Source: Candidatus Saccharimonadales bacterium
Lineage (GTDB): Bacteria; Patescibacteriota; Saccharimonadia; Saccharimonadales; SZUA-47
NCBI GenBank assembly: GCA_041737385.1
Contig: JBGSRU010000002.1
Coordinates: 269,437 to 333,436, forward strand
Direction: 5' to 3'
Length of the DNA: 64,000 nucleotides
Part shown: positions 1 through 64,000 of the stretch, piece after piece
Layout of the letters: every line of letters starts with the position of its first letter
How positions within the stretch are numbered: the first letter of the stretch is position 1
The notes under the pieces: generated by a model
Database searches by the model: none
Told to the model about the DNA's origin: nothing
The model's input: only the letters and a program-made list of their open reading frames with translations
Program-made: the position numbers and the translations under genes

Positions 1-1101
1 AAGAATTTTGATGTCACACTCATAACCCCGCGAAGTCGGTTTGAATACCACGGTGCTATGTATCGAAGCGCCACTGGCAAGTCTCCTCTTGAAGTAGTGA
101 TACCCTTATCAGAGATATTTGCAGATTCTCTAAACGTCCGTGTTGAGCTCGATTCAGTCGCCGAATTACGACCACAAACTCGTGAGGTCGAAGGAGAATC
201 TGGTCGTGCCTACCCATACGACTACTTAGTTATGGCAGTTGGTTATGTTGTTAATTATTTCAATATTCCAGGTATGGCCCTATATGCTGATTCAATGTAC
301 AGCATTTCTGAAGCGATTAAATTACGGCATCGTTTAGTTGGTGCATTTCGGAATACAAAACCGCATCATCCAATACATATATCAATTATTGGTGCTGGCC
401 CAACTGGTGTTGAAATTGCCTCTGACATTCAGAATTTTTCGCAAGTAGTCGCCGGCAAGCATGGCATTCGAGACCTTGATGTGCAAGTGAGGCTAATCGA
501 AGCATCAACAAAAGTGTTGCCGATGCTGAGCGAAAAGAGCTCAAGCGCTGCACTAAAAAGACTCCAAGAGTTGGAAGTAGAAGTTTTGTTAAATGCAAAA
601 GTAACTAAGTGCTCAGAGCGGACAGTACTAGTTAACGGTGAGAAATTGGCCAGTGATATAACAATATGGACAGCAGGCAACAAAGCAAATCCGTTATTCA
701 GTTATTACCCAGATTTGTTTACGGTAAACGAACGCGGAAGAGTACAAGTCAGTGAATATTTCAATGCAAACAGCCCGAATATATTTGTCATCGGGGATGC
801 AGCCGATACTCCGTACAGTGGCATGGCGCAAACTGCAATTCATAATGCAATTGCACTCGCGACCAACCTAAAGCGCAGCGTAGCTAACCAACATCAACAA
901 GCGTACGTGCCTAAAAAGCCCGAGTACGTCGTACCTGTCGGCGGAGAGTGGGCGCTATTAGAGACGCAACATGGAGTTATCTCGGGAAAAGAAGGATGGA
1001 AAGCTAGGCGAGAAGCAGATAAATGGGTGTTACAGAACTTTTTGGTGTATGATTTAGCTAACAAACATTGGCAACAAGGCGACAGAATTGCAAATTTTTA
1101 G
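1..1101 (+). CDS. Type II NADH dehydrogenase-like FAD/NAD(P)-binding oxidoreductase, 5' end cut by the window edge
   Basis: Frame 1 is open from base 1 (KNFDVTLITPRSRFEYHGA precedes the listed Met at 58). It carries the dinucleotide-binding motif IIGAGPTGVE and a C-terminal FVIGDAA motif typical of NDH-2/pyridine nucleotide-disulfide oxidoreductases. Confidence 0.7.
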   Translation, partial: KNFDVTLITPRSRFEYHGAMYRSATGKSPLEVVIPLSEIFADSLNVRVELDSVAELRPQTREVEGESGRAYPYDYLVMAVGYVVNYFNIPGMALYADSMYSISEAIKLRHRLVGAFRNTKPHHPIHISIIGAGPTGVEIASDIQNFSQVVAGKHGIRDLDVQVRLIEASTKVLPMLSEKSSSAALKRLQELEVEVLLNAKVTKCSERTVLVNGEKLASDITIWTAGNKANPLFSYYPDLFTVNERGRVQVSEYFNANSPNIFVIGDAADTPYSGMAQTAIHNAIALATNLKRSVANQHQQAYVPKKPEYVVPVGGEWALLETQHGVISGKEGWKARREADKWVLQNFLVYDLANKHWQQGDRIANF

Positions 1102-1109
1102 GGGGTGAA

Positions 1110-2765
1110 ATGAAACAATTGTTTAACGTACTGAAAGACACTTTAGCAGGAGACATTAGCTTCCAAGAGGATGATTTAGACTACTATTCGACTGATGGAG
1201 GTGTTTTTGAAATTACTCCATCGGCAATTGTTTTCCCTAAAGATGCTAACGACGTAGCCAGTCTTGTTACCATAACCGATCATTTTCATCAGAACGGCAA
1301 TGATAAGATCTCTTTAACTGCTAGAGGCAATGGCACCGATCAGGGTGGTGGCCCTATAAATACAGGTATCATTGTAGACTTTATGAAATATATGAATCAG
1401 ATTTTAGAAATCGGGGATGACTATGCAGTTGTGCAGCCTGGGTGTCTATATGGGCGTTTACAGTCAGAGTTAAAAAAGCATGGCCAATACATCCCAGCAT
1501 ATCCAGCTTCTGTAGAGATTTGCACCATTGGCGGTGCTGTTGCAAACAACTCTGCAGGTGAAAAAACTGTTAAATATGGTTCTACACGTGACTATGTTGA
1601 AGCAATTCAAGTTGTGCTAGCAGATGGTACTGTAACTTGGCTACACTCGATGACTGATAACCAATTACAACATCGTAAAGGATTGCAGACCCTTGAAGGC
1701 GATATATTTACGAAGCTCGAGAAACTCATACATGATAACCACAAAACAATTCATGAAGATCATCCCCACGTGACAAAAGACTCTTCTGGCTACGCATTAT
1801 GGAGAGTTCTAGATCATGGACAGTTTAATCCAGCGCAAATAGTGATAGGTTCACAAGGAACGCTTTGTTTTATTACTGCAATCCGTATTAAAACCATCCC
1901 ACTTCCTGATCCAAACAAAGTAAGCTTACTTGTCAGTTATTACGACTCGCTTGAAAAGGCAGGACAAGCAGCGCAAGCAATTCACGCGCTTCAGCCAAGT
2001 GCACTAGAAATTGTTGACGAGAACTTACTACGACTTGTTCAAGGCCAAAAACCTGAATTATTAGAGGGTTTATTGCCTAAAGGTGATATTCCTGCAGTTG
2101 TGCTTCTGACAGAATTTGACAATCAAGATGACCAGGAACGAATGTCCAAAGAGACTGAGGCTGAAAAAATTATGAGTGAGTTCGCGTATAAAGAGGTGAC
2201 GAAACACAAGCCAGAAGAAGAGAGCCAGTTATGGAAATTACGTCGATCAGCTGCAGCAGTCATGTGGACTATTCCAGGAAAAAGAAAAGCTCTCCCGATA
2301 ATTGAAGATGGTACTGTTCCGCCAGAAAAACTAACGGAATTTATTACTCGAGCCTATAAAATTTTCGACAAGTACAATTTAGAAATAGCGATTTGGGGAC
2401 ATGCAGGCGACGCAGATCTACACATGCAACCATTTATCGACCTTTCTAAAAATAACGAGCGCAAGAAACTATTTGCGATGACAGATGAATTCTACGCTAT
2501 GGTTAAAGACCTAGGAGGAACGCCGGCAGGTGAACACAATGATAGCCTGATGCGCGCAGTGTATAGACCAACGATGTTTAGCCCAGAGATTGAAAAGCTA
2601 TTCAATGAGGTTAAGCATATTTTTGATCCAGAAAACATGATGAATCCCCATAAAAAGATCGGTGTCGATTTCAACTTTGTTAAAAAACATTTGCGCCATG
2701 AATACACGATAGAATCTATTGCAAAAATGGAGCGAGAAAAAGCACAAGACACTATCGATAGATAG
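1110..2765 (+). CDS. FAD-linked oxidase (GlcD / D-lactate dehydrogenase family)
   Basis: N-terminal FAD-binding PCMH-type pattern (ARGNGTDQGGG, GGAVANNSAGEK) and a C-terminal oxidase domain. The likely start is ATG 1110, preceded by GGGGGTGA; the listed 1068 start overlaps the upstream gene. Confidence 0.7.
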   Translation: MKQLFNVLKDTLAGDISFQEDDLDYYSTDGGVFEITPSAIVFPKDANDVASLVTITDHFHQNGNDKISLTARGNGTDQGGGPINTGIIVDFMKYMNQILEIGDDYAVVQPGCLYGRLQSELKKHGQYIPAYPASVEICTIGGAVANNSAGEKTVKYGSTRDYVEAIQVVLADGTVTWLHSMTDNQLQHRKGLQTLEGDIFTKLEKLIHDNHKTIHEDHPHVTKDSSGYALWRVLDHGQFNPAQIVIGSQGTLCFITAIRIKTIPLPDPNKVSLLVSYYDSLEKAGQAAQAIHALQPSALEIVDENLLRLVQGQKPELLEGLLPKGDIPAVVLLTEFDNQDDQERMSKETEAEKIMSEFAYKEVTKHKPEEESQLWKLRRSAAAVMWTIPGKRKALPIIEDGTVPPEKLTEFITRAYKIFDKYNLEIAIWGHAGDADLHMQPFIDLSKNNERKKLFAMTDEFYAMVKDLGGTPAGEHNDSLMRAVYRPTMFSPEIEKLFNEVKHIFDPENMMNPHKKIGVDFNFVKKHLRHEYTIESIAKMEREKAQDTIDR

Positions 2766-2769
2766 TAAG

Positions 2770-3369
2770 CTACTTTGTTAGTTTGTTTACGAAAGAGTTT
2801 TTGACTTGCAAAGTGGCTGCAAGTAATCCTAGCTTATAAAGTGAAAAAATAATTAGTATACTGCTCACTAGGTTTAGCAATAGCGATATATCTCTTAAAA
2901 ATGCACCTGATGTTGCGCCAAATGTTACTGCAATTGGTGTGAGAAGTGAAGTGCCGCATGCCACGCAGCCACCACTTATAACTGCAAAGACAAGTCCAGC
3001 GCCACTAGTACCTGATTTTTTAGCCATATCTTTAAGTCCTATGTTGCTAAGAACATAGCTGAAAAGAGCAATATTAATGCCGAAAAGTACAGAAAATATC
3101 GCTATACCTAGTGCTTGTGTACTCTCATAAGTAGTGAAGATATCTCTCACCGACGAGCTGAAGAAATATAACTTATCTGCAATATTTAAACTTTGTTCAC
3201 GAAGTATGTACTGAGCTAACTCTAGGTTCAAAGACCAAATAATAAGGTTTGCTGATATAAATATAACAATGATAGAAATTGCGAAATATTTAGGGTGTCT
3301 CATAACTCTGAGCATTGCGATTGTTGATACTTTTAGCTTCAACAGCAAAATCTGTAGGTTCTGCTTCAC
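2770..3369 (-). CDS. Polytopic membrane protein with an intramembrane CxxC (GGCVACG)
   Basis: Several hydrophobic segments, with the motif SGGCVACGTSLL inside one of them. It lies 2 nt downstream of the DsbA-like gene on the same strand. Confidence 0.5.
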   Translation of the reverse strand: MKQNLQILLLKLKVSTIAMLRVMRHPKYFAISIIVIFISANLIIWSLNLELAQYILREQSLNIADKLYFFSSSVRDIFTTYESTQALGIAIFSVLFGINIALFSYVLSNIGLKDMAKKSGTSGAGLVFAVISGGCVACGTSLLTPIAVTFGATSGAFLRDISLLLNLVSSILIIFSLYKLGLLAATLQVKNSFVNKLTK

Positions 3370-3371
3370 AA

Positions 3372-4082
3372 CTACTGAGCCTTCAGCTGAATATCTATAA
3401 GGGTTTTGAATGTCGTAAAGTTAGTTGGCCCAGTTATTTTTTGGTCGCCTATAACAAAACCAGGGGTGCCGGTAACTTCATCCTCTGCGCCTAATAATAG
3501 ATCAGCATCAATATAGCGGTTATAGTCTGTCGCGGCTATACATGACTCGAAAAGTACAACATCCTCTAGATCGCTGCCGATGATTTCTACTATTTTTTCT
3601 GAAGTGAATATATCACGAAATTCAGCAGGGAGGTCTCCAACATTATAATGATTATCCCAGAGATAGTTGTACAGTTTGTCATGATATTGTGTGAAAACAC
3701 CTTGATCATTTGCGCAATACGAACCTCGTGCTGTTCTACCGGAGTCTGGGCCAATAAATGGATAGTTTCTAAACTCTATATTTACTATGCCATCATCAAT
3801 GTATTGTTCACGTAACTGCGCACCAGCTTGATGATGAAACGAATTACATGAAGGACACTTAAAGTCTGCGTATTCAACAATTGTCACTTTAGCTTCTGGA
3901 CTCCCGATTAGAAGTTTAGGTTTATTTTCTATGTCTGCGTTTTCAATAATAGTTTTGTCTTGAGTAACTTCTGTAGGAGCTATAGTTGCTGTGTCAGTTC
4001 GTACTTCAGTTGGTGCTGTGAAGAGAAACAGTAAGAATAATCCGACGAGTAGGGTAGTGAAGCCAACGATAAACTTGTACAT
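3372..4082 (-). CDS. DsbA-family thiol:disulfide oxidoreductase (exported thioredoxin fold)
   Basis: N-terminal signal/anchor (FIVGFTTLLVGLFLLFLF), an active-site FKCPSCNSFH (CPSC) motif and a C-terminal GTPGFVIG motif typical of DsbA-like thioredoxins. Confidence 0.8.
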   Translation of the reverse strand: MYKFIVGFTTLLVGLFLLFLFTAPTEVRTDTATIAPTEVTQDKTIIENADIENKPKLLIGSPEAKVTIVEYADFKCPSCNSFHHQAGAQLREQYIDDGIVNIEFRNYPFIGPDSGRTARGSYCANDQGVFTQYHDKLYNYLWDNHYNVGDLPAEFRDIFTSEKIVEIIGSDLEDVVLFESCIAATDYNRYIDADLLLGAEDEVTGTPGFVIGDQKITGPTNFTTFKTLIDIQLKAQ

Positions 4083-4121
4083 ATAAGTATTTTAGCGAAT
4101 ACTTAAATATAGGGCAAATTT

Positions 4122-4153
4122 AAAACCTCGGCTTACGCTTAAGCCGAGGTTTT
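4122..4153 (-). terminator. Intrinsic terminator hairpin downstream of the large surface-protein gene
   Basis: A perfect 14-bp stem AAAACCTCGGCTTA / TAAGCCGAGGTTTT with a 3-nt loop, flanked by A/T runs, 20 nt past the stop of the 4174 gene. Confidence 0.75.
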
Positions 4154-4173
4154 AAAAAGTGTTTTTTGTATTT

Positions 4174-7100
4174 TTATTTATTTTCGTTTTGTCGGCTTCG
4201 GTAGTACAAGTATCCTATGACTAATGCGACAGGGATCGCGTACCAGTACCAGCAGATTCCAAAGACATCAAAGCAAGAATCATCCACAGTATCGTTATCT
4301 GTTTTCTGCTCATCACTACTATCATCTTCTGTTGAACTTTGTAATACCTGTGGAATGTCTGACTCTGTTCCGACATTATCTTCTTCTTGAGAATCGTTTA
4401 AAGATCGTCCATTAGCTTGAACTAGGAATGGTTGACCACCTGTTCCGTTATTTGTAACTGCGACCGGAGTCCCAACCTGCTGAGAAGTTGTTAGCGCACC
4501 AAGAACTGCAGTATTACCAGTAGGAGTCGAAGCTGGAGTTGGAGCAGTGATCGTAAGTCCATTAGCGAATGTTTGCGTTGAAGCGTTACCTACACTGTCA
4601 GTTGCAGTTACTATAATGTCATAGCTTACTCCTGCGCCTAGTGCAGAGATAGTATTGTCAGCAATCGTCCAAGTAGCGCCAGAAACGGCTGCAGGATACG
4701 TTTGTCCGTTTACAGTTACTTCAACTGATGCATTAGAATCGTCTACTGATCCTGCTAGCGGTGGAGTAGTATCAGTTGTAGATACATTCGTGAAGGCAGT
4801 CGTTGGTGCTGTGTTATCGAGCAAGAAAGAGACTGAGCTTGGTGAACTAGCATTGTTATTTCCTGCTGTATCGTAAGCAACCAGATTAACTGTGTAGCTA
4901 CCATCAGGTAGACCAGTCAAGTTAATGCCGCCAAGCTGGCCGCTCACGCTTACTGACGTAAATGTTGTCGTACATGCTGCATCTCTCACACCTACTTCTT
5001 GACCAGCGGTGTAAGTGCTGCCGTTAAAAGTGATAGTTTGGTTGGTTACAAGATAACAATAGTAATATCTAATATTTTCATCTGACACTATGCCGGACAC
5101 ATTCAAAGTTGTTCCAGCTAGTACCTGTGCCGCCGTTGGAGCGGATATGCTTGAATTTGGAGCAACCAAATCAATCGTAACTTTCCAAGGAGCAGTCCAT
5201 GAACTCTTGTTGCCGGCTGCGTCTACTGAACGAACCTGCCAGTACCATGCGCCATTTGCTCCTACAGAACGCGCTTCTGAATTGGTTGGCTGATTACTCT
5301 GGTAATCTCCTGTCCAGTTAACTGTCTGAAATGCACCTGTTGCATCAACTGCAGAATTTAGAGAGTATTGTGTCTCATATCTATCTGCACCTATTGCATC
5401 AGTCCAATTAAAGTAAAAATCATTGAAATTTATATACGCATTATTAACCGGATACTCATGAACCGGCTGTTCTGGTGCCGTGTTATCAACAGTAATAGTT
5501 CGCAGAGCTTGACCCCAAGCACCGTTACCGTCAAGAAATTGTGCAGATAAGACATATACACCATCATCTAAAGTAGTTGTATCAATAGCAGGGCATGTAA
5601 CATCTTGCGATGTTCCTAGCAAGTATGCTCCCGGAGCACTAAAGCAGTTATTTGAAACTAAATTCGTTATACCAGATTCGAAAGCACCCTTCCAAAGTCG
5701 TATATAGTAACTACCCATTCCTGTATCGTCAGTGGCTACTACGCGCGGAGTCATCATTCCGTTAACATACGAATCGGCAATCGGAGTAAGAGTTTCGAAT
5801 GAAACAACTGGAGGAGTGTTGGTCTTAGCCGTAAATCTTACTATACCGCTACCGTTAGCATCTACGCCTTCGACGAAACCGGCAGAAGTACGATTTCTGA
5901 AATTGCTTCCACTAATAGTATCAATTCCAACCGTAGGAGCACTCGCTGTGAGCGCAACATTTAGTGAATCGTATGGACCAGTTACACCTAGTGGTAATGA
6001 ACCATAGGTCATAGTATTGTAACTAATGCCGTAAACAACACTGTCAGGTACAGTTATGCCATCTAGATTAAACACGACTACATTATTGTATCCATTGAAA
6101 CAGTTACCATTCGTGTCTCTCCACGTTGTTGGGGTAGGGCAGCTTGGGTCAGACGACGGACGGAAAGGAATTTCAAAGCTCTGCGTGACTGAGCCTACTT
6201 GACTTCCAGCGCTACCGTCACCATTTACACTATATAAAGTAAGTGTAACAGGATGAGTAAATGTTGTTCCTGCAGTGGTCAAGCAGCTAGTATTCCATGC
6301 GCCATTTTCGCATGCCCAACTTGTTAAGGTGACTGCTGCTGAAACAAGCTGACGCTCAGTACTAGCAAAGGTAATTTTATCACCAAATTCTGCTGTTTGT
6401 GTTGCCTGATATCCGTAACTTGCAGAGCTTGAAGGTAGAACGCTTGGCATAGTTTCATAGATTACCGTTCCGTTTTGAGTAGGAATTGTCGGTGGTGCAG
6501 TAGGTGTGTATGGAATAGCGACACCCAGCCTATAAACTTGGTAAGTAGTACCTGCAATCGGAAAGCTTTCTATTAGATATTGACTATCAGAATCTACTAT
6601 AGATGCAGGGGCTCCTTCAATTCTGAGAATGTGTGCGCGCGGCACAGGTTCAGCATGCACTGATGTACCGTTTACCGTTAAAGCCGATGGAGAAGACACT
6701 TGATTGCTCGAAACATCTATAACCGCCCAGTTAAGTGAGTCGGTTCCGTTACCTGAAGTTGTGATACCAGTGATAGTCACTCCTGAGCGATTAACAACAA
6801 CAGCAGAGCGGTTCATATTGTTTATTGTGAGACCATTAAGAAGTGCTGCATCGGACTCGTAAACGTTTACACCGTGTAGTTGCGTTCCTGAAGTACCGTC
6901 GATTGTGAGATTATTGATTGTTACATTGTCAGCATTGATGATGCCGATTGCTGAGTTATTGTCATTACACGTTGGGCATGGTTTTGCAAATACAGGACTC
7001 ACGGTGAAACCATCACCGTTTATTGTTATTGATTTAGTAATTGTAACTTGAGAAACTGTTGTCAGGTTTTGATTAATAGTTATCGTGTGTCCATTGAGCG

Positions 7101-8190
7101 TATCGCTGTCGTCATTCGCTTCTTGCAAACTCGCGAAGTTCTCTCCAGTCGTAGTGTTTGTTACTGCACTTAGTACGATCGGAGTGGCTTGGTACGTATA
7201 GGTTCTTGTTTCAGTCGAGCCTACTAGGCCACCTTGGTCTGTAGCATTAACTACGAGGGTGAACTGGTCGCCATCATTTAGATTCATCGATGTTGCGAGA
7301 AGTGCACCTGTTCTATCAATACCAGCATTACCACTCAATACACCGGCCCCAAAAGTTGTTGAAACGGTATGTGGAGCTTGGCCAGAAGCAATAGATGTCG
7401 GAACAAAGTTAAAGTCAATTCTTCTTCCAGCAACAGGAGAATCAGCGTCAGCAGTATCTATAAAAAAGTCATATGTTGAAGCTTCCTGAATTATACTGCC
7501 GTCTGCTGGGGGGAGAGGACTAGAAAAAACAGTGCCAGGCTGCCCGTAGAAAGCCACTGCTGGCGCTATAGCTGGAGCGACAATTGGATTTCCGGTTACA
7601 ACGATCGCGTCTACTTGGAATTTTTCAGTAGATGGCGCACTTGTTAGAACACCAAAACCAAGTCTGAAGTTAGGATTATTATCTAGTGAAGCTGGTAAAT
7701 CTGATCCATTGATTAACCAATCCGTGTCAGTGACACCTTCAGCATTTGTCAATCCAGTCCCTGGAAATGGTCCACCGTTTAAAGTTGAAGCTCCACCGTC
7801 AGATGAATATGAAAAATAACCATAGTCAGCAGCTTCAAGCCCAATGCGCTTGTAGGCAAAAGATACATGAATGTCTTCATAGCCTGTCGTATCAATTGTT
7901 CTAAATATCGTTCCAACGCCACTTTCTGCACGTTTTGTGCTCTCATAACCATTGGCAGCAATCACGTCCCAATCTGTGCCACCACTTGTATCCCAGTTCT
8001 GAAATTCTGTTGCAGATTCAAAACTTTCGCTTAGTAGAACTGTACTACCAGCAGCTGCTGAAGTGCCACTTAGTAACAGCTCCATTCCTGGCATTGCAGG
8101 CACTGCGACCAAAATAATAGCTAGTAAAGAAACTAGCGTGGCTTTTTGTACTTTATTATAAAATGAAAATGCTCCTTGTAGTGATACCAT
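4174..8190 (-). CDS. Giant secreted, membrane-anchored surface protein (beta-helix and Ig-like repeats)
   Basis: 1339 aa from ATG 8190, which has a GGGAGA RBS; the listed start at 8202 is a TTG. It has an N-terminal signal-like hydrophobic stretch and parallel beta-helix style repeats (NLTIDG, LTINNMNRSAVVVNRSGVTITG). The body is Thr/Ser/Gly/Asn-rich with low charge, followed by an acidic stalk (SSTEDDSSDEQKTDNDTVDDS) and a C-terminal TM segment with a basic tail. Confidence 0.8.
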   Translation of the reverse strand: MVSLQGAFSFYNKVQKATLVSLLAIILVAVPAMPGMELLLSGTSAAAGSTVLLSESFESATEFQNWDTSGGTDWDVIAANGYESTKRAESGVGTIFRTIDTTGYEDIHVSFAYKRIGLEAADYGYFSYSSDGGASTLNGGPFPGTGLTNAEGVTDTDWLINGSDLPASLDNNPNFRLGFGVLTSAPSTEKFQVDAIVVTGNPIVAPAIAPAVAFYGQPGTVFSSPLPPADGSIIQEASTYDFFIDTADADSPVAGRRIDFNFVPTSIASGQAPHTVSTTFGAGVLSGNAGIDRTGALLATSMNLNDGDQFTLVVNATDQGGLVGSTETRTYTYQATPIVLSAVTNTTTGENFASLQEANDDSDTLNGHTITINQNLTTVSQVTITKSITINGDGFTVSPVFAKPCPTCNDNNSAIGIINADNVTINNLTIDGTSGTQLHGVNVYESDAALLNGLTINNMNRSAVVVNRSGVTITGITTSGNGTDSLNWAVIDVSSNQVSSPSALTVNGTSVHAEPVPRAHILRIEGAPASIVDSDSQYLIESFPIAGTTYQVYRLGVAIPYTPTAPPTIPTQNGTVIYETMPSVLPSSSASYGYQATQTAEFGDKITFASTERQLVSAAVTLTSWACENGAWNTSCLTTAGTTFTHPVTLTLYSVNGDGSAGSQVGSVTQSFEIPFRPSSDPSCPTPTTWRDTNGNCFNGYNNVVVFNLDGITVPDSVVYGISYNTMTYGSLPLGVTGPYDSLNVALTASAPTVGIDTISGSNFRNRTSAGFVEGVDANGSGIVRFTAKTNTPPVVSFETLTPIADSYVNGMMTPRVVATDDTGMGSYYIRLWKGAFESGITNLVSNNCFSAPGAYLLGTSQDVTCPAIDTTTLDDGVYVLSAQFLDGNGAWGQALRTITVDNTAPEQPVHEYPVNNAYINFNDFYFNWTDAIGADRYETQYSLNSAVDATGAFQTVNWTGDYQSNQPTNSEARSVGANGAWYWQVRSVDAAGNKSSWTAPWKVTIDLVAPNSSISAPTAAQVLAGTTLNVSGIVSDENIRYYYCYLVTNQTITFNGSTYTAGQEVGVRDAACTTTFTSVSVSGQLGGINLTGLPDGSYTVNLVAYDTAGNNNASSPSSVSFLLDNTAPTTAFTNVSTTDTTPPLAGSVDDSNASVEVTVNGQTYPAAVSGATWTIADNTISALGAGVSYDIIVTATDSVGNASTQTFANGLTITAPTPASTPTGNTAVLGALTTSQQVGTPVAVTNNGTGGQPFLVQANGRSLNDSQEEDNVGTESDIPQVLQSSTEDDSSDEQKTDNDTVDDSCFDVFGICWYWYAIPVALVIGYLYYRSRQNENK

Positions 8191-8268
8191 TGTTTCTCCC
8201 AAAACTTATATAACTCTAGTATAACCTCATTTGGCATGTAATGCATGCGTGAGCGGTATAATATTGAC

Positions 8269-8640
8269 ATGAAAGAAGTTACTAGCGAGGAGTTTGAAAA
8301 ATTAGTTAGCGAAGCGATCGATCATATACCAGAGCAGTATAGTAGTGTGCTGGAAGAAGTTGTATTCAAAGTAGAAGAGCAGCCGTCTAAAGAACAGCGA
8401 GTGAAGCTAGGGCTTCGAGATTGTGACGCGTTGTTCGGATTATATGAGGGAGTGCCGCGCACCAAAAGAAATGGACAGGTGCATATGCTACTTCCTGACA
8501 TAATTACCATTTTCAAATTTCCAATGATTCAGATGTTTCCTGATAAACAATCGCTAAAACAACAAATCTATGAAACGGTATGGCACGAGGTTGCTCACTA
8601 TTTTGGCCTCAATCATGAACAAATACACGCTTTCAAATAA
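8269..8640 (+). CDS. Zinicin-like metallopeptidase family protein (HExxH)
   Basis: C-terminal WHEVAHYFG motif typical of the small possible-zinc-metallopeptidase family (COG3824-like). TATAAT at 8257-8262 lies 6 nt upstream of ATG 8269, so the listed 8245 start is probably inside the promoter. Confidence 0.65.
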   Translation: MKEVTSEEFEKLVSEAIDHIPEQYSSVLEEVVFKVEEQPSKEQRVKLGLRDCDALFGLYEGVPRTKRNGQVHMLLPDIITIFKFPMIQMFPDKQSLKQQIYETVWHEVAHYFGLNHEQIHAFK

Positions 8641-8680
8641 CACTTTGTTTTTTGTAGCGTTATAAGCTAGCATTAAGCTA

Positions 8681-9382
8681 ATGTTCAATAAAAAATCTCT
8701 GAAGTTCTATTGTTTCTCGCCACCTGTAATGATTGCTACGTTTTTTATTGAGGTTGGGCTAGCTCTTTATATCGTCTTATTTCGTAAAATGAATCTTGCA
8801 TCAAGACTCAGTATCTTTTTGCTCGTTTGTTTAGCAATTTTTCAACTTGCTGAGTACGGTATATGTGAATCATGGGGAGCCAGTTCAACGGCCTGGGTGA
8901 AGATTGGCTTTGTTGCAATCACACTGTTACCCCCTCTCGGGTTACATCTTGTATATGTTATAGGTGGACGCAAAATAGACTGGGTGGTAAGAGTGTCTTA
9001 TCTAGTGGCGGTTGTCTGGATAGGTTTCTTTATTTTTGGAACATTGCTCAAGGGTGCCGTCTGTGAAGGCAATTACGTCATATTTCATATTCCTGAGCCA
9101 CACGAAGGCTGGTATTATTTTTACTACAACGTCACAATAGTAATCGCGATGACAATAGCTTATACGACGAGTAAGGTAGTTTCTTCTAAGAGAACAAAGG
9201 CTGCATTACAAAGCCTCATTGTCGGTTACCTGGCATTCATTGTTCCATCGATTGTCTTTACAACATTTGATAGTTACAGCGGTACAGATAGTCCGTTACC
9301 GTCGATTATGTGTGGCTTTGCTGTTTTGTTCGCTCTTATACTCACAATAAACGTGGTTCCTAAAGTAACCGAAAAGAAGTAA
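8681..9382 (+). CDS. Polytopic membrane protein, function unknown
   Basis: About seven hydrophobic segments and no recognisable catalytic motif. Confidence 0.45.
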   Translation: MFNKKSLKFYCFSPPVMIATFFIEVGLALYIVLFRKMNLASRLSIFLLVCLAIFQLAEYGICESWGASSTAWVKIGFVAITLLPPLGLHLVYVIGGRKIDWVVRVSYLVAVVWIGFFIFGTLLKGAVCEGNYVIFHIPEPHEGWYYFYYNVTIVIAMTIAYTTSKVVSSKRTKAALQSLIVGYLAFIVPSIVFTTFDSYSGTDSPLPSIMCGFAVLFALILTINVVPKVTEKK

Positions 9383-9384
9383 CG

Positions 9385-10050
9385 ATGAATTACATACATA
9401 TAAATAACTCAACTAGAATCGTCGTTGACTTAACCAGCACGATTCAACAGGAACTCGATCAAGGTAAAAGTGTTTTGTGGCTTTTGTCTGGTGGATCATC
9501 GATTGAGATTGCCGTGAATGTACAAAACAATATTAGAAACTCAAATCAAAACTTGCTTCACATAGGACTTATTGATGAACGTTATGGTGATGTGGGCCAC
9601 AAATACTCGAACTGGCATCAGCTCCTCATGAGTGGTTTTAGTACAAAAAAAGCAACTCTACACCCCATTTTAACCGGACTGAATATGAAAGATACGACTA
9701 AAAGCTATAACGATGAATTAGTTCATCTTATAAAACAAGCTGACGTTAAAATAGGCATTTTTGGTATTGGTGCTGATGGACACACTTCGGGGCTACTTCC
9801 TAACAGCGATGCACTTAAAAGCAACGAATTAGTCGATTCATATACAGGACCTGATTTCCAACGAATTACGACAACTGCGCATCTAATACCAATATTAGAT
9901 AAGATCTTTGTATATGCAGTTGGCGATGCTAAATGGCCTGCCATTATTGACATGCAGGACGAAGGATCAGTTTCAGAGGTTCCTGCCAGAATACTCCGTG
10001 ATGGTCACGACGTTACCGTGTATACTGATTATAAAGAGGAGAAAGTATGA
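9385..10050 (+). CDS. pgl: 6-phosphogluconolactonase
   Basis: LLSGGSS and GIGADGHTSGLLP motifs of the 6PGL/NagB family. It is the first gene of a pgl-gnd-zwf operon with 4-nt overlaps or short gaps. Confidence 0.8.
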   Translation: MNYIHINNSTRIVVDLTSTIQQELDQGKSVLWLLSGGSSIEIAVNVQNNIRNSNQNLLHIGLIDERYGDVGHKYSNWHQLLMSGFSTKKATLHPILTGLNMKDTTKSYNDELVHLIKQADVKIGIFGIGADGHTSGLLPNSDALKSNELVDSYTGPDFQRITTTAHLIPILDKIFVYAVGDAKWPAIIDMQDEGSVSEVPARILRDGHDVTVYTDYKEEKV

Positions 10051-10949
10051 AAATCGGTTTTATTGGACTCGGAAAAATGGGATCACAAATGGTAAAGCGT
10101 ATCACAGATGCGGGCCATGATGTTATTGGGTACGATGTAAACGATCTATTAGTTGAAGGTATGAGTGCAGTCGGAGGAAGTGGGGCTACTTCTCTAGAAA
10201 ATCTCGTCGAAACACTCGGTGAAAATCCAATAATCTGGATCATGATTCCTCAGGAATTTGTAACAGATACAATCACCGAGTTGCTCACACTAGTTCCGAC
10301 TGGAAGTATCTTAATCGACGGTGGGAATTCAAACTATCGGAATACCCTCGTCCATGCTGAACAGTGCGAAAAATCTACAGTTGCACTAATTGATGTTGGA
10401 ACGAGCGGTGGTGTGCATGGTTTAGCTCATGGTTTCTCCATGATGGTTGGCGGTAGCCAGCAAGCCGTTGAAGCTATAACCCCAATTTTAGAAGCACTTG
10501 CACAAGAAAAGGGTTACGGACACTTTGGCAAAACAGGTGCTGGACACTTTATAAAAATGGTGCACAACGGTATAGAATATGGCGTGATGCAAGCATTTGC
10601 TGAAGGGTTTCACATCATGAAAGAAGGACCGTTTGAAAATCTGGACTTAGGTGAGATTGCCGGAGTATGGCAACACGGAAGTATAAATGAGTCGTTCTTA
10701 AACGGACTTAACGAAACTATGCTGCGTCGAGATCAGCAGTTCAATGGAGTTGAAGGATTTGTAAAAGAGTCAGGAGAGGCTAGGTGGACACTTGAGACTG
10801 CCAAAGAGCTCGGTATCAGCACTCCAGTTATTCAGGCTGCTTTCGATGTACGTGTCGCGTCACAGGCCGGAAATGTCTCATATGCAACTAAATTTCTTGC
10901 TCAGCTTAGAAACGAATTCGGCGGGCACGCTACGAATAAGGAACAATAG
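10047..10949 (+). CDS. gnd: 6-phosphogluconate dehydrogenase, decarboxylating (short ~300-aa form)
   Basis: N-terminal Rossmann motif MKIGFIGLGKMGSQM, plus GAGHFIKMVHNGIEYG and a C-terminal 6PGDH domain. Operon context with pgl and zwf. Confidence 0.85.
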   Translation: MKIGFIGLGKMGSQMVKRITDAGHDVIGYDVNDLLVEGMSAVGGSGATSLENLVETLGENPIIWIMIPQEFVTDTITELLTLVPTGSILIDGGNSNYRNTLVHAEQCEKSTVALIDVGTSGGVHGLAHGFSMMVGGSQQAVEAITPILEALAQEKGYGHFGKTGAGHFIKMVHNGIEYGVMQAFAEGFHIMKEGPFENLDLGEIAGVWQHGSINESFLNGLNETMLRRDQQFNGVEGFVKESGEARWTLETAKELGISTPVIQAAFDVRVASQAGNVSYATKFLAQLRNEFGGHATNKEQ

Positions 10950-10954
10950 GCGGT

Positions 10955-12421
10955 ATGGCCGTTGCTTTAGAACCTGCAATTCTGACAATTTTTGGTATAA
11001 CTGGCGATCTTGCACACAGAAAATTACTACCAGCACTCTACAATCTTGCCGACAGCGGCATATTGCCCGAGACGCTACGGATTGTCGGAATTACAAGGAG
11101 TGGTACTACTGTTAAAGAACTTCTCGTTTCAATAAAGAAATCAGTTGAAGATAGCGGCAAGACGTGTAACGACATAACGCTTTCATGGATAGAGCGTGCA
11201 ATGAACGTCGTTACTATGGATATCACCGATTCAGATGATTACAAAAAATTAAAATCTGCATTAGACGAGATCGAAACCGATCTAGGTGTATGTATGCAGC
11301 GGTTGTTTTATTTAGCAATCCCGTCAACTGTGTTCGAACCAGTTGTTAATAGGCTTGGTGAGCACGGACTTAGGAACGGTTGTCAGCACGGTGAAACCGA
11401 AAGTCGCTTACTAATCGAAAAACCGTTCGGCTATGATCTTGCATCAACTGAGACTTTAATTGCAACACTGCAACAATCTTTTAACGAAGATCAGATCTAC
11501 CGTATAGATCATTACCTTGCAAAAGAGACCGTTCAGAACGTGTTATCTTTCAGGTTTGAAAACCCATTGTTTAACGGCGCTTGGGATAAAGTCTCCGTAA
11601 GTCACATTATGATTACCGCTGCAGAATCTATAGGTATCGAAGGTCGAGTTGCCTTTTATGAACAAATGGGAGCAATGCGTGATCTAATTCAGAGCCACTT
11701 ACTTCAGTTGCTCGCTCTCGTGACAATGGAAGAGCCCACAGCAGCAACTGCTACTGCAATACATACAGCGAAAGAAGCAGTTTTTAGCACAATGCAGCCG
11801 CCAAAAGACAACGAAATGGATACTAAAACGGTTCGAGGACAATACACAGGGTACAAACAAGAGATCAAAAACCAAAACAGCAAAACTGAAACCTACGCTG
11901 CACTAGAGATTTCTATTGATAATGACCGTTGGCGCGGTGTACCAATGTTTATTAGAACGGGGAAGGCTCTAGCTAATAAAGTCACCGAAATAACTGTTGT
12001 TTTCAAAGATAGATACGGCACCAAGCGCACAAATACTTTGACGCTACGCATCCAACCTCATGAAGGAATTGTTATGGATCTAATTATAAAGAAACCTGGA
12101 TATGATAAATCCCTTCAGCATGTGCAGATGGATTATTGTTATGAGCAAGATGACCAAGATAGTCCTGAAGCTTATGAGCGTGTACTGGTTGACTCCATGC
12201 GTGGAGACCGAACGTTATTTGCAACCAGCCAAGAGGTGTTGTCAAGTTGGCATGTTGCTGAGCCAGTTATTAAAGCATGGGAAAACGATAGAAGTCCGCT
12301 GCATATATACCGCAAAGAAAGCTGGGGGCCAATATCAGCAAACAAACTCGTGGAAAGGCATGGGGGGTCGTGGCTGACCGATATTTTACAGATATGTTCA
12401 ATACACTTGCCTAAAAACTAG
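10955..12421 (+). CDS. zwf: Glucose-6-phosphate 1-dehydrogenase
   Basis: FGITGDLAHRKLLPALYNL NADP-binding motif, the RIDHYLAKE active-site signature and EKPFG. Confidence 0.9.
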   Translation: MAVALEPAILTIFGITGDLAHRKLLPALYNLADSGILPETLRIVGITRSGTTVKELLVSIKKSVEDSGKTCNDITLSWIERAMNVVTMDITDSDDYKKLKSALDEIETDLGVCMQRLFYLAIPSTVFEPVVNRLGEHGLRNGCQHGETESRLLIEKPFGYDLASTETLIATLQQSFNEDQIYRIDHYLAKETVQNVLSFRFENPLFNGAWDKVSVSHIMITAAESIGIEGRVAFYEQMGAMRDLIQSHLLQLLALVTMEEPTAATATAIHTAKEAVFSTMQPPKDNEMDTKTVRGQYTGYKQEIKNQNSKTETYAALEISIDNDRWRGVPMFIRTGKALANKVTEITVVFKDRYGTKRTNTLTLRIQPHEGIVMDLIIKKPGYDKSLQHVQMDYCYEQDDQDSPEAYERVLVDSMRGDRTLFATSQEVLSSWHVAEPVIKAWENDRSPLHIYRKESWGPISANKLVERHGGSWLTDILQICSIHLPKN

Positions 12422-13062
12422 CGTTTTAGTACTGAAAATGCATGATCCCAAGTATCGTTTCGTGCGCCGTACTCAATCCACAAAAGACATAGCGGCTCCA
12501 ATAAACGACTTTTCTCAATGCTCCCGACGTCCTGTATATCTTTCCAGCCGAGCTCAATTAACAGCTCACCTACATGGTTTTTAGCTGATTCATTGTTTCC
12601 ACACATAAACATTGTCGGTGTGCCAGAACTAAATTTGGGCTGAATCATATTCTTGAAGTTAACTGTGTTCAATGTTTTCACCACATGACTGTCGGTTAGT
12701 GTCTGCTGCACCATTTCACCTGCACTCATATTGTGGCCAACAGCAAGTTGCGGCTCTTCATCGTCAGAAAACAATAGCGGGTTTGTCACATCTATAACAA
12801 TCTTGCCAGATAGCTCAGGTCGAATTATGGCAAGCACGTTTTCAGTTGCGTGCCATGCGACAGCCAAAACTGCTAGTTCTCCAAAATCTGCCGCTTCGGC
12901 AAAAGAACCAAGCTGCAATTTATCTTTATGGTGTTTTTTAGCCCACTTTAAATCTTTTTTAGTTGTATCACGCGTCCCGATCATCACGCTATGTCCACTT
13001 GCGACAAGACCTTTAGCTAAAGCCTGTCCAACATCTCCAGAACCTATAACTGCTATCTTCAT
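12418..13062 (-). CDS. NADP-dependent oxidoreductase, F420-dependent-NADP-reductase-like dinucleotide-binding family
   Basis: MKIAVIGSGDVGQALAKGL Rossmann start, and a length and layout typical of COG2085-type proteins. Confidence 0.6.
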   Translation of the reverse strand: MKIAVIGSGDVGQALAKGLVASGHSVMIGTRDTTKKDLKWAKKHHKDKLQLGSFAEAADFGELAVLAVAWHATENVLAIIRPELSGKIVIDVTNPLLFSDDEEPQLAVGHNMSAGEMVQQTLTDSHVVKTLNTVNFKNMIQPKFSSGTPTMFMCGNNESAKNHVGELLIELGWKDIQDVGSIEKSRLLEPLCLLWIEYGARNDTWDHAFSVLKR

Positions 13063-14213
13063 AATCCCATTTTACGGTATTTCTTCGGTTTTTTTGTACG
13101 TTTTTTAGGTTTCTTTTTAGTTTCACTCGTCTGGACGGGTGGAGACTTGAATGTTTTTGGATCATTTCGAATGCTTTTACCAATGCTCGAGCTCATACCA
13201 GAGCGCCTCGCAAGTCCTGCATACATACTCTGCGGTCTACTCATCCGCTCAAGCACTATTATAAGTACCGCAAGAGCGATGATTTGTAGTGCAGTGTTAA
13301 TAATTATAATGTCAAAACGTCTAGTTAATATCTCCGTGACTGTATTAATTTGTGTGATTGTATCGTTACCTTGAAGTGTAAACGTATCAGTTACAGTAGG
13401 GAGTACGAATCCAAATATCACTGTTGCGATAATTAGCGTGGCACCGTTTGACAGCAGATCCCGTCCAAGCGACTGAAACCCTTTACGGTAAGTTTTGCGA
13501 GCTTTTACAAATAAACCAGCAGCTATGACAAACACAACAATAAACAACCATAAGTATGAGTTAAAAAATTGCATAACAGATGGTAAGAATAATACTTTTT
13601 CGTATACTAACGTTCCATCTTCTGTCTTTGGCAAATTTTGTTCAGTAAGGATAAATTCAGCTTTTAGCGTATCACTGCTTCGGAGATCTGCACTCATTTT
13701 ATCTTTTACAAATTGGAGGGGAACATTCTCTGGTCGACACTCCAGCTCAAATATAGTGACTTCAGGAATTTCATTAGTTTGGCACAGCGGTAAGCTGCCA
13801 ACGTATTCTGCTGCGAACGTACTAACACGTTCGATAAATTGTTGCTTTTCATCTTCAAGGTTGACCGCAAACGATAATACTTCGCTATCACCATTAACCC
13901 AGTCGTAAATTCCGTCAACAGCTTTTTCAGCATTTAGACGTAAAATATTTGAAGGGAAGGTATTCTCAGCAATTTCAGTGAGTCGTTGATCCTCGTATGG
14001 CAATACACTTCTTTTTCCTTCGTTCGATTTTCTGTTATCTTCGATAAAAGAAGGGACAATTGTCGTATAAATTCTAGACTCAACCAATGAGTCCTTTATG
14101 ACTTGCCTATTACCAAATAAGAAAATAACACTGATTGAAGCAAATAGTAATAATAGCGCACCATGCAAGAAAAGTGACGAGAGCCAACGAAGTAAGAGGT
14201 GAACAAACTTCAT
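13059..14213 (-). CDS. Membrane protein with a lysine-rich C-terminal tail, function unknown
   Basis: An N-terminal TM segment, a large middle domain, several C-terminal TM segments and a KKKPKKRTKKPKKYRK tail. A 4-nt overlap couples it to the downstream reductase gene. Confidence 0.45.
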   Translation of the reverse strand: MKFVHLLLRWLSSLFLHGALLLLFASISVIFLFGNRQVIKDSLVESRIYTTIVPSFIEDNRKSNEGKRSVLPYEDQRLTEIAENTFPSNILRLNAEKAVDGIYDWVNGDSEVLSFAVNLEDEKQQFIERVSTFAAEYVGSLPLCQTNEIPEVTIFELECRPENVPLQFVKDKMSADLRSSDTLKAEFILTEQNLPKTEDGTLVYEKVLFLPSVMQFFNSYLWLFIVVFVIAAGLFVKARKTYRKGFQSLGRDLLSNGATLIIATVIFGFVLPTVTDTFTLQGNDTITQINTVTEILTRRFDIIIINTALQIIALAVLIIVLERMSRPQSMYAGLARRSGMSSSIGKSIRNDPKTFKSPPVQTSETKKKPKKRTKKPKKYRKMGL

Positions 14214-14303
14214 ACGTTTTCTAACAATCTATAATTTTTATGTTTATGTATTTACTTTTCAACATCTAAACAGATTATAGGTAACCTTTATGTTTATCGC
14301 AAC

Positions 14304-14687
14304 TTAGATGGTTTTTAATCTATCTGCAAAGTAGACTCGTACTTCTTGTTCGTCTGTTTTCATTTGCACAATAAGTGCTTCAATAGAAGTAAATTTTTCG
14401 TTATCACGCATTTTCTTTTCAACAGAAAAAACAACTGGTTTGCCATACAAATCCACATCTTCGAAGTCTAGAATATGAGCTTCAGCTCGTTTAATATCGT
14501 CGTCAAGAGTCACGGGCGCACCAATGAAAATTAATGCAGGTAGATATTCGCCATCCAAAAGCACGGTGCCAGCGAATAAGCCTTCATCAGAATTTACAGA
14601 AATTGGAATATTAGCAGTTGGATAACCTAACTTACGACCATTGCCAGTGAATGGAGTTACAATGCCTGAAAATTCGAACTGATCCAT
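14304..14687 (-). CDS. Riboflavin kinase (stand-alone RibF C-terminal-type domain)
   Basis: GNGRKLGYPTANI, EAHILDFEDVDLYGK and RDNEKFTSIEALIVQMKTD match the riboflavin kinase signature regions. Confidence 0.7.
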   Translation of the reverse strand: MDQFEFSGIVTPFTGNGRKLGYPTANIPISVNSDEGLFAGTVLLDGEYLPALIFIGAPVTLDDDIKRAEAHILDFEDVDLYGKPVVFSVEKKMRDNEKFTSIEALIVQMKTDEQEVRVYFADRLKTI

Positions 14688-14801
14688 GTATAGATGTTAG
14701 CATGCAGAGAAAATACTGACTTTACTTTTAGACGATTTTTTCTGATTAGCGCCAGCCGTATATATTTTGTGAATGGGTTAAACAGATATAGAATATAGTT
14801 A

Positions 14802-16550
14802 ATGATTAAGAAAACTCTGTCTATTTATTGGGCCATTATGAGGCCGCATAGGTTGCTCTGGGCTATTTCTTTGTTTACTGGTGTATTGTTCTTTACGGGC
14901 ATAAATGTAATATTGCCTTTTCTTATAAGCAAATTTATAGGTAGTTTAACAAACGTAGACGGTAAATCATTTAATGATTTTTCTGCATTCCTATGGGCTT
15001 GGGGGGGCGTACGCTTCTCGCTTGTGATAATCGGCAGAATTGAAATTATAACCACTAACATAGCTTTAACAAGAACGTTGCGTGACATTGATTTAAAAAG
15101 CTTCTCCGTTACTTTGGCTCATAGTAGTGATTTTTTTGCTAATAACTTTACTGGTTCGATAGTGACAAAATTTAATAGATTCGCTCGATCGTTTGACGCA
15201 CTTTCTCAAGCTGTAGTGTTTGAATTTACTTCTCTTGTAGTGCAAATTGTATTCCCGTTTATTATATTGTTATATATAGCACCGACAATAGCCTTCATAT
15301 TTTTAGTGTGGGCACTAATCTTTGGTGCAAGTCTTGTGTACGTACACAAGAAAAAAATACCACAGTCGCGCAGAGTGTCCGAGTTTGATTCTAGAGTAAC
15401 TGGCGCCGTTGCAGATACAATTACAAACGCATTGTCAGTAAAAATGTTTTCTAGTTTCACGTCTGAATTTAAATCTTTCACCAAGTTAAGTCAGCAAAAA
15501 GCAGATGCACGATTTAAAAACTTACTTTACGGTGATTTTATTCGAGTATATAAATTTATATTCATTACAGCGCTTGAATTACTTATTTTTATATTCACCA
15601 TACAAGCCGTTACTTCAGGCAGTATTGATGTAGCTGATGTTGTGCTAATTCAACTCTATGTATTGCAGCTCGTTACTAGTCTGTGGAACTTTGGTAAGAT
15701 CGTAGAAAAATTAGAAGAAGCCTTAGCAGACGCCACAGAAATGACAGAAATTTACGATTTAGAACCAACAATCTTGGACGTTTCTAAACCAGATAAATTT
15801 GAAAACATCTTAGGTTCAATAAAACTAAAAAATGTTGGTTTTAAATACAAAGGCAATAGAGAGCAAGCTGTTTTTAATTCGCTTGACCTAGACATACCAG
15901 TCGGGCAAAAAATCGGATTCGTGGGCCCAAGTGGTGGGGGTAAAACAACTTTAACTAAATTACTGTTAAGATTTATGGATGTTACAAACGGCAAGGTTAC
16001 AATAGATGGTATAAATATTGCCGATGTGTCTCAAGACGATTTACGTAGGTGCATTGCATACGTACCACAGGAACCATTACTGTTCCATCGTTCGATTTAT
16101 GACAACATTTTATATGGCGATCCTGATGCTAGCAAGGAAGAGGTCTTAAAGGCATCGAAACTTGCACATGCAGATGAATTTATTAAAAAACTTCCGTATG
16201 GCTACGAAACTTTAGTTGGAGAGCGAGGAGTAAAGTTATCTGGTGGACAAAAACAAAGAGTAGCAATAGCAAGAGCAATGCTTAAAAAGGCCCCTATACT
16301 TATTTTAGATGAAGCCACTTCAGCACTAGACAGCAAGAGCGAAAAACTTATAACAAGCGCACTTGATAAACTCATGGAGAGTCGTACGACTATTGTTATT
16401 GCTCATAGACTATCAACCATCAAGAAGCTAGATAGAATTGTTGTACTAACAGACGGTGAAGCTATAGAAGACGGCACGCACAATGAGCTGCTAAAGCTAA
16501 ATGGTCTCTACAGCGAACTCTGGCACCACCAACACGATGATTTCCTTTAA
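14802..16550 (+). CDS. ABC exporter, fused permease and ATPase (MsbA/ABCB-type)
   Basis: Six-TM N-terminal domain, then Walker A GPSGGGKTT, the signature LSGGQKQR and Walker B ILILDEATSALD. TAGAAT at 14789-14794 lies 7 nt upstream of the ATG. Confidence 0.85.
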   Translation: MIKKTLSIYWAIMRPHRLLWAISLFTGVLFFTGINVILPFLISKFIGSLTNVDGKSFNDFSAFLWAWGGVRFSLVIIGRIEIITTNIALTRTLRDIDLKSFSVTLAHSSDFFANNFTGSIVTKFNRFARSFDALSQAVVFEFTSLVVQIVFPFIILLYIAPTIAFIFLVWALIFGASLVYVHKKKIPQSRRVSEFDSRVTGAVADTITNALSVKMFSSFTSEFKSFTKLSQQKADARFKNLLYGDFIRVYKFIFITALELLIFIFTIQAVTSGSIDVADVVLIQLYVLQLVTSLWNFGKIVEKLEEALADATEMTEIYDLEPTILDVSKPDKFENILGSIKLKNVGFKYKGNREQAVFNSLDLDIPVGQKIGFVGPSGGGKTTLTKLLLRFMDVTNGKVTIDGINIADVSQDDLRRCIAYVPQEPLLFHRSIYDNILYGDPDASKEEVLKASKLAHADEFIKKLPYGYETLVGERGVKLSGGQKQRVAIARAMLKKAPILILDEATSALDSKSEKLITSALDKLMESRTTIVIAHRLSTIKKLDRIVVLTDGEAIEDGTHNELLKLNGLYSELWHHQHDDFL

Positions 16551-16562
16551 AATTTATACAGG

Positions 16563-17825
16563 ATGAAAATGAAATATAATAAAATAGAATATGACGTAAT
16601 TGTAATAGGTGGTGGAGCTTCTGGCATGATGGCAGCTATTGTTGCCGCAGAGCAAGGTGCTTCAGTGTTATTGCTTGAAAAGAATAAGAAATTAGGGAGG
16701 AAACTTTCGATCACTGGAGGAGGTCGTTGTAATATACTTAATGCAGAAGAAGACACAAGACTGTTGCTTGCAAATTACGGGTCATCTGATAAATTTCTGT
16801 TTTCAGCTTTTTCAAGATACAGTATGCAAGATACACGTAATTTTTTCGAATCCCGAGGTCTACCTATCAAAGTAGAAGCAAAAAAACGAGCATTTCCAAA
16901 TACCGAAAAAGCACAAGACGTCGTCGACTTTCTGCAAAACGAACTACAAAAACAAAAAGTCGAAATTAGGACAGAAACAACTGTTCAATCATTTTACTCA
17001 TCAAACGGAGCTATTAACTATCTACAAGTCGATGGAAAACGCTTAAACGCTAATCGTTATATTCTAGCAACCGGCGGAACCTCACGTCCTGAAACCGGTG
17101 CAACTGGTGACGGATTCAAGTGGTTGAAATCAATGGGCCATACCGTACGACAGCCCACGCCCGACATAACCCCGCTGTCCGTTAAAGATCGTTGGGTGCG
17201 TGAAATCGCTGGTGTTAGTGTCAGATCAATTACCGCAACATTTAGTCTAGATGAAAAACCGGTATTCAAGGTGCGAGGAGACATACTATTTACTCATTTT
17301 GGTGTATCGGGACCAACAATTCTTAATAGCGCCAGTAGAGTATCAAAGTTATTGGAAAAGGGAACCGTACAGCTAAACATTGATTGCTTTCCTTTATTAA
17401 ACGAGAAACAACTAGACGAGCAGGTTATAGCTATACTGCAACTTCACAAAACTAAACAGTTGCGAAACACGCTACGTTTTATTGTTCCAGCCGGTATGAC
17501 TAAAGCATTCTTAGCACTACTGCCTGCTGTAAACCTAGAAACAACGAACAGCGAGCTCAGCAGGTTAGAACGACTTAAAATTGTTGCATTATGTAAAGCT
17601 TTACCGCTAAATATAAATAGTTTAATGGGCTTAGAGAGGGCTGTAGTAGCAGATGGTGGTGTAGATCTTAGAGAAATAATAACCAGCACGATGCGCTCTA
17701 AAAAGATCGATAATCTATATATAACAGGTGATCTTTTGGATATTAGCCGTCCGACGGGAGGGTTTTCGCTACAACTATGTTGGACAAGTGGCTACATTGC
17801 AGGCCTAAACGCTGCAAAGAATTAG
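16563..17825 (+). CDS. NAD(P)/FAD-dependent oxidoreductase, HI0933/YhiN/BaiN family
   Basis: YDVIVIGGGASGMMAAI FAD motif, and GGGRCN and ITGDLLDI motifs characteristic of the HI0933-like family. Confidence 0.7.
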   Translation: MKMKYNKIEYDVIVIGGGASGMMAAIVAAEQGASVLLLEKNKKLGRKLSITGGGRCNILNAEEDTRLLLANYGSSDKFLFSAFSRYSMQDTRNFFESRGLPIKVEAKKRAFPNTEKAQDVVDFLQNELQKQKVEIRTETTVQSFYSSNGAINYLQVDGKRLNANRYILATGGTSRPETGATGDGFKWLKSMGHTVRQPTPDITPLSVKDRWVREIAGVSVRSITATFSLDEKPVFKVRGDILFTHFGVSGPTILNSASRVSKLLEKGTVQLNIDCFPLLNEKQLDEQVIAILQLHKTKQLRNTLRFIVPAGMTKAFLALLPAVNLETTNSELSRLERLKIVALCKALPLNINSLMGLERAVVADGGVDLREIITSTMRSKKIDNLYITGDLLDISRPTGGFSLQLCWTSGYIAGLNAAKN

Positions 17826-19489
17826 TGCATATAAAAGCCGCGGCCGGTTTTGTCGGGAACCATCATAACTGCGACGCCCGCTTTTTGTAGCTCTGCCACA
17901 ACCGTTTCATCGGCCCTAGAACCACTACTAGTCAAAATAGCTTTTACCCCAGCACCTGAAAGGAGCATTGGACCGTCAGGAAACGGGAAAAAGCTGTCGC
18001 TGTATGCAACGGCACCTTGTAGTTTATCTTGATCGATTAGAACAGTCATAGATCTACCGTCGCTAGCAATAATTGGGATCTGGATAGTAGTGCGAGTGAT
18101 CGCTAGCTGTCCAGCACCAACACGGTCTTGTTGACCAACTCCGTTACCGATTAACGCTCCATTTTTAACAATAGTTATAGTGTTACTGTTACTCGTCGAG
18201 CCGACAGCCCATCCAAGAATCATATCTCGTTTCTGATCTTCAGAGATTTCGCCATACTGTTGCATTCCATCAGCCTTCAAATCTTGCACGAAAGTATAGT
18301 TTGGTTGCTTCAAGTAACCACCTCGAACTTGGCGGTATAGGGGAGTATGATCAAGAGATATTTCAGACAAGCCAGCAAGTGCAGGGTTGACGATGACACG
18401 AAGTTTATTTCTGCTTAAGATTTCAAGCGCTTCTTCGCCCACACTTGATCCGATGACACCGTCGAGAAGTCGTTTCATATCATTATCCATAGAATGATGC
18501 ATCAATGTTTCAGCGATTTCTTCAGTAATTTCGCCATTTATCATCACGACACCGCCAAATATTGCTCGAGTATCACCTTCAAGCATTTTTTTAATGGCCT
18601 CGTTTGGCGTGTCACCGACTGCCGCACCACACGCATTGCCATGTTTGACACCAACAGCAATATACGGAACAGTACCAAAGTTTCTGTCAAAACCAGCTGC
18701 AACATGCGTCACCGTTTGCAACAGCCGATCAATGTCGGTTGTATTGATATGGCTTTTTTCCATACCTTGGACATGATCAAAGTTAGCTAAACTCAGTGGG
18801 TCCGAAGCGCTATTCTTGTCCGCATACAGACCAGTTGTTCCATTTTGTTGCGGGTTCTCGCCGTATTTTGTTGGCATATTTAACTTACCGATGAATCCGA
18901 TCGCTGTTTCTCCTTGCAAGTACAAGGCACTCTGCATAATATATCGTGCTGATTCGTATTCTGCAGCTGCTGCAAGTTTTTCAACAAACAAATCTGCATC
19001 TGGTTTTCCGTTCTTTAACCACGAGACAACTTCTTTTCTCTGCGATGCAGATGAAAGCACGATTCGTCGTCCTTTTGCAGCAGCACGTATCATTGTTGGT
19101 CCACCTATATCTGTTTGTTGCGTTACACTTTCACGCGTGGAGTTATCTTTAGCAATCTCTTCCTCAAGTGGATACATATCGACACAAACAAGATCAATAA
19201 CAGGTATGTTTAATTCTCTCAATTCTTTCATGTGAGCAGGATCAGCTGTGTCCGCAAGTATACCCGCATGTATCTCCCTTGATAGCGTCACAACTCTATG
19301 ACCGAGTATTGCTTCTCCACCAACTAGTTCTACAACATCGATTACAGGTATACCAGCAGCAGCAATTGCTTTAGCTGTTCCGCCAGAAGCATAAATAGCC
19401 CAAGACATCTCATGTAGTTGACGAGCAAATTCTTCGATGCCCGACTTGTCGTATACGGACAGTAGTGCGTTTCCTGCTGATTTAGTCAT
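17822..19489 (-). CDS. purH: Bifunctional AICAR transformylase / IMP cyclohydrolase
   Basis: MGS-like N-terminus ALLSVYDKSGIEEFARQL...ASGGTAK and a C-terminal AICARFT domain. It lies immediately downstream of purL. Confidence 0.9.
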   Translation of the reverse strand: MTKSAGNALLSVYDKSGIEEFARQLHEMSWAIYASGGTAKAIAAAGIPVIDVVELVGGEAILGHRVVTLSREIHAGILADTADPAHMKELRELNIPVIDLVCVDMYPLEEEIAKDNSTRESVTQQTDIGGPTMIRAAAKGRRIVLSSASQRKEVVSWLKNGKPDADLFVEKLAAAAEYESARYIMQSALYLQGETAIGFIGKLNMPTKYGENPQQNGTTGLYADKNSASDPLSLANFDHVQGMEKSHINTTDIDRLLQTVTHVAAGFDRNFGTVPYIAVGVKHGNACGAAVGDTPNEAIKKMLEGDTRAIFGGVVMINGEITEEIAETLMHHSMDNDMKRLLDGVIGSSVGEEALEILSRNKLRVIVNPALAGLSEISLDHTPLYRQVRGGYLKQPNYTFVQDLKADGMQQYGEISEDQKRDMILGWAVGSTSNSNTITIVKNGALIGNGVGQQDRVGAGQLAITRTTIQIPIIASDGRSMTVLIDQDKLQGAVAYSDSFFPFPDGPMLLSGAGVKAILTSSGSRADETVVAELQKAGVAVMMVPDKTGRGFYMH

Positions 19490-19491
19490 AA

Positions 19492-22400
19492 TTACTCCTT
19501 TATACTATTTTCTTCAGTCCACTCGCGCGCATTTTGGAACATTTTAAGCCACGGTGAATCACTATCCCAATCTGAAGGATGCCATGAAAGTTGTCTCGAC
19601 TGAAACACACGCTCCGGATGAGGCATCATAATCGTTACGCGCCCATCCGGCGTCGTTAGTGACGTGATTCCATCAGGTGATCCATTGGGGTTACTTGGAT
19701 ACTTTTGGGTTGGCTTCATCGTACTATCGGTATACTGCATAGAAATTAGTTTTTTAGTTGTTGCATGTTTCATATCGTCTTTATTCATAAACACAACTCG
19801 TCCTTCACCATGCGCAACGGGTAACGGCAGTACTGCTCCTTCCATACCTTTAAAAAATAGAGAGGGCGATGAGTTGATTCGAACCGTCGCAACTCGTGCC
19901 TCGAATTGGTCTGAAGTATTTTTAAGGAATCTTGGCCACAGCTCTGCGCCAGGAATAATCTCTTTTAGTGCTGAGAGCATCTGACAACCATTGCACACAC
20001 CCAGTGTGAAGGTATCTGATCTTTTAAAGAAATCTTCAAACCTGTTACGTAGCTGCGCATTGTTCAATATTGTTTTTGCCCAACCTTCGCCCGCGCCCAG
20101 TACGTCGCCGTAAGAAAATCCACCGCATGCAACAAGACCAGAAAAATCATCAAGCGAGTGACGTCCGCTTAGAAGATCCGTTAGATGAACGTCTACTGCA
20201 GTGAAGCCAGCTTCAGTATATGCTGCAGCCATTTCAACCTGACCGTTCACGCCTTGCTCTCGAAAAATCGCAACTTTCGGACGAGTATCGAAAGCCTTGT
20301 TGCTAAGTGTAACTGTATTATTTACTTGCAAACCGTTGTATTGTTCACTAATCAGCACGCGCTCGTCATCTGCAGAGTCAGGGTTATCTCTTAATTTTTG
20401 GATCTGATAACTTGTATCTGACCATAGTAGCTCCGCTTCAGCGCGCGTCATTGTGAGCGACTCATTTTCGTCTTCAATCTGTATCTTTTCTTCTTTAGTC
20501 GGCGAACCAATACTATGTACTACGCTCCCAAGCTGTTTTTCTAGACTAGAAACAATTCGTTTTTCGTCAGACTTTCTTATTTGCAGTACACAGCCAATCT
20601 CTTCGTTGAATAACTTTTCGTTTAAAGATCCGGTTAATGATGTAAGGTTAACGTTGATTCCGCAACGACTTGCGAATGCCATCTCGCACAACGTCGCCCA
20701 CAGACCGCCGTCTGAACGATCATGATATGCAAGCACTTCCGAGGATGCCTTTAGCTTTGAAACCGCACTAAACATTTTACTGAGAAGTTCAGGCTCAACA
20801 TCAGGCGTTTCATCTCCGATTTGGTTATAGACTTGAGCGAGTGCAGATCCTGCTAATCTATTTTTTCCAGCACCAAGATCAATCAGAATTAGTGAGCTAT
20901 CTTGTGATACATCTAAATAAGGCGTCAATGTATTAGTGACATCAGCAACTGGCGCAAATGCCGTGATAACAAGCGACAGCGGGGAAGTAACTTGCTTCTT
21001 CTTATTAGTTATTCCGTCTTCCCAGACCGTACGCATACTAAGTGAATCTTTTCCGACGGGAATCGTAATCCCAAGAGCTGGGCAGAACTCTTCGCCAACT
21101 GCTTTAACCGCGTCGTATAGTTTTTTATCCTCATCAGGCGTGCCAGTTGCTGCCATCCAGTTTGCTGACATTTTTATATCTGAAGTATTTTCAACATTTG
21201 CTGCAAGGATATTGGTAACTGCTTCTGCGACAGCCATTCGAGCTGAGGCAGCCGCATTTATTAGAGCCAGCGGAGATCGTTCACCCATCGACATCGCTTC
21301 ACCTTTTTCACTATCAAAACTTACAGCACTAACCGCAACGTCGCTCACCGGCACTTGCCACGGCCCGACCATCTGATCACGCATAATCAATCCACCAACT
21401 GTTCTATCACCGATAGTAATAAGGAATTTTTTGCTTCCAACTGAAGGCAACAACAATATCCTTTTTGCGGCTTCAAGCGTATCGACAGTAGTGTCAATTT
21501 TATGTAGTTGTACTTTACTTGACACGGCTATTTTTGTAAGTCGCGGTGTCTGACCAAAAAGCATACTCATTGGTATATCTATTGGGGTTTCATTTAAAAG
21601 TGCATCTGATACAATTAATCGATCTTCCTTAGTCGTTGTTCCTACGACAGCGAACGGGCAACGCTCTCTTTCACAAAGTGCAGTAAATAATTCCAAGTCT
21701 TTTTCTGAAATACCCAACACATAGCGTTCTTGTGCTTCGTTACACCAGATTTCGAGCGGGGACATACTTGGTTCCGCACTAATCAAATCACGTAATTCTA
21801 TTTCAGCTCCTAAGTCCGAGTCATGCACAAGCTCGGGTAATGCATTAGAGAATCCACCGGCTCCAACATCATGAATACTTATAATCGGGTTTGCTTCTCC
21901 TAGCGACCAACAAGCATCAATAACTTGTTGTGCACGTCGCTCCAACTCTGGATTTCCGCGCTGAACTGATGCGAATTCTAAATCTGCACGAGATGATCCT
22001 GCTTGCATACTCGACGCAGCACCGCCGCCAAGACCGATAAGCATCGCAGGTCCACCAAGAGTAATTAGCTTTGCACCAACCGGTAAAGCTTTTTTATCAA
22101 CATGCTCTGGACGAATATTTCCAAGCCCACCAGCTATCATAATCGGCTTATGATACCCCCATCTATTTCCGTCAAAAGTATCCTCATATGTACGGAAATA
22201 GCCCAGAACATTTGGTCGACCGAATTCATTACTGAACGCAGCACCGCCTAGCGGCGCGTCAATCATTATTTCTAGAGCTGAGCTAATCCTATCAGGTTTA
22301 CCATAGTGTGACTCCCATGGTCTGACGCCGTCAGGAAGATATAAATTAGAAACGCTGAATCCGCTTAATCCCATTTTTGGCTTTCCGCCTCGGCCAGTTG

Positions 22401-23346
22401 CACCTTCATCTCGTATTTCACCTCCGATGCCCGTGGCAGCGCCAGGGAAAGGAGCTATAGCAGTTGGGTGGTTGTGTGTTTCAACTTTCAATACAGAATG
22501 AATGTTCTCGGTATGCGCGCTGTATTCACCAGTTGCGTCAGCAAAGAAGCGACCACCGCTTCCACCGGCCATAACTGCCGCATTATCAGAATACGCAGAC
22601 AACACGCCTTTTGAGTTGTGCTCGTAGGTATTTTTTATCATTTCAAACAAACTTTTATCTTGTTTTTTATGGTCAATAATCCAGTCAGCATTGAATATTT
22701 TATGTCGACAATGTTCACTATTAACTTGAGCAAACATCATTAGCTCAACGTCTGTCGGGTTTCTATCTAATTTCGTATAGGCGTCATACAAATAATCAAT
22801 TTCTTCGTCAGCTAGTGCTAAACCAAGATTTTTATTTGCTTCCACCAACGCTTCTTTACCGTTTTCACGGATTTCAACTTTGAAGAGCTGTTTCTGTGTT
22901 TTCGTATCAAACAAATTTTCAATATTAGAAAAAGAATCGCTCACGTGTTCAGTCATACGGTCACTTACTACATTAACTATCTTTGTTCTATCGATAGGTT
23001 TCTCGGAAACGACATAATACACTGTGCATCGTTCAACTCTAGTAACGTGATCTAGGCCTGCGTTAAGAGCAATATCAGTTGCCTTAGAAGACCAGGGAGA
23101 TATTGTGCCAGATCGCGGTGAGACTATAAAGAGTTCGCCGCTTTTTTCACCTTTAAAAGGACTGCCGTAGCTAAGAAGCTTTTTGAGCGTTATTTCTGAC
23201 GCTGTATCAAGTTTTGCACTTGTGTCTACGAGGTGAATATACTCTGCTTGTACGTCTACAATAGCTCCATCATTAAGACGTAAAGCTCGTAGCAGCTTTT
23301 GAGATTCTGCCGGCGAAAGTGCTGCTATATCGCCTACCGTCAGCAC
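19492..23346 (-). CDS. purL: Phosphoribosylformylglycinamidine synthase, single-chain large form
   Basis: A protein of about 1284 aa with an FGAM synthetase domain and a C-terminal glutaminase (GVCNGCQML). GTG 23346, preceded by GGAGGTG, gives an N-terminus that aligns with large PurL proteins. The listed 23376 start is a TTG inside purM. Confidence 0.9.
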
Positions 23347-23347
23347 G

Positions 23348-24454
23348 TTATCGCACCTCCAATGAGTCGCCCGCAAAAACGATAGATTTAGGTTCTATAA
23401 TCACTTGCTTAGGACCATCTTCAACGCAACCCGCATCAACAGCTTTAAAGCCACAGACTTCAGCAGATTTAAGCACATTAGCAACCTCTTTTTCAGGTAC
23501 ATACACTGCAAATCCAGCGCCCATATTAAAATTTCCATACATTTCACTGTCATCAACATCGACAGTTTTTTGCATAAATACGAACTCAGGTTGAGCGACT
23601 GTCACGTCTGATAACCGATAAGTAAAATTTTTATTTGCACGCATTAGCTTACGCCAGCCGTGACCGGTAATATTTACCATGTAATGGATGTCTGTCTTCA
23701 GTTCCTGCATGCGTTTCACGAAATCTACATACAAGTGTGTAGGGGTAAGAATAGCTTCACCGAAAAGCCTACCATCAGTAAGCTTCTGGCTGTATATTGT
23801 AGAGTCTTTTTCAGCCATTGAGCGAACGAAAGTAATGCCGTTAGCGTGTATGCCACTACTTTCAATCAGTACTATCCGGTCACCAGCAGTTAACTTTTCG
23901 CCCAAAACAAGATTTGATTTTGGACTGACGATACCCGTTGCTGATCCGGCTAAGTCAATAGTGTCGGGGTGAATGATATTTTTTAGCGTCGGCGTCTCAC
24001 CACCTCCCCAAGAAGCACCTGATTCAACGCAAGCTTGTGCCCAACCGTTGATTAGATCTGTTGCTCGTTGCTCGTCAAGCATCCACTTTGAATCACCGAT
24101 TGCAAAATACGCATTGACTACTTGGGGAAGCGCACCGACAACAACTAAATCATTCACAATCATTGCTATTGTATCTTTAGCTATCGTGTCGTAGTGTGAT
24201 TTTCCAGTCACTGATCTCATTACATCTGCAACTAGGTTTTTTGTACCTAGTCCTTCTATCACAAGTGACCGATAGGAATCATTTTCTTCCCATACATAGG
24301 CCGACTCTCCACGGCTCTCAGTAACTTCATTCGCTTTAAAAGCGAGTAATTGAGAAGAAGTCGATGCAGCCTTTTTTTGCGCCAAAACTTTGATCGGATC
24401 CATAGCGCTGTAATCAACCCCAGACTCAGCATAAGTGTTTTTGTTTTTACTCAA
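23348..24454 (-). CDS. purM: Phosphoribosylformylglycinamidine cyclo-ligase (AIR synthase)
   Basis: PurM-family motifs: [43 protein letters not shown] and FNMGAGF. Confidence 0.85.
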
Positions 24455-24456
24455 AT

Positions 24457-24948
24457 TTAATACTCCAAAGCTTTATCTTTTTTAATGACTTCTGCAGTTT
24501 GACTCTCACGAAATTCTTCGTACTTTTTCAAGACTGTGGTGTCAGCTAAAGCGAGTATTTCAACTGCAAACAACGCAGCGTTCTTAGCACCATTTTCTGG
24601 CATTGTTGCCAGTGAAACACCTGAAGGCATTTTTATGTTTGACCATAGCGCCTCATGATCATGGTTGTCTTTTTTTATTGGAACAGCAATAACGGGCAAA
24701 GTAGTGTGTGACGCAGTCATGCCAGGCAAATGCGCAGAACCGCCGGCTCCTGCAATGATAATTTGCAGCCCTCTTTGAGCCGCAGACGAAGCGTATTTAG
24801 CCATAGTATCAGGTGTACGGTGCGCAGATATAATCCTCATCTCAAACGGTATACCAAAACTTTCAAGTGTCTCTGCCGCTTCACGCATGCAGTCCAGATC
24901 AGAATCTGAACCCATAATAATACCCACCAACGGTTTTGCATCACTCAT
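24457..24948 (-). CDS. purE: N5-carboxyaminoimidazole ribonucleotide mutase
   Basis: VGIIMGSDSD, SAHRTP and AGGSAHLPGM signatures. Confidence 0.9.
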   Translation of the reverse strand: MSDAKPLVGIIMGSDSDLDCMREAAETLESFGIPFEMRIISAHRTPDTMAKYASSAAQRGLQIIIAGAGGSAHLPGMTASHTTLPVIAVPIKKDNHDHEALWSNIKMPSGVSLATMPENGAKNAALFAVEILALADTTVLKKYEEFRESQTAEVIKKDKALEY

Positions 24949-24957
24949 ACTTATATA

Positions 24958-26088
24958 CTACACTCGTAGGTGCTTTCTCGCCAGACGAGCACGACTTTTC
25001 GCTTCTACCATTGTGTCTGCTGTTGCGGTTATGTGTCCCATTTTTCGGTCTATTTTAGTTGGTGACTTTCCATATAAATGGACAGATACTCCGCTGATTG
25101 ACAGCGCCAAATCAAGACCTTCACTTGTCGTTTCACCGTCACGATCACCGAGTATATTTACCATGACAGCTGCTGGAACTATCAACGACGTATCACCTAG
25201 AGGCAGGCCAGTAATAGCCCGAATATGTTGTTCAAACTGTGATGTTCGGTTACCTTCAATCGTGTGATGGCCAGAATTGTGTACACGTGGTGCAATTTCA
25301 TTTACAAGAATCTTGTTATCTTGACTCAAGAACATTTCTATCGCGAACACACCAGCTCCACCCAATTTTTCTGCGACGTTATGCGCCACTTGTCGAGCCT
25401 CTTTGCTGATTTCATCACTAACTTGTGCTGGCGATAACACTTCAACGCAGATATTCCGCTCGTGCCTCGTTTCAACAACTGGATAGGTTGCTACCGTTCC
25501 ATCCATTGCTCGAGCCACAATTACTGCTAGCTCTTTTTTAAAAGGTACAAATTTTTCTGCATACAGCTCAATATTTTTAAACTTACTCAGCGCTTCATCG
25601 ATATCAGCAACAGATGACACCACCATATTTCCCCGACCATCATAGGCGCCATGACGAGTTTTGATTAACATTTTTCCGCCGTAAGTTTTGAGTGCAGTAG
25701 TGGCGTCCTTTTTGTTCTTTACGCCAACAAAATCAGCTACTGGAATATTGTTCGCAGACAAGAATTTCTTTTGTTGCAATTTGTCTTGGATAAACTGTAC
25801 TGTTCTCGGATGTGGGTTTATTACAGCGCCTCCGTCAGAAAGCGTTTCTAGCGTTTTCGCATCAAGATGCTCTATTTCAATTGTCACATAGTCAGCGACT
25901 GAAGCTAGCTCGCGTAGAGCAGATGGATCATAAAGGTCAGCCACGATTTCTTTCGCACCAACTTGTGCAGCTGGACTGTTCGGCGACGGATTGATGACTA
26001 TTACTTCAAACCCTAGCGGCAAGGCAGTCAGAGTAAGCATTCGTCCAAGCTGTCCACCTCCAACAATGCCAATAATTTGTTTGCTCAT
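24958..26088 (-). CDS. purK: N5-carboxyaminoimidazole ribonucleotide synthetase (ATP-grasp)
   Basis: IGIVGGGQLGRML N-terminus, an ATP-grasp core and NEIAPRVHNSGH. The start is ATG 26088 (MSKQIIGIV) with a GGGAG RBS; the alternative is 26103. Confidence 0.85.
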   Translation of the reverse strand: MSKQIIGIVGGGQLGRMLTLTALPLGFEVIVINPSPNSPAAQVGAKEIVADLYDPSALRELASVADYVTIEIEHLDAKTLETLSDGGAVINPHPRTVQFIQDKLQQKKFLSANNIPVADFVGVKNKKDATTALKTYGGKMLIKTRHGAYDGRGNMVVSSVADIDEALSKFKNIELYAEKFVPFKKELAVIVARAMDGTVATYPVVETRHERNICVEVLSPAQVSDEISKEARQVAHNVAEKLGGAGVFAIEMFLSQDNKILVNEIAPRVHNSGHHTIEGNRTSQFEQHIRAITGLPLGDTSLIVPAAVMVNILGDRDGETTSEGLDLALSISGVSVHLYGKSPTKIDRKMGHITATADTMVEAKSRARLARKHLRV

Positions 26089-26297
26089 AATCTCCCTTAA
26101 CATCTAAGTTTGGTGTAGGTAACATCTGTAAATACGATTCTTAGCTAATGCAGATTGCCTTAAATAATTCGCTTTCGTAGCAACTACTACCAATAAGAAT
26201 TATTTAGGGCGAGATGGACAGATAAGATTTGTATTTATCTGGGCTTATTTTACACAAAGCTTAGATTAATAGTAACGTAAATATATTGTGGTGTACA

Positions 26298-27248
26298 ATG
26301 ACGATAAATATGAAAAATCAATCAAAAATTCAGTTCAGCGGTCAGACAAACTTCTATCAAGGCAAGGTACGCGATGTCTACACGCTGGATAGTGGACATA
26401 TCGTCATGGTTGCGAGCAACAGACTTTCAGCATTTGATGTTGTACTACCTAAACCAATCCCGTTTAAAGGCCAAGTGCTTACGCAGCTCGCCACATATTT
26501 TTTGCGCGAGACGGCAACTGTTGCTGAAAACTGGCTGATCGATACACCACACCCGTGCGTCAGTGTTGGCTACGCGTGCACCCCATATCCGCTTGAAATA
26601 GTAGTACGTAATTGTCTCGTCGGTCATGCGTGGCGAACCTACAAGTCAGGTGAACGCAGGCTATGTGGTGTGACGCTCCCGGATGGGATGAAAGAATACG
26701 ACCGTTTTGATCCGATCATCACGCCAGCTACTAAAGCAACTTCTGGCCACGACGAAGACATTAGCTACGAAGAAATTCTAGAACGCAAACTAGTTAGTAA
26801 ATCTGAGCTAGATATAATGTATGCAACTGCTCTAAGGCTTTTTGCAAAAGGCCAAGAAATGGCAAACGAGCGGGGTTTGTTCTTGGCCGACACAAAATAC
26901 GAATTCGGAGAGAGAAATGGAAAGATCCTCGTCATTGATGAAATTCACACTCCAGACTCGTCCAGATACTTTGATCTTGATAGCTACGAAGCATTTATAT
27001 CAGGCAATTCAGACTCAGAACCGAAACATCTCTCGAAAGAATTTGTGCGTGAATGGCTGATGGAGCAGGGCTTTAGCGGCCAAGAAGGCCAAAAGATCCC
27101 AGATCTAACTGACGATTTCATCGAATCAATTTCAGAAAGATATATAGATCTCTATGAAAAAATAACTAGCAGAACTTTCATCAAATCATCTGTCACGAAC
27201 GAAAAAGACATCGAAACAGTTGTCAGCGAAGCTATAAGGAATCTTTAA
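26298..27248 (+). CDS. purC: Phosphoribosylaminoimidazole-succinocarboxamide (SAICAR) synthase, long form
   Basis: GKVRDVY, NRLSAFD, LADTKYEFG and IDEIHTPDSSRY motifs. The start is ambiguous (ATG 26298 or 26310; the listed 26286 is a TTG). Confidence 0.85.
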   Translation: MTINMKNQSKIQFSGQTNFYQGKVRDVYTLDSGHIVMVASNRLSAFDVVLPKPIPFKGQVLTQLATYFLRETATVAENWLIDTPHPCVSVGYACTPYPLEIVVRNCLVGHAWRTYKSGERRLCGVTLPDGMKEYDRFDPIITPATKATSGHDEDISYEEILERKLVSKSELDIMYATALRLFAKGQEMANERGLFLADTKYEFGERNGKILVIDEIHTPDSSRYFDLDSYEAFISGNSDSEPKHLSKEFVREWLMEQGFSGQEGQKIPDLTDDFIESISERYIDLYEKITSRTFIKSSVTNEKDIETVVSEAIRNL

Positions 27249-27269
27249 CATCTGTGAGATAATTACATA

Positions 27270-28148
27270 ATGCGTAACATTGGCCTAGTCACAGACACTC
27301 TCAACCCTCTTGAAGGCGATGAACTTTTACTACTACAAGCCTTACAAGCTGATGGCGAATTTTCTGTCGATGTTGCTAGTTGGGATGATCCTTTGGTTGA
27401 TTGGAACAGATTTGGTACTTTAATCATTCGTTCTGCTTGGGATTACACCAATTCAATTGATGAGTTCGTTCACTGGACACAACATTTAGCGCGCGATGGT
27501 ATAGACCTACTCAATCCTCCGGAGGCAATTGCTTGGAATGCAAACAAGAAATATTTACTAGATCTCGCAGCATCTGGTATACCCATGCTTCCAACAGTTC
27601 TAGCAGATAAGTTATCTATTGATTCGCTAGAGATTCCGAGTAGCGAAACTGGATGGATTGTGAAGCCAACTATAGGCGCATCTTCTAAAAAAGTTCAGAA
27701 ATTTGATGCTGGAAGTGCAGACGAAACTAGAAAATACGCTACAGAACTAGTTAGTTCTAATATGGATGCGTTGATCCAGCCGTTTGCAAAAGAAATTGAA
27801 AATGGTGAAGTTTCATTTGTATTTTTTGGTGATGAATACTCGCATGCATGTATAAAAACACCTGCCAAAGGAGACTTTAGAGTACAGCATGAATATGGTG
27901 GTCGAGATAGATACTTTGACGCAACACCTGACCAAATAGCTCAAGCAAGAGCTGTTCTTGAGGCTGTTCCATATGATCTATTGTATTGTCGAGTCGATAT
28001 GGTTGAGATAGATGACAGGTTTATGCTAATGGAGCTAGAAGCGATTGAACCGTATCTTTTCTTTGGATATAACAACGCACCACAAGTTTTTTTGTCAGCC
28101 TTGAAGAAGCACATTGCTAGTTTAGAGAGTAACCAAGGCGCAAGCTAG
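27270..28148 (+). CDS. ATP-grasp fold protein of unknown specificity (RimK/glutathione-synthetase-like)
   Basis: It has the pre-ATP-grasp pattern IIRSAWDY...WNANKKYLLDL...GIPMLPT. The central region is W.VKPTIGASS. The C-terminal Mg-binding region is YCRVDMV...LMELEAIEP. It is embedded between purC and purF. Confidence 0.55.
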   Translation: MRNIGLVTDTLNPLEGDELLLLQALQADGEFSVDVASWDDPLVDWNRFGTLIIRSAWDYTNSIDEFVHWTQHLARDGIDLLNPPEAIAWNANKKYLLDLAASGIPMLPTVLADKLSIDSLEIPSSETGWIVKPTIGASSKKVQKFDAGSADETRKYATELVSSNMDALIQPFAKEIENGEVSFVFFGDEYSHACIKTPAKGDFRVQHEYGGRDRYFDATPDQIAQARAVLEAVPYDLLYCRVDMVEIDDRFMLMELEAIEPYLFFGYNNAPQVFLSALKKHIASLESNQGAS

Positions 28149-28207
28149 CTTTGCATTGATTAAGGGTTTCGTCTACAATTAGTTTTTAAGCTAGTGAGGG
28201 ATATCTT

Positions 28208-29599
28208 TTGCACTCTATTAATGAAAAGTGCGCTGTAATCGCTGTTTCTAATTCGCAAGACTTCGATGTCGCGCGCCTCGTATACCTCGGCCTCTGGGCG
28301 ATGCAACACCGTGGACAAGATAGCTCTGGAATCGCAAGCTATAACGGCAGCAAACTTCATCACCGCAAAAAACGTGGACTGGTAACGCAAGTGTACGATG
28401 AAGAATCATTAGCCTCCTTAAAAGGTCAAGCAGCAATTGGCCATAACCGCTACTCCACTTCAGGTGGCGATGACAGTTTCCTTAACCAACCGTTTACAAA
28501 TGAAGGATTAGGGTTCGCGTTTGCACATAACGGCAATCTTCCATTCACTACGAAGCTTCGAGAATACGCATTTGAACAAAAACTCACCGTAAACGGGCAT
28601 AACGATTCTGGGCTTATGGCACTAGCACTTGCTAACGAGCTAAAAAATAATGGTGGATCAATAGAAAAAGCCGTTCGAAGTTGTTGGCCACTGTTCGAAG
28701 GAGCTTTTTGTTGCGCTGGCTTATTAGAAAAAAACGTTTTCGCGTTTCGAGATGGATACGGCATACGACCGCTCAGTCTCGGTGAGACAACTCATGGCTA
28801 CGTCGTTGCATCAGAAACCGCAGCGCTTGACGCAATTGGGGCAACATATGTGAGAGACATAAAGCCGGGTGAGCTCGTCGTAATCAATAAAAAAGAAATT
28901 CAATCTTTCCAGATAGTAGAGGGCACCGAAATGCTTGATGCATTTGAATTCGTCTATCTCGCTCGTCCTGATAGTAAACTCGCAGGTAAAAGTATATTCA
29001 TGATCAGAAAAGATGCAGGAAGATTACTTGCCAAAAACTCTCCAGCAGAAGCAGATATTGTGCTTGCTGCACCGGATTCAGGTACCCCAGCTGCAGTTGG
29101 CTACTCTGAGGAGTCGGGCATCCCAATGGGCCACGGACTTATTAAAAACCGATATATCGGACGAACATTTATTGAGCCAGAAAAAATCAGGAAGAGTTCT
29201 GTCGAGCTAAAATTCAATGTCATACCTGAAGTCATTGAAGGGAAGCGAATAGTGTTGGTTGATGATTCGATAGTGCGTGGCAATACCTTAAAGCACCTGA
29301 CTAAACTGCTCAAAAAAAACGGCGCAAAAGAAGTACACCTCCGTATCGCTTCACCTCCTGTGAAATATCCAGATTTTTATGGCATAGACACGCCCAACGG
29401 GTTTGATCTACTTGCGCATTCGTACACTGTAGAAGAAAGCAGAGAGCGTCTCGACGCCGATAGTCTTGAATATCTAAGCGTTGGTGATCTAGTAAAGAGT
29501 ACTGGTCTTAGCCGCGGTAAATTATGTTTATCGAGCTTCACTGGAGAATACCCAATTCCTGTTCCTGACCAAAAACAACAAAGAGAAAGTAACGAATAG
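28208..29599 (+). CDS. purF: Amidophosphoribosyltransferase
   Basis: Ntn-type Cys after a short propeptide (MHSINEK-CAVIAV), HRGQDSSG, the PRT motif IVLVDDSIVRGNT, and a TTG start with a GAGGGA RBS. Confidence 0.9.
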   Translation: MHSINEKCAVIAVSNSQDFDVARLVYLGLWAMQHRGQDSSGIASYNGSKLHHRKKRGLVTQVYDEESLASLKGQAAIGHNRYSTSGGDDSFLNQPFTNEGLGFAFAHNGNLPFTTKLREYAFEQKLTVNGHNDSGLMALALANELKNNGGSIEKAVRSCWPLFEGAFCCAGLLEKNVFAFRDGYGIRPLSLGETTHGYVVASETAALDAIGATYVRDIKPGELVVINKKEIQSFQIVEGTEMLDAFEFVYLARPDSKLAGKSIFMIRKDAGRLLAKNSPAEADIVLAAPDSGTPAAVGYSEESGIPMGHGLIKNRYIGRTFIEPEKIRKSSVELKFNVIPEVIEGKRIVLVDDSIVRGNTLKHLTKLLKKNGAKEVHLRIASPPVKYPDFYGIDTPNGFDLLAHSYTVEESRERLDADSLEYLSVGDLVKSTGLSRGKLCLSSFTGEYPIPVPDQKQQRESNE

Positions 29600-30891
29600 T
29601 GGAGAAAAACGTCTTGATCGTAGGTGCAGCCGGTCGAGATCATGCGCTCGCATGGAAACTTTCACAAGCTAGTAGAATCGGAGAAATATTTGTCGCACCA
29701 GGAAACGGAGGGACTGCGCTGATTGCTACAAACGTAGCCATCGCAGTTGATGCATTTGATGAACTCATTGCTTTTGCAAAAGCCAACGCTGTAGACATAG
29801 TCTATGTCAGTGGTGACGACGAGCTAGGAGCTGGACTTGTAGATATGTGTAACGCTGCTGGGCTAAAAGCTTTTGGACCAACCAAAGCCGCAGCAAGAAT
29901 TGAATCGTCTAAAGCGTTCTCCAAAGATTTTATGATTAGCCACGATATTCCGACCGCAGCCTACAAAACATTCAAGGATTACGATGCCGCCAAAACATAT
30001 ATACAGACTCAGCCCTTGCCGGTTGTGATAAAAGCTAGTGGACTCGCAGCTGGTAAAGGAGCAATAATTTGCCGTACACTCGACGAAGCAGAAACGTCGC
30101 TATATGAAATTATGGTTGATAAGATGTTCGGATCAGCTGGCGACAAAGTAGTTATCGAAGAATTCATGGAAGGACCAGAAATATCTATTCATGTATTCAG
30201 TGACGGCAGTACATACAAGCTATTCCCCCCAGCGCAAGACCACAAGGCTATTTATGAAGGTAATAGTGGCCCTAATACAGGGGGCATGGGTACGCTTGCA
30301 CCGCTTCCTTATGTCAGCGATGAACTTATGAATGAAATAGACCGTAAAATTGTCGCACCTGTTATCTCTGGTATGAGAGAGATGGGTTGTGAGTTCAAGG
30401 GCGTTTTATACCCAGGTATTATGCTCACTTCAGAAGGGCCTAAGGTGCTTGAATACAATGCACGGTTTGGTGATCCTGAAACACAATCATATCTTCGCTT
30501 ACTTGAAACTGATTTACTGGAAATATTAGAAGCATGTATAGACGGGACCTTGGATAAGGTTAATCTCAAATGGTCAGACAAAACTGCAGTCAACATTGTT
30601 CTTGCTTCAGCTGGATATCCAGAAGCTTACGAAAAAGGTAAAGAAATTATCGGGATCACAGAAGCTGAAAATAACGATGATATTGTTGTATTTCAAGCAG
30701 GAACTACGCTAAAAGACAACGCATTGCTTACAAATGGCGGACGTGTGCTGGGAGTTAGTGCAGTCGGCGACAATCTTGACGATGCATTAGCCAAAGCATA
30801 CAGTGCTGCCGAGCATATCCAGTTCGAAGGCAAAACACTCCGAACAGACATCGGAAAAGCACACAACAATGCTCGTTTAAGGGACTTTTAA
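29599..30891 (+). CDS. purD: Phosphoribosylamine-glycine ligase
   Basis: VLIVGAAGRDHALAWKL, VAPGNGGT, an ATP-grasp core and ARFGDPE. The GTG start overlaps the purF stop by 1 nt. Confidence 0.9.
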   Translation: MEKNVLIVGAAGRDHALAWKLSQASRIGEIFVAPGNGGTALIATNVAIAVDAFDELIAFAKANAVDIVYVSGDDELGAGLVDMCNAAGLKAFGPTKAAARIESSKAFSKDFMISHDIPTAAYKTFKDYDAAKTYIQTQPLPVVIKASGLAAGKGAIICRTLDEAETSLYEIMVDKMFGSAGDKVVIEEFMEGPEISIHVFSDGSTYKLFPPAQDHKAIYEGNSGPNTGGMGTLAPLPYVSDELMNEIDRKIVAPVISGMREMGCEFKGVLYPGIMLTSEGPKVLEYNARFGDPETQSYLRLLETDLLEILEACIDGTLDKVNLKWSDKTAVNIVLASAGYPEAYEKGKEIIGITEAENNDDIVVFQAGTTLKDNALLTNGGRVLGVSAVGDNLDDALAKAYSAAEHIQFEGKTLRTDIGKAHNNARLRDF

Positions 30892-30897
30892 TAACGT

Positions 30898-31539
30898 ATG
30901 AAGAAAATTGCGATTTTGGCATCCGGAAGTGGCACCACAGCCGAAGCCGTAGCAATTGCAACACAGAACGGAACATTACAAGCAGAAATCGCACTTATTG
31001 TCATCAATAACCCTACTGCTGAAATCAAAAATCAGCCATCTATAGCTACTCTAAAGATTCCGGTGGTTTGTATAAACAGCCGCACACATCCAGGCGACAC
31101 TGAAAAGGGCAGTATGACTGATGCGGAATCACAAGCAATTCTTAGCGCCGTAGAAGCAACAAATTGTGAACTCGTTGTGTTGCTTGGGTACATGAAAAAA
31201 GTAAGAGGACCGCTATTAGACAAATTAGGTGAAAAGCACGGGAGGCTAGGTCGAATACTCAACACCCATCCAGGCCCGCTACCAGAAACTGCTGGGTTAC
31301 ACGGTGAATCAACTCATGAAGAAGTTTTTAAACTTTATAAATCTGGGCAATTAACACACACCGGTCCGACTCTCCACCAAGTAACTGCAGGTTACGACGA
31401 AGGGTCAATCGTCCAGTTCGCTAGCTTGGTCGAACTGCAAGATTCAGATACAGTAAGTAGTATTGAGTCGAGAGTTCGAACCGTCGAAAGAGAACAAACC
31501 CCAATAGGAATACAAAACTACTTAGGAGATTTAACATAA
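30898..31539 (+). CDS. purN: Phosphoribosylglycinamide formyltransferase
   Basis: KIAILASGSGTTAEA, LNTHPGPLP and HQVTAGYDEGSIV motifs of the formyltransferase family. Confidence 0.8.
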   Translation: MKKIAILASGSGTTAEAVAIATQNGTLQAEIALIVINNPTAEIKNQPSIATLKIPVVCINSRTHPGDTEKGSMTDAESQAILSAVEATNCELVVLLGYMKKVRGPLLDKLGEKHGRLGRILNTHPGPLPETAGLHGESTHEEVFKLYKSGQLTHTGPTLHQVTAGYDEGSIVQFASLVELQDSDTVSSIESRVRTVEREQTPIGIQNYLGDLT

Positions 31540-32342
31540 TGCCAACATATTTGAGCAGTAAAATAGCGGTTGAAGAAACGCGCATCAAACAAACAGAGCA
31601 AGTAAAATCACTTTTGGCTAAATGCGGTAACACACCGAAACTGGTCATCATCCAGATCAAAGACGATCCTGTCATAAACGTATATGTAAATGCTAAAAAA
31701 CGATATGGAGCTCGTATTGGTGTCGACGTCGACATTCTCAAGATAGAGCAGAGTGAAGCACTAACAACTATTCAGAAAATGAACAATGACAAATCGGTAC
31801 ATGGCATCATCGTGCAGTTGCCGATCGATGATACATCACAAACTGACGAAATAGTTAACGCTGTCGCTAAGTCGAAAGATGTCGATGGCCTAAGCAAAGA
31901 TTCACCATTTACGCCAGCAACTCCGCTGGCAATTATGTTCATACTAGCGCACTACAAAATAACGTTTGAAGATAAAAATGTCGCAGTTGTTGGTCGTGGA
32001 TCGCTTGTCGGTGCGCCAATCATGAAGATACTCGATGGGATGGGCGTTCCATATACGAACATCAACTCTAAGACAATCAACCCTGAAGAAGTTATGAATG
32101 GTGCGGATATATTGATTTCGGCAACCGGCATACCGAGCTTAGTAAAGTCAGAGAACATCAAATCAGGCGCAGTCGTTGTAGATGCGGGTACGGCGACTGA
32201 CAGCGGCAAAACTGTCGGCGATGTCGCTGATGAAGCCTATGAGCGTGATGATATCAGCATCACTCCGAAAAAAGGAGGCGTCGGTCCTATGACCGTCTGC
32301 GCTCTTTTCAGCAACGTCCTCACTGCGTACGAAAGCGAGTAG
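31539..32342 (+). CDS. folD: Bifunctional methylenetetrahydrofolate dehydrogenase / methenyl-THF cyclohydrolase
   Basis: HGIIVQLPI, DVDGL, VVGRGSLVGAPI and GGVGPMT motifs. Its start overlaps the purN stop. Confidence 0.85.
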   Translation: MPTYLSSKIAVEETRIKQTEQVKSLLAKCGNTPKLVIIQIKDDPVINVYVNAKKRYGARIGVDVDILKIEQSEALTTIQKMNNDKSVHGIIVQLPIDDTSQTDEIVNAVAKSKDVDGLSKDSPFTPATPLAIMFILAHYKITFEDKNVAVVGRGSLVGAPIMKILDGMGVPYTNINSKTINPEEVMNGADILISATGIPSLVKSENIKSGAVVVDAGTATDSGKTVGDVADEAYERDDISITPKKGGVGPMTVCALFSNVLTAYESE

Positions 32343-32517
32343 GCCCGTATACGGTAATTCTATCGGGTATTGCTAGTAAATTGTTCAAACATCCATAAAC
32401 AGAATAAACTTTTCTTAAAGTATACAAAGTGTTTGAAGCAGCAATAAACATCACCGCAACACACTCGGCACGACGTACGACGCTCCAACTGATTAATTAA
32501 ATATTGTCTGGGAAAGC

Positions 32518-32570
32518 GGGGATATATTCAATAACTTTTTTCTGGCTCAAGTCTGCAGGTCTGAAACCTA
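32518..32570. repeat. Direct repeat: a 30-bp flank plus a degenerate copy of the tRNA-Gln 3' half
   Basis: GGGATATATTCAATAACTTTTTTCTGGCT (32518-32547) is identical to 33141-33169. The following CAAGTCTGCAGGTCTGAAACC aligns, with an indel and mismatches, to the tRNA 3' half GGGTCGGCAGGGATCGAACC. Confidence 0.7.
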
Positions 32571-32594
32571 GCACTTTGTATAACAAATTATCGC

Positions 32595-33002
32595 TTATTT
32601 CTTATCAGGTATAGTGCAGAATTTCATTACAGCAAAGAATAGTATTGCAGCTACAATGCCGAATACTGCATCTATAGGGTCCGCTGTATTAAAATCAACC
32701 CAGGTCACCCCAAGAGGTAGTTGGATGTCATCAATACTTATTAACTCAACAACTATATTCAGTACTATTGAAATGACTACCAACGAGCGAAGTTGAGTAA
32801 CCAAATATTCACCTTTTCTTACACTTTTGAACATTTCTAACGACATGATAAGGCCTGTAATCGCAAAATTGGAAATGTGCAGACTAATAAAATTTGCGTG
32901 ATCCTGGGAGACAATCTTATATATAAAAGGTAATGTGTATAAGCACAGTAACCCAAAAATAGGATATTTATATTTCAACTTTAGTACTTGTTGTTTCGTC
33001 AC
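32595..33002 (-). CDS. Small membrane protein, function unknown (between the tRNA-fragment repeats)
   Basis: 135 aa with four hydrophobic segments and no motif recognised. Confidence 0.4.
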   Translation of the reverse strand: MTKQQVLKLKYKYPIFGLLCLYTLPFIYKIVSQDHANFISLHISNFAITGLIMSLEMFKSVRKGEYLVTQLRSLVVISIVLNIVVELISIDDIQLPLGVTWVDFNTADPIDAVFGIVAAILFFAVMKFCTIPDKK

Positions 33003-33140
33003 AAGTTTATTTTAACACTACTGATATGATGCCAAAGCCCTATTAATATAAATCGTTATCGTAAAATTGGTTTCTTATAAAATAGCAGAATTAGTGACAT
33101 AGGTCTCAAATTCTGCTGTCGTATATAGCTCAAGTCAGGA

Positions 33141-33183
33141 GGGATATATTCAATAACTTTTTTCTGGCTGGGTCGGCAGGGAT
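33141..33183. repeat. Direct repeat: a 30-bp flank plus an exact 19-bp copy of the tRNA-Gln 3' end
   Basis: TGGCTGGGTCGGCAGGGAT at 33165-33183 is identical to 33318-33336, which is the CCA end, acceptor arm and start of the T arm of the intact tRNA. The preceding flank equals 32518-32547. Confidence 0.8.
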
Positions 33184-33317
33184 ATAAGGCATAAAATCCG
33201 ACCTTTTTGCGAACAAGTTCGCGGGGGATTAAACGAACGCTGCGCGCAGGTTCGATCCACCGCGAATCGCGGTCCAACAAAAAAAGCCTAACTGTAGAAC
33301 AGATAGACTTCTTTTGT

Positions 33318-33392
33318 TGGCTGGGTCGGCAGGGATCGAACCTGCGAATGCCAGTACCAAAAACTGGTGCCTTACCACTTGGCGACGACCCA
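33318..33392 (-). tRNA. tRNA-Gln (anticodon UUG), CCA encoded
   Basis: The minus-strand sequence reads TGGGTCG-TC-GCC-AAGTGGTAA-GGC-A-CCAGT-TTTTGGT-ACTGG-CATTC-GCAGG-TTCGATC-CCTGC-CGACCCA-G-CCA. It folds as a 7-bp acceptor stem, a 5-bp anticodon stem with loop positions 34-36 = TTG, and a canonical T arm. Total length is 75 nt. Confidence 0.85.
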
Positions 33393-33531
33393 TTACTTGT
33401 GTGGTTAATAACTCCGGTAGATTATACCAAAAATTTCCACAATTACATACTAACACTATTAATAACTACTACTAGAAAATGTTGTAAATAAACCTATTGC
33501 GAAATTAGCTTAACAAGTTTAGTCTATATAA

Positions 33532-34398
33532 ATGAGAAACATACCAAGTGCTGGAACTCTTGAAACAATGGCACCCATAGATTGGGACACACACGCCAAG
33601 CAAGTTCTCGAACTCGGAGGCGATCATTACGAATTCATAAAAAGACAAAAGATTGCAGAGTTATACGGCGCAGCAGCCGTGTTTTTTATTTCTGAGGACA
33701 TAGACAGGCAATTAATGCCAGCTGCTACGCAAGCTATTCAATCCGGTCAAACAGATCACGCAGTATTTATTCCAATTATGAAAGGCGCTAGACCATTCTT
33801 CAGCGATTTAGAAAGAACAATTTATGACCGCCAAGAGCGCCGACTCAGAACAGAATGGATGAGGACGAGTACTTTCGTCGGGACAGACAGAGTACCGACT
33901 TATGTTGTTGTGAATGATCCGGATCTACCGCTACCTGATATTGAGTCTATTACACCGGATGATACAGTAATTTTTGTTGATGATGGGCTAGACAACGGCG
34001 AAACTCTTGAAGTGATAGCAGATTTCGTGCACGAACGACATGGTGTCACTGATTTCGAGGTATTTGTAGCACTTACTAAACAACCTGGCTTTGTTATTCC
34101 GAGAATAAGTAGAATATCCAGTCTCTTCACTACACCGCACGGCGTTTACGGGTCGATGTATGGATTCAACGGCGGCCTTGAAGGAATTGAAATAGGCGGT
34201 AAAAGAGAATCATCGGATGAAGTCGGTAGGTTTGTTCGCGCAATAGGCATGGCGATGATTCAGCCAAAAGAGTCAGTCGACAGTGGACTCGTAACTGCAA
34301 CGCTTGAAACCTTAGGTGGCAAGGACGGATTTGCTCGAGCAACAATCGATGATATCGTCAAATACAACCAAGTTTACAACAGTAGCTGGGCGAATTAG
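33532..34398 (+). CDS. Atypical phosphoribosyltransferase-domain protein with N- and C-terminal extensions
   Basis: PRPP-binding signature VIFVDDGLDNGETL within a 288-aa protein. The flanking regions are not recognisable. Confidence 0.5.
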   Translation: MRNIPSAGTLETMAPIDWDTHAKQVLELGGDHYEFIKRQKIAELYGAAAVFFISEDIDRQLMPAATQAIQSGQTDHAVFIPIMKGARPFFSDLERTIYDRQERRLRTEWMRTSTFVGTDRVPTYVVVNDPDLPLPDIESITPDDTVIFVDDGLDNGETLEVIADFVHERHGVTDFEVFVALTKQPGFVIPRISRISSLFTTPHGVYGSMYGFNGGLEGIEIGGKRESSDEVGRFVRAIGMAMIQPKESVDSGLVTATLETLGGKDGFARATIDDIVKYNQVYNSSWAN

Positions 34399-34946
34399 CC
34401 TTTACTAACTGAGCGCTGGTGCAGCGTCCCAATCGGATCAATAACTTCCCAAGGATAATATACCCAACCACTAGTCGCTGTGACGTAGAAATCAGGCACG
34501 AAGTTAGTTTTATTTTTGCTAGGTTTGTAATGAATAGCCGCTGTTACCACCGATTTTGCACCAAGTGCGAGCAGCTCTTTAACCGCTCGCTCAACTGTCT
34601 CACAGCTATCAAATATCTCTTCAGCAAGCAATACTGTTTCGCCCTCGACGTCTGACTCAACTGGCATTTGTCCAATCTTGAATTCCCCCGCTTGCTTCGC
34701 ATCTTCTCGGTCATATCGTGACATACCTAGCGAAAGCACTTTGTCTCCAGATAGCGCCAACTGACGAGCCAATACATTGACAACGTACATCCCGCCCCTT
34801 GGTATACAGGCTATTTTTGTTATTGTTGGCGTTTTGCCTTGGTGCATCGAATTCTGTATATCAACACCGAGTGTCATCGTCTTGAGGAGCACGCTATCCC
34901 ACGTCTCCCATATAGTTTCTACAGTATCCTGTTTGTTATTGCTCAT
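34395..34946 (-). CDS. Purine phosphoribosyltransferase (Gpt/Xpt/Hpt-like)
   Basis: PRPP motif VLLAEEIFDSCET, with the size and layout of type I purine PRTases. Its stop overlaps the stop of the convergent 33532 gene. Confidence 0.6.
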   Translation of the reverse strand: MSNNKQDTVETIWETWDSVLLKTMTLGVDIQNSMHQGKTPTITKIACIPRGGMYVVNVLARQLALSGDKVLSLGMSRYDREDAKQAGEFKIGQMPVESDVEGETVLLAEEIFDSCETVERAVKELLALGAKSVVTAAIHYKPSKNKTNFVPDFYVTATSGWVYYPWEVIDPIGTLHQRSVSKG

Positions 34947-34973
34947 AGCGTTAATGATACTACAGTAGCCTGG

Positions 34974-35954
34974 CTACAAGATCAACATAGCGTCACCAAA
35001 ACTGTAGAACCGGTACTTGTTTTCAATCGCATGATCATATATTTTTTGCATCTCAGCACTAGAACCAACAAAAGCTTCGATCATGAGTAATAGTGACGTT
35101 CCGGGTAAGTGGAAATTCGTAATCATACTGTCAACTGCTTTGAACTCGTACCCAGGCCGAATAAATATGTCAGTGTCTCCGGAGACATTGTCTGTTTGCT
35201 TCCATGATTCCAGCGTTCTGGTTGTTGTTGTCCCCACGGATGTGATGTGCTTTGCATGTTCAATTGTGCTGATTGTCGCTTCGTTGATTTCATAGGTCTC
35301 AGCGTGCAATCGACCAGTTTTATAGTTTTCATCAGTTAAACCAGCAAATGTTCCAAGCCCAACATGCAACGTCACCTCGGCAAATTCATGATTCTTTTTA
35401 ATAGCGTCAAGCAAACTCTCCGTAAAATGTAGCCCAGCAGTTGGTGCCGCCTTAGAGCCACCAGACTCAGACAACTTTGCGTATATTGTCTGATATTCTT
35501 CGGCTAATGTATCATTTTGAGCTATATAAGGTGGAAGCGGTACGTGTTCAATAGCACTAAGTCGCGTATCGTCATGCTCTATGTTTAGCCTAATCGTCCG
35601 TATACCATCCTCATCAATTGCAGTTGTCTCAGCTTTCAGCCAATCATTTATCTGACTGTTCGTACCTAGCTTAAACTTCTTCCCGGGCCGGACGAGCGCC
35701 CGAATAGTATGCTGATCTAATTTTTCTAAAACAAAAATCTCAGTTTTATTATCATCAAATAGCCACCGACAATGCTCAACTTTAGAGTTGTTCACTACAA
35801 GAGTTGTATTTTCAACCAAATATTCAGGTAAATCTGAAAACACAGCATCAGTTATCTCCTTCGTTTTCCTGTCATACACAAGTAACCGCGCTGAATCACG
35901 CGGGATTGCAGGTTCTTGTGCAATTAATGTTTTAGGCAATTCAAAGTTTATCAT
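34974..35954 (-). CDS. queA: S-adenosylmethionine:tRNA ribosyltransferase-isomerase
   Basis: N-terminus MINFELPKTLIAQEPAIPRDSARLLV, AAPTAGLHFT, VGLGTF, VGTTTTRTLES and FHLPGTSLLML signatures. Start at ATG 35954. Confidence 0.9.
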   Translation of the reverse strand: MINFELPKTLIAQEPAIPRDSARLLVYDRKTKEITDAVFSDLPEYLVENTTLVVNNSKVEHCRWLFDDNKTEIFVLEKLDQHTIRALVRPGKKFKLGTNSQINDWLKAETTAIDEDGIRTIRLNIEHDDTRLSAIEHVPLPPYIAQNDTLAEEYQTIYAKLSESGGSKAAPTAGLHFTESLLDAIKKNHEFAEVTLHVGLGTFAGLTDENYKTGRLHAETYEINEATISTIEHAKHITSVGTTTTRTLESWKQTDNVSGDTDIFIRPGYEFKAVDSMITNFHLPGTSLLLMIEAFVGSSAEMQKIYDHAIENKYRFYSFGDAMLIL

Positions 35955-35978
35955 CTCAAAAATTGTAGCATATTGACA
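35894..35978. repeat. Copy 1 of an ~85-bp direct repeat (queA 5' coding end plus the divergent promoter -35)
   Basis: AATCACGCGGGATTGCAGGTTCTTGTGCAATTAATGTTTTAGGCAATTCAAA...TGTAGCATATTGACA recurs at 36580-36665 with few mismatches in the first ~55 bp and again in the last 15 bp. Confidence 0.8.
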
Positions 35979-36001
35979 AAATACATACAATTTGATATAA
36001 T
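35973..36001 (+). promoter_or_regulatory. Sigma70-like promoter for the leaderless ORF at 36009
   Basis: TTGACA (35973-35978), a 17-nt spacer, then TATAAT (35996-36001). ATG 36009 lies 7 nt downstream of the -10 box. Confidence 0.6.
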
Positions 36002-36008
36002 ATGTTAA

Positions 36009-36572
36009 ATGGGCTTTAGCGCTTTAGAAATACCAATAATAGATCCTGAATACGTGAACGAAATGAGAGAACAAGGTTTCTCGGTAGCTCGTCAAGTAAT
36101 TCCTGTTGAGATATACTCTGGATTAGTTGATCTAGCAACTAATAAAGCTGGAAGGCAGTTAGATTTATCTGACGAGGCAACAAATCAACAGTTTGACATC
36201 ACTGACAACACCAGAAAAATCGCATTATCAGTTTATGAAGCATTTTTTCAAGCAGGCTTAACAGAGTGGAAGCCAAATCTTTCGACTTTTTTGAAAAACG
36301 GTCCGCTTCAAAATCCACATGCTGATAATCCACGCTACAAATATGGAGTTGCACTAGCTTACTTATCTGGTGAATTAGATATGCAGGTTGCTTCTACTTA
36401 CAGTGGCTTAGGCCTAGAAACTACAATTAAAGGAATTGAACCAGGTGACGTCGTATTTCTTAGAGCAATAGAGCCTGAAGTGCAGCATTGTAACTTTACG
36501 AGCGACGGTCGAACGTGGCATAACGCAATTGGCAGCGATCGTCGCATGCTCCATCTAGGGTATGAGAAGTAA
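36009..36572 (+). CDS. Hypothetical protein (possible HxD...H cupin/dioxygenase-like, weak)
   Basis: 187 aa. NPHADNP and a later TWHN could form an HxD...H facial triad. It is flanked by the duplicated queA 5' segment. Confidence 0.45.
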   Translation: MGFSALEIPIIDPEYVNEMREQGFSVARQVIPVEIYSGLVDLATNKAGRQLDLSDEATNQQFDITDNTRKIALSVYEAFFQAGLTEWKPNLSTFLKNGPLQNPHADNPRYKYGVALAYLSGELDMQVASTYSGLGLETTIKGIEPGDVVFLRAIEPEVQHCNFTSDGRTWHNAIGSDRRMLHLGYEK

Positions 36573-36579
36573 GTTGTAA

Positions 36580-36665
36580 AATCACGCGGGCTTGCAGGTT
36601 CTTGCGCAATTAATGTTTTAGGCAATTCAAATGAAATCATACTAACAGAGTGTAGCATATTGACA
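36580..36665. repeat. Copy 2 of the ~85-bp repeat: an orphan queA N-terminal fragment plus a duplicated promoter -35
   Basis: The minus strand encodes ISFELPKTLIAQEPASPRD, which matches the queA N-terminus. The segment ends in TGTAGCATATTGACA as in copy 1. Confidence 0.8.
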
Positions 36666-36688
36666 TATAGAATAGAATGTGTTATCAT
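36660..36688 (+). promoter_or_regulatory. Duplicated sigma70-like promoter
   Basis: TTGACA (36660-36665), a 17-nt spacer, then TATCAT (36683-36688). Confidence 0.45.
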
Positions 36689-37196
36689 TAGATCTTATGC
36701 ATACCTTCACGAACACAACAACCCTAACAGCTCAGGTGAAGTGACAAAAGGTTTTGTACTATCAGCCACACAAGAAAATGATGGCTTTAGCTTTGAGCTT
36801 TTATTTGGTCGAGCGCCGTCACATGATGATTTATTAATACATGCACCGTTTGATTATTCTATGCATAATCGACCAAATATACCACTCGTTGGTGTAAGTG
36901 CAGATGACCAAGTTGAAGCTTTTGATTTCGAGGTAAACTTTGAGCATGATTCTATAGATGGGTTTACAAAGATATCAATGTTCGATGAGACAGATAGTGT
37001 TGAGAACGTTGACGAAGCGTACGTGCATAAGTTTGTCGGCGGATTATGGCACGCCATAAGCAAAATTAAAGCGTTTGAAAACGGCGAAATTCTAAGATTA
37101 AGATTTATGAGCGGCTATGATTTAAGCAATCATTACATCAGGATATTTGAGTGTGGCTCAAAGGGTGAGTTGGTCGTTATTGGTCTGGGTGATTAG
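36660..37196 (+). CDS. Hypothetical acidic protein, start codon uncertain
   Basis: The frame is open from 36660, but that TTG is the promoter -35 itself. The first plausible in-frame start is GTG 36741. ATG 36697 is out of frame and opens only a 15-codon ORF. Confidence 0.4.
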   Translation: MTYRIECVIIRSYAYLHEHNNPNSSGEVTKGFVLSATQENDGFSFELLFGRAPSHDDLLIHAPFDYSMHNRPNIPLVGVSADDQVEAFDFEVNFEHDSIDGFTKISMFDETDSVENVDEAYVHKFVGGLWHAISKIKAFENGEILRLRFMSGYDLSNHYIRIFECGSKGELVVIGLGD

Positions 37197-37222
37197 ACAG
37201 CTAAACGCTGTATACTATAGAT

Positions 37223-37747
37223 ATGAAAACTATTGTACTTGGCGGTGGATGTTTCTGGTGTATTGAAGCAGTGCTACAGATAGTAATAGGCATCGATAAA
37301 GTCGTTTCTGGATATGCAGGTGGCGGCACAGAAATAGAGCCAAGTTATTGGGATCTACACTCAGGAAAATATGGCCACGCTGAAGTTGTTGAAGCAACCT
37401 ACGATCCAGCTATAATTTCTCTTAAGACTATTCTAGAAATGTTTTTCTACACCCATGATCCGACAGTATCAAGACAGCCAGGAACTGGTGACGAAGGGCC
37501 TGAGTATCGATCAATAATCCTGTGCGAAAATGATGAGCTAGAAATTGCAGAAAGAGCAAGAGAAGAAGCACAAAATTTATGGGATGATCCTATCATTACA
37601 GAAGTTAAAGTAATAGATAAATTTTACCCAGCAGAAGAAAACCATCAAAACTTTTATAACAACAACCCCAATTCCGGCTACTGCCAAGTGATCATCAACC
37701 CCAAAATAGCCAAATTCGAGAAAAAGTTCGCAGAGTATCTCAAATAA
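37223..37747 (+). CDS. msrA: Peptide-methionine (S)-S-oxide reductase
   Basis: GGGCFWCIEAV active-site motif, HAEVVEATYDP and YHQNFY-like ENHQNFY. TATACT at 37211-37216 lies 6 nt upstream of the ATG. Confidence 0.9.
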   Translation: MKTIVLGGGCFWCIEAVLQIVIGIDKVVSGYAGGGTEIEPSYWDLHSGKYGHAEVVEATYDPAIISLKTILEMFFYTHDPTVSRQPGTGDEGPEYRSIILCENDELEIAERAREEAQNLWDDPIITEVKVIDKFYPAEENHQNFYNNNPNSGYCQVIINPKIAKFEKKFAEYLK

Positions 37748-37767
37748 TCGCGTTATACTATCTCTAG

Positions 37768-40700
37768 ATGAAAGAGATTAAACTAAACGCAGCGCAACAA
37801 CAGGCAGTTGATCAGATTTATGGTCCGCTATTAGTTTTAGCAGGTCCAGGGACAGGCAAGACGCAGCTACTCTCAGCTCGCATTGCAAACATACTTGAGC
37901 AAACTGATGCTTCAGCGCAGAACATATTGTGTTTGACGTTCACTGAAAAGGCTGCACTAAACATGCGTGAACGTTTGGCTGGAATCATCAAAGACGATGC
38001 TTATGATGTGCATATCAACACCTACCACGGATTTGGTAGCGATATTATCCGCCAATATCCAGAATATTTTGAAGAAATTAATCTAGAGACAGGTGAAGAT
38101 TCGCGGCTTGAGCGACCAATCGACGATCTACAGCGCATTCAGATCATCACTGAGTTAGTAAATAAACTTCCGTATTCGAGCCCACTTATCGGCGCACGGC
38201 ATTATGTCAAAAACGTAGCAAGCACCATTAGCGAGCTGAAACGTGGTTTATATACTCCCGAGTCACTACGCACTCTAGCCAGCGACAATCTTCGACAAGT
38301 ACAAGAGTTGTCTCCGAAGCTTGCTGATTATATAGGCATAATCAAATCCTTCCCACGTACTGCAGACAAAGCCGTAGAATTATTTTCTGGCGTAGAAGAT
38401 ATTTTATCTGATCACAAAGGACTCGCTGAAATCGCCCATGAAGAACTTGAGCAGGCTATTGCTGAAGCCGTGGAGACTCAAAAATCTAAACCACTTACCG
38501 CTTGGAAGAATGTTTGGCTTACAAAAGATGCTCAAAACAACTACAGATTTACTGACGAACAACAGCATTTACGTATAGCTGAATTAGCAAACCTCTACGA
38601 GAAATATCAGCAAGCGCTCGAAGCAAGTCAACTCTATGATTTTGACGATATGATTTTGCGCTCGATTGACGCACTGAAGAACAAAGATGAGTTGCGCTTC
38701 AACCTCCAAGAAAAATATCAGTTTATTTTACTCGATGAGTTCCAAGACACCAACGCAGCACAATTTGAGCTAGTGAAACTACTAGCTGATAATCCGATCA
38801 ATGAAGGCCAGCCCAATATTTTTGCAGTTGGTGATGACGATCAGGCAATATACGCATTTCAGGGAGCTCGCGTTAGTAATATGCTCGGCTTCATCAACGC
38901 GTTTCGTGATGTCAAAGTTATAAACCTCACAGAAAACTATCGTTCACATCCAGACCTCATTCATACCGCGCACAATGTGGCTAGTCAAATCGAGTCACGG
39001 CTTCACTACAATCTAGAGGGAGTCAACAAAACATTACAGGCAAGCGCGAGCGACTTACCGGCCGACGCCAGCATTGAGCGACATGAGTTTGCAAGTGAAG
39101 CAAGCGAGTATGCATGGGTTGCTGACCGTATTGCGTCGCTGATAGCAGGCGGGACAAATCCTAGCGAGATTGCCGTGCTCGCACCGAAACACAAACTACT
39201 CGAAAACATCGTCCCGTTTATGGTCGCCAACGGCATACCAATTAGTTATGAGAAACGCGAAGACATACTTCATACACCGTTAATGCGCGCCTTCCGCAGT
39301 ATGATTGAACTTGTTCGTGCTGCACATGATGGTGATGATATACGTATAAACGAATTACTACCTCGTGTGTTGTCACTCGATTTTTACCAGATACCCGTGG
39401 CGGACATATGGAAAGTGAACTGGGCCTACCGGACACGGGATGAAGATCGAAGCTGGGTAGAGATTGCACTTGAAACTGACAGCTTAGCTCCGCACGTTAT
39501 GTTCTACTTATCACTGGGCTTAAAAGCAGCCGAAGAACCACTTGAATACTTGCTAGATTATCTGACTGGTAGCGCACCACTAGTTATCGATGCTGAGATT
39601 TCATACACCTCGCCACTTAAAGAATTTTACTTTAGCGATAGAGATTCTGATCCGTTGAAGTTCTATGAAACATTGGCAAATCTGTCCACCATCCGCGAGC
39701 ATTTACGCGCGCACCAAACTGGTGAAGTCCGGCTGTTAGGCCTGCAAGATTTCCTAGACTTCATCGATGCGCACGAAGCAGCAGATCAACCGCTCATCAA
39801 CACGCATCCGATTGCACAGGCGCAGAGTTCAGTGCAGCTCATGACCGCCTATAAAGCCAAAGGCTTAGAGTTCGAACATGTATTTTTACTGTCGGTTCAT
39901 GACGACGTATGGGGCAAAAAAGCCCGAGTCAACTCCAACAAACTATCACTTCCGGCCAACCTCCAACATATACGCTACCAAGGCAGCTCAGAAGACGAAC
40001 TTCGACGTATATTGTTCGTTGCTATCACTCGTGCCAAACACGGCTTGTACCTCAGCTCGCACGCCAACAAAGACAATGGTCGTAGCACCGAAGCAGTCAA
40101 ATACTTATTGGAATTTGACGACGGCGAAGCTCGCAAGACAACCGTGTTTCCAGAAGCTAAACAGATACTCAGAGAAACATCATTTACTCCAGCGGAAACC
40201 ATGCAGCATATTGATACCATGTGGCATAGCCGGCACGTTACGCTTGATGCAGATTTAAAGAGCCTGTTATCTTCCCGATTAGAAACCTACCAAATGTCAC
40301 CGACACATCTCAACACATTTATAGATATGGAATACGGTGGACCTGAACAATTCTTGTTGAATACGCTCCTTCGGTTCCCGAAGGCGCCAGGAGAAGACGG
40401 CGAATTCGGTAACGCAGTCCACACTACATTAGACTGGTATCAGAAGCGCATCGGCGAAGACTCCAAACCAGAGCTAGACAAAGTTTTAGTAGAATTTGAC
40501 AAGCAATTATCGCGCCGTTATATCCCGGCAGATCGCATGGATGATTTTAGAGACCGCGGGCATCATGCGTTGAAGCTGTACATTCCAGCGTCAGAAGATA
40601 CGTTCACTCGCACCGCCAAAGCAGAGGTTGATTTCAAAGGTGAAGGCGTTATGTTAGGCGAAGCGCACCTAGCCGGCAAGATTGACCGACTAGAAATTGA

Positions 40701-41067
40701 TACAGAAAACAAGACAGTGAACATCGTCGACTTCAAAACGGGCAAGCCACATGACAAATGGGAGCGCAGCGTCAAACTTCTTAAATACAAACAGCAGCTA
40801 TACTTCTACAAATTCTTGATAGAAGGCTCACACACATGGAGTGGGTATAAAGTAGCAGAAGCCCGCCTCGAATTCGTCGAGCCAAACAGTGAAGGCAAGG
40901 TATTGCCGCCGTTAAAGATTGAGTTCAGTGTTGCAGATGTAAAAGAGACAAAAGCGCTGATTCAAGCAGTCTGGAACAGGATCGAAGCTCTTGATCTACC
41001 CGATGTTTCAACATACTCTGACGATTACAAAGGTACGTCAATGTTTATAGAGTCTTTGCTGCTATAG
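37768..41067 (+). CDS. UvrD/PcrA-family helicase fused to a C-terminal PD-(D/E)XK nuclease (AddA/RecB-like)
   Basis: Walker A AGPGTGKTQ, LLDEFQDTN, VGDDDQAIYAFQGA, TAYKAKGLEF and VAITRAK, plus the C-terminal nuclease motif GKIDRLE...IVDFKTGK. TATACT at 37754-37759 lies 8 nt upstream of the ATG. Confidence 0.85.
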   Translation: MKEIKLNAAQQQAVDQIYGPLLVLAGPGTGKTQLLSARIANILEQTDASAQNILCLTFTEKAALNMRERLAGIIKDDAYDVHINTYHGFGSDIIRQYPEYFEEINLETGEDSRLERPIDDLQRIQIITELVNKLPYSSPLIGARHYVKNVASTISELKRGLYTPESLRTLASDNLRQVQELSPKLADYIGIIKSFPRTADKAVELFSGVEDILSDHKGLAEIAHEELEQAIAEAVETQKSKPLTAWKNVWLTKDAQNNYRFTDEQQHLRIAELANLYEKYQQALEASQLYDFDDMILRSIDALKNKDELRFNLQEKYQFILLDEFQDTNAAQFELVKLLADNPINEGQPNIFAVGDDDQAIYAFQGARVSNMLGFINAFRDVKVINLTENYRSHPDLIHTAHNVASQIESRLHYNLEGVNKTLQASASDLPADASIERHEFASEASEYAWVADRIASLIAGGTNPSEIAVLAPKHKLLENIVPFMVANGIPISYEKREDILHTPLMRAFRSMIELVRAAHDGDDIRINELLPRVLSLDFYQIPVADIWKVNWAYRTRDEDRSWVEIALETDSLAPHVMFYLSLGLKAAEEPLEYLLDYLTGSAPLVIDAEISYTSPLKEFYFSDRDSDPLKFYETLANLSTIREHLRAHQTGEVRLLGLQDFLDFIDAHEAADQPLINTHPIAQAQSSVQLMTAYKAKGLEFEHVFLLSVHDDVWGKKARVNSNKLSLPANLQHIRYQGSSEDELRRILFVAITRAKHGLYLSSHANKDNGRSTEAVKYLLEFDDGEARKTTVFPEAKQILRETSFTPAETMQHIDTMWHSRHVTLDADLKSLLSSRLETYQMSPTHLNTFIDMEYGGPEQFLLNTLLRFPKAPGEDGEFGNAVHTTLDWYQKRIGEDSKPELDKVLVEFDKQLSRRYIPADRMDDFRDRGHHALKLYIPASEDTFTRTAKAEVDFKGEGVMLGEAHLAGKIDRLEIDTENKTVNIVDFKTGKPHDKWERSVKLLKYKQQLYFYKFLIEGSHTWSGYKVAEARLEFVEPNSEGKVLPPLKIEFSVADVKETKALIQAVWNRIEALDLPDVSTYSDDYKGTSMFIESLLL

Positions 41068-41964
41068 ATAATACCGTCTGCTGTTCGTATTTCCAGTTGC
41101 CTTAATCCGACCAGCATGTACGAGTTTCTGCAGATAACCTGACGTTAGTTTTTCTGATAGATTAATTTGGTTTGCGATAGAGTGCACGGTCGTTTGCGAG
41201 TTAGCTCTCACTATTTTTTCAATTGCATCCATCATGTCGTTCATATGTGCTTTTCGGTTACTGTTTGATTGTGCCCGTGCGCCTGCAATATGTTCACGTG
41301 CCCACAGTCGACGCGCTGCATCTAGTTCATCGCTGGTTAATGCTAATACTCGTTCCGGCACACCTTCAGTATCTTTATCTACATGTTCAGCAGGCACCGG
41401 AGTTGCTTCTTCTGCTTTTATTTCTTCGACTTTCTTCTCAACCTCAATATCCTTCCTCACTTCTGTCTCCACTTTGGGAGTTACCGGCGCTACAGGTGGT
41501 GTTGTTTCTGGCGCAGTTATTTTTGGCCCCACTACAGGTGGTGTAGACGCTACAGGTGGTGGTGTATCAACTTTTGGTGCTTCGTCCTTTGGTTGCTCAA
41601 CTGCAACAGCCTCTGCAGCTGGTTCTTTCTCAACTATCAAATTTGTATTATCAATTATTCCTGTACCTTCAGATTCCTGTGTTGGAGCAGGGGGAGCTGG
41701 AAGTGGAACTGTTTCCTCAGCAGCTGGTTCATTTTCAAGTATCAAGTTTGAATTATCAATTATTCCTGCATCTTCGGGTTCTTGTGTTGGAGTTGGAGCG
41801 GGAAGTAGAGCTGTTTCCTCAGCAGCTGGTTCTTCCTCAACTATCAAATTTGAGTTATCAATTATTCCTATATTTTCAGGTTCTGTTGCCTCAATTATCA
41901 CCGTATCATTATCAGATATATCCGCTGCTATAGGTTCTTCTGGCATGGCTTGATTATAGCGCAT
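41062..41964 (-). CDS. Acidic, proline-rich repeat protein with a C-terminal winged-helix-like domain
   Basis: Three ~33-aa tandem units (GIIDNSNLIVEEEPAAEET...PAPTPTQ), a P/T/V-rich linker and a C-terminal TVHSIANQINLSEKLTSGYLQKLVHAGRIKATG resembling a wHTH. Confidence 0.5.
   Translation of the reverse strand: MRYNQAMPEEPIAADISDNDTVIIEATEPENIGIIDNSNLIVEEEPAAEETALLPAPTPTQEPEDAGIIDNSNLILENEPAAEETVPLPAPPAPTQESEGTGIIDNTNLIVEKEPAAEAVAVEQPKDEAPKVDTPPPVASTPPVVGPKITAPETTPPVAPVTPKVETEVRKDIEVEKKVEEIKAEEATPVPAEHVDKDTEGVPERVLALTSDELDAARRLWAREHIAGARAQSNSNRKAHMNDMMDAIEKIVRANSQTTVHSIANQINLSEKLTSGYLQKLVHAGRIKATGNTNSRRYYL
41590..41886. repeat. Three in-frame tandem repeats of about 100 bp inside the 41062-41964 gene
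   Basis: ATTATTCCT...TCAACTATCAAATTTG-type units recur three times on the plus strand. They correspond to the GIIDN(S/T)NLI(V/L)E repeats of the protein. Confidence 0.7.
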
Positions 41965-42003
41965 ATGCTAAAAGTGCTTTTTTATTTTTGATTTTAAAAT
42001 TTT

Positions 42004-42308
42004 GTGGGTTACCTCGTCCCACACCCACGACATACTTTCTTGTGTTGACTATAAAGTATGCAAAGAAACAACAGCAGGGCAATATAGCACTATAGAAAAG
42101 CATGCAACTGCTCCAGTTCTTGCGGAACACTAAGGCGGTCAAAAGTGTTACATGTTTTAATTACTTTTGACTGGTCCTCAGAAATGATTCTGAATCAGCT
42201 CCATACTTTTCATCGGTATATCGCCTTTATGCTGGTTTAAAGCAAACTCAGGCATCAATTATCAGACATCAGACATTACTCATACTAGTTATATGCTGGT
42301 TTGGCTGC
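42004..42308. repeat. Structured intergenic repeat, copy A (hairpins H1, H2 and H3 plus two ATGCTGGTTT modules)
   Basis: H1 is GTGGG-N9-CCCAC (42004-42022). H2 is CATACTTT-N14-AAAGTATG (42031-42060). The conserved CAAAGAAACAACAGC follows. H3 is GTCAAAAGT-N16-ACTTTTGAC (42138-42171). ATGCTGGTTT occurs at 42229 and 42293. The copy is homologous along its whole length to 52017-52255. Confidence 0.8.
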
Positions 42309-42415
42309 AAACTGTAAATCTAAAATCAATAATCTAATATCTAATATCTCCATCGTCTATCAAACCATTTGACTGCAACTAGTAACAAGCTTCGATACAG
42401 AGTAAAATAAAATTA

Positions 42416-42829
42416 ATGGCAATTTATAAATCTAAATACAGCAAAATTAAAGCAAGTTCTCACTCTGTATTAATAAAAGAAACTAGAAAACAGTACCACA
42501 CTATTCAGAAAAAGAACCCACGTAGAGTGCCCTACGTTAGGTCTGCATACTTTACAAAGGATAAAATATTTGTAAATCTATTTTGGCCGCATTTACAACA
42601 AAAGACATCAGGAGATCAAGTTAGGCGATTGCAGTTATATGCATGTGCTATTGATTTAATTCGCAATTCAAAAAATACTCCAGAAACAATATTCACCCAC
42701 ACAGACAAAGAACACGCACTGCATCGCTTTGAAGGGTTAAGTGCTGATGGTGCAAAATTCTATGTTCAAATAAGAGAGAATAAACGGACAAACAGAAAAG
42801 ATTTTATGTCTTGTTTCCCTGCAAAATAA
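42416..42829 (+). CDS. Basic hypothetical protein
   Basis: 137 aa, Lys/Arg-rich. The YVQIRENKRTNRKDFMSCFP C-terminus resembles uncharacterised proteins I recall from small-genome bacteria. No functional motif found. Confidence 0.45.
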   Translation: MAIYKSKYSKIKASSHSVLIKETRKQYHTIQKKNPRRVPYVRSAYFTKDKIFVNLFWPHLQQKTSGDQVRRLQLYACAIDLIRNSKNTPETIFTHTDKEHALHRFEGLSADGAKFYVQIRENKRTNRKDFMSCFPAK

Positions 42830-43007
42830 AAAGGCCCTTTGCGCTGGGTAGCCTAGAAACTACGGGCAAAAGGTCTTAAAATTATATTAGCATAAGGGTA
42901 TGCCATATGTCAATTTGTGTAGAGGCAGTTCGGTAGGGTGTAAAAAGGCAGTCGTTCATTTTAAACATGCTTTTGTATAGACGCATCAATTACTATAAAA
43001 TTTGACG

Positions 43008-43562
43008 ATGAGCTCAAGCATAAATAGACTAGAATCTTTATTCGGAGAAGATAGACCACAGTTAGATGTGACCGCAGGATATGAGGATAGGAGTCCTGAT
43101 GGTATTGCTACAGAATTTTTAGCAGGCTTAGATGAGACGGAAAGAGAAGCTATTCAATCGCTAGCCGAAAGGGGACTAAATGATCCTTTATTATTTCCCG
43201 CCCATATTCACGCATTACTTGATGAGCTGGATGGCTATGACCCTAACCGCACTAAAGGTAGTAGCTACTATGCAACTGAAGAACTTAGAAGAATTGAACT
43301 ATGGTTTTCTGTACTGCATAATCGTGGAGCAGTTCCATATTTAAGGACTGAGTTTGACACAAAAACGAGTGTTGATGCCTCAATTACTTTTTGGGATATT
43401 TTAGAAATAGATCAGGTAAATAAACTAGAAGAACTTATGCACCCACCCTTTGAGCTTATAAACAGACACATACAAGATGAGGCTAATCCAAGCAGCAATT
43501 TCATGAAGACGATGTATGCTGTACTGGCACAGAGTATGCTAAGAGATAAAGCACAACAATAG
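43008..43562 (+). CDS. Hypothetical protein
   Basis: Open frame from TTG 43002 or ATG 43008. No recognisable motif. Confidence 0.4.
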   Translation: MSSSINRLESLFGEDRPQLDVTAGYEDRSPDGIATEFLAGLDETEREAIQSLAERGLNDPLLFPAHIHALLDELDGYDPNRTKGSSYYATEELRRIELWFSVLHNRGAVPYLRTEFDTKTSVDASITFWDILEIDQVNKLEELMHPPFELINRHIQDEANPSSNFMKTMYAVLAQSMLRDKAQQ

Positions 43563-43614
43563 ATTAGTAGTTCTTAAAATATCCGCCGTTTAAATTGTGC
43601 ATTATGCGTTGCTT

Positions 43615-44127
43615 TTAAAACAGCATCTTTTCAAGTGCTTTGATATCTCGTTGACGCCATTTATCTTGAGATATTAGGCCTTTATTATTAGCAATAATTG
43701 CTTCTTTTGATAGTAACGGGAGTGTAAAGCCTTCAAACTCGACATTCTCAACTTCAGGGAACCCATCTTTATAATACTTACTAAATACACTAACTTTTGG
43801 GTTATAAACAAGTAGTTCATCCATAGTGCACATATCTAAAACTTGTCCTTCAATATTTAACTCTAAATTATAGTTATTGTAATTCTCATCAACATAGTTA
43901 ATTAAATCTTGCGAAATATGTGGCTTTACATCCTTCAAAAAATTCCTAAACTCTGGGCTGTCTTTTGACGTATCAATGTCTATATCGATATCAGTCAGCA
44001 GCCTATCTACTCCGTATACATAGCATGCAAAACCACCTGTTATAACCCAGTCAAACTTATATATATTTAGTAAGGGGATTATGAAGTTTAAGGCTTTTCG
44101 GGCTTTTTGATTTTCTTTATGTGTCAT
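43615..44127 (-). CDS. Nucleotidyltransferase-fold protein (Lnu/ANT-like)
   Basis: WVITGGFACYVYGVDRLLTDIDIDID matches the GG...G..R...D.D pattern of lincosamide/aminoglycoside nucleotidyltransferase-like enzymes. The start is probably ATG 44127 (MTHKENQ), because the listed 44214 start runs into repeat copy B. Confidence 0.55.
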   Translation of the reverse strand: MTHKENQKARKALNFIIPLLNIYKFDWVITGGFACYVYGVDRLLTDIDIDIDTSKDSPEFRNFLKDVKPHISQDLINYVDENYNNYNLELNIEGQVLDMCTMDELLVYNPKVSVFSKYYKDGFPEVENVEFEGFTLPLLSKEAIIANNKGLISQDKWRQRDIKALEKMLF

Positions 44128-44184
44128 GAGAGGAGTATAGCAAGAATTGGAGTGAAGAACCGGCTGTCTTTTTAGAACCTGTTT

Positions 44185-44338
44185 GTGGGGTACCTCGTCC
44201 CATACTCTCAGCATTGATTCGGAAAATTATTGGACACATCACTCAGTTTTCACGCTTTATGCTGGTTTAAAGCAAACTCAGGCATCAATTATCAGACATC
44301 AGACATTACTCATACCAGTTTTATGCTGGTTTGGCTGC
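44185..44338. repeat. Structured intergenic repeat, copy B (H1 plus the right-hand 86-bp module; H2 and H3 absent)
   Basis: GTGGGGTACCTCGTCCCAT at 44185-44203. Segment 44253-44338 is nearly identical to 42222-42308 and includes both ATGCTGGTTT motifs (44259, 44323). Confidence 0.8.
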
Positions 44339-44352
44339 GAGCAGACAGGATA

Positions 44353-44381
44353 TTGACTTTTAGTACTCTTTGTGTTACTAT
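44353..44381 (+). promoter_or_regulatory. Sigma70-like promoter for the leaderless ORF at 44388
   Basis: TTGACT (44353-44358), a 17-nt spacer, then TACTAT (44376-44381). ATG 44388 lies 6 nt downstream. Confidence 0.55.
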
Positions 44382-44387
44382 ACAATT

Positions 44388-44960
44388 ATGAGTAATTGGG
44401 TACATTTTCCCCTTGACGTTCCGCGCCCTGATATAAACTCGGACTTCAACGAAAAACAAAGGGATGAGCTTGAACTACTTGTAGCACATCAAGTAAGCGG
44501 CTTACTTCGACATTACGGAGAAATAATTGATCAAGGCGTTGACAATTCAGGTTGCCCGGACGTTGACGAACCTCAAACGTTTTACGGTATTGAAGTCGAC
44601 TGCTTCGTTTTTGATGATGACAGCGAGTTACTATTAGGTCAATTTCCGGATAGCCCTGACGGATTCGTCACATCTGCAGGAGCTCATGCAGTACGGAAAT
44701 TGGATGATGATGGTTCGCCTGAATTTTGTATTACTGTCTGGGATCCCGAAGTTGATTCAGCAAATCGAGTACATACTTCCACAGGGGATAAAGTTGAACT
44801 TGCTACGCTAAACGAGCTTTATCATGTATTATTTGTAATAGCATCTGATTTTGCATTTACACACGACGCACCAGAAAATAATGATCCTTCAGAATATCCA
44901 ATACCAGTCGTTGAACCCATAATTGAAACTATGGCACAACAATTTTTAGGTGATGAATAG
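44388..44960 (+). CDS. Highly acidic hypothetical protein
   Basis: 190 aa from ATG 44388 (MSNWVHFPL), rich in Asp and Glu. No motif recognised. Confidence 0.45.
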   Translation: MSNWVHFPLDVPRPDINSDFNEKQRDELELLVAHQVSGLLRHYGEIIDQGVDNSGCPDVDEPQTFYGIEVDCFVFDDDSELLLGQFPDSPDGFVTSAGAHAVRKLDDDGSPEFCITVWDPEVDSANRVHTSTGDKVELATLNELYHVLFVIASDFAFTHDAPENNDPSEYPIPVVEPIIETMAQQFLGDE

Positions 44961-45116
44961 CTAATAACTTTCAACTAGGTCTCATAGACTGATTCAGCGC
45001 AGCAGCGTCACTCGTCACCTCTTTTTGCTGAAAAAGAAACTTGCATTAACCTTAATAAAGATTACGCCGTATTAAAATTATTTGTTTTTGTATAAATTTT
45101 ATTATATAATAATCTT

Positions 45117-45842
45117 ATGAGATCTGACCAACTACCATTCCATCCGTCTTTTGAGCGTACACGTAGAACAGACGAGGGTCACTTGATGTCTTCAGATCGT
45201 TTTCCTGATATAGTGATTAGAGATAGCACATATATCGATCCGAACGAAGACAGAATGTTTCTTGTCAGATCAGGCAATGAACAAATAAAGTTACTAGAGA
45301 CTCTAGGAATACAAACTGTAAACCCTCGACCGATAATTACTGAAACTGGAATTGCACTAGTGGTAGACAGAGTCCAAGGAAACACCCTGGAGGAAGAAAT
45401 AGAATCTGGCAACACAGAGGCAACAACTGAATATGGAAGAACTTTGGTTAAGTTGACTCAGTACTACAAAGGCAGTATAGAAGAACCCGGTACTGCTGTA
45501 CTGGGCGACATCGTTGCCTCATGCCAGTTCACGTGGCAGAATAACGAAGCCGTACTGCATGACATAAGCACCGTAAAAATGGATAAACTAAGCTTCGTTT
45601 TACTTAACAGCTGTCATATCGCTTACGAATTAGCCAGACATCATAAGTCATTTGACGAAGCCACAATAACAGAAATCACGAAAGGTCTTGGTGAAATAAG
45701 TAAATCTTTAGATGATAGTCAAGACATTGACCGTAAATCGAAATTATTCTTAAGCCTGACGCTAGCACTAGTAGAAAGTTCCCGGTCAGATACACTGCAA
45801 CTTCTAGCTGATGCTTACGATGCAGATGTTTTTGAAAATTAA
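45117..45842 (+). CDS. Hypothetical protein (weak kinase-like N-lobe resemblance)
   Basis: 241 aa. TATAAT at 45105-45110 lies 6 nt upstream of the ATG. LVVDRVQGNTLEEE resembles the hinge of APH/choline-kinase folds, but no clear catalytic loop is present. Confidence 0.4.
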   Translation: MRSDQLPFHPSFERTRRTDEGHLMSSDRFPDIVIRDSTYIDPNEDRMFLVRSGNEQIKLLETLGIQTVNPRPIITETGIALVVDRVQGNTLEEEIESGNTEATTEYGRTLVKLTQYYKGSIEEPGTAVLGDIVASCQFTWQNNEAVLHDISTVKMDKLSFVLLNSCHIAYELARHHKSFDEATITEITKGLGEISKSLDDSQDIDRKSKLFLSLTLALVESSRSDTLQLLADAYDADVFEN

Positions 45843-46191
45843 AAACATCTATTCCTGTCAACTATCCGCCTATACCGAATTCTTAATAGAATAGATACCA
45901 AAATAATCGCAGCGGGATAAAAAAGCAGGGTAAACTCATAGTCTATTTTTGCTTAAGTCAAGAACGCTTTGGCGTCCAGCAAACAATTCTTACGTTGTGT
46001 GTTTCTGGATTAGCTTTCTGCTTGACTCAAAAATAAACTATAAGCCTTCTCTGACTCCTCCTCATTATGCTGGTTTAGCTGCAGAGATATTAAAAAACTA
46101 ACAACTATAAATTTATAATGGTTAAATTAATAATCTGTAATAATTGCCATCCGTAAAAGGTCAGAATTTCATTTTTATTTTTTTAAATTGA

Positions 46192-47664
46192 TTATTTATT
46201 CCTATTATTTAATTTTATTGTTTGTGTAACACCAATAGCTTTGAAGAAAAATTCATCATGTGATGAAATCAGCATAGCGCCTTTATATTTTTCTAAAGCC
46301 TGTTCGATGTTTTCTCTTGTTGGTATGTCTAAGTGATTTGTCGGTTCATCTAAGATCAACAAGTCATTTTTAGCAAGTAGTAACTTTGCGAAACTTAGCT
46401 TAGACTGTTGGCCACGAGATAATTCACTTGGGTATTTTTTCAAATCTGTTCCACCCATGCCGAGTGCGCGCGCCTCACGGTAAATGTCTGTTATGTCCGC
46501 ATCGGAGTCAAGCAAGTTATCTAACGCAGTTTTAGAGGTATCAATTCCGTCGACATCTTGTGACAGATATCCAATAGAAATATTTTCTCCGACAGTAACT
46601 TTACCACTTGTTGGACTAATTTCACCTAATGCTATCTTTAGTAGAGTAGATTTACCGCTACCGTTCTTGCCATTTATCCTAAATCGATCATTGCCCCGCA
46701 CTTCAAAAGACAGGTTGCTAAAAAGTTTTTTACTGAACTCCATCGAAACATCTTCCACGCTCAATACAAGTTTGTGCAAATGTGCTCCGCCATCAATAGC
46801 TATTTTATAGCTTCTTTTGTTCTCTGGTTTATCGAGCTCACTAATTTGCTTCAAACGCGATTCCATAGAACGTACTTGCTGTCCATACTGCCTAGTTACA
46901 CGGTTCTTGAAATAGTCCCGTTGAGCCTTGTCATTATCCGTGCGCTTGATGTGTTTATGAGTGTGCAGTTCTAATTCACGACGCTGTCTAAGAGCACTCT
47001 CTACCCGTCTACGTTCTTCGATGCTTGCTTCGTACGCTTCTTCTGCGTGGAGACTTTCAAGGTCCTTTTGTTGCCTATAGTTATCATAGTTTCCGCTATA
47101 GACTTTCAGGATTCCTGATTTAAGATCTAATATCTTAGATGCAGATTTATTAATGAAGTTACGATCATGGCTTATTATCACTACTGAGCCCTTAAAATGT
47201 TTTACATATTTTTCTAACCACACTAGGCCTTCCGCATCAAGGTTATTGGTAGGCTCATCTAGTAGTAGTACGTTAGGTTTAGGCTGTTTTGCTAGAACTA
47301 TAGCTATAGCAAGACGAGTTTTCTCACCACCGCTTAAAAGCTTCGTGTTAAAATCCATTGGTTTTTTTAAGCCAACGTCTTGCAACGCTAAATCAATTCG
47401 CCATTGTTCAGTATCGTCATCAAAGCACTGATTAATAGCCGTTCCAAAATCCTCTTGCTGTGGTACATAACCAGCAGCTGCACTCGGAACCTCGACTTTT
47501 CCATTATCGGGCTTGATTTTACTTAGCAGAATCTTTAACAGCGTCGTTTTGCCAGCTCCATTTTCACCAATAAGAGCAATAACCTCGTTGTGAAGCGTGA
47601 GGTTTATATCTTTAAGGACTTCTTTAGCCCCAAAGGATTTACTAATATTTATGAGTTTATACAT
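46192..47664 (-). CDS. ABC-F family ATPase (two ABC cassettes, no TM domain), ARE/translation-factor type
   Basis: Walker A GENGAGKTT and GKNGSGKST, signatures LSGGEKTR and LSRGQQSK, and Walker B LLLDEPTNNLD and LILDEPTNHLD. A charged interdomain linker is present. The start is ATG 47664 with a GGAGA RBS. Confidence 0.85.
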   Translation of the reverse strand: MYKLINISKSFGAKEVLKDINLTLHNEVIALIGENGAGKTTLLKILLSKIKPDNGKVEVPSAAAGYVPQQEDFGTAINQCFDDDTEQWRIDLALQDVGLKKPMDFNTKLLSGGEKTRLAIAIVLAKQPKPNVLLLDEPTNNLDAEGLVWLEKYVKHFKGSVVIISHDRNFINKSASKILDLKSGILKVYSGNYDNYRQQKDLESLHAEEAYEASIEERRRVESALRQRRELELHTHKHIKRTDNDKAQRDYFKNRVTRQYGQQVRSMESRLKQISELDKPENKRSYKIAIDGGAHLHKLVLSVEDVSMEFSKKLFSNLSFEVRGNDRFRINGKNGSGKSTLLKIALGEISPTSGKVTVGENISIGYLSQDVDGIDTSKTALDNLLDSDADITDIYREARALGMGGTDLKKYPSELSRGQQSKLSFAKLLLAKNDLLILDEPTNHLDIPTRENIEQALEKYKGAMLISSHDEFFFKAIGVTQTIKLNNRNK

Positions 47665-47676
47665 ATTTTCTCCAAA

Positions 47677-47723
47677 CAAAAAACCGAGCACGTTGTTGAC
47701 TAGTAGTCACACGAATGCTCGGT
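47677..47723 (-). terminator. Leader terminator (attenuator) immediately upstream of the ABC-F RBS
   Basis: The minus strand reads ACCGAGCA-N25-TGCTCGGT followed by TTTTTT, and ends 7 nt before the GGAGA of the ABC-F gene. Confidence 0.65.
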
Positions 47724-47785
47724 ACTTTTAGATAGAGTTAACTGATATAACAATCAATAGCAAAGTCTGCACGAATTCGTGTGAT

Positions 47786-47809
47786 CTAGCTGTTGATTGT
47801 GTCTATCAT
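47786..47809 (-). CDS. 7-codon upstream ORF (MIDTINS) in the ABC-F leader
   Basis: ATGATAGACACAATCAACAGCTAG on the minus strand, preceded by AAGGAG. The stop is followed directly by ATCACACGAAT, which is complementary to ATTCGTGTGA inside the terminator loop. Confidence 0.5.
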   Translation of the reverse strand: MIDTINS

Positions 47810-47836
47810 TTGTATAAAAACTCCTTATTTGTATAG

Positions 47837-47865
47837 ATATTACCATAAACAAGAAGGTTGGTCAA
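47837..47865 (-). promoter_or_regulatory. Sigma70-like promoter of the ABC-F leader
   Basis: The minus strand reads TTGACC, a 17-nt spacer, then TAATAT. Confidence 0.55.
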
Positions 47866-47922
47866 CAATATTGCTTGTGTTTTTCAATCTGCCAGCCCTC
47901 AAGAGAAACTCAGCTGTTGATA

Positions 47923-48861
47923 TCAACTAATCTGCTCGTTAAACTTATCCACCAATTCTGTTACGTGTGACCATTCCTTCATGAGATTCATGGTATCTAG
48001 TAAGATATATGCTTTTATCCTATCTTTAAGCAAGGGATGTTTGAACATTTCAGGGTAGTACTTTTCATACCAACTGCGGAGGTTTTTGTAGTCTTCAGGC
48101 ATAGCAAACTTTTCGTTTTCTTCAGTAGCGTACTTCTTTGGGTCGTCCATGAGCTTCGTTACTACAAATAGAGGATAGTCTACAGCACAGACATCAACAC
48201 TCTCTAGATCAATGAGAGCTTTAAGCTTAAAATTATCATCAACAATAATATTGTCGAAATGTACGTCCCAGAAAACAGGGCACATTTTATCCGTCTTGAG
48301 GGCGTCTAGATACTTACTAAACGTATTCTTTAGCGCAGAATCCTGAGCCTGAGCGATTATATTCTTATCAAGTAGTTCTCTGGCCATATCCTCAAGTCTT
48401 GTTTGCAGGTAAATGTGCCAGGGCTGGTCTTGCTCGCTAGGCAAAAACTCGACGCTAATCTTGTTAATTTTTCTTAAAATAGTTGATAGGTCTTTGACGA
48501 TGGCTTCTCTTTGAGCGTCGGTTGCAAGATGCCATACATGCCCTAAAACAGGGCCGTCTACGAACGCCATGAATATGTAATGTCTTCTATCGTCCGTCTC
48601 TCCTTCGGCAACAAAAGATGGTCTTGCAAAATCTATATCCGAGCTAAGTATCGCACGTTCAGTTTGGTACCGCTTATTACCATCTTCAGACTTATAGATT
48701 TTAAGTACCAGGTCATCATTAATTTTATAGACCTCGTTCATAAAGCCTATTGTTATTCGTGAATGAGTAAAATACTCTATGTCATTTAGTTCGCATAGTT
48801 GCTTGATCTGGTCTGTGCTGAACGTTGATTCTGGATTCATTACGCTAAATATCTTCCACAC
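47923..48861 (-). CDS. Aminoglycoside/macrolide phosphotransferase-like kinase (APH/ChoK fold)
   Basis: Catalytic-loop-like FWDVHFDNIIV (D-x4-N) followed by ALIDLES (the DFG equivalent), in a protein of about 300 aa. Confidence 0.65.
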   Translation of the reverse strand: MWKIFSVMNPESTFSTDQIKQLCELNDIEYFTHSRITIGFMNEVYKINDDLVLKIYKSEDGNKRYQTERAILSSDIDFARPSFVAEGETDDRRHYIFMAFVDGPVLGHVWHLATDAQREAIVKDLSTILRKINKISVEFLPSEQDQPWHIYLQTRLEDMARELLDKNIIAQAQDSALKNTFSKYLDALKTDKMCPVFWDVHFDNIIVDDNFKLKALIDLESVDVCAVDYPLFVVTKLMDDPKKYATEENEKFAMPEDYKNLRSWYEKYYPEMFKHPLLKDRIKAYILLDTMNLMKEWSHVTELVDKFNEQIS

Positions 48862-48905
48862 ATATGGTTAGCTTATTTATCTGGCCTTCAAGTTTTTCGA
48901 TTGTG

Positions 48906-49460
48906 CTATTCACTGATCAACTCCTTAATACGCTGTGTACCCTCGTTAATAGGCTGTGTCCCGTCAATAACCATATCTGCGTACTCTTTTGGCGCATCTC
49001 GAACTAAATATTTATCTTCATTTTCAAACCACTGATCCCACATAGCTACAATTTCTTCATCTGACTTGCCTTCATTTCCTTTATCCCTAGCAAGTCCGCG
49101 CTCCAGACAAATTTCTTTTGGCGTATCTACATACACCCCAAAGTCTATATACTCACGAAGCTCTTTGCGCAGTGCCGATACGCCCTCTAGAATCATGATC
49201 TCGGTAACTGGCTGATCAACAACAGGTTCTGGTTTGTGGTCTGCCCACCATTTTGACCTTGGATAACTTAATTTTGTTGCGCCTTGCCTGACCGGCTCAA
49301 GAACCCGTTCAATCACAAGTGGCCACCAATTGATAGGATTATAAAAGGACGCGAAATCATCAGTATGAATAATCTCTGCGCCCAGCTCTTTAGCTAATTC
49401 TTGGGCAAGAGTAGATTTACCAGATCCACCATGTCCGTCTATTGCTATGAACTTAGTCAT
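48906..49460 (-). CDS. P-loop nucleoside/nucleotide kinase-like protein
   Basis: IAIDGHGGSGKSTLAQELAKELG Walker A at the N-terminus, with the size and layout of uridine-kinase/NMP-kinase-like proteins. Confidence 0.6.
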   Translation of the reverse strand: MTKFIAIDGHGGSGKSTLAQELAKELGAEIIHTDDFASFYNPINWWPLVIERVLEPVRQGATKLSYPRSKWWADHKPEPVVDQPVTEIMILEGVSALRKELREYIDFGVYVDTPKEICLERGLARDKGNEGKSDEEIVAMWDQWFENEDKYLVRDAPKEYADMVIDGTQPINEGTQRIKELISE

Positions 49461-50046
49461 TCCTTAAATCATTCCAATTCGTTCTAGGCAATAATGCCTC
49501 TGATCCATTTCTACAAAGCACACATTCGTCAGGAGAATACTTACTGGTCTTCATGGATGCAGCCGATAGTATTCTACGGCGATTGAGCGTTTCTTGACCG
49601 GTCATATTTGCAAGACAGTATACGAGATCGACTACTTTGATGCCCTTTGACTCTAATTCCTGAATTGTAGCTAAGGCAGCACCTCCGCCGTACATATCAT
49701 CTGCGACCACAAGTGCCGTTGATCCATCAGGAATACTGAATGTTGTCACGTATTTTTCTGATGGCAGAGTGTACGCAAACTTAGCACCTAAGAGCTTCGC
49801 TGCTTCAAAAGCGATAGGAATGCTGTAGGGAGCATAGCCAACAATATAATCAATATTGTCTGAGAGTTCAGGCAATAAAGTTGATTTGATAATTTCAGAT
49901 ATAAGCTGCGGTTCTTGAGTTATCACATCCGAATTAAAGTATGCATCTACATACTTGCCAGACATGGATGTTTTGACGTGAGGACCAACTCCACCGTAGC
50001 ACCAAAACGCTCCTTTTTCTTCAAGAACTTTTTTCCAATTAGTCAT
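49453..50046 (-). CDS. Phosphoribosyltransferase (orotate-PRT-like)
   Basis: PRPP motif ALVVADDMYGGGAA and the upstream IVGYAPYSIPIA pattern. An 8-nt overlap couples it to the downstream kinase gene. Confidence 0.6.
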   Translation of the reverse strand: MTNWKKVLEEKGAFWCYGGVGPHVKTSMSGKYVDAYFNSDVITQEPQLISEIIKSTLLPELSDNIDYIVGYAPYSIPIAFEAAKLLGAKFAYTLPSEKYVTTFSIPDGSTALVVADDMYGGGAALATIQELESKGIKVVDLVYCLANMTGQETLNRRRILSAASMKTSKYSPDECVLCRNGSEALLPRTNWNDLRND

Positions 50047-50449
50047 TTTTTCGTCTTTCTTGCTATGGATTATGACACAAAGAACAATCTGAGTACATTA
50101 CGGCTTGTTTGGCACACAAGAATAATTGTTAGACTGTAGAGTTAAATCACTTCACCTTTGTTATTCGCTTCATGCTGGATTAACTAATTTATTGACTATT
50201 TTTCTAAAGTTAAAATATTTTAGCTTCATTAGAGTATAATAAACTCGGCGATATAGTCACTTTCATAAATTTAGACTATAGGCTTTTAACTCAAGCAATC
50301 ACACTTCGGTCACTGTGCGCTTGCAATCCATATTTAGTTTCCCAGTATTGGCTATCGTGAGTAACGGCTCTTACATAGTTTTAGCTCGGTAACTACTAAA
50401 CCAAAACCCGTTATATATCACTTAATATCTCTTTTAGGTTTAGTTTAAT

Positions 50450-50734
50450 ATGGATCCAACTCAAGTAATAAATCAGCGTGTTGAAGTGGCTGTCTTTTAC
50501 AGAAAAGATTGCGACATTAGTATGTTGGCGTACCCGGTTAAAATGAAATATAAAAACCAAGAAATACTTTTTACTCGTTTAGGTCTCAGGCACGAAACAG
50601 CTAAAGGCAAAAGAATGATTCACGTGTTTGATATGTCAGATGGTGTAAATGATTATAGATTAGAATTTGATGCACAAGGCTTAACCTGGACACTCGTTGC
50701 GATTATCCCGGGCGTCTATGAGGCAGGGAAATGA
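50450..50734 (+). CDS. 94-aa hypothetical protein translationally coupled to the Y-family polymerase
   Basis: Its stop overlaps the polymerase start (ATGA, 50731-50734). It shows no S24 peptidase (UmuD) or YolD motif. Confidence 0.5.
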   Translation: MDPTQVINQRVEVAVFYRKDCDISMLAYPVKMKYKNQEILFTRLGLRHETAKGKRMIHVFDMSDGVNDYRLEFDAQGLTWTLVAIIPGVYEAGK

Positions 50735-51987
50735 ACTACGATTTAAACCAAGACGAACCAAGAATAATGTGGGTAGATTTGAATAGTGCATTTGCAATGG
50801 CAGAACAGCAAGCCCATCCATCACTGCGCAACAAACCACTAGGCGTGACGAACAGACTGTCAAAAGAATGCTGCGTCATTGCAGCCTCATATGAAGCGAA
50901 GGCTCTTGGAATAAAGGTGGGGGTTAGACGCTCCGAAGCGAAAGCACTCTGTCCCGACTTCATCATGCTAGAGACTGATCCACCAAAATACCATCACGTA
51001 TACAAAAAACTAGCGGCAATAATGAAAAGTTACTGTCCAGATGTAAAGATGAAAAGTATAGATGAAGGAATTATGGACTTTAGAAAGATGGACAAAACTT
51101 ACACAACAGAGCGCCTGATTGCTATCGGCTACGAAATGAAAGAGCGCGTCAAAACTGAAATTGGAGACTATATAAAAATAAACGTAGGAATCGCGCCTAA
51201 TAGATTCTTGGCTAAAACAGCAGCCGGTTTGCACAAGCCGGACGGGCTTGACGTCATAGACCATAGGAACCTAATAAAAGTCTACAGGTCGTTAGAACTA
51301 CAAGATTTAAACGGCATAGCTGATGGCTATGGAAGCAGGTTAAGATCGTTTGGCATTGCAACACCAATGCATTTTCTTAATGCTCGTGAAGACCTACTCC
51401 GCAAACAAGTTTTCAAAAGTATAAACGGAATGCACTGGTATAAGAGACTTAGGGGCTATGAAGTGGACGACTACGAAACCAACATAAGCATGGTTGGCCG
51501 TCAGTGGGTAGTGAAGAGTCCAAGCAACAACGAAGACTACCTGCGTTCATGTCTGCATTTCCTAGCTGAAACAACTGGCATGAAACTACGTTACAGAAAT
51601 GTCGAAGCTAGAGGCGTTGCAGTCTGGCTGGCCTTCCAGTCTGGGGAAGTATTCTCAGACAAAAAAATGTACAAAACTGGAGTTTTTACTAACGAAGATA
51701 TTTGGCTTCGTGTATCGAAAATATTTAACAACCGCCCCAAGCATATGGTGGTCAGAACCATGGGGCTATATTTATATAAACTTGAACCGTCTAGTCGCAG
51801 TCAAATTGGCTTATTTCACAATACTGAAAAATCACAATACATTACCGAGGCAATGGATGAGATAAACGATTTCTATGGTTCATTCACCGTGTTTTCAGGC
51901 GACTCACTTGAAGGAACCAAGCACGTGAAACAGAAAATTCCATTCGGCGGTACAGAGTATTTCGATTTATTATTAAAGAGACAATAA
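50731..51987 (+). CDS. Y-family DNA polymerase (UmuC-like translesion polymerase)
   Basis: MWVDLNSAFAMAEQQ...LRNKPLGV resembles the UmuC N-terminus (D-x-N-x-F-Y-A-S-x-E). The catalytic SIDEG motif is retained, and little-finger-size C-terminal domains are present. Confidence 0.8.
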   Translation: MNYDLNQDEPRIMWVDLNSAFAMAEQQAHPSLRNKPLGVTNRLSKECCVIAASYEAKALGIKVGVRRSEAKALCPDFIMLETDPPKYHHVYKKLAAIMKSYCPDVKMKSIDEGIMDFRKMDKTYTTERLIAIGYEMKERVKTEIGDYIKINVGIAPNRFLAKTAAGLHKPDGLDVIDHRNLIKVYRSLELQDLNGIADGYGSRLRSFGIATPMHFLNAREDLLRKQVFKSINGMHWYKRLRGYEVDDYETNISMVGRQWVVKSPSNNEDYLRSCLHFLAETTGMKLRYRNVEARGVAVWLAFQSGEVFSDKKMYKTGVFTNEDIWLRVSKIFNNRPKHMVVRTMGLYLYKLEPSSRSQIGLFHNTEKSQYITEAMDEINDFYGSFTVFSGDSLEGTKHVKQKIPFGGTEYFDLLLKRQ

Positions 51988-51993
51988 TTTATT

Positions 51994-52255
51994 GTGGCTT
52001 TTCGCGCCACACTAAAGTGGGTTACTTCGTCCCACACCCTCGACATACTTTCTTGTGTTTACTAGAAAGTATGCAAAGAAACAACAGCGGGCGATAAAAG
52101 CGCGACACACTCAAAACAACTTTGCACTGTGCCTGCGGGACTCCCGTTGGTCGGTCAAAAATGTTTCTTGAAGTTACATATTTTTGACTTGTCCTCGGCA
52201 ATGACTCAGCGCGAAGTTGCTCCAAGTGATCGGTTTTACCGCTTCATGCTGACTC
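51994..52255. repeat. Structured intergenic repeat, copy C (H0, H1, H2, H3 and one ATGCTG module)
   Basis: H0 is GTGGC-N7-GCCAC (51994-52010). H1 is GTGGG-N9-CCCAC (52017-52035). H2 is CATACTTTC-N12-GAAAGTATG (52044-52073). H3 is GTCAAAAAT-N17-ATTTTTGAC (52154-52188). ATGCTG occurs at 52246. Confidence 0.8.
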
Positions 52256-52284
52256 AATACAAGCTTGAGAAGTATTGACAGATG

Positions 52285-52293
52285 TGATATAAT
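52285..52293 (+). promoter_or_regulatory. Extended -10 promoter (TGaTATAAT) for the leader transcript
   Basis: TGATATAAT at 52285-52293, with ATG 52301 lying 7 nt downstream. The nearby TTGACA (52275-52280) is only 7 nt away and so is not a functional -35. Confidence 0.5.
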
Positions 52294-52300
52294 ATATCTA

Positions 52301-52399
52301 ATGAATAAAATCAGTATTTCAGTTTCAACAGAACACCTTTTGCAGCAAGCTGCGGTATTTTTTGGTTTTATCTCTTTTATCCAGGCGGTAGCTCCTTAG
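52301..52399 (+). CDS. Candidate 32-aa Phe-rich leader peptide (MNKISISVSTEHLLQQAAVFFGFISFIQAVAP)
   Basis: Leaderless ATG. Four TTT Phe codons fall within seven codons (52358-52378), and the ORF end overlaps the antiterminator segment GGCGGTAGC (52384-52392). Confidence 0.45.
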   Translation: MNKISISVSTEHLLQQAAVFFGFISFIQAVAP

Positions 52400-52431
52400 A
52401 ACGTATTAAACGACCATAAATAATTACAAAA

Positions 52432-52457
52432 GCGACCGCCAGAAAGCGGTCGTTTTT
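52432..52457 (+). terminator. Leader terminator of the PheRS-like operon (attenuator)
   Basis: CGACCGC-cagaaa-GCGGTCG followed by TTTTT, 14 nt upstream of the GGAGA RBS of the 52485 ORF. Its 5' arm is complementary to 52384-52392. Confidence 0.6.
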
Positions 52458-52484
52458 AATTAAATATTAATTGGAGAAATTACT

Positions 52485-52676
52485 ATGAGTGAAATACAAA
52501 AATATATTGGAGAAGAGTTAGATAAACCAGAAACCCTAAGCAAACAGTTAGATAAACAAGATGATGGGCTTGAAGTTGAAGCCAGTGTAGCGCCTGTAAC
52601 CGAACTTGGAGCTGGTGAAATAATAGCCTTATCACTAGATGATATTGTTCCGCGTAGCTGGAAAAGCTGGGAATAG
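52485..52676 (+). CDS. 63-aa acidic protein, function unknown
   Basis: The GGAGA RBS lies 8 nt upstream, and the stop lies 2 nt before the next start. It is very acidic and has a C-terminal ALSLDDIVPRSWKSWE. Confidence 0.5.
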   Translation: MSEIQKYIGEELDKPETLSKQLDKQDDGLEVEASVAPVTELGAGEIIALSLDDIVPRSWKSWE

Positions 52677-52678
52677 TC

Positions 52679-53818
52679 ATGAAAATGAATATTAAGCCAC
52701 TAACAAAGGCTCAGGCAGATTACTACCTGAGCCTCCCAGATCTTACAAAAGAAGAGAGCAATCATGCGGTTGGCTTGCTGTACAGAAAAATCAAAAAGAA
52801 AATAGAATCAACACATCCAGATAGTGAAATTATGATCTATCGGGATAATCAGATCATTTCTATTGAAGATAACTATGAAAACTTGCTGATTCCAAAATAC
52901 AATATTAGTCGTTCATCTACCTACACACATTATGTAGATGGGGGTACGTTGCTACGAACTCACGCATCATCAGCAATACCTGGCGCTATGCGTGAGCTTG
53001 CAAAACGCAGCGACTGGAATGACGTCGTGATTCTCGTTCCAGGACTCGTATACAGGCGTGATGTGGCAGATAAGAAACATGTCGGACAGATTCACATGCT
53101 AGATGTTTGGCGTGTTGTAAGAACAGCCGGCAGGCCAGAAGTTACTCACGATACACTTCTAGGTGCAGTTAAAGATATAGCAGCAACAGCTGCACCTGGG
53201 TGGATGCTACGCATTGAGGATTCACCTCATCCATACACTGACGGCGGCATTGAGGTTAATGCCGTCAACAAAGATGATGGACGAGATATAGAAATACTAG
53301 AGTGTGGACTCATCAAAAAAGAAGTCTTAAAAATCAATGGCCTAGACCCACGGGTCTATTCAGGATGGGCGCTCGGTATGGGGCTCGACAGACTCGTTAT
53401 GACGCTGAAGGATTTACCAGATATACGTTATTTGCGTTCAGGTAACCCTAAAATAGCTAAACAAATGCTAAACCTTAATACGTATTTGGAAGTGTCTAGT
53501 CAGCCTGCAATACAGCGCGATATGTCCTATTCAGTACCTGAAAGTTACGTTGAAGAGGATATATCTCAAGACATAATGTCTGCAATGGGTGATGATATAG
53601 CAGCTCTTGAAGAAGTAGAGATATTAAACGAAACCAGCTACGAAGACTTGCCGGATACAGCACGTAAAAATCTTGGCATACAATCAGACCAAAAGAATGT
53701 GCTAGTTCGTGTGACGTTGAGGCATCTAGAAAAAACGCTAACTAGTAAAGAGGCCAACATAATCTATGACAATATCTACCCACAAATTAACTACGGGGCA
53801 GCGGGGTACGCATCATGA
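52679..53818 (+). CDS. Single-chain PheRS-like class II aminoacyl-tRNA synthetase homolog (alpha-type catalytic core plus a C-terminal FDX-ACB-like domain)
   Basis: LLRTHASSAIPG aligns with LLRTHTS. Motif 2 is GLVYRRDVADKKHVGQIHMLDV. Motif 3 is GWALGMGLDRLVMTLKDLPDIRYL. The C-terminal PAIQRDMSYSVP...VLVRVTLRHLEKTLTSKEANIIY resembles the ferredoxin-fold anticodon-binding domain. Confidence 0.7.
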   Translation: MKMNIKPLTKAQADYYLSLPDLTKEESNHAVGLLYRKIKKKIESTHPDSEIMIYRDNQIISIEDNYENLLIPKYNISRSSTYTHYVDGGTLLRTHASSAIPGAMRELAKRSDWNDVVILVPGLVYRRDVADKKHVGQIHMLDVWRVVRTAGRPEVTHDTLLGAVKDIAATAAPGWMLRIEDSPHPYTDGGIEVNAVNKDDGRDIEILECGLIKKEVLKINGLDPRVYSGWALGMGLDRLVMTLKDLPDIRYLRSGNPKIAKQMLNLNTYLEVSSQPAIQRDMSYSVPESYVEEDISQDIMSAMGDDIAALEEVEILNETSYEDLPDTARKNLGIQSDQKNVLVRVTLRHLEKTLTSKEANIIYDNIYPQINYGAAGYAS

Positions 53819-53863
53819 TTATTTCGACAACATCAACTAACTTATATTTGATAGACTAAACAT

Positions 53864-54883
53864 ATGAAACAAGAAAAAATTATCAGAACAGTTTGTGTAT
53901 TTACAAAAGAACCCAATGATTCGTCCATTGATAGATTAGACTTAATTGTTCAAAAACTCGAGCAAAACGGCTATATTGTGCAAACAAAACGAGTCGCATC
54001 GACAGTTGATTATCTTAATGAGCTTGTTGCGCTTACGCAGAAAGGCATTGAATACGTGAGTGTTGGCGATGTAACTACTGAACAAGCACTAGAAATACTG
54101 CCTACTTTCTATGAAAACAAGGCACTTACATTCAATATAGAGCTAGCAAAAGAAGAAATATCTCAGAAGCATGTAGATATACTCCACAAAATCATAGAAA
54201 ACAACGCTTCGAAAACATTTAGCTTCACCTATACCTTCAACAACGCAGCTTCCAGCCCATATTTTCCATCTGCTCGCTTCGTAGAAGATGGTTTTGCCAT
54301 AGGACTGCAGCCAACCGATCTGTCTGTCGGCTGTGATACGCTCGAAGAATGGCTAGAAAACATGCATAAAACATGGCAAGAGATTACCGATCTATTTGCC
54401 AACGAACCAGATTTTCTAGGTATTGATAGTTCTATAGCCCCGCTACTTGACGGAAATAGCAGTTTTATAAACTTCATAAAACGGCTTGGGCTTACATTCG
54501 AACAAACAGTAACTACGGATATGTACACGACAATAACGAAGTTTCTAAAAGAACAGAACCCTAAGCCTATAGGTCTATGCGGCATGATGCTCCCGTGTTT
54601 AGAGGATTTTGAATTAACTACAGAATACGAGGCAGGAAACTTTTCTATTGAAAGAAATGTTTTCTTGTCATTACATTCAGGGCTAGGTATAGATACCTAT
54701 CCCATTGGCGTCGATGAAAAGCCAGAGCGTGTAATAGAAATACTAAAGCTAATCCAGTCGCTGTCAAATAAGTACAATAAGCCACTTTCTGCTCGTTTTG
54801 TTTCAGACGGCAAAGCTAAAATCGGTGAAAAATCTGATTTTCAAAATCCTTATCTCAAAGATTGCGTGATTCGTCCGCTTTAG
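53864..54883 (+). CDS. DUF711 / UPF0210-family-like protein (shortened, 339 aa)
   Basis: Collinear similarity, judged from memory, to UPF0210 proteins. The matching segments are IIRTVCVF, QTKRVA, SSPYFPSARF, LGIDSSIAPL, GLCGMMLPCLED and GLGIDTYPIGVDEKPERV. Confidence 0.55.
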   Translation: MKQEKIIRTVCVFTKEPNDSSIDRLDLIVQKLEQNGYIVQTKRVASTVDYLNELVALTQKGIEYVSVGDVTTEQALEILPTFYENKALTFNIELAKEEISQKHVDILHKIIENNASKTFSFTYTFNNAASSPYFPSARFVEDGFAIGLQPTDLSVGCDTLEEWLENMHKTWQEITDLFANEPDFLGIDSSIAPLLDGNSSFINFIKRLGLTFEQTVTTDMYTTITKFLKEQNPKPIGLCGMMLPCLEDFELTTEYEAGNFSIERNVFLSLHSGLGIDTYPIGVDEKPERVIEILKLIQSLSNKYNKPLSARFVSDGKAKIGEKSDFQNPYLKDCVIRPL

Positions 54884-55056
54884 TTTCTAGTAATAGTATC
54901 AATAATTACTATTTGCTCGTCTATTTCTTGTTTTGTGCGCGGATCGGGTTTCTTGGGGCCTAAGATTTTTGAAAATATACCCATATTTATTTATATATAG
55001 TAGCAACTTTTTTATTTTTCTAAGGCGGAGAATTCTTCCGAACAAGTTAAGAGTTT

Positions 55057-55125
55057 GTGGCTTTTCGCGCCATGTTGAATTCTTCATTTCTTGTGTCGAC
55101 CAGAAACGAAGCAAAGAAGCGACGG
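55057..55125. repeat. Structured intergenic repeat, copy D (H0 plus an H2 with compensatory substitutions)
   Basis: GTGGCTTTTCGCGCCA (55057-55072) equals 51994-52009. H2 is CTTCATTTC-N12-GAAACGAAG (55082-55111), with the conserved loop TTGTGT and the trailing GCAAAGAAGCGACGGCGGG. Confidence 0.65.
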
Positions 55126-55404
55126 CGGGAAATAGACGAAAAGCTATGAGTTTTTGTTGATTGTAATCACAATGCAGACTATTTAGGCGTTCTCTTGAAG
55201 TTCACTTCCTCCTCAAGCTGCAACGTCCGCAATATTGTAATTAACAACAACAAACTCATCGGTTCGCCATTCTTTTATGCCGATTGACTGCAGAAACTCA
55301 CTTCAGGAGTAAGAATATAACGGAAATTTACTCTCGAACATCCGCAAATCATTCGACAAAAGCTACCTACCCAACACCAAAAGGTAAACCACCCGCGCCG
55401 CCGC

Positions 55405-55445
55405 TTGCCATAAAAGTGGCAAATTCTCCCGAACAGAGGTAGAAT
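55405..55445 (+). promoter_or_regulatory. Putative mod promoter with an overlapping palindrome
   Basis: TTGCCA-taaaag-TGGCAA forms perfect 6-bp arms (55405-55422). TGGCAA, a 17-nt spacer, then TAGAAT (55440-55445). Confidence 0.35.
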
Positions 55446-55470
55446 AGTATTTATAACTACTGGAAAAAAC

Positions 55471-57699
55471 ATGAATTTAAGCGATAACGAAAAACGAGAT
55501 GTAATTAAATATCTAGAGGCTGGCAAGCCCCTGCCAGAGAAATATCGTTTTTTGTTATTTGATGACGCTCGCGAAGTTGAATTACTGTGGAATGGCAAGA
55601 CTAATGAAGTTACAAATACCGTCCTACCATTCCAAGTTATTGAACAGATTGATGAGCCACGGAGTGACGACAAAATTGGACTACAATCAACATTGTTTGA
55701 CGATAGCGGTAGACAGTTAACAGGTTGGACTAACAAGTTAATATGGGGCGATAACAAGCTAATTTTGTCATCCCTGAGTAATGGCCCATTTCGTAAAGAA
55801 ATTGAAGCTCAAGGCGGATTAAAGCTGATATATATTGACCCGCCTTTTGATGTTGGTGCAGATTTTTCAATGGATATATCAATTGGAGAAAGCCAAGACG
55901 AACAAAGTTTTACAAAGAAACCGTCCGTCATTGAAGAGATTGCATATCGTGACACTTGGGGTAAGGGTGCTGACAGCTTCATATCAATGGTGTATGAACG
56001 CCTAAAATTAATGCATGATTTACTGGCTGAAAACGGTAGTATATATGTTCATTGTGACTGGAGAGTAAATGGTTACATGCGTCTAGTGCTAGACGAAATC
56101 TTTGGTAAAGATAATTTTTTGAATGAGATTTTATGGAAAAGAAGAACAAACACAGTAAAAGCTATATCAAATAAATTTCAAATCAATACAGATACAATCT
56201 TCGTTTATACGAAGTCAAAGGGGAGCTATCAGTTTAATCTTCAGTATGGAGAGTATCCGAAAGAATATCTAGATAGGTTTAAGTACGAAGATGAAAAAGG
56301 TAAATTCAGGTGGCAAGTAATGGCTACATACTCAGAGGCAAGGCTAGCTTCTCTACAAAGAGAAGACAAAGTTAGATTTTCAAAGGGTGCAAAATATCCC
56401 GAGTTCAAGCAGTATGTATACGAATTAAAAGGTAAGCCCATAGAGAATGTTTGGGATGATTTAAACATGATAAATGCTATGGGAGATGAAAGACTCGGCT
56501 ATGCTACCCAGAAGCCTGAAGTGCTACTTGAAAGAATTATCAAGGCGTCGTCAAATGAGGGTGACTTAGTCGCTGACTTCTTCTGTGGTTCAGGAACAAC
56601 CATGGCTGTAGCTGAAAAATTAAATAGAAAATGGATAGGCTCGGACCTAGGCAAGTTTGGCGTCCATACTTCTCGGAAGCGAATGATTGATGTACAGCGT
56701 AAGTTAAAAAAAGACGGTGTTAACTTCAGAGCTTTTGAAATATTAAATGTCGGTAGATATGAACGAGATAGCTACTTAAATGTTAATGACGACTTGCGTG
56801 TCGAAGAAAAGGCCCAGCAAGCTATAAGAAAAGAAAAAGAGTTTGTTAAGCTAATTATTACAGCATACAAGGCAGAGCCTGTTGAGTCGTTTGTAAACAT
56901 TGTTGGGAAGAAAAGAGATAGGTTAGTAGCAGTTGGTCCAATTAGTACGCCTGTTTCGTCTAAGCAAGTGGACGATATAGTAGCTGAGTGTAAAGACAAA
57001 GGCATTACAAAGGTTGACATACTTGGGTTTGACTACGAAATGGGATTAGATTTTCATGCATACGCCAGTCAAGGCATAGATGTTGCATTTAGGATAATAC
57101 CAAGGGAAGTGTTTGATAAAAAAGCTGTGGAGCGAGGACATGTTAAGTTCTACGATGTTGCTTTTATTGAAGCTAAACCAACCGTTAAAGGTCCGATGAA
57201 TAAGAAAGAAGTATCAATAGAATTGACCGACTTCTCCGTTTTTTATAATCAAGATGACTCCGGCGAAGTTGCAGAGGCATTACGCCCCGGCGGAGAAAAG
57301 GTCATTGTAGAAAACGGCCAAGTAGTAAAAGTTTCAAAAGATAAAGAGAGCGATATTATCTCAAAAGAAGTACTAACCAAAAAATGGAGCGACTGGGTTG
57401 ACTATTGGGCTGTGGACTTTGACTTTTCAAGCCGAAAAGAAATGATTAGAGTACCAAAAACTCATGGAGATAATCTATTTGAAAAAGGTAAAGTTCAGGA
57501 ATTGCTTGAGTTTGAAGATGTGTGGACTGGAGACTACATATTTGATAACGAATGGCAGAGTTTTAGGACAAAAAAGAACAGAGAGCTTGAACTGACCTCA
57601 GCGGCAAAAGAAGTTGGGCGAGGCAAATATAAAGTAGCAATCAAAGTTGTAGACATATTTGGTAATGACACTACTCGGGTTATTGAGGTAGAGGTATAG
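55471..57699 (+). CDS. mod: Type III restriction-modification DNA methyltransferase (Mod, N6-adenine/N4-cytosine beta class)
   Basis: Motif IV LIYIDPPFD precedes motif I DFFCGSGTTMAVAEKLNRKWIGSDL. The N-terminal EKYRFLLF...LIWGDNKL region is typical of type III Mod proteins. It lies directly upstream of res. Confidence 0.85.
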   Translation: MNLSDNEKRDVIKYLEAGKPLPEKYRFLLFDDAREVELLWNGKTNEVTNTVLPFQVIEQIDEPRSDDKIGLQSTLFDDSGRQLTGWTNKLIWGDNKLILSSLSNGPFRKEIEAQGGLKLIYIDPPFDVGADFSMDISIGESQDEQSFTKKPSVIEEIAYRDTWGKGADSFISMVYERLKLMHDLLAENGSIYVHCDWRVNGYMRLVLDEIFGKDNFLNEILWKRRTNTVKAISNKFQINTDTIFVYTKSKGSYQFNLQYGEYPKEYLDRFKYEDEKGKFRWQVMATYSEARLASLQREDKVRFSKGAKYPEFKQYVYELKGKPIENVWDDLNMINAMGDERLGYATQKPEVLLERIIKASSNEGDLVADFFCGSGTTMAVAEKLNRKWIGSDLGKFGVHTSRKRMIDVQRKLKKDGVNFRAFEILNVGRYERDSYLNVNDDLRVEEKAQQAIRKEKEFVKLIITAYKAEPVESFVNIVGKKRDRLVAVGPISTPVSSKQVDDIVAECKDKGITKVDILGFDYEMGLDFHAYASQGIDVAFRIIPREVFDKKAVERGHVKFYDVAFIEAKPTVKGPMNKKEVSIELTDFSVFYNQDDSGEVAEALRPGGEKVIVENGQVVKVSKDKESDIISKEVLTKKWSDWVDYWAVDFDFSSRKEMIRVPKTHGDNLFEKGKVQELLEFEDVWTGDYIFDNEWQSFRTKKNRELELTSAAKEVGRGKYKVAIKVVDIFGNDTTRVIEVEV

Positions 57700-57700
57700 C

Positions 57701-60391
57701 ATGGCTCTACATAAAGACTTTCCAACAGACCCTTACGCTATATTAGACCCAAGTATTCGCTGGTTTCCCGCTGATGAAGATTTGAGGGACAAGGGGCACG
57801 AGAAGCTACTCCCACCACTTGTTGCTGACTTGCGAAAAAAAGTTAAGGAATGGCGACTGCTCAATTATGAGGGTGCAAGTGATACATCTATTGCACTGCT
57901 AAACTGGTGGTTCAAAGAAGACCATATTCAATACAATCAAGACGGCTCTTCGTACATTTTTAGATACTACTTTGCACAGCGTGAAGCACTTGAAACAGTT
58001 GTCTGGCTTTACGAAGTTGCTAAGGTAAAAGATAAGTACGACCTCATACGATACAACTCCACTGGTGTGCTAAGTGCAGGCATGTTTACAGAGGAATGGC
58101 TTCGGTTCGTAATCAAGATGGCTACTGGTGCTGGAAAGACAAAAGTCATGAGCCTTGTGCTCGCATGGGCTTACTTTCACAAAAAATATGAGGAAGACTC
58201 ACAACTGTCAAAGAACTTCCTCTTAATTGCCCCCAATGTGATTGTGTTTGAGCGTATAAAGAATGACTTTGAGGGATTGAAGATATTCCATGAAGACCCT
58301 GTACTTCCTGATAATGGCTATCGTGGTCAGAATTGGCAGGATGACTTCCAACTCACGCTTCACTTACAAGACAATCTACGGAACATTTCTGACACGGGCA
58401 ACATCTTCCTTACTAACATACATCGTGTGTTCGAGTCGGATGTTAAGAACGCCAGTGCTGATGACGAAGACTCATCGACCTATTTCTTAGGCGACAAGCC
58501 TGTGACTAAAACAAATGACTCAACAGTTGACCTAGGAATGATAGTTAGAGATATTGATGAGTTGATTGTTATCAATGATGAAGCTCATCATATATGGGAC
58601 GAAAAGTTAGCATGGGCAAAGTCAATTCAAGATATAGACAACCAGTTAAAGCAAAAGGGCTCAGGGTTATCACTACAGCTTGATGTTACGGCTACACCAA
58701 AGAAGCGAGACGGTTCAATCTTTGTACAGACAATTAGTGACTACCCTCTTGTCGAGGCAATACACCAACAGATTGTTAAAAACCCTGTTGTGCCTGACGC
58801 CGCAAGTCGGGGTAAGTTACATGAAAACCAAAGCTCACTGTTTAGTGAAAAATATAGAGACTTTATTAACCTTGGTATTGAAGAGTGGCGTAAAACCTAC
58901 GATGAATTGAAGCCTATGGGCAAGAAGTCAATCTTGTTCATAATGACAGATGACACTAAGAACTGTGATGAAGTAGCAGAATATATCAGAACTAGCTTTG
59001 CTGATTTGCGAGACGGCGTACTAACTATTCATACCAATAAGAGTGGCGATATCTCAGAAAGCGTTTCAGGAAAGAACAAAGACGAGCTAGATATACTCCG
59101 TAAGCAAGCTAACGAGATTGATAGTTGGGAAAGCCCATTCAAAGTAATCATTTCTGTAATGATGTTGAAAGAGGGTTGGGATGTTAAGAATGTAACTACT
59201 ATTGTTGGACTAAGGCCATATGCCGCTGACTCTAAAATCTTACCCGAACAAACACTTGGTCGTGGTTTGCGTAGAATGTTCTTTGGTCGAGATGATGTAA
59301 AAGAATATGTCAGCGTAGTTGGTACGCCAGCCTTTATGGAGTTCGTGGAGTCAATCAAGGGCGAGGGCGTTATCTTAGAAAAGAAAGCCATGGGCACAGG
59401 CTCTAAGCCAATAGCACCTATGGTTGTTGAGGTAGACAGCGAAAATCCACAAAAAGATATTGAAAAGCTAGATATTGAAATACCAATCATGACTCCAAGA
59501 ATACAGCGGGAGTACAAGAACCTTTCTGACTTAGATGTATCAAAGTTTGGTAACAAAAAAGTTTCAATAAAAACATTTACTGAGCAAGAAAAGCGAGAGA
59601 TTGTTTTCAAGGATGTTGTTGGCGAAAACGAACATCACACTACTGTACTTAGTGGCGAGATAAACCCTGACTACCAAAGCGTGATTGGCTTCTTCGCACA
59701 AGCGATTATGCGAGAGCTAAGACTGTTTGGTTGCTATGACATTTTGTTTGGCAAGGTCAGAGAATTCGTGCACCAGTATATGTTTGAGAACGAAGTTGAG
59801 CTGTCTGATTTGAACATGCTCAGAAACCTATCCGAAGTTGAGTATATTCATCTGATAAAAGACTCGTTCAAAAAAGCAATCAACGAACTAACGGTTCAAG
59901 ATAGTGGCGATACCGAGATAAAGAACTATATCAAGATAAGTGAGTCACGCCCATTCGTCGTGAATGACAAGGGTTTCGTTGTACCTAAAAAGTCAGTCTT
60001 CAATAAAATTGTCGGCGATAGCGATTTTGAGCTAGTGTTTGCTGGCTTTATAGAGGGATGTGAGGATGTTATTTCGTTTACCAAGAACTTCCAAAACAAA
60101 GAAGCTAGTGCCCTGCGAATTGAGTATAAAAACTCTGAGGGCTTCATAGCTAACTACTACCCTGACTTCTTTGTAAAAACTGATAGCAAAACGGTCTATA
60201 TAATTGAAACTAAGGGTCGTGAAGAAGAAGATGACAAGCTAAAATTTGAGCGTCTAAAAAAGTGGTGTGATGATGTTAATGACCGCCAAAGCAAAATGGC
60301 CTATAATGCTCTCTACATAAAACAAGAAGAATGGAATAGAGACAGACTAAAGAGCTTCGATGAGGTTGTCCGAGTATTTGGAGATAAGTAG
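57701..60391 (+). CDS. res: Type III restriction endonuclease Res subunit (SF2 helicase plus PD-(D/E)XK nuclease)
   Basis: Walker A MATGAGKT, DEAHH, MLKEGWDV and the C-terminal YYPDFFV...YIIETKG nuclease motif. It starts 1 nt after the mod stop. Confidence 0.85.
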   Translation: MALHKDFPTDPYAILDPSIRWFPADEDLRDKGHEKLLPPLVADLRKKVKEWRLLNYEGASDTSIALLNWWFKEDHIQYNQDGSSYIFRYYFAQREALETVVWLYEVAKVKDKYDLIRYNSTGVLSAGMFTEEWLRFVIKMATGAGKTKVMSLVLAWAYFHKKYEEDSQLSKNFLLIAPNVIVFERIKNDFEGLKIFHEDPVLPDNGYRGQNWQDDFQLTLHLQDNLRNISDTGNIFLTNIHRVFESDVKNASADDEDSSTYFLGDKPVTKTNDSTVDLGMIVRDIDELIVINDEAHHIWDEKLAWAKSIQDIDNQLKQKGSGLSLQLDVTATPKKRDGSIFVQTISDYPLVEAIHQQIVKNPVVPDAASRGKLHENQSSLFSEKYRDFINLGIEEWRKTYDELKPMGKKSILFIMTDDTKNCDEVAEYIRTSFADLRDGVLTIHTNKSGDISESVSGKNKDELDILRKQANEIDSWESPFKVIISVMMLKEGWDVKNVTTIVGLRPYAADSKILPEQTLGRGLRRMFFGRDDVKEYVSVVGTPAFMEFVESIKGEGVILEKKAMGTGSKPIAPMVVEVDSENPQKDIEKLDIEIPIMTPRIQREYKNLSDLDVSKFGNKKVSIKTFTEQEKREIVFKDVVGENEHHTTVLSGEINPDYQSVIGFFAQAIMRELRLFGCYDILFGKVREFVHQYMFENEVELSDLNMLRNLSEVEYIHLIKDSFKKAINELTVQDSGDTEIKNYIKISESRPFVVNDKGFVVPKKSVFNKIVGDSDFELVFAGFIEGCEDVISFTKNFQNKEASALRIEYKNSEGFIANYYPDFFVKTDSKTVYIIETKGREEEDDKLKFERLKKWCDDVNDRQSKMAYNALYIKQEEWNRDRLKSFDEVVRVFGDK

Positions 60392-60969
60392 TGGATGACC
60401 TAGAGTTGTCCGCTAATGTATTCCACGAACAAGCTGTACAGGCTTATGTGTCCTCTAGAATGTTGCTGGCTACTACCTCGTTATTCCCAGTAGGTTTGTA
60501 TAGCGCGCATCTAGCATGTGAATGTATGTTGAAATCATTAACTGCTCAGTCAGGCTCACATCCTGTGCAGAAGCACGATTTATTAATGCTGAACACTAAC
60601 TTGCAGATAGCAATAAATGACAATGATTTATTAGGACAAGAATATATACGAATACTTACTTGGCTCAATCCATATAGTGAGCTAGGTAGGTATGGTGCTT
60701 TAGCAAGGCCACAAAATGATCCCGATAGAGTTATATCAGGACCAGTACAAGTAAGAGGTGCTGTATCATCACAACCGTCGGGTGATATGAAAGATATAGA
60801 TTTTGTTTTCACTCTGTTAAGAAGTATATCAACGGTTGAAAATGATATAATAAGTAAAATTGTTGCTGGCAAAACAGTCAGAGGCTGGAACTCATCTGTT
60901 TCCATCGAGGAAGTAGTGCTGGCGCATAACAAATATACTAATCTTCTCAATAAATCAACAGGGATCTAA
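60391..60969 (+). CDS. HEPN-domain-like protein coupled to res
   Basis: The GTG start overlaps the res TAG by 1 nt. The pattern AHLACECMLKSL...VQKHDLLML...YSELGRYG fits the HEPN helix arrangement (A.E..LK.L...H.L..L......RY). Confidence 0.5.
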   Translation: MDDLELSANVFHEQAVQAYVSSRMLLATTSLFPVGLYSAHLACECMLKSLTAQSGSHPVQKHDLLMLNTNLQIAINDNDLLGQEYIRILTWLNPYSELGRYGALARPQNDPDRVISGPVQVRGAVSSQPSGDMKDIDFVFTLLRSISTVENDIISKIVAGKTVRGWNSSVSIEEVVLAHNKYTNLLNKSTGI

Positions 60970-61008
60970 ATCACAGCTTTAATGTTTATAAATGCGATTC
61001 TTAAATAA

Positions 61009-61034
61009 AATAAGAGGCTACGCAGCCTCTTATT
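61009..61034. terminator. Bidirectional terminator hairpin between convergent genes
   Basis: AATAAGAGGCT-acgc-AGCCTCTTATT, an 11-bp stem with A/T-rich flanks on both sides. Confidence 0.55.
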
Positions 61035-61167
61035 GTTGGAAGGTGTGACCTTTCTAGCGCTGTTGGTGTTTTGAATACAATCTAAATTGCACAGGTAGCT
61101 CCTCAAGTTCTCTATAATCCAGCCACTTTTCCATTGACCCCTAACACTATACGAACACGTTGAACTT

Positions 61168-61383
61168 TTACACTGTGTGGCAGTTAGTGCAGAATGCGCA
61201 ACCATCAATCACTGCCTGACTATATCTAAGTCTGGCTTCATTAACCGCAAGTGCACAGTTAGCATGAAAGCCTAGATCTATGCGATGCTCTGGCAATGGG
61301 TACGTACACTGATTCGTATGTTGAGTATCATGAACTTCATGATGACCGTTATATTCTTGCGAGTTTAATACGTAAAATGGCAT
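61168..61383 (-). CDS. Small Cys/His-rich protein, function unknown
   Basis: 71 aa with HHEVH, C..LP, and C and C..C.H at the C-terminus, suggesting metal binding. It resembles a widespread uncharacterised small-protein family (from memory). Confidence 0.45.
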   Translation of the reverse strand: MPFYVLNSQEYNGHHEVHDTQHTNQCTYPLPEHRIDLGFHANCALAVNEARLRYSQAVIDGCAFCTNCHTV

Positions 61384-61618
61384 ATTGTCTCCTTTCTTGA
61401 TTTTACAGTCTTTTTATACCCTCGTGACTGTTTAACGATGTTTGTGTTCCAGAAGCTTTTATTCTTCGTTGTTTCTTGTTTTATATTGTATCAAAATAAT
61501 TAGACAATAACTCCTTATATTACGATTTTAAACATTGTAATATTGACATATTTGACATTGCTCGTTATACTTCCCAGCAAGCATAACGAGCAAAATTATT
61601 AAAAGACGGGCAACTATT

Positions 61619-62395
61619 ATGACTTTTCCACAAATTATTCGAAAATTAAGAGCAGATAACAGCTTAAGCCAGCAGGATCTTGCTGACTACGTTGATATTG
61701 CTCGCGCAACCTATGTTGGCTTGGAGAACGGTCGACGTGACCCGAATTTGAGCGAAATTAAGGCAATTGCCGAGTACTATCAAATATCGCCCCAGGAATT
61801 AATTGACGGGAAGTTGACTGATAAGAAGGCTCCTGCTGTAGTCATTCTCGAATCTAACACAGCCGAACTAACACAAGTTGTTAATCTCAACAAAGAAAAG
61901 TTTAGAGAAGTAGTTCTGTATATACTCAACAAAGTAGGCGCCAAACCTAATGTGGGCGAAACTGTGTTATATAAGCTATTGTACTTTATTGACTTTGATT
62001 ATTACGAGCAAAAAAATACATCTATAACGGGTATGCAGTATGTGAAAAATCACTTCGGTCCGACTCCAAGAAAGAGGGATTTTGACGCAATTATAGATGC
62101 AATGAGCGCTCAAAAAGAAATCGAATTAATCAAAACAAAATATGCAACAAAAGATCAAAAAAAGTACCTCCCAGCAAAGAGCCCTCAACTTACTAATTTG
62201 AGTGCAGATGAGATTAAGCATATCGACGAAGTACTTAGCAGATTAAGCGACAAAAACGCCACAGAGCTATCTGACCTGTCCCACAGGGATATGCCATGGA
62301 TAGCATCAGACCCAAACGAGGTTATAGATTACGACCTTGTTTTTTACCGTACACCAGTAACAGCTAGAAGTAACAGCAGCGATGATCCCCTTTGA
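61619..62395 (+). CDS. XRE-family HTH fused to a Panacea (DUF4065/SocA-like) antitoxin domain
   Basis: N-terminal IIRKLRADNSLSQQDLADYVDIARATYVGLENGRRDP HTH. The central KLLYFIDFDYYEQKNTSITGMQYVKNHFGPTP is typical of DUF4065. Confidence 0.7.
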   Translation: MTFPQIIRKLRADNSLSQQDLADYVDIARATYVGLENGRRDPNLSEIKAIAEYYQISPQELIDGKLTDKKAPAVVILESNTAELTQVVNLNKEKFREVVLYILNKVGAKPNVGETVLYKLLYFIDFDYYEQKNTSITGMQYVKNHFGPTPRKRDFDAIIDAMSAQKEIELIKTKYATKDQKKYLPAKSPQLTNLSADEIKHIDEVLSRLSDKNATELSDLSHRDMPWIASDPNEVIDYDLVFYRTPVTARSNSSDDPL

Positions 62396-62774
62396 TCAGG
62401 CACCTGAGTTTGAGAAAGAATTAAAAAAGCTTTCTAAAAAATGGCGATCTCTACCTACGGATTTAATTCGTGCCCAGAGAGTTATATCCGGTATATATGA
62501 GCCTCAGCGAGGCGTTTCTGCTTCTGAAATTAAAAGTGAGTTTTTTGCAGGCAACAATGTGACTCAGATAAAAATAGCTGATAGTTATGAAGTGGTAAAA
62601 ATGCGACTGTATTGCAAGGATCTTCGGACAGATAAAATGATTAGAATCGTGTTTATTTTTATAAAAACTCATGACCAAATTCTGCTGATTGAAATGTATG
62701 CTCACAACGATAAAAGCAGAGAAGATGATTATCGTATAGATAAATACTCCAAGAAAATCGAGACAGACATATGA
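62382..62774 (+). CDS. Putative toxin partner of the Panacea antitoxin (RelE/ParE-superfamily-like, weak)
   Basis: It overlaps the antitoxin gene by 14 nt. It is 130 aa. EFEKELKKLSKKW...RIVFIFIKTHDQILLIEMYAHNDKSRED resembles the RelE/ParE-type toxin layout. Confidence 0.45.
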   Translation: MIPFDQAPEFEKELKKLSKKWRSLPTDLIRAQRVISGIYEPQRGVSASEIKSEFFAGNNVTQIKIADSYEVVKMRLYCKDLRTDKMIRIVFIFIKTHDQILLIEMYAHNDKSREDDYRIDKYSKKIETDI

Positions 62775-63187
62775 AAAATTGGTGGTTATACGTTTTAAGA
62801 CTAGAGCAAGGGAAGTACTACGTTGGTATCACTTCTCAAACACCTGAGATACGGATGCAAGAGCATGTTGATGGAGTACGCGGTGCGTACTGGACAAAGC
62901 AGTACAAGCCTATAGAAATTTTCTACAAAGAACAAATTGGTGCAATGGAAAAAGCAGATGCAGAGAAAATAGAAAATGTTTCAGTTAGAAAATACATGAA
63001 ACAGTTTGGTTTAAATAATGTTAGAGGCGGGGACCTGACTGGAAACCTAACAGTTTCAAAAACTGGTGAATACTCGAAATTTTTTGGCTATATTTATATG
63101 AAGCGTGAACTAGACGCAGCTAAATTCATATACTTTTTGATTTTTTGTATGCTTGTTATGTTTTTCCTTGGTCGCCTTTCAGCATAA
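62771..63187 (+). CDS. GIY-YIG nuclease-domain protein with a C-terminal TM segment
   Basis: WWLYVLRLEQGKYYVGIT...R..EH...E...NVRGG motifs. A hydrophobic tail FIYFLIFCMLVMFFLG. An ATGA overlap with the upstream toxin gene. Confidence 0.65.
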   Translation: MKNWWLYVLRLEQGKYYVGITSQTPEIRMQEHVDGVRGAYWTKQYKPIEIFYKEQIGAMEKADAEKIENVSVRKYMKQFGLNNVRGGDLTGNLTVSKTGEYSKFFGYIYMKRELDAAKFIYFLIFCMLVMFFLGRLSA

Positions 63188-63285
63188 AGGCTACATACCT
63201 ATGAAGAGTAGGCTGCTGCAGAACACACAGCAAGATAAGTGTTAGTCCCGCTAGTTACTGTGCTGCTACTTAGATTTGATTGTGC

Positions 63286-63314
63286 TTGACATATTATATA
63301 TAAAGTAATATAAT
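63286..63314 (+). promoter_or_regulatory. Consensus sigma70 promoter of the terminal methyltransferase gene
   Basis: TTGACA (63286-63291), a 17-nt spacer, then TATAAT (63309-63314). ATG 63324 lies 9 nt downstream. Confidence 0.6.
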
Positions 63315-63323
63315 ATTATAATT

Positions 63324-64000
63324 ATGCGAAGCAGTTTTGAAGGTGTTCCAAGTAACCCTGTAATATTTAATAATAGCGGAAACCACATTGGCCCGAACAA
63401 TGCAGGCACCATTGATGATCCTCAGAACTTGTGGGCGAGTGTCCAAAACACTTTGGGGTGGTCAATGGGCACAATATTCGTTGATGGTGACTTTGGTCAG
63501 CATGCGAACGAAAGAACTGTGAGTGAAGAAGTAGCCAAAAACGACGCTGCTAGACTCGTTGATAAAGCTAATGGTACTTATGCCGACCATCGTGGGCTAG
63601 CAAGTCTTGGTCTTTTTCTAGGCGTATTTGATCCTATAACAGGAACTATCGACGACGAACGATTAAAGGCAGAGTTTCATGGTGGTAAATCAGTTTTAGA
63701 TGTAGGGGCAGGACTAGGAATATTGAGTCAGGATTTGCGTGATAACACGGATGCTTTTGTTGTTGATGTCGATTTTTCTACTGAAGTACTACAAGGTGCA
63801 AACGACAGAGCGTCTAGAGCACAAGTTTGTTCTGATGGGCTTACTTTGCCTTTTGCTGATAATACATTCGATCGCACAATAGCAATGCTATCAACCAATC
63901 TACATACACCTACGCTTGAAGGCCACCTTGGAGCGTTAATGGAAAAACTACGCGTCACAAATGTCGGAGGTAGAGTATTGTCTACGCCAGTTTTCCCGGC
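63324..64000 (+). CDS. Class I SAM-dependent methyltransferase (3' end beyond the window)
   Basis: My own translation is open from ATG 63324 to the window end. This ORF is not in the supplied track. It has motif I VLDVGAGLGIL, post-I VVDVDFS and LPFADNTFD. Confidence 0.6.
   Translation, partial: MRSSFEGVPSNPVIFNNSGNHIGPNNAGTIDDPQNLWASVQNTLGWSMGTIFVDGDFGQHANERTVSEEVAKNDAARLVDKANGTYADHRGLASLGLFLGVFDPITGTIDDERLKAEFHGGKSVLDVGAGLGILSQDLRDNTDAFVVDVDFSTEVLQGANDRASRAQVCSDGLTLPFADNTFDRTIAMLSTNLHTPTLEGHLGALMEKLRVTNVGGRVLSTPVFP

Follow-up and report, generated by a model that had tools for sequence, protein, structure and literature searches.

The intergenic repeats in the window (the whole 64-kb stretch of Saccharibacteria DNA analysed here) are copies, now decaying, of a multi-copy element of about 250 nt that does not code for protein. 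They represent a previously uncatalogued family of structured elements with a patchy distribution across at least six bacterial phyla. The fold of the element is selected as a single strand. Its nearly invariant core forms a hairpin and a pseudoknot, plus probably a triple helix, as judged from sequence covariation.

Read on the + strand of the window, a unit comprises an optional hairpin H1 or H0, the hairpin H2, a purine linker, a pseudoknot tail and a rod, in this order. H2 is a 12-bp hairpin of nearly invariant sequence, its 5' arm made of pyrimidines and its 3' arm of purines. The linker (8–9 nt, purine) repeats the H2 purine arm in mirror order, and the pseudoknot tail consists of four or more bases complementary to the H2 loop. 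Each full unit in the window finishes with a rod of 163–167 nt. The rod (~165 nt in general) carries conserved internal and apical motifs, and its unpaired motifs ACAAUGC and AACUC-hairpin-CUCAAACA are conserved across phyla. The unit ends read GTGGG.../TTTCG... and ...TATGCTGGTTTGGCTGC. The copies in the window and their parts are as follows.

42004..42234, + strand: copy A, full unit; H2 with two stem mismatches
42004-42022, 42031-42060 and 42061-42068, + strand: H1, H2 hairpin and purine linker of copy A
42069-42072 and 42072-42234, + strand: pseudoknot tail CAAC and rod of copy A, with the apical hairpin H3 at 42137-42172
42225..42308, + strand: 3' extension of 84 nt, common to copies A and B
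44185..44338, + strand: copy B, internal deletion derivative; no core match by profile search
45908..46083, + strand: possible copy E, rod-only remnant, with the 3' terminal motif TATGCTGGTTTAGCTGCA at 46066-46083
51992..52251, + strand: copy C, full unit; one H2 mismatch and one pseudoknot mismatch
51992-52009, 52017-52035, 52044-52073 and 52074-52081, + strand: H0, H1, H2 and linker of copy C
52082-52085 and 52085-52251, + strand: pseudoknot tail and rod of copy C, with the apical hairpin H3 at 52153-52189
55055..55286, + strand: copy D, full unit of a second subfamily; core intact
55055-55072, 55082-55111, 55112-55119 and 55120-55123, + strand: H0, H2, linker and tail CGAC of copy D
55120-55286 and 55275-55294, + strand: rod and 3' motif TTATGCCGATTGACTGCAGA of copy D

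All copies in the window lie on the + strand, in a low-GC accessory/defence region in which type III restriction-modification, HEPN and toxin-antitoxin genes occur. Three of them, A, C and D, are complete units of ~230–260 nt each. Copy A is 93% identical to C over 75 nt and 98% identical to B over 84 nt; copy D likewise has the H2 hairpin and the GCAAAGAA core. Three matches to the 32-nt core pattern are present in the window (0.00 expected from dinucleotide shuffles), and a profile search of the 64 kb yielded no core copy beyond those in A, C and D. The repeats reported in an earlier sequence-only reading are thus present where they had been placed, with two corrected boundaries: the start of C moves to 51992 so as to include an additional hairpin H0 (18 nt, the same in copy D), and D reaches ~55286 and not 55125. 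The four copies counted there are real, but B is internally deleted and a fifth possibly lies at 45908-46083.

The copies form a decay series from the intact D through the slightly damaged C and the damaged A to the fragments B and E. In copy D, the loop TGTCGA is complementary to the tail CGAC; its nearest relatives are the loci L011 and L060. The pseudoknot mismatch of copy C is found between the loop TGTTTA and the tail CAAC, and the centre of its rod (GGGACTCC..GGTCGG-hairpin-TTGTCCTC) is also present in five other loci (L014, L037, L044, L054 and L215). Copy A is regarded as decaying because H2 has two mismatches, one of which falls on the C-G level matched by the linker G. Within its 3' extension, the 11-nt sequence TATGCTGGTTT is directly repeated, at 42228 and 42292, with 53 nt between; the extension closes with the 3' terminal motif of the unit, TATGCTGGTTTGGCTGC. 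Copy B retains H1 (44185-44203) and the 84-nt 3' extension (44255-44338), together with a remnant of the descending rod strand, and is devoid of H2, the pseudoknot and the rod interior. For copy E, the 18-nt 3' motif is the only part with a score above that of shuffles (31 vs at most 28). The copy starts with CAGCGGGATAAAA and is 174 nt long, which is compatible with a rod and hints weakly at a possible fifth remnant. In the nearest relatives (helicase identity 78–80%), other genes lie downstream and no copy occurs within 10 kb. In a Logan assembly of the same strain, contigs break inside the 42225..42308 repeat.

The stem changes that had drawn attention to the repeats are confirmed. H3 reads GGTCAAAAGT/ACTTTTGACT in A and GGTCAAAAAT/ATTTTTGACT in C, with one compensated pair. 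Between C and D, H2 differs by two compensated pairs and one A.C mismatch, and H1 is present in A, B and C. The small minus-strand ORFs at 41954-42142 and 52022-52225 use different frames over the shared bases, as had been noted: the offset between the copies is 10013 and that between the ORF starts 10083, and the difference of 70 is 1 mod 3. What is conserved is nucleic-acid structure, not protein. The covariation of the stems is not only real but far stronger than first seen, as pseudoknot and triple-type covariation is found across phyla.

Neither the H2 loop nor the tail is fixed by the search pattern, and between them five Watson-Crick combinations occur. Diverged copies supply additional loop/tail pairs; at least eight different complementary pairs are observed. 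The loop-tail covariation score is 0.213 vs 0.066 in shuffles, and none of the 500 shuffles reaches as high a value. The loop thus pairs with a flanking segment, with compensatory change, in the manner of an H-type pseudoknot.

Whenever the fourth stem level, counted from the loop, is a C-G pair, the linker carries a G (117 sites, 20 of which lie outside the positions fixed by the search pattern). At the same level, U-A is accompanied by a linker A at 137 sites and by a linker C at one. The crossed combinations, C-G with A and U-A with G, were not seen at these stem/linker sites. The mirror rule holds exactly in five types of arm (CAAGAAAG, CAGAAAG, CAGAAGAAAG, CAAAAGAAAG and CAAGAGAAAG), the rarer of which are represented by one to ten examples each. 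Reading the linker as a direct repeat of the arm fails in four of the five. Since the linker mirrors the H2 purine arm base for base in five variants, base triples are indicated. The three-way covariation is that of a loop-helix triple helix, which is here predicted from covariation.

The two strands each have features in favour of folding. U.A-U and C+.G-C triplex chemistry points to the complement of the window + strand, as does the excess of A.C over G.T mismatches (41 vs 21 in one count and 116 vs 62 in another). The pseudoknot points to the + strand, on which loop 1 (1 nt) and loop 3 (8–9 nt) fit the classical H-type. Folding energies controlled for composition do not discriminate between the strands. 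The best reading is that the element acts as RNA or single-stranded DNA.

The search for further copies beyond the window, proposed in the earlier reading, revealed the same core at over 220 loci in six phyla. The exact core pattern is present in 104 stretches from ~40 genomes, and a sister core type in at least 120 further metagenome stretches. The genomes with the exact core pattern belong to Saccharibacteria and other Patescibacteria, Burkholderiales, Oscillospiraceae, Gastranaerophilales, Campylobacterota and Nitrospinota. The core is conserved in host genomes of 60–68% G+C and remains AT-rich even in high-GC Pelomonas. Copy number varies, with many copies in some genomes and few in others. 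A Faecousia MAG contains at least 17 copies of ~500 nt that are ~80–95% identical to a reference copy, many of them at contig ends.

The orientation relative to neighbouring genes is arbitrary, with ++, --, +- and -+ about equally frequent. An all-against-all comparison of the flanking ORFs of the 104 + 120 loci showed no shared protein family, and no recurrent protein is found within ~3 kb of the 224 copies. No transposase, integrase, RAYT, TnpB, tnpA, iscB or reverse transcriptase adjoins the 224 loci, and in the window no integrase, transposase or reverse transcriptase is nearby. Inverted pairs (330–515 nt apart) are present in Burkholderiales, where such doublets are stereotyped and the rule, and in some Saccharibacteria. 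Solitary units are common, for example in the window, the Faecousia MAG and Gastranaerophilaceae, and predominate in the first two. The pairs resemble long terminal repeats; the single units have no second end. In five Pelomonas/Roseateles species, an inverted pair occupies one orthologous site and shows compensatory changes. Here the core is 96% identical, the flanking genes 85–95% and the rods 41–68%. That the pair has persisted for so long at one orthologous site, with compensatory change, suggests a function maintained at individual loci, something that a purely selfish repeat would not require.

Rfam 15 contains no matching family for the window, 33 related loci or single units, at gathering as well as permissive thresholds, in agreement with the initial impression that this is no known RNA family. 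The only matches (tRNA, SAM and SAM-II) all lie away from the units, over which chance hits alone are seen. A full-text literature search gave no match to the element sequence. The element fits the 'mobile/repeat sequence candidate' category of PMC11109978 in having multiple copies per genome and inconsistent orientation relative to neighbours, but lacks the frequent association with transposase, integrase, nuclease or helicase.

The best explanation, which we hold with about even confidence, is that the repeats constitute a new family of selfish, non-autonomous structured repeats similar to MITEs or REPINs. The selfish and mobile character is suggested by the Faecousia copies, the lack of orientation bias, the housekeeping neighbours and the decayed or truncated copies of the window. 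As neither a target-site duplication nor an empty site was found, mobility is what we infer; the copy boundaries are ragged. The triplex-pseudoknot core would be recognised by a factor encoded elsewhere or by a universal host factor, and most likely the element would give rise to a putative compact, nuclease-resistant transcript. The low-GC accessory/defence region of the window would be a tolerant insertion zone in which five copies accumulated, rather than a series of recombination boundaries. The proposal that the copies delimit accessory gene blocks is not generally supported, as in other genomes they lie between housekeeping genes (such as metK, polA and topA) in either orientation. More tentatively, the core and rod could constitute the functional portion of a self-propagating or self-protecting element of a new class, acting as RNA or single-stranded DNA. 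The intramolecular triplex might then serve as a mobility handle, a catalytic or exonuclease-resistant fold, or a decoy in phage conflict.

Alternatively, the units could be stand-alone genes for a trans-acting structured RNA (an RNP scaffold, ribozyme or decoy) that are retained for a function in the cell or in defence and have spread through horizontal transfer and duplication rather than transposition. The cross-phylum conservation of unpaired rod motifs, the compensatory changes at the persistent site in five species, the invariance of the core across genomes of very different G+C and the position of the window copies within a defence island are in line with such a gene. This explanation is nevertheless unlikely, because the strict core is patchy (~40 of 185,579 species genomes), copy number is uneven between genomes, decayed or truncated copies are frequent and the Burkholderiales pairs are stereotyped. 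Furthermore, no partner protein gene is linked and no promoter or terminator signal stands out at the units.

A fold in single-stranded DNA, formed during replication as the recognition structure for a trans-encoded enzyme specific for single strands (for instance a recombinase, or a HUH/Y1 transposase as in REPINs with RAYTs or IS200/IS605 ends), is rather improbable. A pyrimidine-motif triplex (T.A-T, C+.G-C), with which the mirror rule agrees, is well established in DNA chemistry, and the bias between G.T and A.C holds equally for DNA. IS200/IS605 transposases define their cleavage sites via base pairing within DNA, which provides a precedent, and the inverted pairs resemble REPIN doublets. 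However, no Y1/HUH gene lies near any copy, and a 165-nt rod with conserved loops far exceeds the needs of known single-strand transposon ends. Additionally, solitary units are common and the members of a pair show opposite senses on either strand.

There is still less reason to expect that the units are cis-acting parts of mRNAs (stabilisers, processing sites or terminators) like enterobacterial REP/BIME sequences. Units do abut the stop codon or start of a neighbouring gene, often with the H1 side 30–70 nt from the gene, and in Pelomonas the 500 nt that separate two co-oriented genes are taken up by the pair. A compact pseudoknot-triplex could also block exonucleases. Yet neither neighbour is favoured in orientation and T-run terminators are absent. 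In the window, the downstream promoters lie beyond the unit, which is therefore outside the leaders of those genes. Finally, attC-like or similar recombination sites bounding mobile gene cassettes are very improbable even though five co-oriented copies part gene groups over 13 kb of a low-GC accessory region, since the window is devoid of an integrase or other recombinase, the would-be cassettes hold one to eight genes on both strands (some with their own promoters), the units have 230–260 nt instead of 57–141 nt and lie between housekeeping genes in other genomes, and copies A, B and E are damaged.

Like the element, attC sites are structured, fold as single strands and lie between genes of variable regions. 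They have 57–141 nt with R/L boxes and extrahelical bases, 3' of single promoterless ORFs and with an adjacent integron integrase, none of which applies to the element; the attC inverse core sites R''/L'' and L'/R' (RYYYAAC ... GTTRRRY) are absent from the units, as judged by reading the sequence. Neither size nor architecture fits the attC-like or IS200/IS605-end-like site that had been considered, and no integrase, transposase or reverse transcriptase is near. IS200/IS605 ends, PATEs and remnants of omega-RNA (TnpB/IscB) have hairpin ends in single strands or RNAs of 150–300 nt with pseudoknots and triplexes, and are cross-phylum and often orphaned. The element differs in that no omega-RNA-type match is found in Rfam, tnpA, tnpB and iscB do not adjoin the 224 loci, and its most conserved module is not beside a variable guide-like segment.

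In the telomerase RNA pseudoknot, the SAM-II and preQ1-II riboswitches and the ENE/MALAT1-type U.A-U / C+.G-C triple helices, as in the element, a loop pairs with a flank and a linker matches the helix, base by base. As in such triplexes, the change from C-G to U-A in the helix is tracked by a change from G to A in the linker (C to U on the complement). These RNAs are single-copy with known ligands or roles, whereas the element is multi-copy, has its core attached to a 165-nt rod and matches none of them in Rfam.

Bacterial MITEs whose RNA folds stably, such as Correia/NEMIS, ERIC, RUP/BOX and Bacillus cereus bcr1, resemble the element in being small, non-autonomous and intergenic, with arbitrary orientation and decayed copies. 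Some of them are transcribed and affect mRNA. These MITEs are lineage-specific and have terminal inverted repeats and target duplications; in the element no target duplication was found, solitary units have no second end and a tertiary fold is selected. REPs are species- or genus-specific sequences of 20–40 nt, whereas the element has ~250 nt and a 32-nt core across six phyla, and, unlike REPs, a pseudoknot, a triplex-type linker and a rod, with no RAYT near its copies. REP/REPIN sequences (mobilised by RAYT) and BIMEs nevertheless share with the element a non-coding, multi-copy and intergenic nature, frequent inverted doublets that fold into long hairpins, compensatory change and persistence at orthologous sites.

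Positions 1–41 kb of the window hold housekeeping genes (pentose-phosphate pathway, purine synthesis, queA). Beyond 42 kb the G+C content drops from about 0.43–0.45 to 0.36–0.40 and the genes are accessory (nucleotidyltransferase-like protein, ABC-F ATPase, APH kinase, uridine-kinase-like protein, Y-family polymerase and a PheRS-like paralogue with DUF711) or defence-like (type III restriction-modification, HEPN, SocA antitoxin and GIY-YIG). No integrase, transposase or reverse transcriptase was found in the 64-kb window. The four repeats claimed by the sequence-only reading are real and lie at the positions it gave; its three hairpins and their compensated pairs were verified as well. Each unit comprises a small hairpin (H1 or H0), a 12-bp hairpin (H2), a purine linker, a pseudoknot tail that pairs with the H2 loop and a long rod. 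All copies in the window are on the + strand.

33321-33392, minus strand: tRNA
37768-41067: helicase gene
42004-42234, + strand: copy A, with a rod of 163 nt and two H2 mismatches in the core
44185-44338, + strand: copy B, retaining H1 and the descending rod strand, with H2 and the rod interior missing
ending at 46083, + strand: copy E, likely a rod-only remnant with the 3' motif of the unit
51992-52251, + strand: copy C, with a rod of 167 nt, one stem mismatch and one pseudoknot mismatch
55055-55286, + strand: copy D, with a rod of 167 nt and an intact core

The 32-nt pattern of the core occurs three times in the window, where 0.00 occurrences are expected, and a profile search of the 64 kb found no further core copies. 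The 18-nt H0 hairpin is identical in C and D. Copies A and B have an 84-nt 3' extension in common. Inside it, at the 3' end of the unit (42228-42302 in A and 44258-44332 in B), 53 nt are bracketed by the 11-nt direct repeat TATGCTGGTTT. This may be a small insertion that duplicated its target, or it may stem from duplication by slippage. In the Logan assembly of the same strain, contigs break inside the A/B repeat. Relatives of the window genome (78–80% helicase identity) carry other genes downstream and have no copy within 10 kb; the region is thus variable.

Several other features were observed in the window. The minus-strand ORF 41062-41964, which adjoins copy A and encodes a 300-aa protein, contains three tandem DNA repeats (41461-41884) of about 102–105 nt each that are 68–86% identical. 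The encoded 'IIDNSNLIVE-EPAAEE' segments precede a weak winged-helix-like C-terminus (DUF7342, below threshold). A 108-nt segment is present twice (35894-36001 and 36580-36688, 686 nt apart, 72–90% identity). It contains a promoter (TTGACA...TATAAT) and the opening codons of a minus-strand queA-like gene, so that the same promoter-like module precedes each of two small, unrelated + strand ORFs (36009-36572 and 36660-37196). At 35975-36011, 44353-44390 and 52265-52293, strong promoters of the sigma-70 type, each with an extended -10 (TG), lie 6–8 nt ahead of an ATG start codon, suggesting that many mRNAs of the genome are leaderless. The 3' end of the tRNA gene is overlapped by two repeats, one of 29 nt that is exact and one of 25 nt with 92% identity (32519-32547, 33141-33183 and 33312-33336), which together enclose the ORF of a small membrane protein (32595-33002). 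They resemble remnants of att sites left by an element that integrated at this tRNA. The accessory PheRS alpha-like gene (379 aa, tRNA-synt_2d with FDX-ACB domain) and the DUF711 gene form a pair at 52679-54883, between copies C and D and within the defence-like region.

A search pattern for the core, in which the loop and several stem positions were left free, was run over 185,579 species genomes and matched 104 stretches in about 40 of them. The element is carried by Saccharibacteria and other Patescibacteria, by Pelomonas, Roseateles and Rhizobacter, by a Faecousia MAG and one other Oscillospiraceae genome, by Gastranaerophilales, and by one genome each of Campylobacterota and Nitrospinota. 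All of them, including the high-GC Pelomonas (above 60% G+C), have the core CYTACTTTCTTG-TGTNNA-CAAGAAAGTRG-CAAAGAAR-N'N'AC. One copy pair, without annotation, is present on a Comamonas plasmid. A second scan, which required the fourth stem pair not to be C-G, yielded at least 120 additional metagenome stretches, and nearly all matches listed belong to a sister core type, ACTTTTTTG-loop-CAAAAAAGT-NNN-CAAAAA. Some numbered loci (L) of this type have the rod of window copy C (L215) and others the apical loop of Pelomonas (L169, L177, L232). As rods and apical loops are common to both core types, these form one family. On some metagenome and viral contigs the sister-type core is arranged in tandem, with three copies about 380–500 nt apart (L140, L153, L189, L232); this arrangement was seen neither in the window nor in Burkholderiales. 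Two further contigs, from a Gastranaerophilaceae MAG (L012) and a Muribaculaceae MAG (L049), are alike in element and flanks, and the contig in one of these bins is probably misassigned. In agreement with the earlier statement that no known RNA family was recognized, no Rfam family matched the window, 33 related loci or single units. A search of literature full text with the core sequences found nothing relevant.

The pseudoknot is formed by two free bases of the H2 loop and the two bases after GCAAAGAA-N, all of which were left open by the search pattern. They occur as CG/CG, TG/CA, AA/TT, CA/TG and GG/CC. In 30 non-redundant cores, 95% of the cells pair, and the covariation score of 0.213 (0.066 in shuffles) was reached by none of 500 shuffles. 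Diverged copies add the pairs GCGC/GCGC, GCCA/TGGC, GCTA/TAGC and CGCA/TGCG as well as pairings of 6–7 bp, e.g. CTTGATC/GATCAAG. The outer pairs of H2 covary among A-U, C-G and U-A.

The linker is more than a passive spacer. At the fourth stem level, C-G is accompanied by G in the linker at all 117 sites, 20 of which the pattern did not force, and U-A by A at 137 sites; at one further U-A site the linker has a C. The crossed combinations, C-G with linker A and U-A with linker G, are absent among the sites scored. Starting at its 5' C, the linker reproduces the sequence of the H2 purine arm from stem bottom to top, and this mirror rule is exact in the arm types CAAGAAAG, CAGAAAG, CAGAAGAAAG, CAAAAGAAAG and CAAGAGAAAG. 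Such a pattern is the trace that six to eight consecutive base triples would be expected to leave. A direct repeat of the purine arm fails to describe the linker for four of the five arm types, and an alternative Watson-Crick pairing with the 5' arm fails in the few copies with an inverted stem pair (L169, L177).

The rod closes beside the pseudoknot tail. Its conserved motifs are ACAAUGC together with either GRAACUC-hairpin-CUCAAACA or GGGACUCC..GGUCGG-hairpin-CUAGUCCUC. The folding of whole elements is much more stable than that of shuffles, with z-scores of about -9 to -10. At the level of sequence comparison, selection is shown to act on the single-strand fold, which consists of hairpin, pseudoknot, linker-helix contacts and rod; this bears out the earlier proposal of conservation at the level of nucleic-acid structure.

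On the question of which strand folds, the evidence points both ways. On the complement of the window's + strand the triples would be of the parallel U.A-U / C+.G-C type, an established triplex chemistry, the third strand lying in the deep groove. The isolated + strand mismatches also favor the complement: A.C outnumbers G.T by 41 to 21 and by 116 to 62, and these A.C mismatches would read as G.U pairs there. For the + strand speaks the loop geometry, in which a single unpaired base flanks the paired loop segment on either side and a connector of 8–9 nt lies downstream, which would agree with the usual steric rules of an H-type pseudoknot. The raw folding energy of the minus strand is better by 6 kcal/mol; this advantage vanishes in z-scores and is thus a composition effect. 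The fold could also belong to single-stranded DNA.

Outside the window, the neighbors of the element are ordinary genes, e.g. metK, polA, topA, dprA, pyk, glyS, uppS and tsf, and the four neighbor-orientation classes occur at about the same frequency. Across the 104 + 120 loci, the surroundings of the element share no protein family; two rounds of flanking-ORF clustering returned only spurious ORFs overlapping the element. In Burkholderiales, the units are arranged in convergent inverted pairs, 330–515 nt apart, which fold as one long hairpin. Five Pelomonas and Roseateles species have an inverted pair at one shared intergenic site. In this orthologous pair the core is 96% identical and the flanking genes 85–95%, but the rods only 41–68%, with many compensatory changes and an internal deletion in one species. 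The Faecousia MAG contains at least 17 copies of about 500 nt that are about 80–95% identical to a reference copy. Many are located at contig ends. Their ragged borders lie amid other REP-like hairpins, so that no clean target site was found there. A different REP-like repeat, about 85 nt long and containing the hairpin GGCAAGCTG-N5-CAGCTTGCC, borders several copies (locus L007, 2340-2435 and 2915-2995, and other Faecousia loci), and the repeats of this MAG form mosaics.

The element is widespread, uncatalogued and non-coding. Protein coding was rejected: no position of the palindromic core varies, indels do not come in threes and the two small minus-strand ORFs (41954-42142 and 52022-52225) read the shared bases one frame apart, as their coordinates and those of the copies confirm. 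On the favored reading, the element belongs among the selfish, non-autonomous repeats of the MITE/REPIN kind and is probably active as a compact RNA, and the copies in the window would reflect accumulation and decay in a permissive accessory region. In three other readings, the units may be a family of trans-acting RNA genes, a single-stranded-DNA recognition structure for an unlinked enzyme, or a cis-acting mRNA element. A T-box or other leader was considered since copy C precedes the PheRS-like gene; it was rejected on the missing Rfam match, the lack of an orientation bias and the promoters that follow the unit. The attC-like cassette boundary suggested by the sequence-only reading is unlikely. 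A phage origin was dismissed, as the strict core is absent from IMG/VR and only one of two matches to a looser pattern resembles a real unit. There was no match to tRNA or tmRNA fragments as island att sites, and by inspection and Rfam search none of group I/II introns, hammerhead, twister, pistol, hatchet, HDV, retron msr-msd, 6S, SRP Alu domain, bridge RNA and omega-RNA fits.

The repeat finding is real and more interesting than first described; its novelty is the family and the fold, not a role in delimiting gene blocks. The AT-rich 32-nt core is almost unchanged from Saccharibacteria with 40% G+C to Pelomonas, implying a constraint that is strong and shared; this would be a partner molecule or a demanding fold and has not previously been described. 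As a mobile repeat, the element would be non-autonomous, cross-phylum and without a known driver. As an RNA gene, it would be an orphan RNA class of considerable size, present in the candidate phyla radiation, from which, to our knowledge, few non-coding RNAs are known. In practice, it breaks assemblies (Faecousia MAG, Logan contigs) and produces spurious small ORF calls such as the two in the window. Natural triple helices backed by three-way covariation are rare, and bacterial ones are known mainly from a few riboswitches. Apart from gene association, in which it does not match, the element corresponds to the category of 'mobile/repeat sequence candidate' (PMC11109978) in both copy number and orientation.

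Follow-up and report, generated by a model that had tools for sequence, protein, structure and literature searches.

A recurrent motif in a Saccharibacteria accessory region is the 3' end of a structured, non-coding repeat present in several bacterial phyla

The motif ATGCTGGTTT, which recurs in the accessory region of a Saccharibacteria genome, makes up the 3' strand of closing helix P3, together with a short tail, in a non-coding structured repeat of about 240-250 nt. Our preferred reading, to which we give a probability of roughly 45%, is that this structured repeat is non-autonomous and that its 3' core serves as a joining site at the borders of gene cassettes. The window analysed here is a stretch of 64,000 nucleotides. 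A first-pass annotation of the same DNA had described the motif as a portable promoter-proximal module or as the binding site of a shared regulator or recombinase.

The near-identical repeat from which that annotation started was recovered. Positions 42225-42308 and 44255-44338 form a direct repeat of 84 nt with two mismatches (98% identity), spaced by 2030 bp; the recurrence as such was described correctly, and the limits given for it (42222-42308 and 44253-44338) were slightly generous. Exact copies of ATGCTGGTTT are present at 42229, 42293, 44259, 44323 and 46067, all of them on the plus strand, the variants ATGCTGGATT and ATGCTGACTC at 50172 and 52246, and the associated TTGAC boxes at 44353, 50192, 52275 and about 42371. 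Five exact copies on one strand within 3.9 kb compare with 0.24 expected, and none of 100 shuffled sequences reached this number. The longer form TTATGCTGGTTTRGCTGC occurs three times, as compared to 0.09 expected. The larger conserved unit that ends in ATGCTGGTTT had been overlooked, as had a divergent copy at 55052-55291 with the motif ATGCCGATTG.

From 5' to 3' the element comprises a P1 hairpin, a P2 hairpin, an A-rich linker and a long arm closed by P3, and its 3'-terminal core has the consensus YTTYATGCTGGTTTRGCTRC. P2 is a near-invariant 12-bp hairpin, the loop of which pairs with the four bases just 3' of the A-rich linker in an H-type pseudoknot. The P1 region often contains UUCG, and in many copies GTAG is found, base-paired, at the foot of P2. 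Unit length varies between 240 and 570 nt, with a near-invariant 32-nt core common to the phyla. The element is predicted to fold as a single strand, either as RNA or as single-stranded DNA, and the copies in the window fold better than shuffled sequence, with z-scores of -2.4 to -5.1. Base-pair covariation supports the proposed P2, pseudoknot and P3 pairings. P2 pair 3-30 is found as CG (17), UA (13) and AU (12), pseudoknot pair 17-41 as CG (24), UA (13), AU (1) and GC (1). In P2 and the pseudoknot 93.1% of the cells are paired as compared to 85.1% in shuffles, the covariation score was matched by 0 of 500 shuffles, and slid controls reached 37-60% pairing. The two strands of P3 change together between families (CAGGC/GCCUG, CAGCA/UGCUG, CGGCC/GGCCG, CCCCC/GGGGG, CGUGGC/GCCACG and CCACGC/GCGUGG), and in 73% of copies a complement of at least 5 nt can be found within the 3' region of the same copy, versus 23% for the 3' regions of other copies.

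The P2/linker core was detected in intergenic DNA of 104 genome stretches from at least six bacterial phyla. Its carriers are Saccharibacteria, other Patescibacteria, Burkholderiales including their megaplasmids, Faecousia, Gastranaerophilales, Campylobacterota and Nitrospinota; in viral contigs the core was not found. The element is multi-copy, and many of the Faecousia copies lie at contig ends. In Pelomonas and Roseateles species it occupies orthologous loci. Burkholderiales carry it as stable inverted pairs within ordinary operons and not at cassette borders; CPR copies are single and asymmetric, with P1 and P2 at one end only. If the architecture holds, few known non-coding repeats of bacteria are spread as widely over the phylogeny as this uncatalogued structured element. 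Roughly 25 bases of its core are fixed across phyla whose non-coding sequences otherwise have next to nothing in common, and conservation of this degree implies a conserved partner or chemistry. That the pattern in the window is functionless, the product of a recent segmental duplication and chance similarity, is extremely improbable. The 98% identical 84-nt repeat at 2030 bp could come from a simple duplication or an unequal crossover, and the 2029-nt Logan unitig is just a repeat-bounded assembly piece. However, such an origin is contradicted by the core and architecture recurring with compensatory changes in the 104 stretches from several phyla, and by the excess of exact motif copies over expectation.

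Table 1. Coordinates of the element copies, their parts and the neighbouring promoter-like sites in the window.
Feature	Coordinates	Strand	Parts and remarks	Basis
Copy A, intact	42001..42238	+	first 72 nt 94% identical to E; P1, P2 and P3 present, z = -2.35	about 250-nt homology to E; fold
Copy A, 5' parts		+	P1 42004-42022; P2 42031-42060; linker GCAAAGAA 42060-42067	fold
Copy A, pseudoknot and P3		+	pseudoknot 3' strand CAAC 42069-42072; P3 5' strand CAGCAGGGC 42072-42080; P3 3' strand GCCTTTATGCTG 42223-42234	
53-nt native 3' flank of A/E-type element	42239..42291	+	spacer between end of copy A and solo core A2	homologous to sequence after copy E and after Saccharibacteria copy L104
Solo 3' core A2	42292..42308	+	TATGCTGGTTTGGCTGC; no element body upstream	
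Copy B, internally deleted	44182..44268	+	P1 (44185-44203) and last ~55 nt including CGCTTTATGCTGGTTT retained; P2, pseudoknot and 5' half of arm absent	alignment
Second flank copy and solo core B2	44269..44338	+	flank 44269-44321 (53 nt); B2 44322-44338	repeat family D3
Promoter-like site after B2	44353..44381	+	TTGACT-17-TACTAT with TG; 30 nt past B2, 7 nt before ATG 44388	
Copy C, 5'-decayed	45885..46082	+	P1 and P2 lost; linker degenerate; P3 5' strand GCAGCGGG kept; L124-type arm; 3' core TTATGCTGGTTTAGCTGC 46065-46082	alignment; BLAST, 72% identity to L124 12971-13140
Promoter-like site after C	46090..46119	+		promoter scan
Copy D, decayed and shortened	50050..50187	+	remnants by eye: P2 5' arm TCTTTCTTG 50053-50061, linker CACAAAGAACAATC 50076-50089; 3' core CGCTTCATGCTGGATTAACTAA 50166-50187	sequence reading, alignment
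Promoter-like site after D	50192..50221	+		promoter scan
Copy E, intact	52014..52262	+	z = -3.41 (+ strand), -5.05 (- strand)	homology to A; fold
Copy E, 5' parts		+	P1 52017-52035; P2 52044-52073; linker 52073-52080	
Copy E, P3		+	P3 5' strand CAGCGGGCG 52085-52093; P3 3' strand CGCTTCATGCTG 52240-52251	
Promoter-like site after E	52265..52293	+		promoter scan
Copy F, intact, divergent subfamily	55052..55291	+	subfamily of Saccharibacteria copy L012; compensatory changes in P2 (CTTCATTTCT/AGAAACGAAG)	repeat family D2
Copy F, 5' parts		+	P1 55055-55071; P2 55082-55111; linker 55111-55118	
Copy F, pseudoknot, P3 and tail		+	pseudoknot 3' strand CGAC 55120-55123; P3 CGGC 55123-55126 with GCCG 55279-55282; tail ATTGACTGC to 55291	

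Within 13 kb of the window, six copies or relics and two solo 3' cores of about 20 nt mark the accessory-cassette borders between 42 and 55 kb, one at each border and all on the plus strand (Table 1). Three of the copies (A, E and F) are intact and three (B, C and D) are damaged. Two more copies just beyond the window are on the opposite strand, thus the co-orientation is not absolute. Copy A is located at the drop in GC content at 42 kb, where the accessory region begins, and solo core A2 lies directly upstream of a cassette that opens with a 137-aa ORF (42416-42829). The flank that separates the two is also found behind the Saccharibacteria copy L104, where it reads ...ATGCTGGTTTAGCTTCAAAGCTCAGTAGC. 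Its second copy with solo core B2, together with 44255-44268, makes up the downstream unit of the 84-nt repeat. The identity between copies is mosaic, since A matches E over the first 72 nt (94%) and B over the last 84 nt (98%).

A related metagenomic locus, L124, has a 5'-truncated copy besides two full ones, and also two solo cores; all are likewise co-oriented between other cassettes, and the genes called beside them encode Fic, NUDIX and SACS/NOV_C proteins. Among ten copies and relics, only the core has columns that are at least 90% conserved, and in several copies the flanking sequence changes straight after GCTRC. Furthermore, a 137-aa gene family follows the end of the element in the window, in L124 and in a Parcubacteria contig; the full element upstream of the L124 homologue ends in TTTATGCTGGTTTGGCTGC. 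The core persists without a pairing partner in A2, B2, D and the L124 copies d and e. Its retention after loss of the remaining element makes a sequence-specific role of the core itself probable. In the A/E subfamily conservation runs about 20-35 nt beyond the core, so that subfamilies differ in how sharp the 3' edge is. Neither an empty site nor an alternative junction turned up in the one sample with this strain.

According to the preferred reading, DNA would be broken and joined at the 3' core whenever cassettes, consisting of a promoter and genes, are added, lost or exchanged, and recombination between copies would have given rise to the 84-nt repeat with its spacing of 2030 bp. The lack of a gene in the element and its intergenic position in at least six phyla suggest that it is non-autonomous, REPIN/MITE-like and dependent on a factor encoded elsewhere. 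With no recombinase-type gene among the ORFs scanned around the array or in the adjoining 10 kb, and no protein co-occurring at the 104 loci, the joining mechanism is entirely inferred. In Saccharibacteria the element marks the borders of cassettes with toxin, immunity, resistance-like and restriction genes. This could explain how genes are shuffled in these reduced genomes without obvious mobile-element machinery, and it provides annotators with a concrete marker of variable regions.

Alternatively, each copy might encode a functional structured RNA or a portion of one, for example a stabiliser of transcript ends, an insulator that separates cassettes or a small RNA family that acts in trans and spreads in a 'cuckoo'-like manner; the position at borders would then be a by-product and the solo cores debris. 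We consider this somewhat unlikely. The strong covariation including the pseudoknot, the fold z-scores and the retention at orthologous loci across Pelomonas species speak for it, as does the strand bias of UUCG, which is present in 58 of 94 distinct P1 regions while its reverse complement is present in 6 of 94. The A-rich linker is in register with the purine strand of P2, which, judged from the sequence, is compatible with a triple helix. However, no consistent promoter or terminator was found around the element, there is no orientation bias relative to neighbouring genes, and the strand evidence is conflicting. Moreover, solo cores with sharp edges and similar lengths in three independent places are unlike decay by point mutation. 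For RNA biologists the element offers a testable pseudoknot and a possible triple-helix fold.

The claim that the motif is promoter-proximal was borne out, as promoter-like sequences follow it more often than expected by chance. At four copies in the window promoter-like sites begin 19-30 nt past the motif. In the interval 40-62 nt downstream, a perfect TATAAT is present at 3 of 11 copies from the window and L124 as compared to a background of 1-3%, and -10-like hexamers with at least 5 of 6 matches are present at 6 of 11 (background 14-15%). The total of promoter-like sequences in the region equals the chance level (40 versus 39.9). Because conservation between copies does not extend to the promoter-like sequences, these do not belong to the element, and the promoters 20-30 nt downstream appear to be a property of the cassettes and not of the element.

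These promoter-like sites, the superior conservation of the core and its survival without a pairing partner would also fit a core of about 20 nt that binds a common transcription regulator, or acts as an upstream promoter element, and thereby co-regulates the accessory operons, with the remainder of the element incidental. Such a function is unlikely. The distance from motif to -10 box ranges from 42 to 62 nt and is not the fixed spacing of a sigma-70 operator or activator site; a variation of about 20 nt means that there is no helical phasing, which is atypical of activator or repressor sites. Downstream of copy C and of L124 b the genes are convergent, and none is co-oriented with the copy. 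In addition, the core bases form one strand of a covarying helix in intact copies, and other subfamilies differ at the core, e.g. with GCCUGA or GCCGA. Nothing ties the suggested regulators, the wHTH-like protein (41062-41964) and the XRE protein at 61619, to the motif, and the L124 elements have their Fic, NUDIX and SACS/NOV_C neighbours and no helix-turn-helix regulator like the 41062-41964 protein. What stands of the portable module is its recurrence between unrelated accessory operons; instead of standing alone as a short operator-like module, the motif supplies the 3' strand of a covarying helix in an element of about 250 nt shared across phyla.

As to the proposed recombinase, Pfam scans covering 29 ORFs around the array, between 31.5 and 63.2 kb, yielded no recombinase, transposase, TnpB or reverse transcriptase, and neither did the genes called in the 10 kb past the right end of the window. 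Neither a recurrent transposase-like ORF in 8-kb loci around the copies nor a recurrent neighbouring protein across the 104 loci was found. No Rfam 15 family overlaps the element at the gathering threshold, where only tRNA and one SAM riboswitch matched elsewhere; relaxing the cut-off to E <= 2 for eight loci, or to E <= 5 for 41.9-55.6 kb of the window, brought up nothing but chance hairpin matches on the element, and no HEARO or IS605-type match was obtained. ARAGORN detected only a tRNA-Gln (33318-33392).

The arrangement nevertheless resembles attC arrays of integrons, including those without an integrase: sites that fold as single strands stand at every cassette border, co-oriented in the window and in L124, the 3' edge carries a short core that is conserved whereas the body varies, and the cassettes carry toxin, immunity or resistance-type genes. 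The element could thus be an attachment site, integron-like or tRNA-island-like, for a site-specific recombinase encoded elsewhere, with cassettes integrating at its 3' end and leaving direct repeats of the core. The intact copy at the GC border of the core genome with short 3' fragments repeated downstream, in part reminiscent of a tRNA/tmRNA-type island site, is in line with this, and GTTTRGC is, on reading the sequence, one mismatch away from the integron core GTTRRRY. Still, this alternative is decidedly unlikely. The mismatch places a T at position 4, no RYYYAAC partner is present on the 5' side, and there are no R''/R' boxes. While attC sites are imperfect hairpins of 57-141 nt with extrahelical bases, the element is about 240 nt long and combines P1 and the P2 pseudoknot with a branched arm. 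An adjacent IntI is missing, as neither the 29 scanned ORFs nor the 10 kb past the right end of the window encode an integrase. Unlike in attC arrays, the cassettes have their own promoters. Several full copies are found in the interior of the array, and in other phyla the element is also scattered in core and housekeeping operons. A bolder version of the preferred reading holds that a gene-less pseudoknotted element, spread from Saccharibacteria to Burkholderiales, Bacillota and Campylobacterota, has in its 3' core a specific site of cassette breakage and joining, integron-like without attC or IntI, and possibly uses an RNA-guided, ribozyme-like or single-strand-DNA mechanism undescribed so far; we regard this as fairly unlikely.

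With REP, BIME and REPIN sequences (RAYT, Y1 HUH) the element shares its intergenic, multi-copy, hairpin-based and gene-less nature and a factor encoded elsewhere; the inverted pairs in Burkholderiales, the vertical persistence at orthologous loci and GTAG at the foot of P2 are REP-like as well. REPs, however, are lineage-specific and 20-40 nt long, whereas the element measures 240-570 nt and has a pseudoknot, a long arm and a cross-phylum core. GTAG is unpaired in REPs and base-paired here, the REP organisation of a palindrome with an unpaired GTAG or CGTC tag is absent, and none of the 8-kb loci around the copies showed a RAYT gene. Correia/NEMIS, ERIC and other MITEs are also small non-coding repeats beside promoters and are able to reshape the expression of neighbours. 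Neither terminal inverted repeats nor a target-site duplication were identified at the element edges; the Burkholderiales units are long inverted pairs, and the CPR copies are single and asymmetric. An omega RNA of IS200/IS605 elements or a PATE was rejected as an identity: no TnpB, IscB or IS110 gene lies beside any of about 100 copies, and in CPR copies P1 and P2 are at one end only. In common with the omega RNAs of TnpB/IscB and the bridge RNA of IS110, the element has a length of about 150-250 nt, a pseudoknot scaffold and one end that abuts flanking DNA, and non-autonomous copies are conceivable for all of them. Unlike the guide of omega or bridge RNAs, the sequence past the 3' end of the element is partly conserved within subfamilies.

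The element is a structured, covarying and gene-less sequence that is present in multiple copies and very widely distributed. Single-sequence folds of 28 copies followed one common plan, comprising a hairpin of variable sequence (P1), a 12-bp hairpin (P2) of which the upper seven pairs and the loop are almost invariant, the A-rich linker GCAAAGAA and an arm of about 150 nt closed by helix P3. The P2 bases left free by the search pattern covary (CCUAC/GUAGG, CAUAC/GUAUG, CUUAC/GUAAG, CCUCC/GGAGG). Four bases of the loop pair with the four bases just 3' of the linker and change together with them (GUCG/CGAC, GUUG/CAAC, GUCA/UGAC, GUAA/UUAC, GUGG/CCAC), and this pairing is predicted to form an H-type pseudoknot. 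In a gap-free alignment of 47 distinct sequences, paired cells amounted to 93.1% as compared to 85.1% in shuffles, and the covariation score was reached by none of 500 shuffles. As a control, the partner columns were slid, upon which pairing fell to 37-60%. The two strands of P3 also vary together from family to family (CAGGC/GCCUG, CAGCA/UGCUG in the window, CGGCC/GGCCG, CCCCC/GGGGG, CGUGGC/GCCACG, CCACGC/GCGUGG). In 73% of the copies, the copy's own 3' region contains five or more bases complementary to the P3 5' strand; with 3' regions taken from copies that have another 5' strand, the figure was 23%. The arm was aligned only poorly and unreliably by MAFFT.

Folds of the + strand are more stable than those of shuffled sequence (z = -2.35 for the intact copy A and -3.41 for the intact copy E). 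UUCG, which favours the + strand, is contained in 58 of the 94 distinct P1 regions as compared to 6 for its reverse complement. For the - strand, however, the reverse complement gave the more stable fold in 23 of 31 copies, copy E reached z = -5.05 on the - strand versus -3.41 on the + strand, and single in-helix mismatches in the window subfamily are A·C seven times and G·U once; the signals of other subfamilies lean towards the + strand. Folding energy, G·U versus A·C counts and loop motifs thus give conflicting strand signals. No matching family was obtained with Rfam 15 at curated gathering thresholds for the window and 16 + 8 loci, and permissive searches (E <= 5 for window 41.9-55.6 kb, E <= 2 for eight loci) yielded chance hairpin matches only. 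Neither exact-sequence nor topic searches of the literature retrieved a description of the element. Given the covarying helices on the one hand and the conflicting strand signals on the other, a functional RNA with a cellular role is a conceivable, if unlikely, explanation.

The first-pass annotation had described a near-identical repeat carrying a recurrent motif. The repeat was recovered as a direct repeat of 84 nt with two mismatches (42225-42308 and 44255-44338), and exact ATGCTGGTTT is present five times (42229, 42293, 44259, 44323 and 46067), exclusively on the + strand and at a chance expectation of 0.24; the variants at 50172 and 52246 as well as the listed TTGAC boxes are likewise found in the sequence. 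Because the P3 strands change in step between families, the ATGCTG of that annotation is assigned to the P3 3' strand. In copy A, CAGCA (42072-42076) pairs with UGCUG (42230-42234) and the preceding GCCU with GGGC across a three-base bulge; copy E contains the compensating CGCUU/GGGCG. The 53 nt separating copy A from the solo core A2, a 3' core without element body, correspond to the sequence that natively follows elements of the A/E subfamily, as shown by the closest Saccharibacteria copy (L104). Therefore, the double motif consists of an intact element and the solo core of another subfamily, and this whole 84-nt joint is repeated 2030 bp downstream. A 2029-nt Logan contig considered as an excised circle is instead ascribed to an assembly break, as it is identical to window 42256-44284 and each of its ends falls within the repeat.

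Coordinates of element copies and further features (window positions unless an L number, denoting a genome or metagenome locus, is given)
Feature	Coordinates	Strand	Remarks
Copy A	from 42001; intergenic region 41965-42415	+	intact
Copy B	44182-44268	+	damaged; P1 and last ~55 nt retained
Copy C	45885-46082	+	damaged; P1 and P2 gone; P3 5' strand, arm and 3' end retained
Copy D	50050-50187	+	damaged; recognisable P2 and linker scraps plus 3' end
Copy E	from 52014; intergenic region 51988-52490	+	intact
Copy F	55052-55291	+	intact; third, more divergent copy
Solo core A2	42292-42308	+	last ~20 nt only
Solo core B2	44322-44338	+	last ~20 nt only
Copies past the window	L248 11685-11984, 12614-12913		window-equivalent 64455-64754, 65384-65683; opposite strand
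137-aa family gene, window	42416-42829
137-aa family gene, L124	7181-7594
137-aa family gene, L037	from ~3113		begins ~147 nt past element 3' end
137-aa family gene, L116	4001-4423
300-aa protein	41062-41964	-	N-terminal part acidic, proline-rich; C-terminus with weak DUF7342 match only
Tandem coding repeats of 300-aa protein	41588-41884	-	three, ~105 nt each
Cassette	52265-54883		unusual; ~190-nt leader after promoter-like site
Strong promoter-like site	52265-52293
Terminator-like hairpins in leader	52340-52355, 52433-52452
63-aa acidic ORF	52485-52676		after leader
PheRS-alpha-like paralogue	52679-53818		FDX-ACB domain
DUF711 protein	53864-54883
34-aa ORF	54880-54984	-	adjoins copy F
Defence-type cluster	55471-63187
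Type III methylase	55471-57699
Res helicase	57701-60391
HEPN protein	60391-60969
XRE-SocA/Panacea fusion	61619-62395
GIY-YIG protein	62771-63187

All eight copies and relics in the window are located on the + strand, with one at every border between gene groups. In order, these groups contain the 137-aa ORF, 190- and 241-aa ORFs, an operon of ABC-F, phosphotransferase, kinase and phosphoribosyltransferase-like protein, a 94-aa ORF with a Y-family polymerase, a small ORF with a PheRS-like paralogue and DUF711, and a type III restriction-modification system. Exactly at copy A (42 kb), the first intact element and the border between core-like and accessory sequence, the GC content changes from about 0.43-0.45 to 0.36-0.41. 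In this genome the 3' core marks the borders of cassettes. On the same contig the array runs past the window, where its orientation is flipped; one of the two copies there contains a perfect core CTTTATGCTGGTTTGGCTGC. Two candidates were discarded: the GCAAAGAAGCGAC match at 22541 is intragenic, lacks P2 and is therefore put down to chance, and a minus-strand coding reading of the P1 hairpin (MSWVWDEVTH-like start; copies A, B and E) was rejected as the hairpin covaries and differs in sequence in other families.

The first-pass annotation had placed the motif in several cases just upstream of promoter boxes, as a putative portable module or binding site of a shared regulator or recombinase. 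Promoter-like sites indeed begin 19-30 nt past the motif at the solo core B2 and at copies C, D and E, and among 11 copies examined there is an excess of -10-like hexamers 40-62 nt past the motif, but the offset between motif and -10 varies by 20 nt. The sequence between motif and promoters is unconserved across cassettes, two copies are without a co-oriented downstream gene, and no supporting evidence was found for a link of the motif to the protein encoded at 41062-41964. A regulator site is thus rather improbable, and we read the promoters as belonging to the cassettes.

The relative metagenomic locus L124 was found via an 88% identical homologue of the 137-aa protein. It contains two full copies, one copy truncated within P2 and two solo cores, all co-oriented, and the cassettes between them encode Fic, S66 peptidase, EndoU, CdiA-C and NUDIX proteins. 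One full copy is located directly upstream of the homologue gene and ends in a single TTTATGCTGGTTTGGCTGC. Among ten aligned copies and relics, columns conserved to at least 90% are confined to the 3' core. The solo cores have sharp 5' edges, the position of which is almost identical at three independent sites, and in several copies the flanking sequence switches directly after GCTRC. The intergenic regions of copies A and E align over about 250 nt, from hairpin GTGGGTTACYTCGTCCCAC to CGCYTYATGCTG, with 94% identity across the first 72 nt and a much lower identity in the remainder. We favour the reading that the 3' core would be the site of DNA cutting and joining during gain or exchange of cassettes; recombination between copies may account for the mosaic identities and for the 84-nt repeat. 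An attachment site of the integron or tRNA-island type is a very unlikely alternative. Neither recombinase, transposase, TnpB nor reverse transcriptase genes were detected among the window ORFs scanned around the array and in the 10 kb beyond the right end of the window. Exact-protein look-ups for other strains of the organism each returned one and the same single sample.

Although a 137-aa gene follows the end of an element in three genomes, a general link between this family and the element was rejected, as homologues occur elsewhere without an element nearby. The family (77 clusters, no Pfam domain) is mostly from CPR, with one Campylobacterales genome; on another CPR contig the gene is bordered by dprA and a comM-like gene, beside recA.

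For the wider distribution, the pattern TTTCTTGTGTNNACNANAAANNANGCAAAGAA, derived from the part shared by the copies, was searched in one genome per species. The 104 stretches obtained are from Candidatus Saccharibacteria, other Patescibacteria, Pelomonas, Roseateles, Rhizobacter, Gastranaerophilales, Campylobacterota and Nitrospinota, as well as one Faecousia genome, in which many copies are situated at the ends of contigs. Slightly changed relatives are present on the Ralstonia GMI1000 megaplasmid and on Comamonas and Variovorax replicons. Viral contigs scanned with the P2/linker pattern gave no match, and a metagenome scan with the 3' core TATGCTGGTTTRGCTRC gave, among the matches listed, chance hits in coding DNA, none with P2 nearby. 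No protein family recurs beside the copies, the only cluster being generic ABC ATPases of ordinary operons, and in CPR loci neither orientation of the element is preferred with respect to the neighbouring genes. Among species of Pelomonas and Roseateles it occupies orthologous positions, with internal deletions and a conservation similar to that of the flanking genes.

In several species of these two genera, a unit of about 570 nt, formed by an inverted pair, is found at orthologous loci with 83-92% identity (L031, L070, L090, L091, L095; L011, L023, L048, L088). Hairpin tips or one of the two halves have been lost in deletions of 115-330 nt, a kind of loss that would be expected of unstable palindromes. 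The Faecousia version measures about 470 nt (L008, L025, L065). Its flank contains a REP-like hairpin with a GTAG tag, CGTAGGGCAAGCTGCCCYCAGCTTGCC, which lies about 130-200 nt upstream of P2 and sometimes recurs after the unit. Finally, the stretch of about 100 nt that contains the 34-aa ORF next to copy F is 82% identical to L124 11093-11203, the site of a called 35-aa ORF, and could represent a conserved small protein or RNA.

Follow-up and report, generated by a model that had tools for sequence, protein, structure and literature searches.

The 258 bases (47665-47922) that precede an ABC-F ATPase gene in the window, a 64-kb stretch of a Candidatus Saccharimonadales genome, appear to form a transcription attenuator that is coupled to translation and backed up at the translational level, and which would control an ARE-like ABC-F gene; we put the probability of this reading at roughly 70%. 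Most likely, as modelled by RNA folding, a ribosome stalled on a seven-codon upstream open reading frame (uORF) would turn the ABC-F gene on. The elements of the leader, their conservation among relatives, the covariation of two helices, the co-evolution of the antiterminator strands and a structural switch that depends on the ribosome footprint were all demonstrated in silico. By analogy with known leaders of this kind, drugs may induce the ABC-F gene.

Organisation of the leader

All features of the leader lie on the minus strand (Table 1). The initial annotation had read a promoter, a uORF with its own ribosome-binding site, a palindrome, a terminator and the ABC-F ribosome-binding site from this strand, and each of these was found in the same place. 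In the promoter, a 17-nt spacer separates TTGACC from TAATAT (47842-47837), and a TG at 47845-47844 makes the latter an extended -10 box. Taken alone, the promoter match is not significant, as such matches are no commoner than in shuffled sequence (7 found vs. 11 expected). Upstream of the promoter lies the 12-mer GGGCTGGCAGAT, which is common only to the relative L084.

Table 1. Coordinates of the leader elements and of the genes on either side
Feature	Position	Strand	Evidence or remark
APH-fold kinase gene	47923-48861	-	PF01636, 50.5 bits; ends 57 nt upstream of the -35 box
-35 hexamer TTGACC	47865-47860	-	TTGAC at equal distance from the uORF in relatives
Extended -10 box TGgTAATAT	47845-47837	-	TATGnTAATAT recurs in relatives
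uORF Shine-Dalgarno AAGGAG	47826-47821	-	11 nt before AUG
uORF MIDTINS, 7 codons and stop (ATG ATA GAC ACA ATC AAC AGC TAG)	47809-47786	-	Sequence reading
Long hairpin A, putative anti-antiterminator	47808-47743	-	MFE fold; same fold in each relative alone
Predicted antiterminator 5' strand UAG-A-UCACACGAAU	47788-47775	-	Covers the stop codon and the next 11 nt; duplex prediction
Palindrome CACGAATTCGTG	47781-47770	-	Forms an apical 4-bp hairpin
Predicted anti-SD CUCUA	47737-47733	-	Pairs with the ABC-F SD (UGGAG) across the terminator base, MFE fold
Predicted intrinsic terminator	47729-47674	-	MFE fold; found by RNAalifold
Predicted antiterminator 3' strand AUUCGUGUGA-CUA	47716-47704	-	Duplex prediction, constrained folds
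ABC-F Shine-Dalgarno GGAG	47673-47670	-	5 nt before ATG; TTGGAG or TAGGAG in relatives
ABC-F ATPase gene, 490 aa	47664-46192	-	Pfam, NCBIfam

Folding of the leader RNA, which the initial annotation had proposed as a check, yields a stable minimum-free-energy (MFE) structure; its energy is -48.2 kcal/mol, compared with -31.7 +/- 3.6 kcal/mol for shuffled sequences (z = -4.6), and none of the 200 shuffles folded as well. Together with the recurrence of the leader before orthologous genes, this z-score means that the arrangement is not due to chance. The 5' part of the MFE structure is a long hairpin, termed hairpin A, whose 5' arm is the uORF itself (47808-47789) and whose 3' arm is GCUAUUGAUUGUUAUAUCA (47761-47743). 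The palindrome was thus correctly spotted in the initial annotation but does not stand alone, being merely the tip of this longer hairpin, where, according to the model, its apical hairpin would lock the antiterminator strand within hairpin A. In relatives, an apical hairpin occurs at the same place with a different sequence.

The terminator begins with an A-tract (47729-47726), followed by an interrupted stem. As had been described, ACCGAGCA (47723-47716) pairs with TGCTCGGT (47690-47683), with T6 at 47683-47678; the complete lower stem has 9 bp, ACCGAGCAU/GUGCUCGGU (47723-47715 with 47691-47683), and is topped by an upper stem, UGACU/AGUCA, the whole ending in the U-tract TTTTTTGTTT (47683-47674). 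The interruption of the stem explains why a simple terminator scan missed it. The hairpin has a folding energy of -19.1 kcal/mol and lies 17 nt before the ABC-F ATG; it would terminate transcription at the U-tract. In the MFE folds of 14 of 17 relatives, a pyrimidine-rich partner likewise pairs with the ABC-F SD. Neither this anti-SD element nor hairpin A had been recognised in the initial annotation.

Conservation and covariation among relatives

The same succession of promoter, SD, uORF of six to eight codons, long hairpin, terminator and SD precedes the orthologous ABC-F gene in 41 loci, which represent 27 distinct leader sequences and whose proteins are 45-62% identical; the nearest named homologs of the ABC-F protein belong to Candidatus Saccharibacteria. 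Lack of conservation, which had been named as a possible argument against the switch, was not observed, as the leader is kept in all orthologous loci with usable upstream DNA (41), the outlier pair L104/L105 excepted. A structure projected from single-sequence folds was used together with a covariance model (R1), which matches directly upstream of the ABC-F gene in the 41 loci. R1 found nothing among more distant ABC-F loci from metagenomes (56), nor among 80 loci that carry an ABC-F gene in other phyla; the latter, which served as negative controls, encode approx. 30%-identical proteins and came from a contig scan that picked generic Walker-B peptides.

The uORF occupies the same place in all 27 distinct leaders, where it encodes 13 different peptides, and an SD-like motif (AGGA, GGAG or GGAA) ends 10-13 nt ahead of its start in every one. 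Sequence classes of the uORF include MIDxINS/R, MIRIARAK, MIRIKL and, in the second leader of L099, MATYTNN; these classes share little beyond AUGAUA, or nothing, and the start and a stop after six to eight codons are kept throughout. The uORF is probably translated. Conservation of its sequence is not cleanly separable from that of the helix it forms. The distance of approx. 11 nt from its SD to the AUG is long.

Base pairing within the leader is likewise preserved. In a MAFFT alignment, hairpin A and the terminator stem together have 92.7% of their cells paired, as opposed to 32-44% when the partner strand is slid, and show eight compensatory pairs; none of 500 shuffles reached their covariation score. 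Hairpin A contributes 22 pairs, 90.5% of cells paired and six compensatory pairs to this alignment. When 28 distinct sequences were aligned by fitting to the model, 93.4% of cells were paired and 16 of the 33 pairs were compensatory, among them 10 in hairpin A (90-91% paired). The lower terminator stem is 97-98% paired, with two compensatory pairs in the MAFFT alignment and six in the 28-sequence alignment. RNAalifold, run on a mixed alignment of 19 sequences, recovered the terminator alone, since misalignment of the MIRIARAK clade obscured the other helices.

By sequence the family is new: it is absent from Rfam and is an analogue rather than a homologue of curated leaders. In Rfam 15, no family was matched at its gathering score or at E<=10, apart from noise matches to snoRNA models, and no description of such a leader was found in the literature on Saccharibacteria or the Candidate Phyla Radiation (CPR) and ABC-F proteins.

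Alternative pairing of the antiterminator

The segment ATCACACGAAT (47785-47775), which follows the uORF stop codon TAG (47788-47786), is complementary to ATTCGTGTGA (47716-47707). This complementarity had been noticed in the initial annotation and is real, but its target is not the terminator loop, as had been supposed; the 3' strand takes in the two uppermost pairs of the lower stem of the terminator, together with the 5' side of the upper stem. The pairing also exceeds the approx. 10 bp first proposed, as it includes UAG/CUA, UCG/CGA and more, running on 3' of the listed 5' strand into UCG (47774-47772). The sequence of the antiterminator differs by clade and its complementarity is kept, for example as AAAUGUCACGC/GCGUGACAUUU in L084 and GUCGUC-GCACAGC/GUUGUGU-GACGAU in L082. 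Strands taken from the same leader pair with an average energy of -16.2 kcal/mol, compared with -10.6 kcal/mol for cross-clade combinations (permutation p<5e-5); the two strands co-evolve. This comparison was used in place of single-sequence shuffles, whose z-scores are modest (-0.5 to -3.4).

Constrained folding of full-length RNA gives the terminator as the thermodynamic optimum at any ribosome position, so that the model depends on co-transcriptional kinetics. Because full-length folding cannot test a kinetic switch, transcripts of 12 leaders were cut before the 3' arm of the terminator and folded with a ribosome footprint imposed. With no ribosome, hairpin A formed and 11 of the 12 leaders had no antiterminator pairs; a ribosome with AUG in the P site led to 12-17 such pairs, again in 11 of the 12. 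When the ribosome was placed on the last sense codon, antiterminator pairs were absent from six leaders, and the remaining six had 6-10 of them. At the base of the terminator stem, 7 bp (ACCGAGC/GCUCGGU) are formally free to pair as a pseudoknot beside the antiterminator core.

The ABC-F protein and its gene neighbourhood

The protein contains PF00005 (ABC_tran) twice together with PF12848, has a linker of approx. 100 aa and lacks a membrane domain. It exceeds the cutoff of the NCBIfam model NF000355, 'ribosomal protection-like ABC-F family protein' (421 bits, cutoff 380, residues 2-479), and lies below those of the housekeeping models for EttA (278/599 and 274/807, score/cutoff), Uup (276/900) and the YbiT type. 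Its scores for Vga (301/725), Msr (291/680), Lsa (233/750) and CplR (290/780) also fall well short of the cutoffs, and it reaches none of the named ARE subfamilies considered (Vga, Msr, Lsa, Sal, OptrA, CplR and the producer type). The best sequence match in the PDB is VmlR2/ExpZ (8buu; 253 bits, full length). Alignments with VmlR2 and MsrE run over the full length, linker included, whereas EttA aligns in two separate stretches; this pattern and the length of the protein suggest that it has neither an EttA-type arm nor a Uup-type C-terminal domain. In a neighbour-joining (NJ) tree, the family forms a clade of its own with 100% support, which is sister to Vga/Msr/Lsa with a bootstrap of only 37% and stands apart from E. 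coli EttA, Uup, YbiT and YheS. Thus, clustering with EttA or Uup, which the initial annotation had named as contrary evidence, is seen neither in the NCBIfam scores nor in this tree at its 37% bootstrap. Comparison with plasmid-borne ABC-Fs by tblastn gave 28-34% identity, at which ARE and EttA-type relatives are not separated. We regard the protein as an ARE-like ABC-F, which may act in ribosome protection.

In most related loci, the ABC-F gene is flanked or followed by genes for APH or AAA_33 kinases in an apparent operon. The neighbourhoods differ among loci and include recombinases, restriction genes and BrxA; the upstream neighbours vary between divergent genes, HTH genes and hypothetical genes, and the leader stays with the ABC-F gene. 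The APH kinases weakly resemble APH(4)-Ia and do not match Mph, and the AAA_33 kinases gave no match to chloramphenicol-phosphotransferase models. Neither kinase group pointed to a particular drug.

Comparison with known attenuators

The initial annotation had likened the combination of uORF, alternative pairings and intrinsic terminator before an ABC-F gene to the attenuators of ARE genes, a likeness now backed by conservation, compensatory changes, co-evolution and the footprint folds. Representatives of such uORF-dependent attenuators are VmlR, CplR, MsrD, Vga(A) and LmrC; for VmlR and CplR, experiments have established the logic of the switch (PMC9226507; PMC10201436). The vmlR leader of B. 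subtilis consists of uORF(MIN), the anti-antiterminator SL-1, an antiterminator, the terminator SL-3 and the SD-sequestering hairpin SL-4 (PMC9226507). Both leaders have a short uORF with its own SD inside a 5' anti-antiterminator hairpin, an alternative antiterminator that forms when the ribosome is stalled on the uORF (a prediction in the present case) and an intrinsic terminator just ahead of the ABC-F start, with the main SD also sequestered. In addition, both uORFs start with Met-Ile, and the ABC-F downstream scores as ribosomal-protection-like. However, there is no detectable sequence relationship, R1 matches being confined to Saccharibacteria-type loci; the uORF has seven codons rather than three, the antiterminator strand begins at the stop codon, at the tip of the anti-antiterminator hairpin, and no separate pause hairpin (SL-2) was identified. 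Moreover, the host is a CPR bacterium and not a Firmicute, and its switch is known in silico only.

The leader of C. difficile cplR, with uORF(MRI) (PMC10201436), resembles the present one in its repressed conformer of two hairpins, the 5' one of which holds the uORF, in a terminator and poly-U adjoining the main SD, in the anti-SD element and in the antiterminator of the induced state. Its uORF also has three codons as opposed to seven, and the cplR terminator stem itself sequesters the SD, whereas here a separate anti-SD acts across the terminator base. With the streptococcal msrD and staphylococcal msr(A) leaders (MsrDL, MsrAL; PMC10314930) it shares a leader peptide of six to eight residues and an intrinsic terminator relieved, here by prediction, by a stalled ribosome. 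The msr(E)-mph(E) and msr(A)-mph(C) operons likewise couple an ABC-F to an antibiotic kinase; in the present loci the ABC-F is paired with APH or AAA_33 kinases, of which the APH kinases are weakly like APH(4)-Ia and not like Mph. At the protein level, the minimal 490-aa architecture with a long inter-domain linker is that of the ARE ABC-Fs of the Vga/Msr/Lsa group (ARE1-3), the nearest labelled neighbours in the NJ tree (37% bootstrap), although identity is only approx. 30%, every NCBIfam cutoff of the group is missed and the family is a separate clade.

Macrolide leaders depend on a specific arrest peptide and stall the ribosome late in the ORF. In the present leader, by contrast, the constrained folds predict that a ribosome stalled late would mask the antiterminator strand, and no induction would be expected. 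The seven-codon class also lacks the +x+ motif, whereas the MIRIARAK clade does have R-A-K.

Proposed mechanism

Transcription would start approx. 7 nt past the extended -10 box. In the off state, the uORF region would pair with 47761-47743 to give hairpin A, whose tip hides the post-stop segment; the terminator would then form, and RNA polymerase would stop 10-20 nt before the ABC-F start. Should readthrough RNA arise, its ABC-F SD would be held by the upstream CUCUA. A ribosome that is not stalled would reach the uORF stop with its footprint over the post-stop segment, and the hairpin would re-form upon its release; because the segment is first covered and then folded away, the switch would stay off during normal translation of the uORF.

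Induction would require a ribosome arrested on the first approx. one to four codons, where it would open the 5' arm of the hairpin and leave the post-stop segment free. Once transcribed, the 5' half of the terminator (47716-47704, and on into the lower-stem CGA) could pair with 47788-47772; since the terminator hairpin could then not nucleate, the polymerase would read into the ABC-F gene. The likeliest natural trigger would be an antibiotic that acts on the ribosome and halts it at initiation or directly afterwards, and candidates are the binders of the peptidyl-transferase centre, namely lincosamides, pleuromutilins and streptogramin A. Known uORFs that sense such initiation stalls (PLSA-type) have three to four codons (PMC10201436); with seven codons here, a context-specific elongation arrest is thus also possible.

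The same switch also precedes a stand-alone kinase gene in at least one genome, beside the ABC-F-kinase operons. A broader and rather speculative reading, which we regard as improbable, is that the leader is no single-gene attenuator but a lineage-wide ribosome-stall regulon element of Saccharibacteria. In this reading, the conserved heptapeptide M-I-D-x-I-N-S/R would cause a specific arrest in response to a natural product, which the actinobacterial hosts that carry these epibionts might make.

Alternative explanations

The switch might be as described and its signal a different one, namely general translational stress or stalling. Energy or tRNA limitation or difficult peptides would then drive the homeostatic autoregulation of a housekeeping ABC-F that clears stalled ribosomes, those on its own uORF included. 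Indeed, the geometry of the switch answers any early stall and no particular drug, and within the ABC-Fs the family forms a deep branch of its own, which occurs across Saccharibacteria and belongs to no named ARE subfamily. No second ABC-F was found within the 64-kb window; small genomes may carry just one, and a housekeeping role is possible if this ABC-F is the sole one of its genome. Nonetheless, the protein falls under the EttA, Uup and YbiT-type cutoffs and over the 'ribosomal protection-like' one, and default-off control by a strong terminator would be unusual for an essential factor. The variable neighbourhood, in which recombinases, restriction genes and BrxA occur, is more in keeping with an accessory module than with a core factor, and coupling to APH or AAA_33 kinases recalls resistance operons. 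We consider this explanation unlikely.

A switch that works without translation of the uORF is very improbable. The leader would then be a riboswitch or be bound by a protein or tRNA, and the short ORF would be a by-product of the helix. As codons 4-7 of the uORF lie in the conserved helix, their conservation could be purely structural, and the distance of approx. 11 nt between SD and AUG exceeds the optimum; however, dissimilar uORF classes all keep a start and a stop after six to eight codons, and 27 ABC-F leaders keep an SD-like motif. There is also no conserved multi-helix ligand pocket and no match to an Rfam family; instead, the variable tip co-evolves with the terminator, and the coincidence of the antiterminator strand's start with the stop codon can be understood only in terms of a ribosome footprint. 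It is scarcely credible that there is no switch at all and that hairpin and U-tract serve only to terminate or insulate the APH gene upstream, the promoter- and ORF-like features being due to chance. That gene does lie upstream on the same strand, and promoter-like matches are no commoner than in shuffled sequence. Yet the terminator is situated downstream of the promoter and uORF and adjoins the ABC-F SD, the complete leader accompanies the ABC-F gene irrespective of what lies upstream, and its recurrence in relatives, with promoter, uORF and alternative pairings conserved and covarying, contradicts this idea.

Implications

A translation-coupled attenuator in this position would extend the principle of stalled ribosome, uORF and terminator before an ABC-F gene, so far described in Firmicutes and Actinobacteria, to the CPR, whose members have minimal genomes and whose gene regulation is hardly characterised at all. 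The covarying leader RNA is a candidate family for RNA databases and for the annotation of inducible resistance-like modules in metagenomes. An ABC-F clade and two kinase families, all uncharacterised, are also connected through it. Furthermore, the leader offers a testable handle on the chemical stress sensed by Saccharibacteria, as it can be asked which drugs arrest the MIDxINS uORF. If the reading as a lineage-wide regulon element is true, the module would be the dedicated defence of an epibiont against the chemistry of its host.

Architecture of the leader

A gap of 258 nt on the minus strand separates the stop codon (47923) of an APH-fold kinase gene from the ATG (47664) of the ABC-F gene. 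The promoter, the ribosome-binding sites of the uORF and of ABC-F, the uORF, the palindrome and the terminator described in the initial annotation are all found where it had placed them, and the complementarity that it reported between ATCACACGAAT and ATTCGTGTGA is real; a promoter match has no significance by itself. The palindrome is present, but not as a stand-alone element, being merely the tip of hairpin A in the minimum-energy fold, a long hairpin that the initial annotation had overlooked and whose 5' arm is the uORF. The terminator is two-tiered (9-bp lower stem, internal loop and 5-bp upper stem, with an A-tract on its 5' side and a U-tract on its 3' side), and a simple terminator scan did not pick it up before ABC-F because its stem is interrupted. 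The leader folds far better than its shuffles (−48.2 versus −31.7 ± 3.6 kcal/mol; z = −4.6).

Positions of leader elements and associated features (window coordinates unless a fetched locus, L, is named)
Feature	Position	Strand	Remarks
12-mer GGGCTGGCAGAT	47887-47898	minus	~20-30 nt upstream of -35 box; exact at L084:1689-1700
-35 box TTGACC	47865-47860	minus	17 nt before TAATAT
-10 box TAATAT	47842-47837	minus	TG upstream (extended -10 box)
uORF SD AAGGAG	47826-47821	minus	
uORF MIDTINS	47809-47786	minus	7 codons
Hairpin A	47808-47743	minus	5' arm is the uORF; minimum-energy fold
Segment ATCACACGAAT	47785-47775	minus	complementary to ATTCGTGTGA
Palindrome CACGAATTCGTG	47781-47770	minus	tip of hairpin A
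Hairpin A 3' arm GCUAUUGAUUGUUAUAUCA	47761-47743	minus	minimum-energy fold
Anti-SD CUCUA	47737-47733	minus	pairs with ABC-F SD across terminator base (minimum-energy fold)
Terminator ACCGAGCA...TGCTCGGT, then T6	47723-47678	minus	
Segment ATTCGTGTGA	47716-47707	minus	complementary to ATCACACGAAT
ABC-F SD GGAG	47673-47670	minus	ATG 5 nt further on
APH-fold kinase gene	47923-48861		directly upstream of leader
199-aa ORF	43615-44214	minus	2 kb downstream of ABC-F
tRNA gene	33321-33392	minus	
Second leader in L099	L099:379-532	minus	before stand-alone AAA_33 kinase homolog
Different leader in L104	L104:1594-1774		also in L105

Conservation of the leader

Ortholog loci were collected by a metagenome scan seeded by a family-specific linker motif and by exact look-ups of nine relatives (the closest ones plus several divergent ones). 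All loci with usable upstream DNA, except L104 and L105, share one identically ordered set of elements within 150-180 nt before the ABC-F start: in most of them a TTGAC-N17-TATGnTAATAT promoter, then an SD, a short uORF, a conserved 3' arm AGCTTTGCTATTGAT, a terminator (AACCGAGC...GCTCGGTTTTTT, 16-31 nt ahead of the ABC-F ATG) and TTGGAG. The covariance model R1, trained on 15 of these leaders, matches directly upstream of ABC-F in 41 loci (E-values 1e-31 to 3e-4), the weakest matches being leaders interrupted by contig ends; conservation, which the initial annotation had set as a test, is thus borne out. The 64-kb window holds a single R1 copy. R1 matched none of 80 ABC-F loci of other phyla and none of the 56 metagenomic ABC-F loci that are more distant (L106-L161), and no Rfam 15 family matches the leader; the only gathering-level Rfam match in the window is one tRNA gene.

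L104 and L105 (45% identity) are the sole members of the ABC-F family without the R1 leader. Theirs is a different leader: it has a terminator of its own (AAAAGCCGAGAGC...CTCGGCTTTTTT) before ABC-F and a longer upstream ORF (~32 codons) without a clear SD, which may be an independent attenuator. Upstream of the leader's promoter lies a 12-mer that recurs exactly in one distant relative, L084, and in no other fetched locus (chance expectation 0.12 one-mismatch matches in the window).

The uORF and its helix

All 27 distinct ABC-F leaders have an SD-like motif (AGGA/GGAG/GGAA) whose end lies 10-13 nt before a start codon, followed by a stop 6-8 codons on. The distance from the SD core to the uORF AUG is consistently long (~9-12 nt, compared with 5 nt for the ABC-F gene itself), and since this spacing is conserved it may be functional, e.g., by making initiation weak or slow. 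Thirteen different peptides occur: MIDTINS, MIDLINS, MIDQINS, MTDQINS, MIDSINR, MIDIINR, MIVTINR, MIVIINR, MKITINR, MIDRVNL, IDIINS (with a GTG start), and MIRIARAK and MIRIKL, which come from two clades whose nucleotide sequences largely differ. Codon 4 varies freely, and the 3' arm of hairpin A co-varies with it. Variation at I5 and N6 is nearly all synonymous and in the third position (I5V in MIDRVNL is the exception), and in locus L101 the changes at these codons are matched by compensation in the 3' arm (ATTAAT with ATTAAT). Selection on the peptide and selection on the helix are not fully separable in these sequences; nonetheless, an ORF length kept nearly constant across unrelated sequence classes argues for translation of the uORF.

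Structure statistics cover the 33 pairs of hairpin A and the lower terminator stem in two alignments, one made with MAFFT (15 sequences) and one fitted to the model (28 distinct sequences), the latter being biased towards the structure because of that fitting. Cells are paired in 92.7% and 93.4% of cases, respectively, and in 32-44% and 33-46% when the partner is slid. Eight pairs (21 cells) are changed on both sides in the MAFFT alignment and 16 of the 33 (67 cells) in the model-fitted one; the covariation score was attained by 0/500 shuffles in either.

Antiterminator pairing and switch folding

Every clade has a segment, starting at the uORF stop or immediately behind it, that is complementary to the terminator's 5' side, although the sequences involved differ among clades: UAG-A-UCACACGAAU with AUUCGUGUGA-CUA in the window, AAAUGUCACGC with GCGUGACAUUU in L084, GUCGUC-GCACAGC with GUUGUGU-GACGAU in L082, CACGCAACACAGG with CUUGUGUUG-UUGUG in L102, and UAGUCGC-ACAAG with CUUG-CGUGACUA in L086. 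Among 11 representative leaders, the mean duplex energy is −16.2 kcal/mol for own pairs versus −10.6 kcal/mol for cross-clade pairs, and the observed own-pair mean was reached in 0/20,000 permutations. These values indicate that the antiterminator pairing co-evolves, in line with the alternative pairings suggested in the initial annotation.

When complete leaders are folded thermodynamically, the terminator is never lost, as would be expected of a kinetic device. We therefore turn to truncated transcripts, i.e., RNA up to just before the terminator 3' arm, folded for 12 leaders. Hairpin A forms in the ribosome-free transcript, and 11/12 leaders show zero antiterminator pairs. A footprint that places the AUG in the P site gives 12-17 antiterminator pairs in 11/12 leaders, and one that places codon 3 there gives 12-17 pairs in 9/12; when the ribosome sits on the last sense codon and its footprint hides the post-stop segment, six leaders have none and the other six have 6-10. 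In the window, the extended antiterminator takes up the upper stem and 6 of the 9 nt of the lower stem's 5' strand. In full-length minimum-energy folds of 14/17 leaders, the ABC-F SD pairs with a pyrimidine-rich anti-SD that immediately precedes the terminator.

Proposed mechanism

The leader is probably (roughly 0.7-0.8) a translation-coupled attenuator. By default it would be off: hairpin A, acting as an anti-antiterminator, would form first and the terminator next, and in transcripts that escape termination the ABC-F SD would be sequestered. An unstalled ribosome would reach the uORF stop and mask the antiterminator strand, and hairpin A would re-form on its departure. If a ribosome instead stalled within the first few uORF codons, it would open hairpin A and leave the antiterminator strand free to capture the 5' half of the terminator, allowing polymerase readthrough. 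Antibiotics appear somewhat favoured as the natural inducer. By a footprint argument that, like the drug class, we infer, the geometry would fit drugs that stall ribosomes at initiation or shortly afterwards, as lincomycin and retapamulin do on the vmlR uORF, MIN (PMC9226507), and as has likewise been shown for cplR (PMC10201436). However, known PLSA-type sensor uORFs have 3-4 codons (PMC10201436), and the seven codons here leave room for context-specific arrest.

The ABC-F protein and its gene neighbourhood

The gene encodes a protein of 490 aa with two ABC_tran domains plus the ABC_tran_Xtn linker and no membrane domain. Against NCBIfam NF000355, 'ribosomal protection-like ABC-F family protein', it scores 421 bits, above the curated cutoff of 380, and it stays far under the cutoffs of EttA (278/599), Uup (276/900) and all named ARE subfamilies (e.g., Vga 301/725 and Msr 291/680). 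VmlR2/ExpZ (8buu) is its top match among solved structures (253 bits, full length), with EttA and YbiT only slightly behind. The closest relatives share 61-62% identity, the named ones being Candidatus Saccharibacteria and one labelled Nomurabacteria; tblastn against plasmids gave ≤34% identity to any match, EttA or ARE alike. The labelled references of a neighbour-joining tree were E. coli EttA, Uup, YbiT and YheS, two 'ribosomal protection-like' proteins from Firmicutes, and Vga(A), Msr(A), Msr(E), Lsa(E), OptrA and PoxtA. In it, Saccharibacteria-type ABC-Fs form one clade (100% support) that is sister to Vga/Msr/Lsa with a bootstrap of just 37% and lies apart from the E. coli housekeeping factors. 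Clustering with EttA/Uup-type factors, which the initial annotation regarded as speaking against its proposal, was thus not found. It is chiefly the NF000355 score and the gene context that putatively place the protein among the ARE ABC-Fs. The L106-L161 genes, retrieved by one of two linker-derived patterns (D[NG]DK[YA]QRD or [FY]F[RK]NRVT), are high-GC, encode 540-565 aa, lack the R1 leader and form a separate clade, into which a Streptomyces sp. genome-scan locus (L026) also falls.

The ABC-F is nearly always coupled to a gene that resembles small-molecule kinases. At most related loci this kinase gene follows in the same orientation, either overlapping the ABC-F stop or directly adjoining it, in an apparent operon. 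The kinase is AAA_33/Zeta-toxin-like with a P-loop in L162-L173, L186-L187, L083 and L103, and APH-fold in L086-L097, L101 and L189-L193; the window and L098 differ in that their APH-fold kinase gene immediately precedes the leader. Matches of the P-loop type are limited to AAA_33, Zeta_toxin and KTI12, and the nearest named relative of the APH-fold type is APH(4)-Ia, weakly (105-157 bits versus a cutoff of 725). Pairing of an ABC-F with a modifying enzyme is characteristic of resistance modules, examples being msr(E)-mph(E), msr(A)-mph(C) and lsa(E)-lnu(B); here the ABC-F is paired with a kinase. Other flanking genes vary by locus, with recombinases, Mrr and BrxA among them, suggesting an accessory module. 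Downstream in the window, among ORFs without a family match, a 199-aa ORF has a nucleotidyltransferase-like GG...D-I-D-I-D motif and a weak Pfam match to DUF6036 (nucleotidyltransferase; 17 bits, below cutoff).

In locus L099, a second, divergent leader stands back-to-back with the ABC-F leader (R1 52.8 bits, E ≈ 5e-8). Its elements are a uORF of seven codons (MATYTNN), a AGCTTTGCTATTG arm, a terminator and GGAG plus ATG, and its post-stop GUUGUCGC is complementary to GCGACAA of its own terminator. Since it precedes a kinase gene, the leader class is not restricted to ABC-F genes.

Relation to known attenuators

The leader shares its logic with the experimentally dissected leaders of VmlR, CplR, MsrD, Vga(A) and LmrC; from the layout, the initial annotation had drawn the parallel with vmlR, vga(A), lsa and msr. 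It has no sequence relationship to the dissected leaders. It differs from known ARE ABC-F leaders in that its antiterminator strand lies at the tip of the anti-antiterminator and starts at the stop codon, its uORF has seven codons, and it has a separate anti-SD. The available literature yielded no account of how ABC-F genes are regulated in Saccharibacteria or in other CPR bacteria. We classify the leader as a new phylum-level leader family with an already known mechanism.
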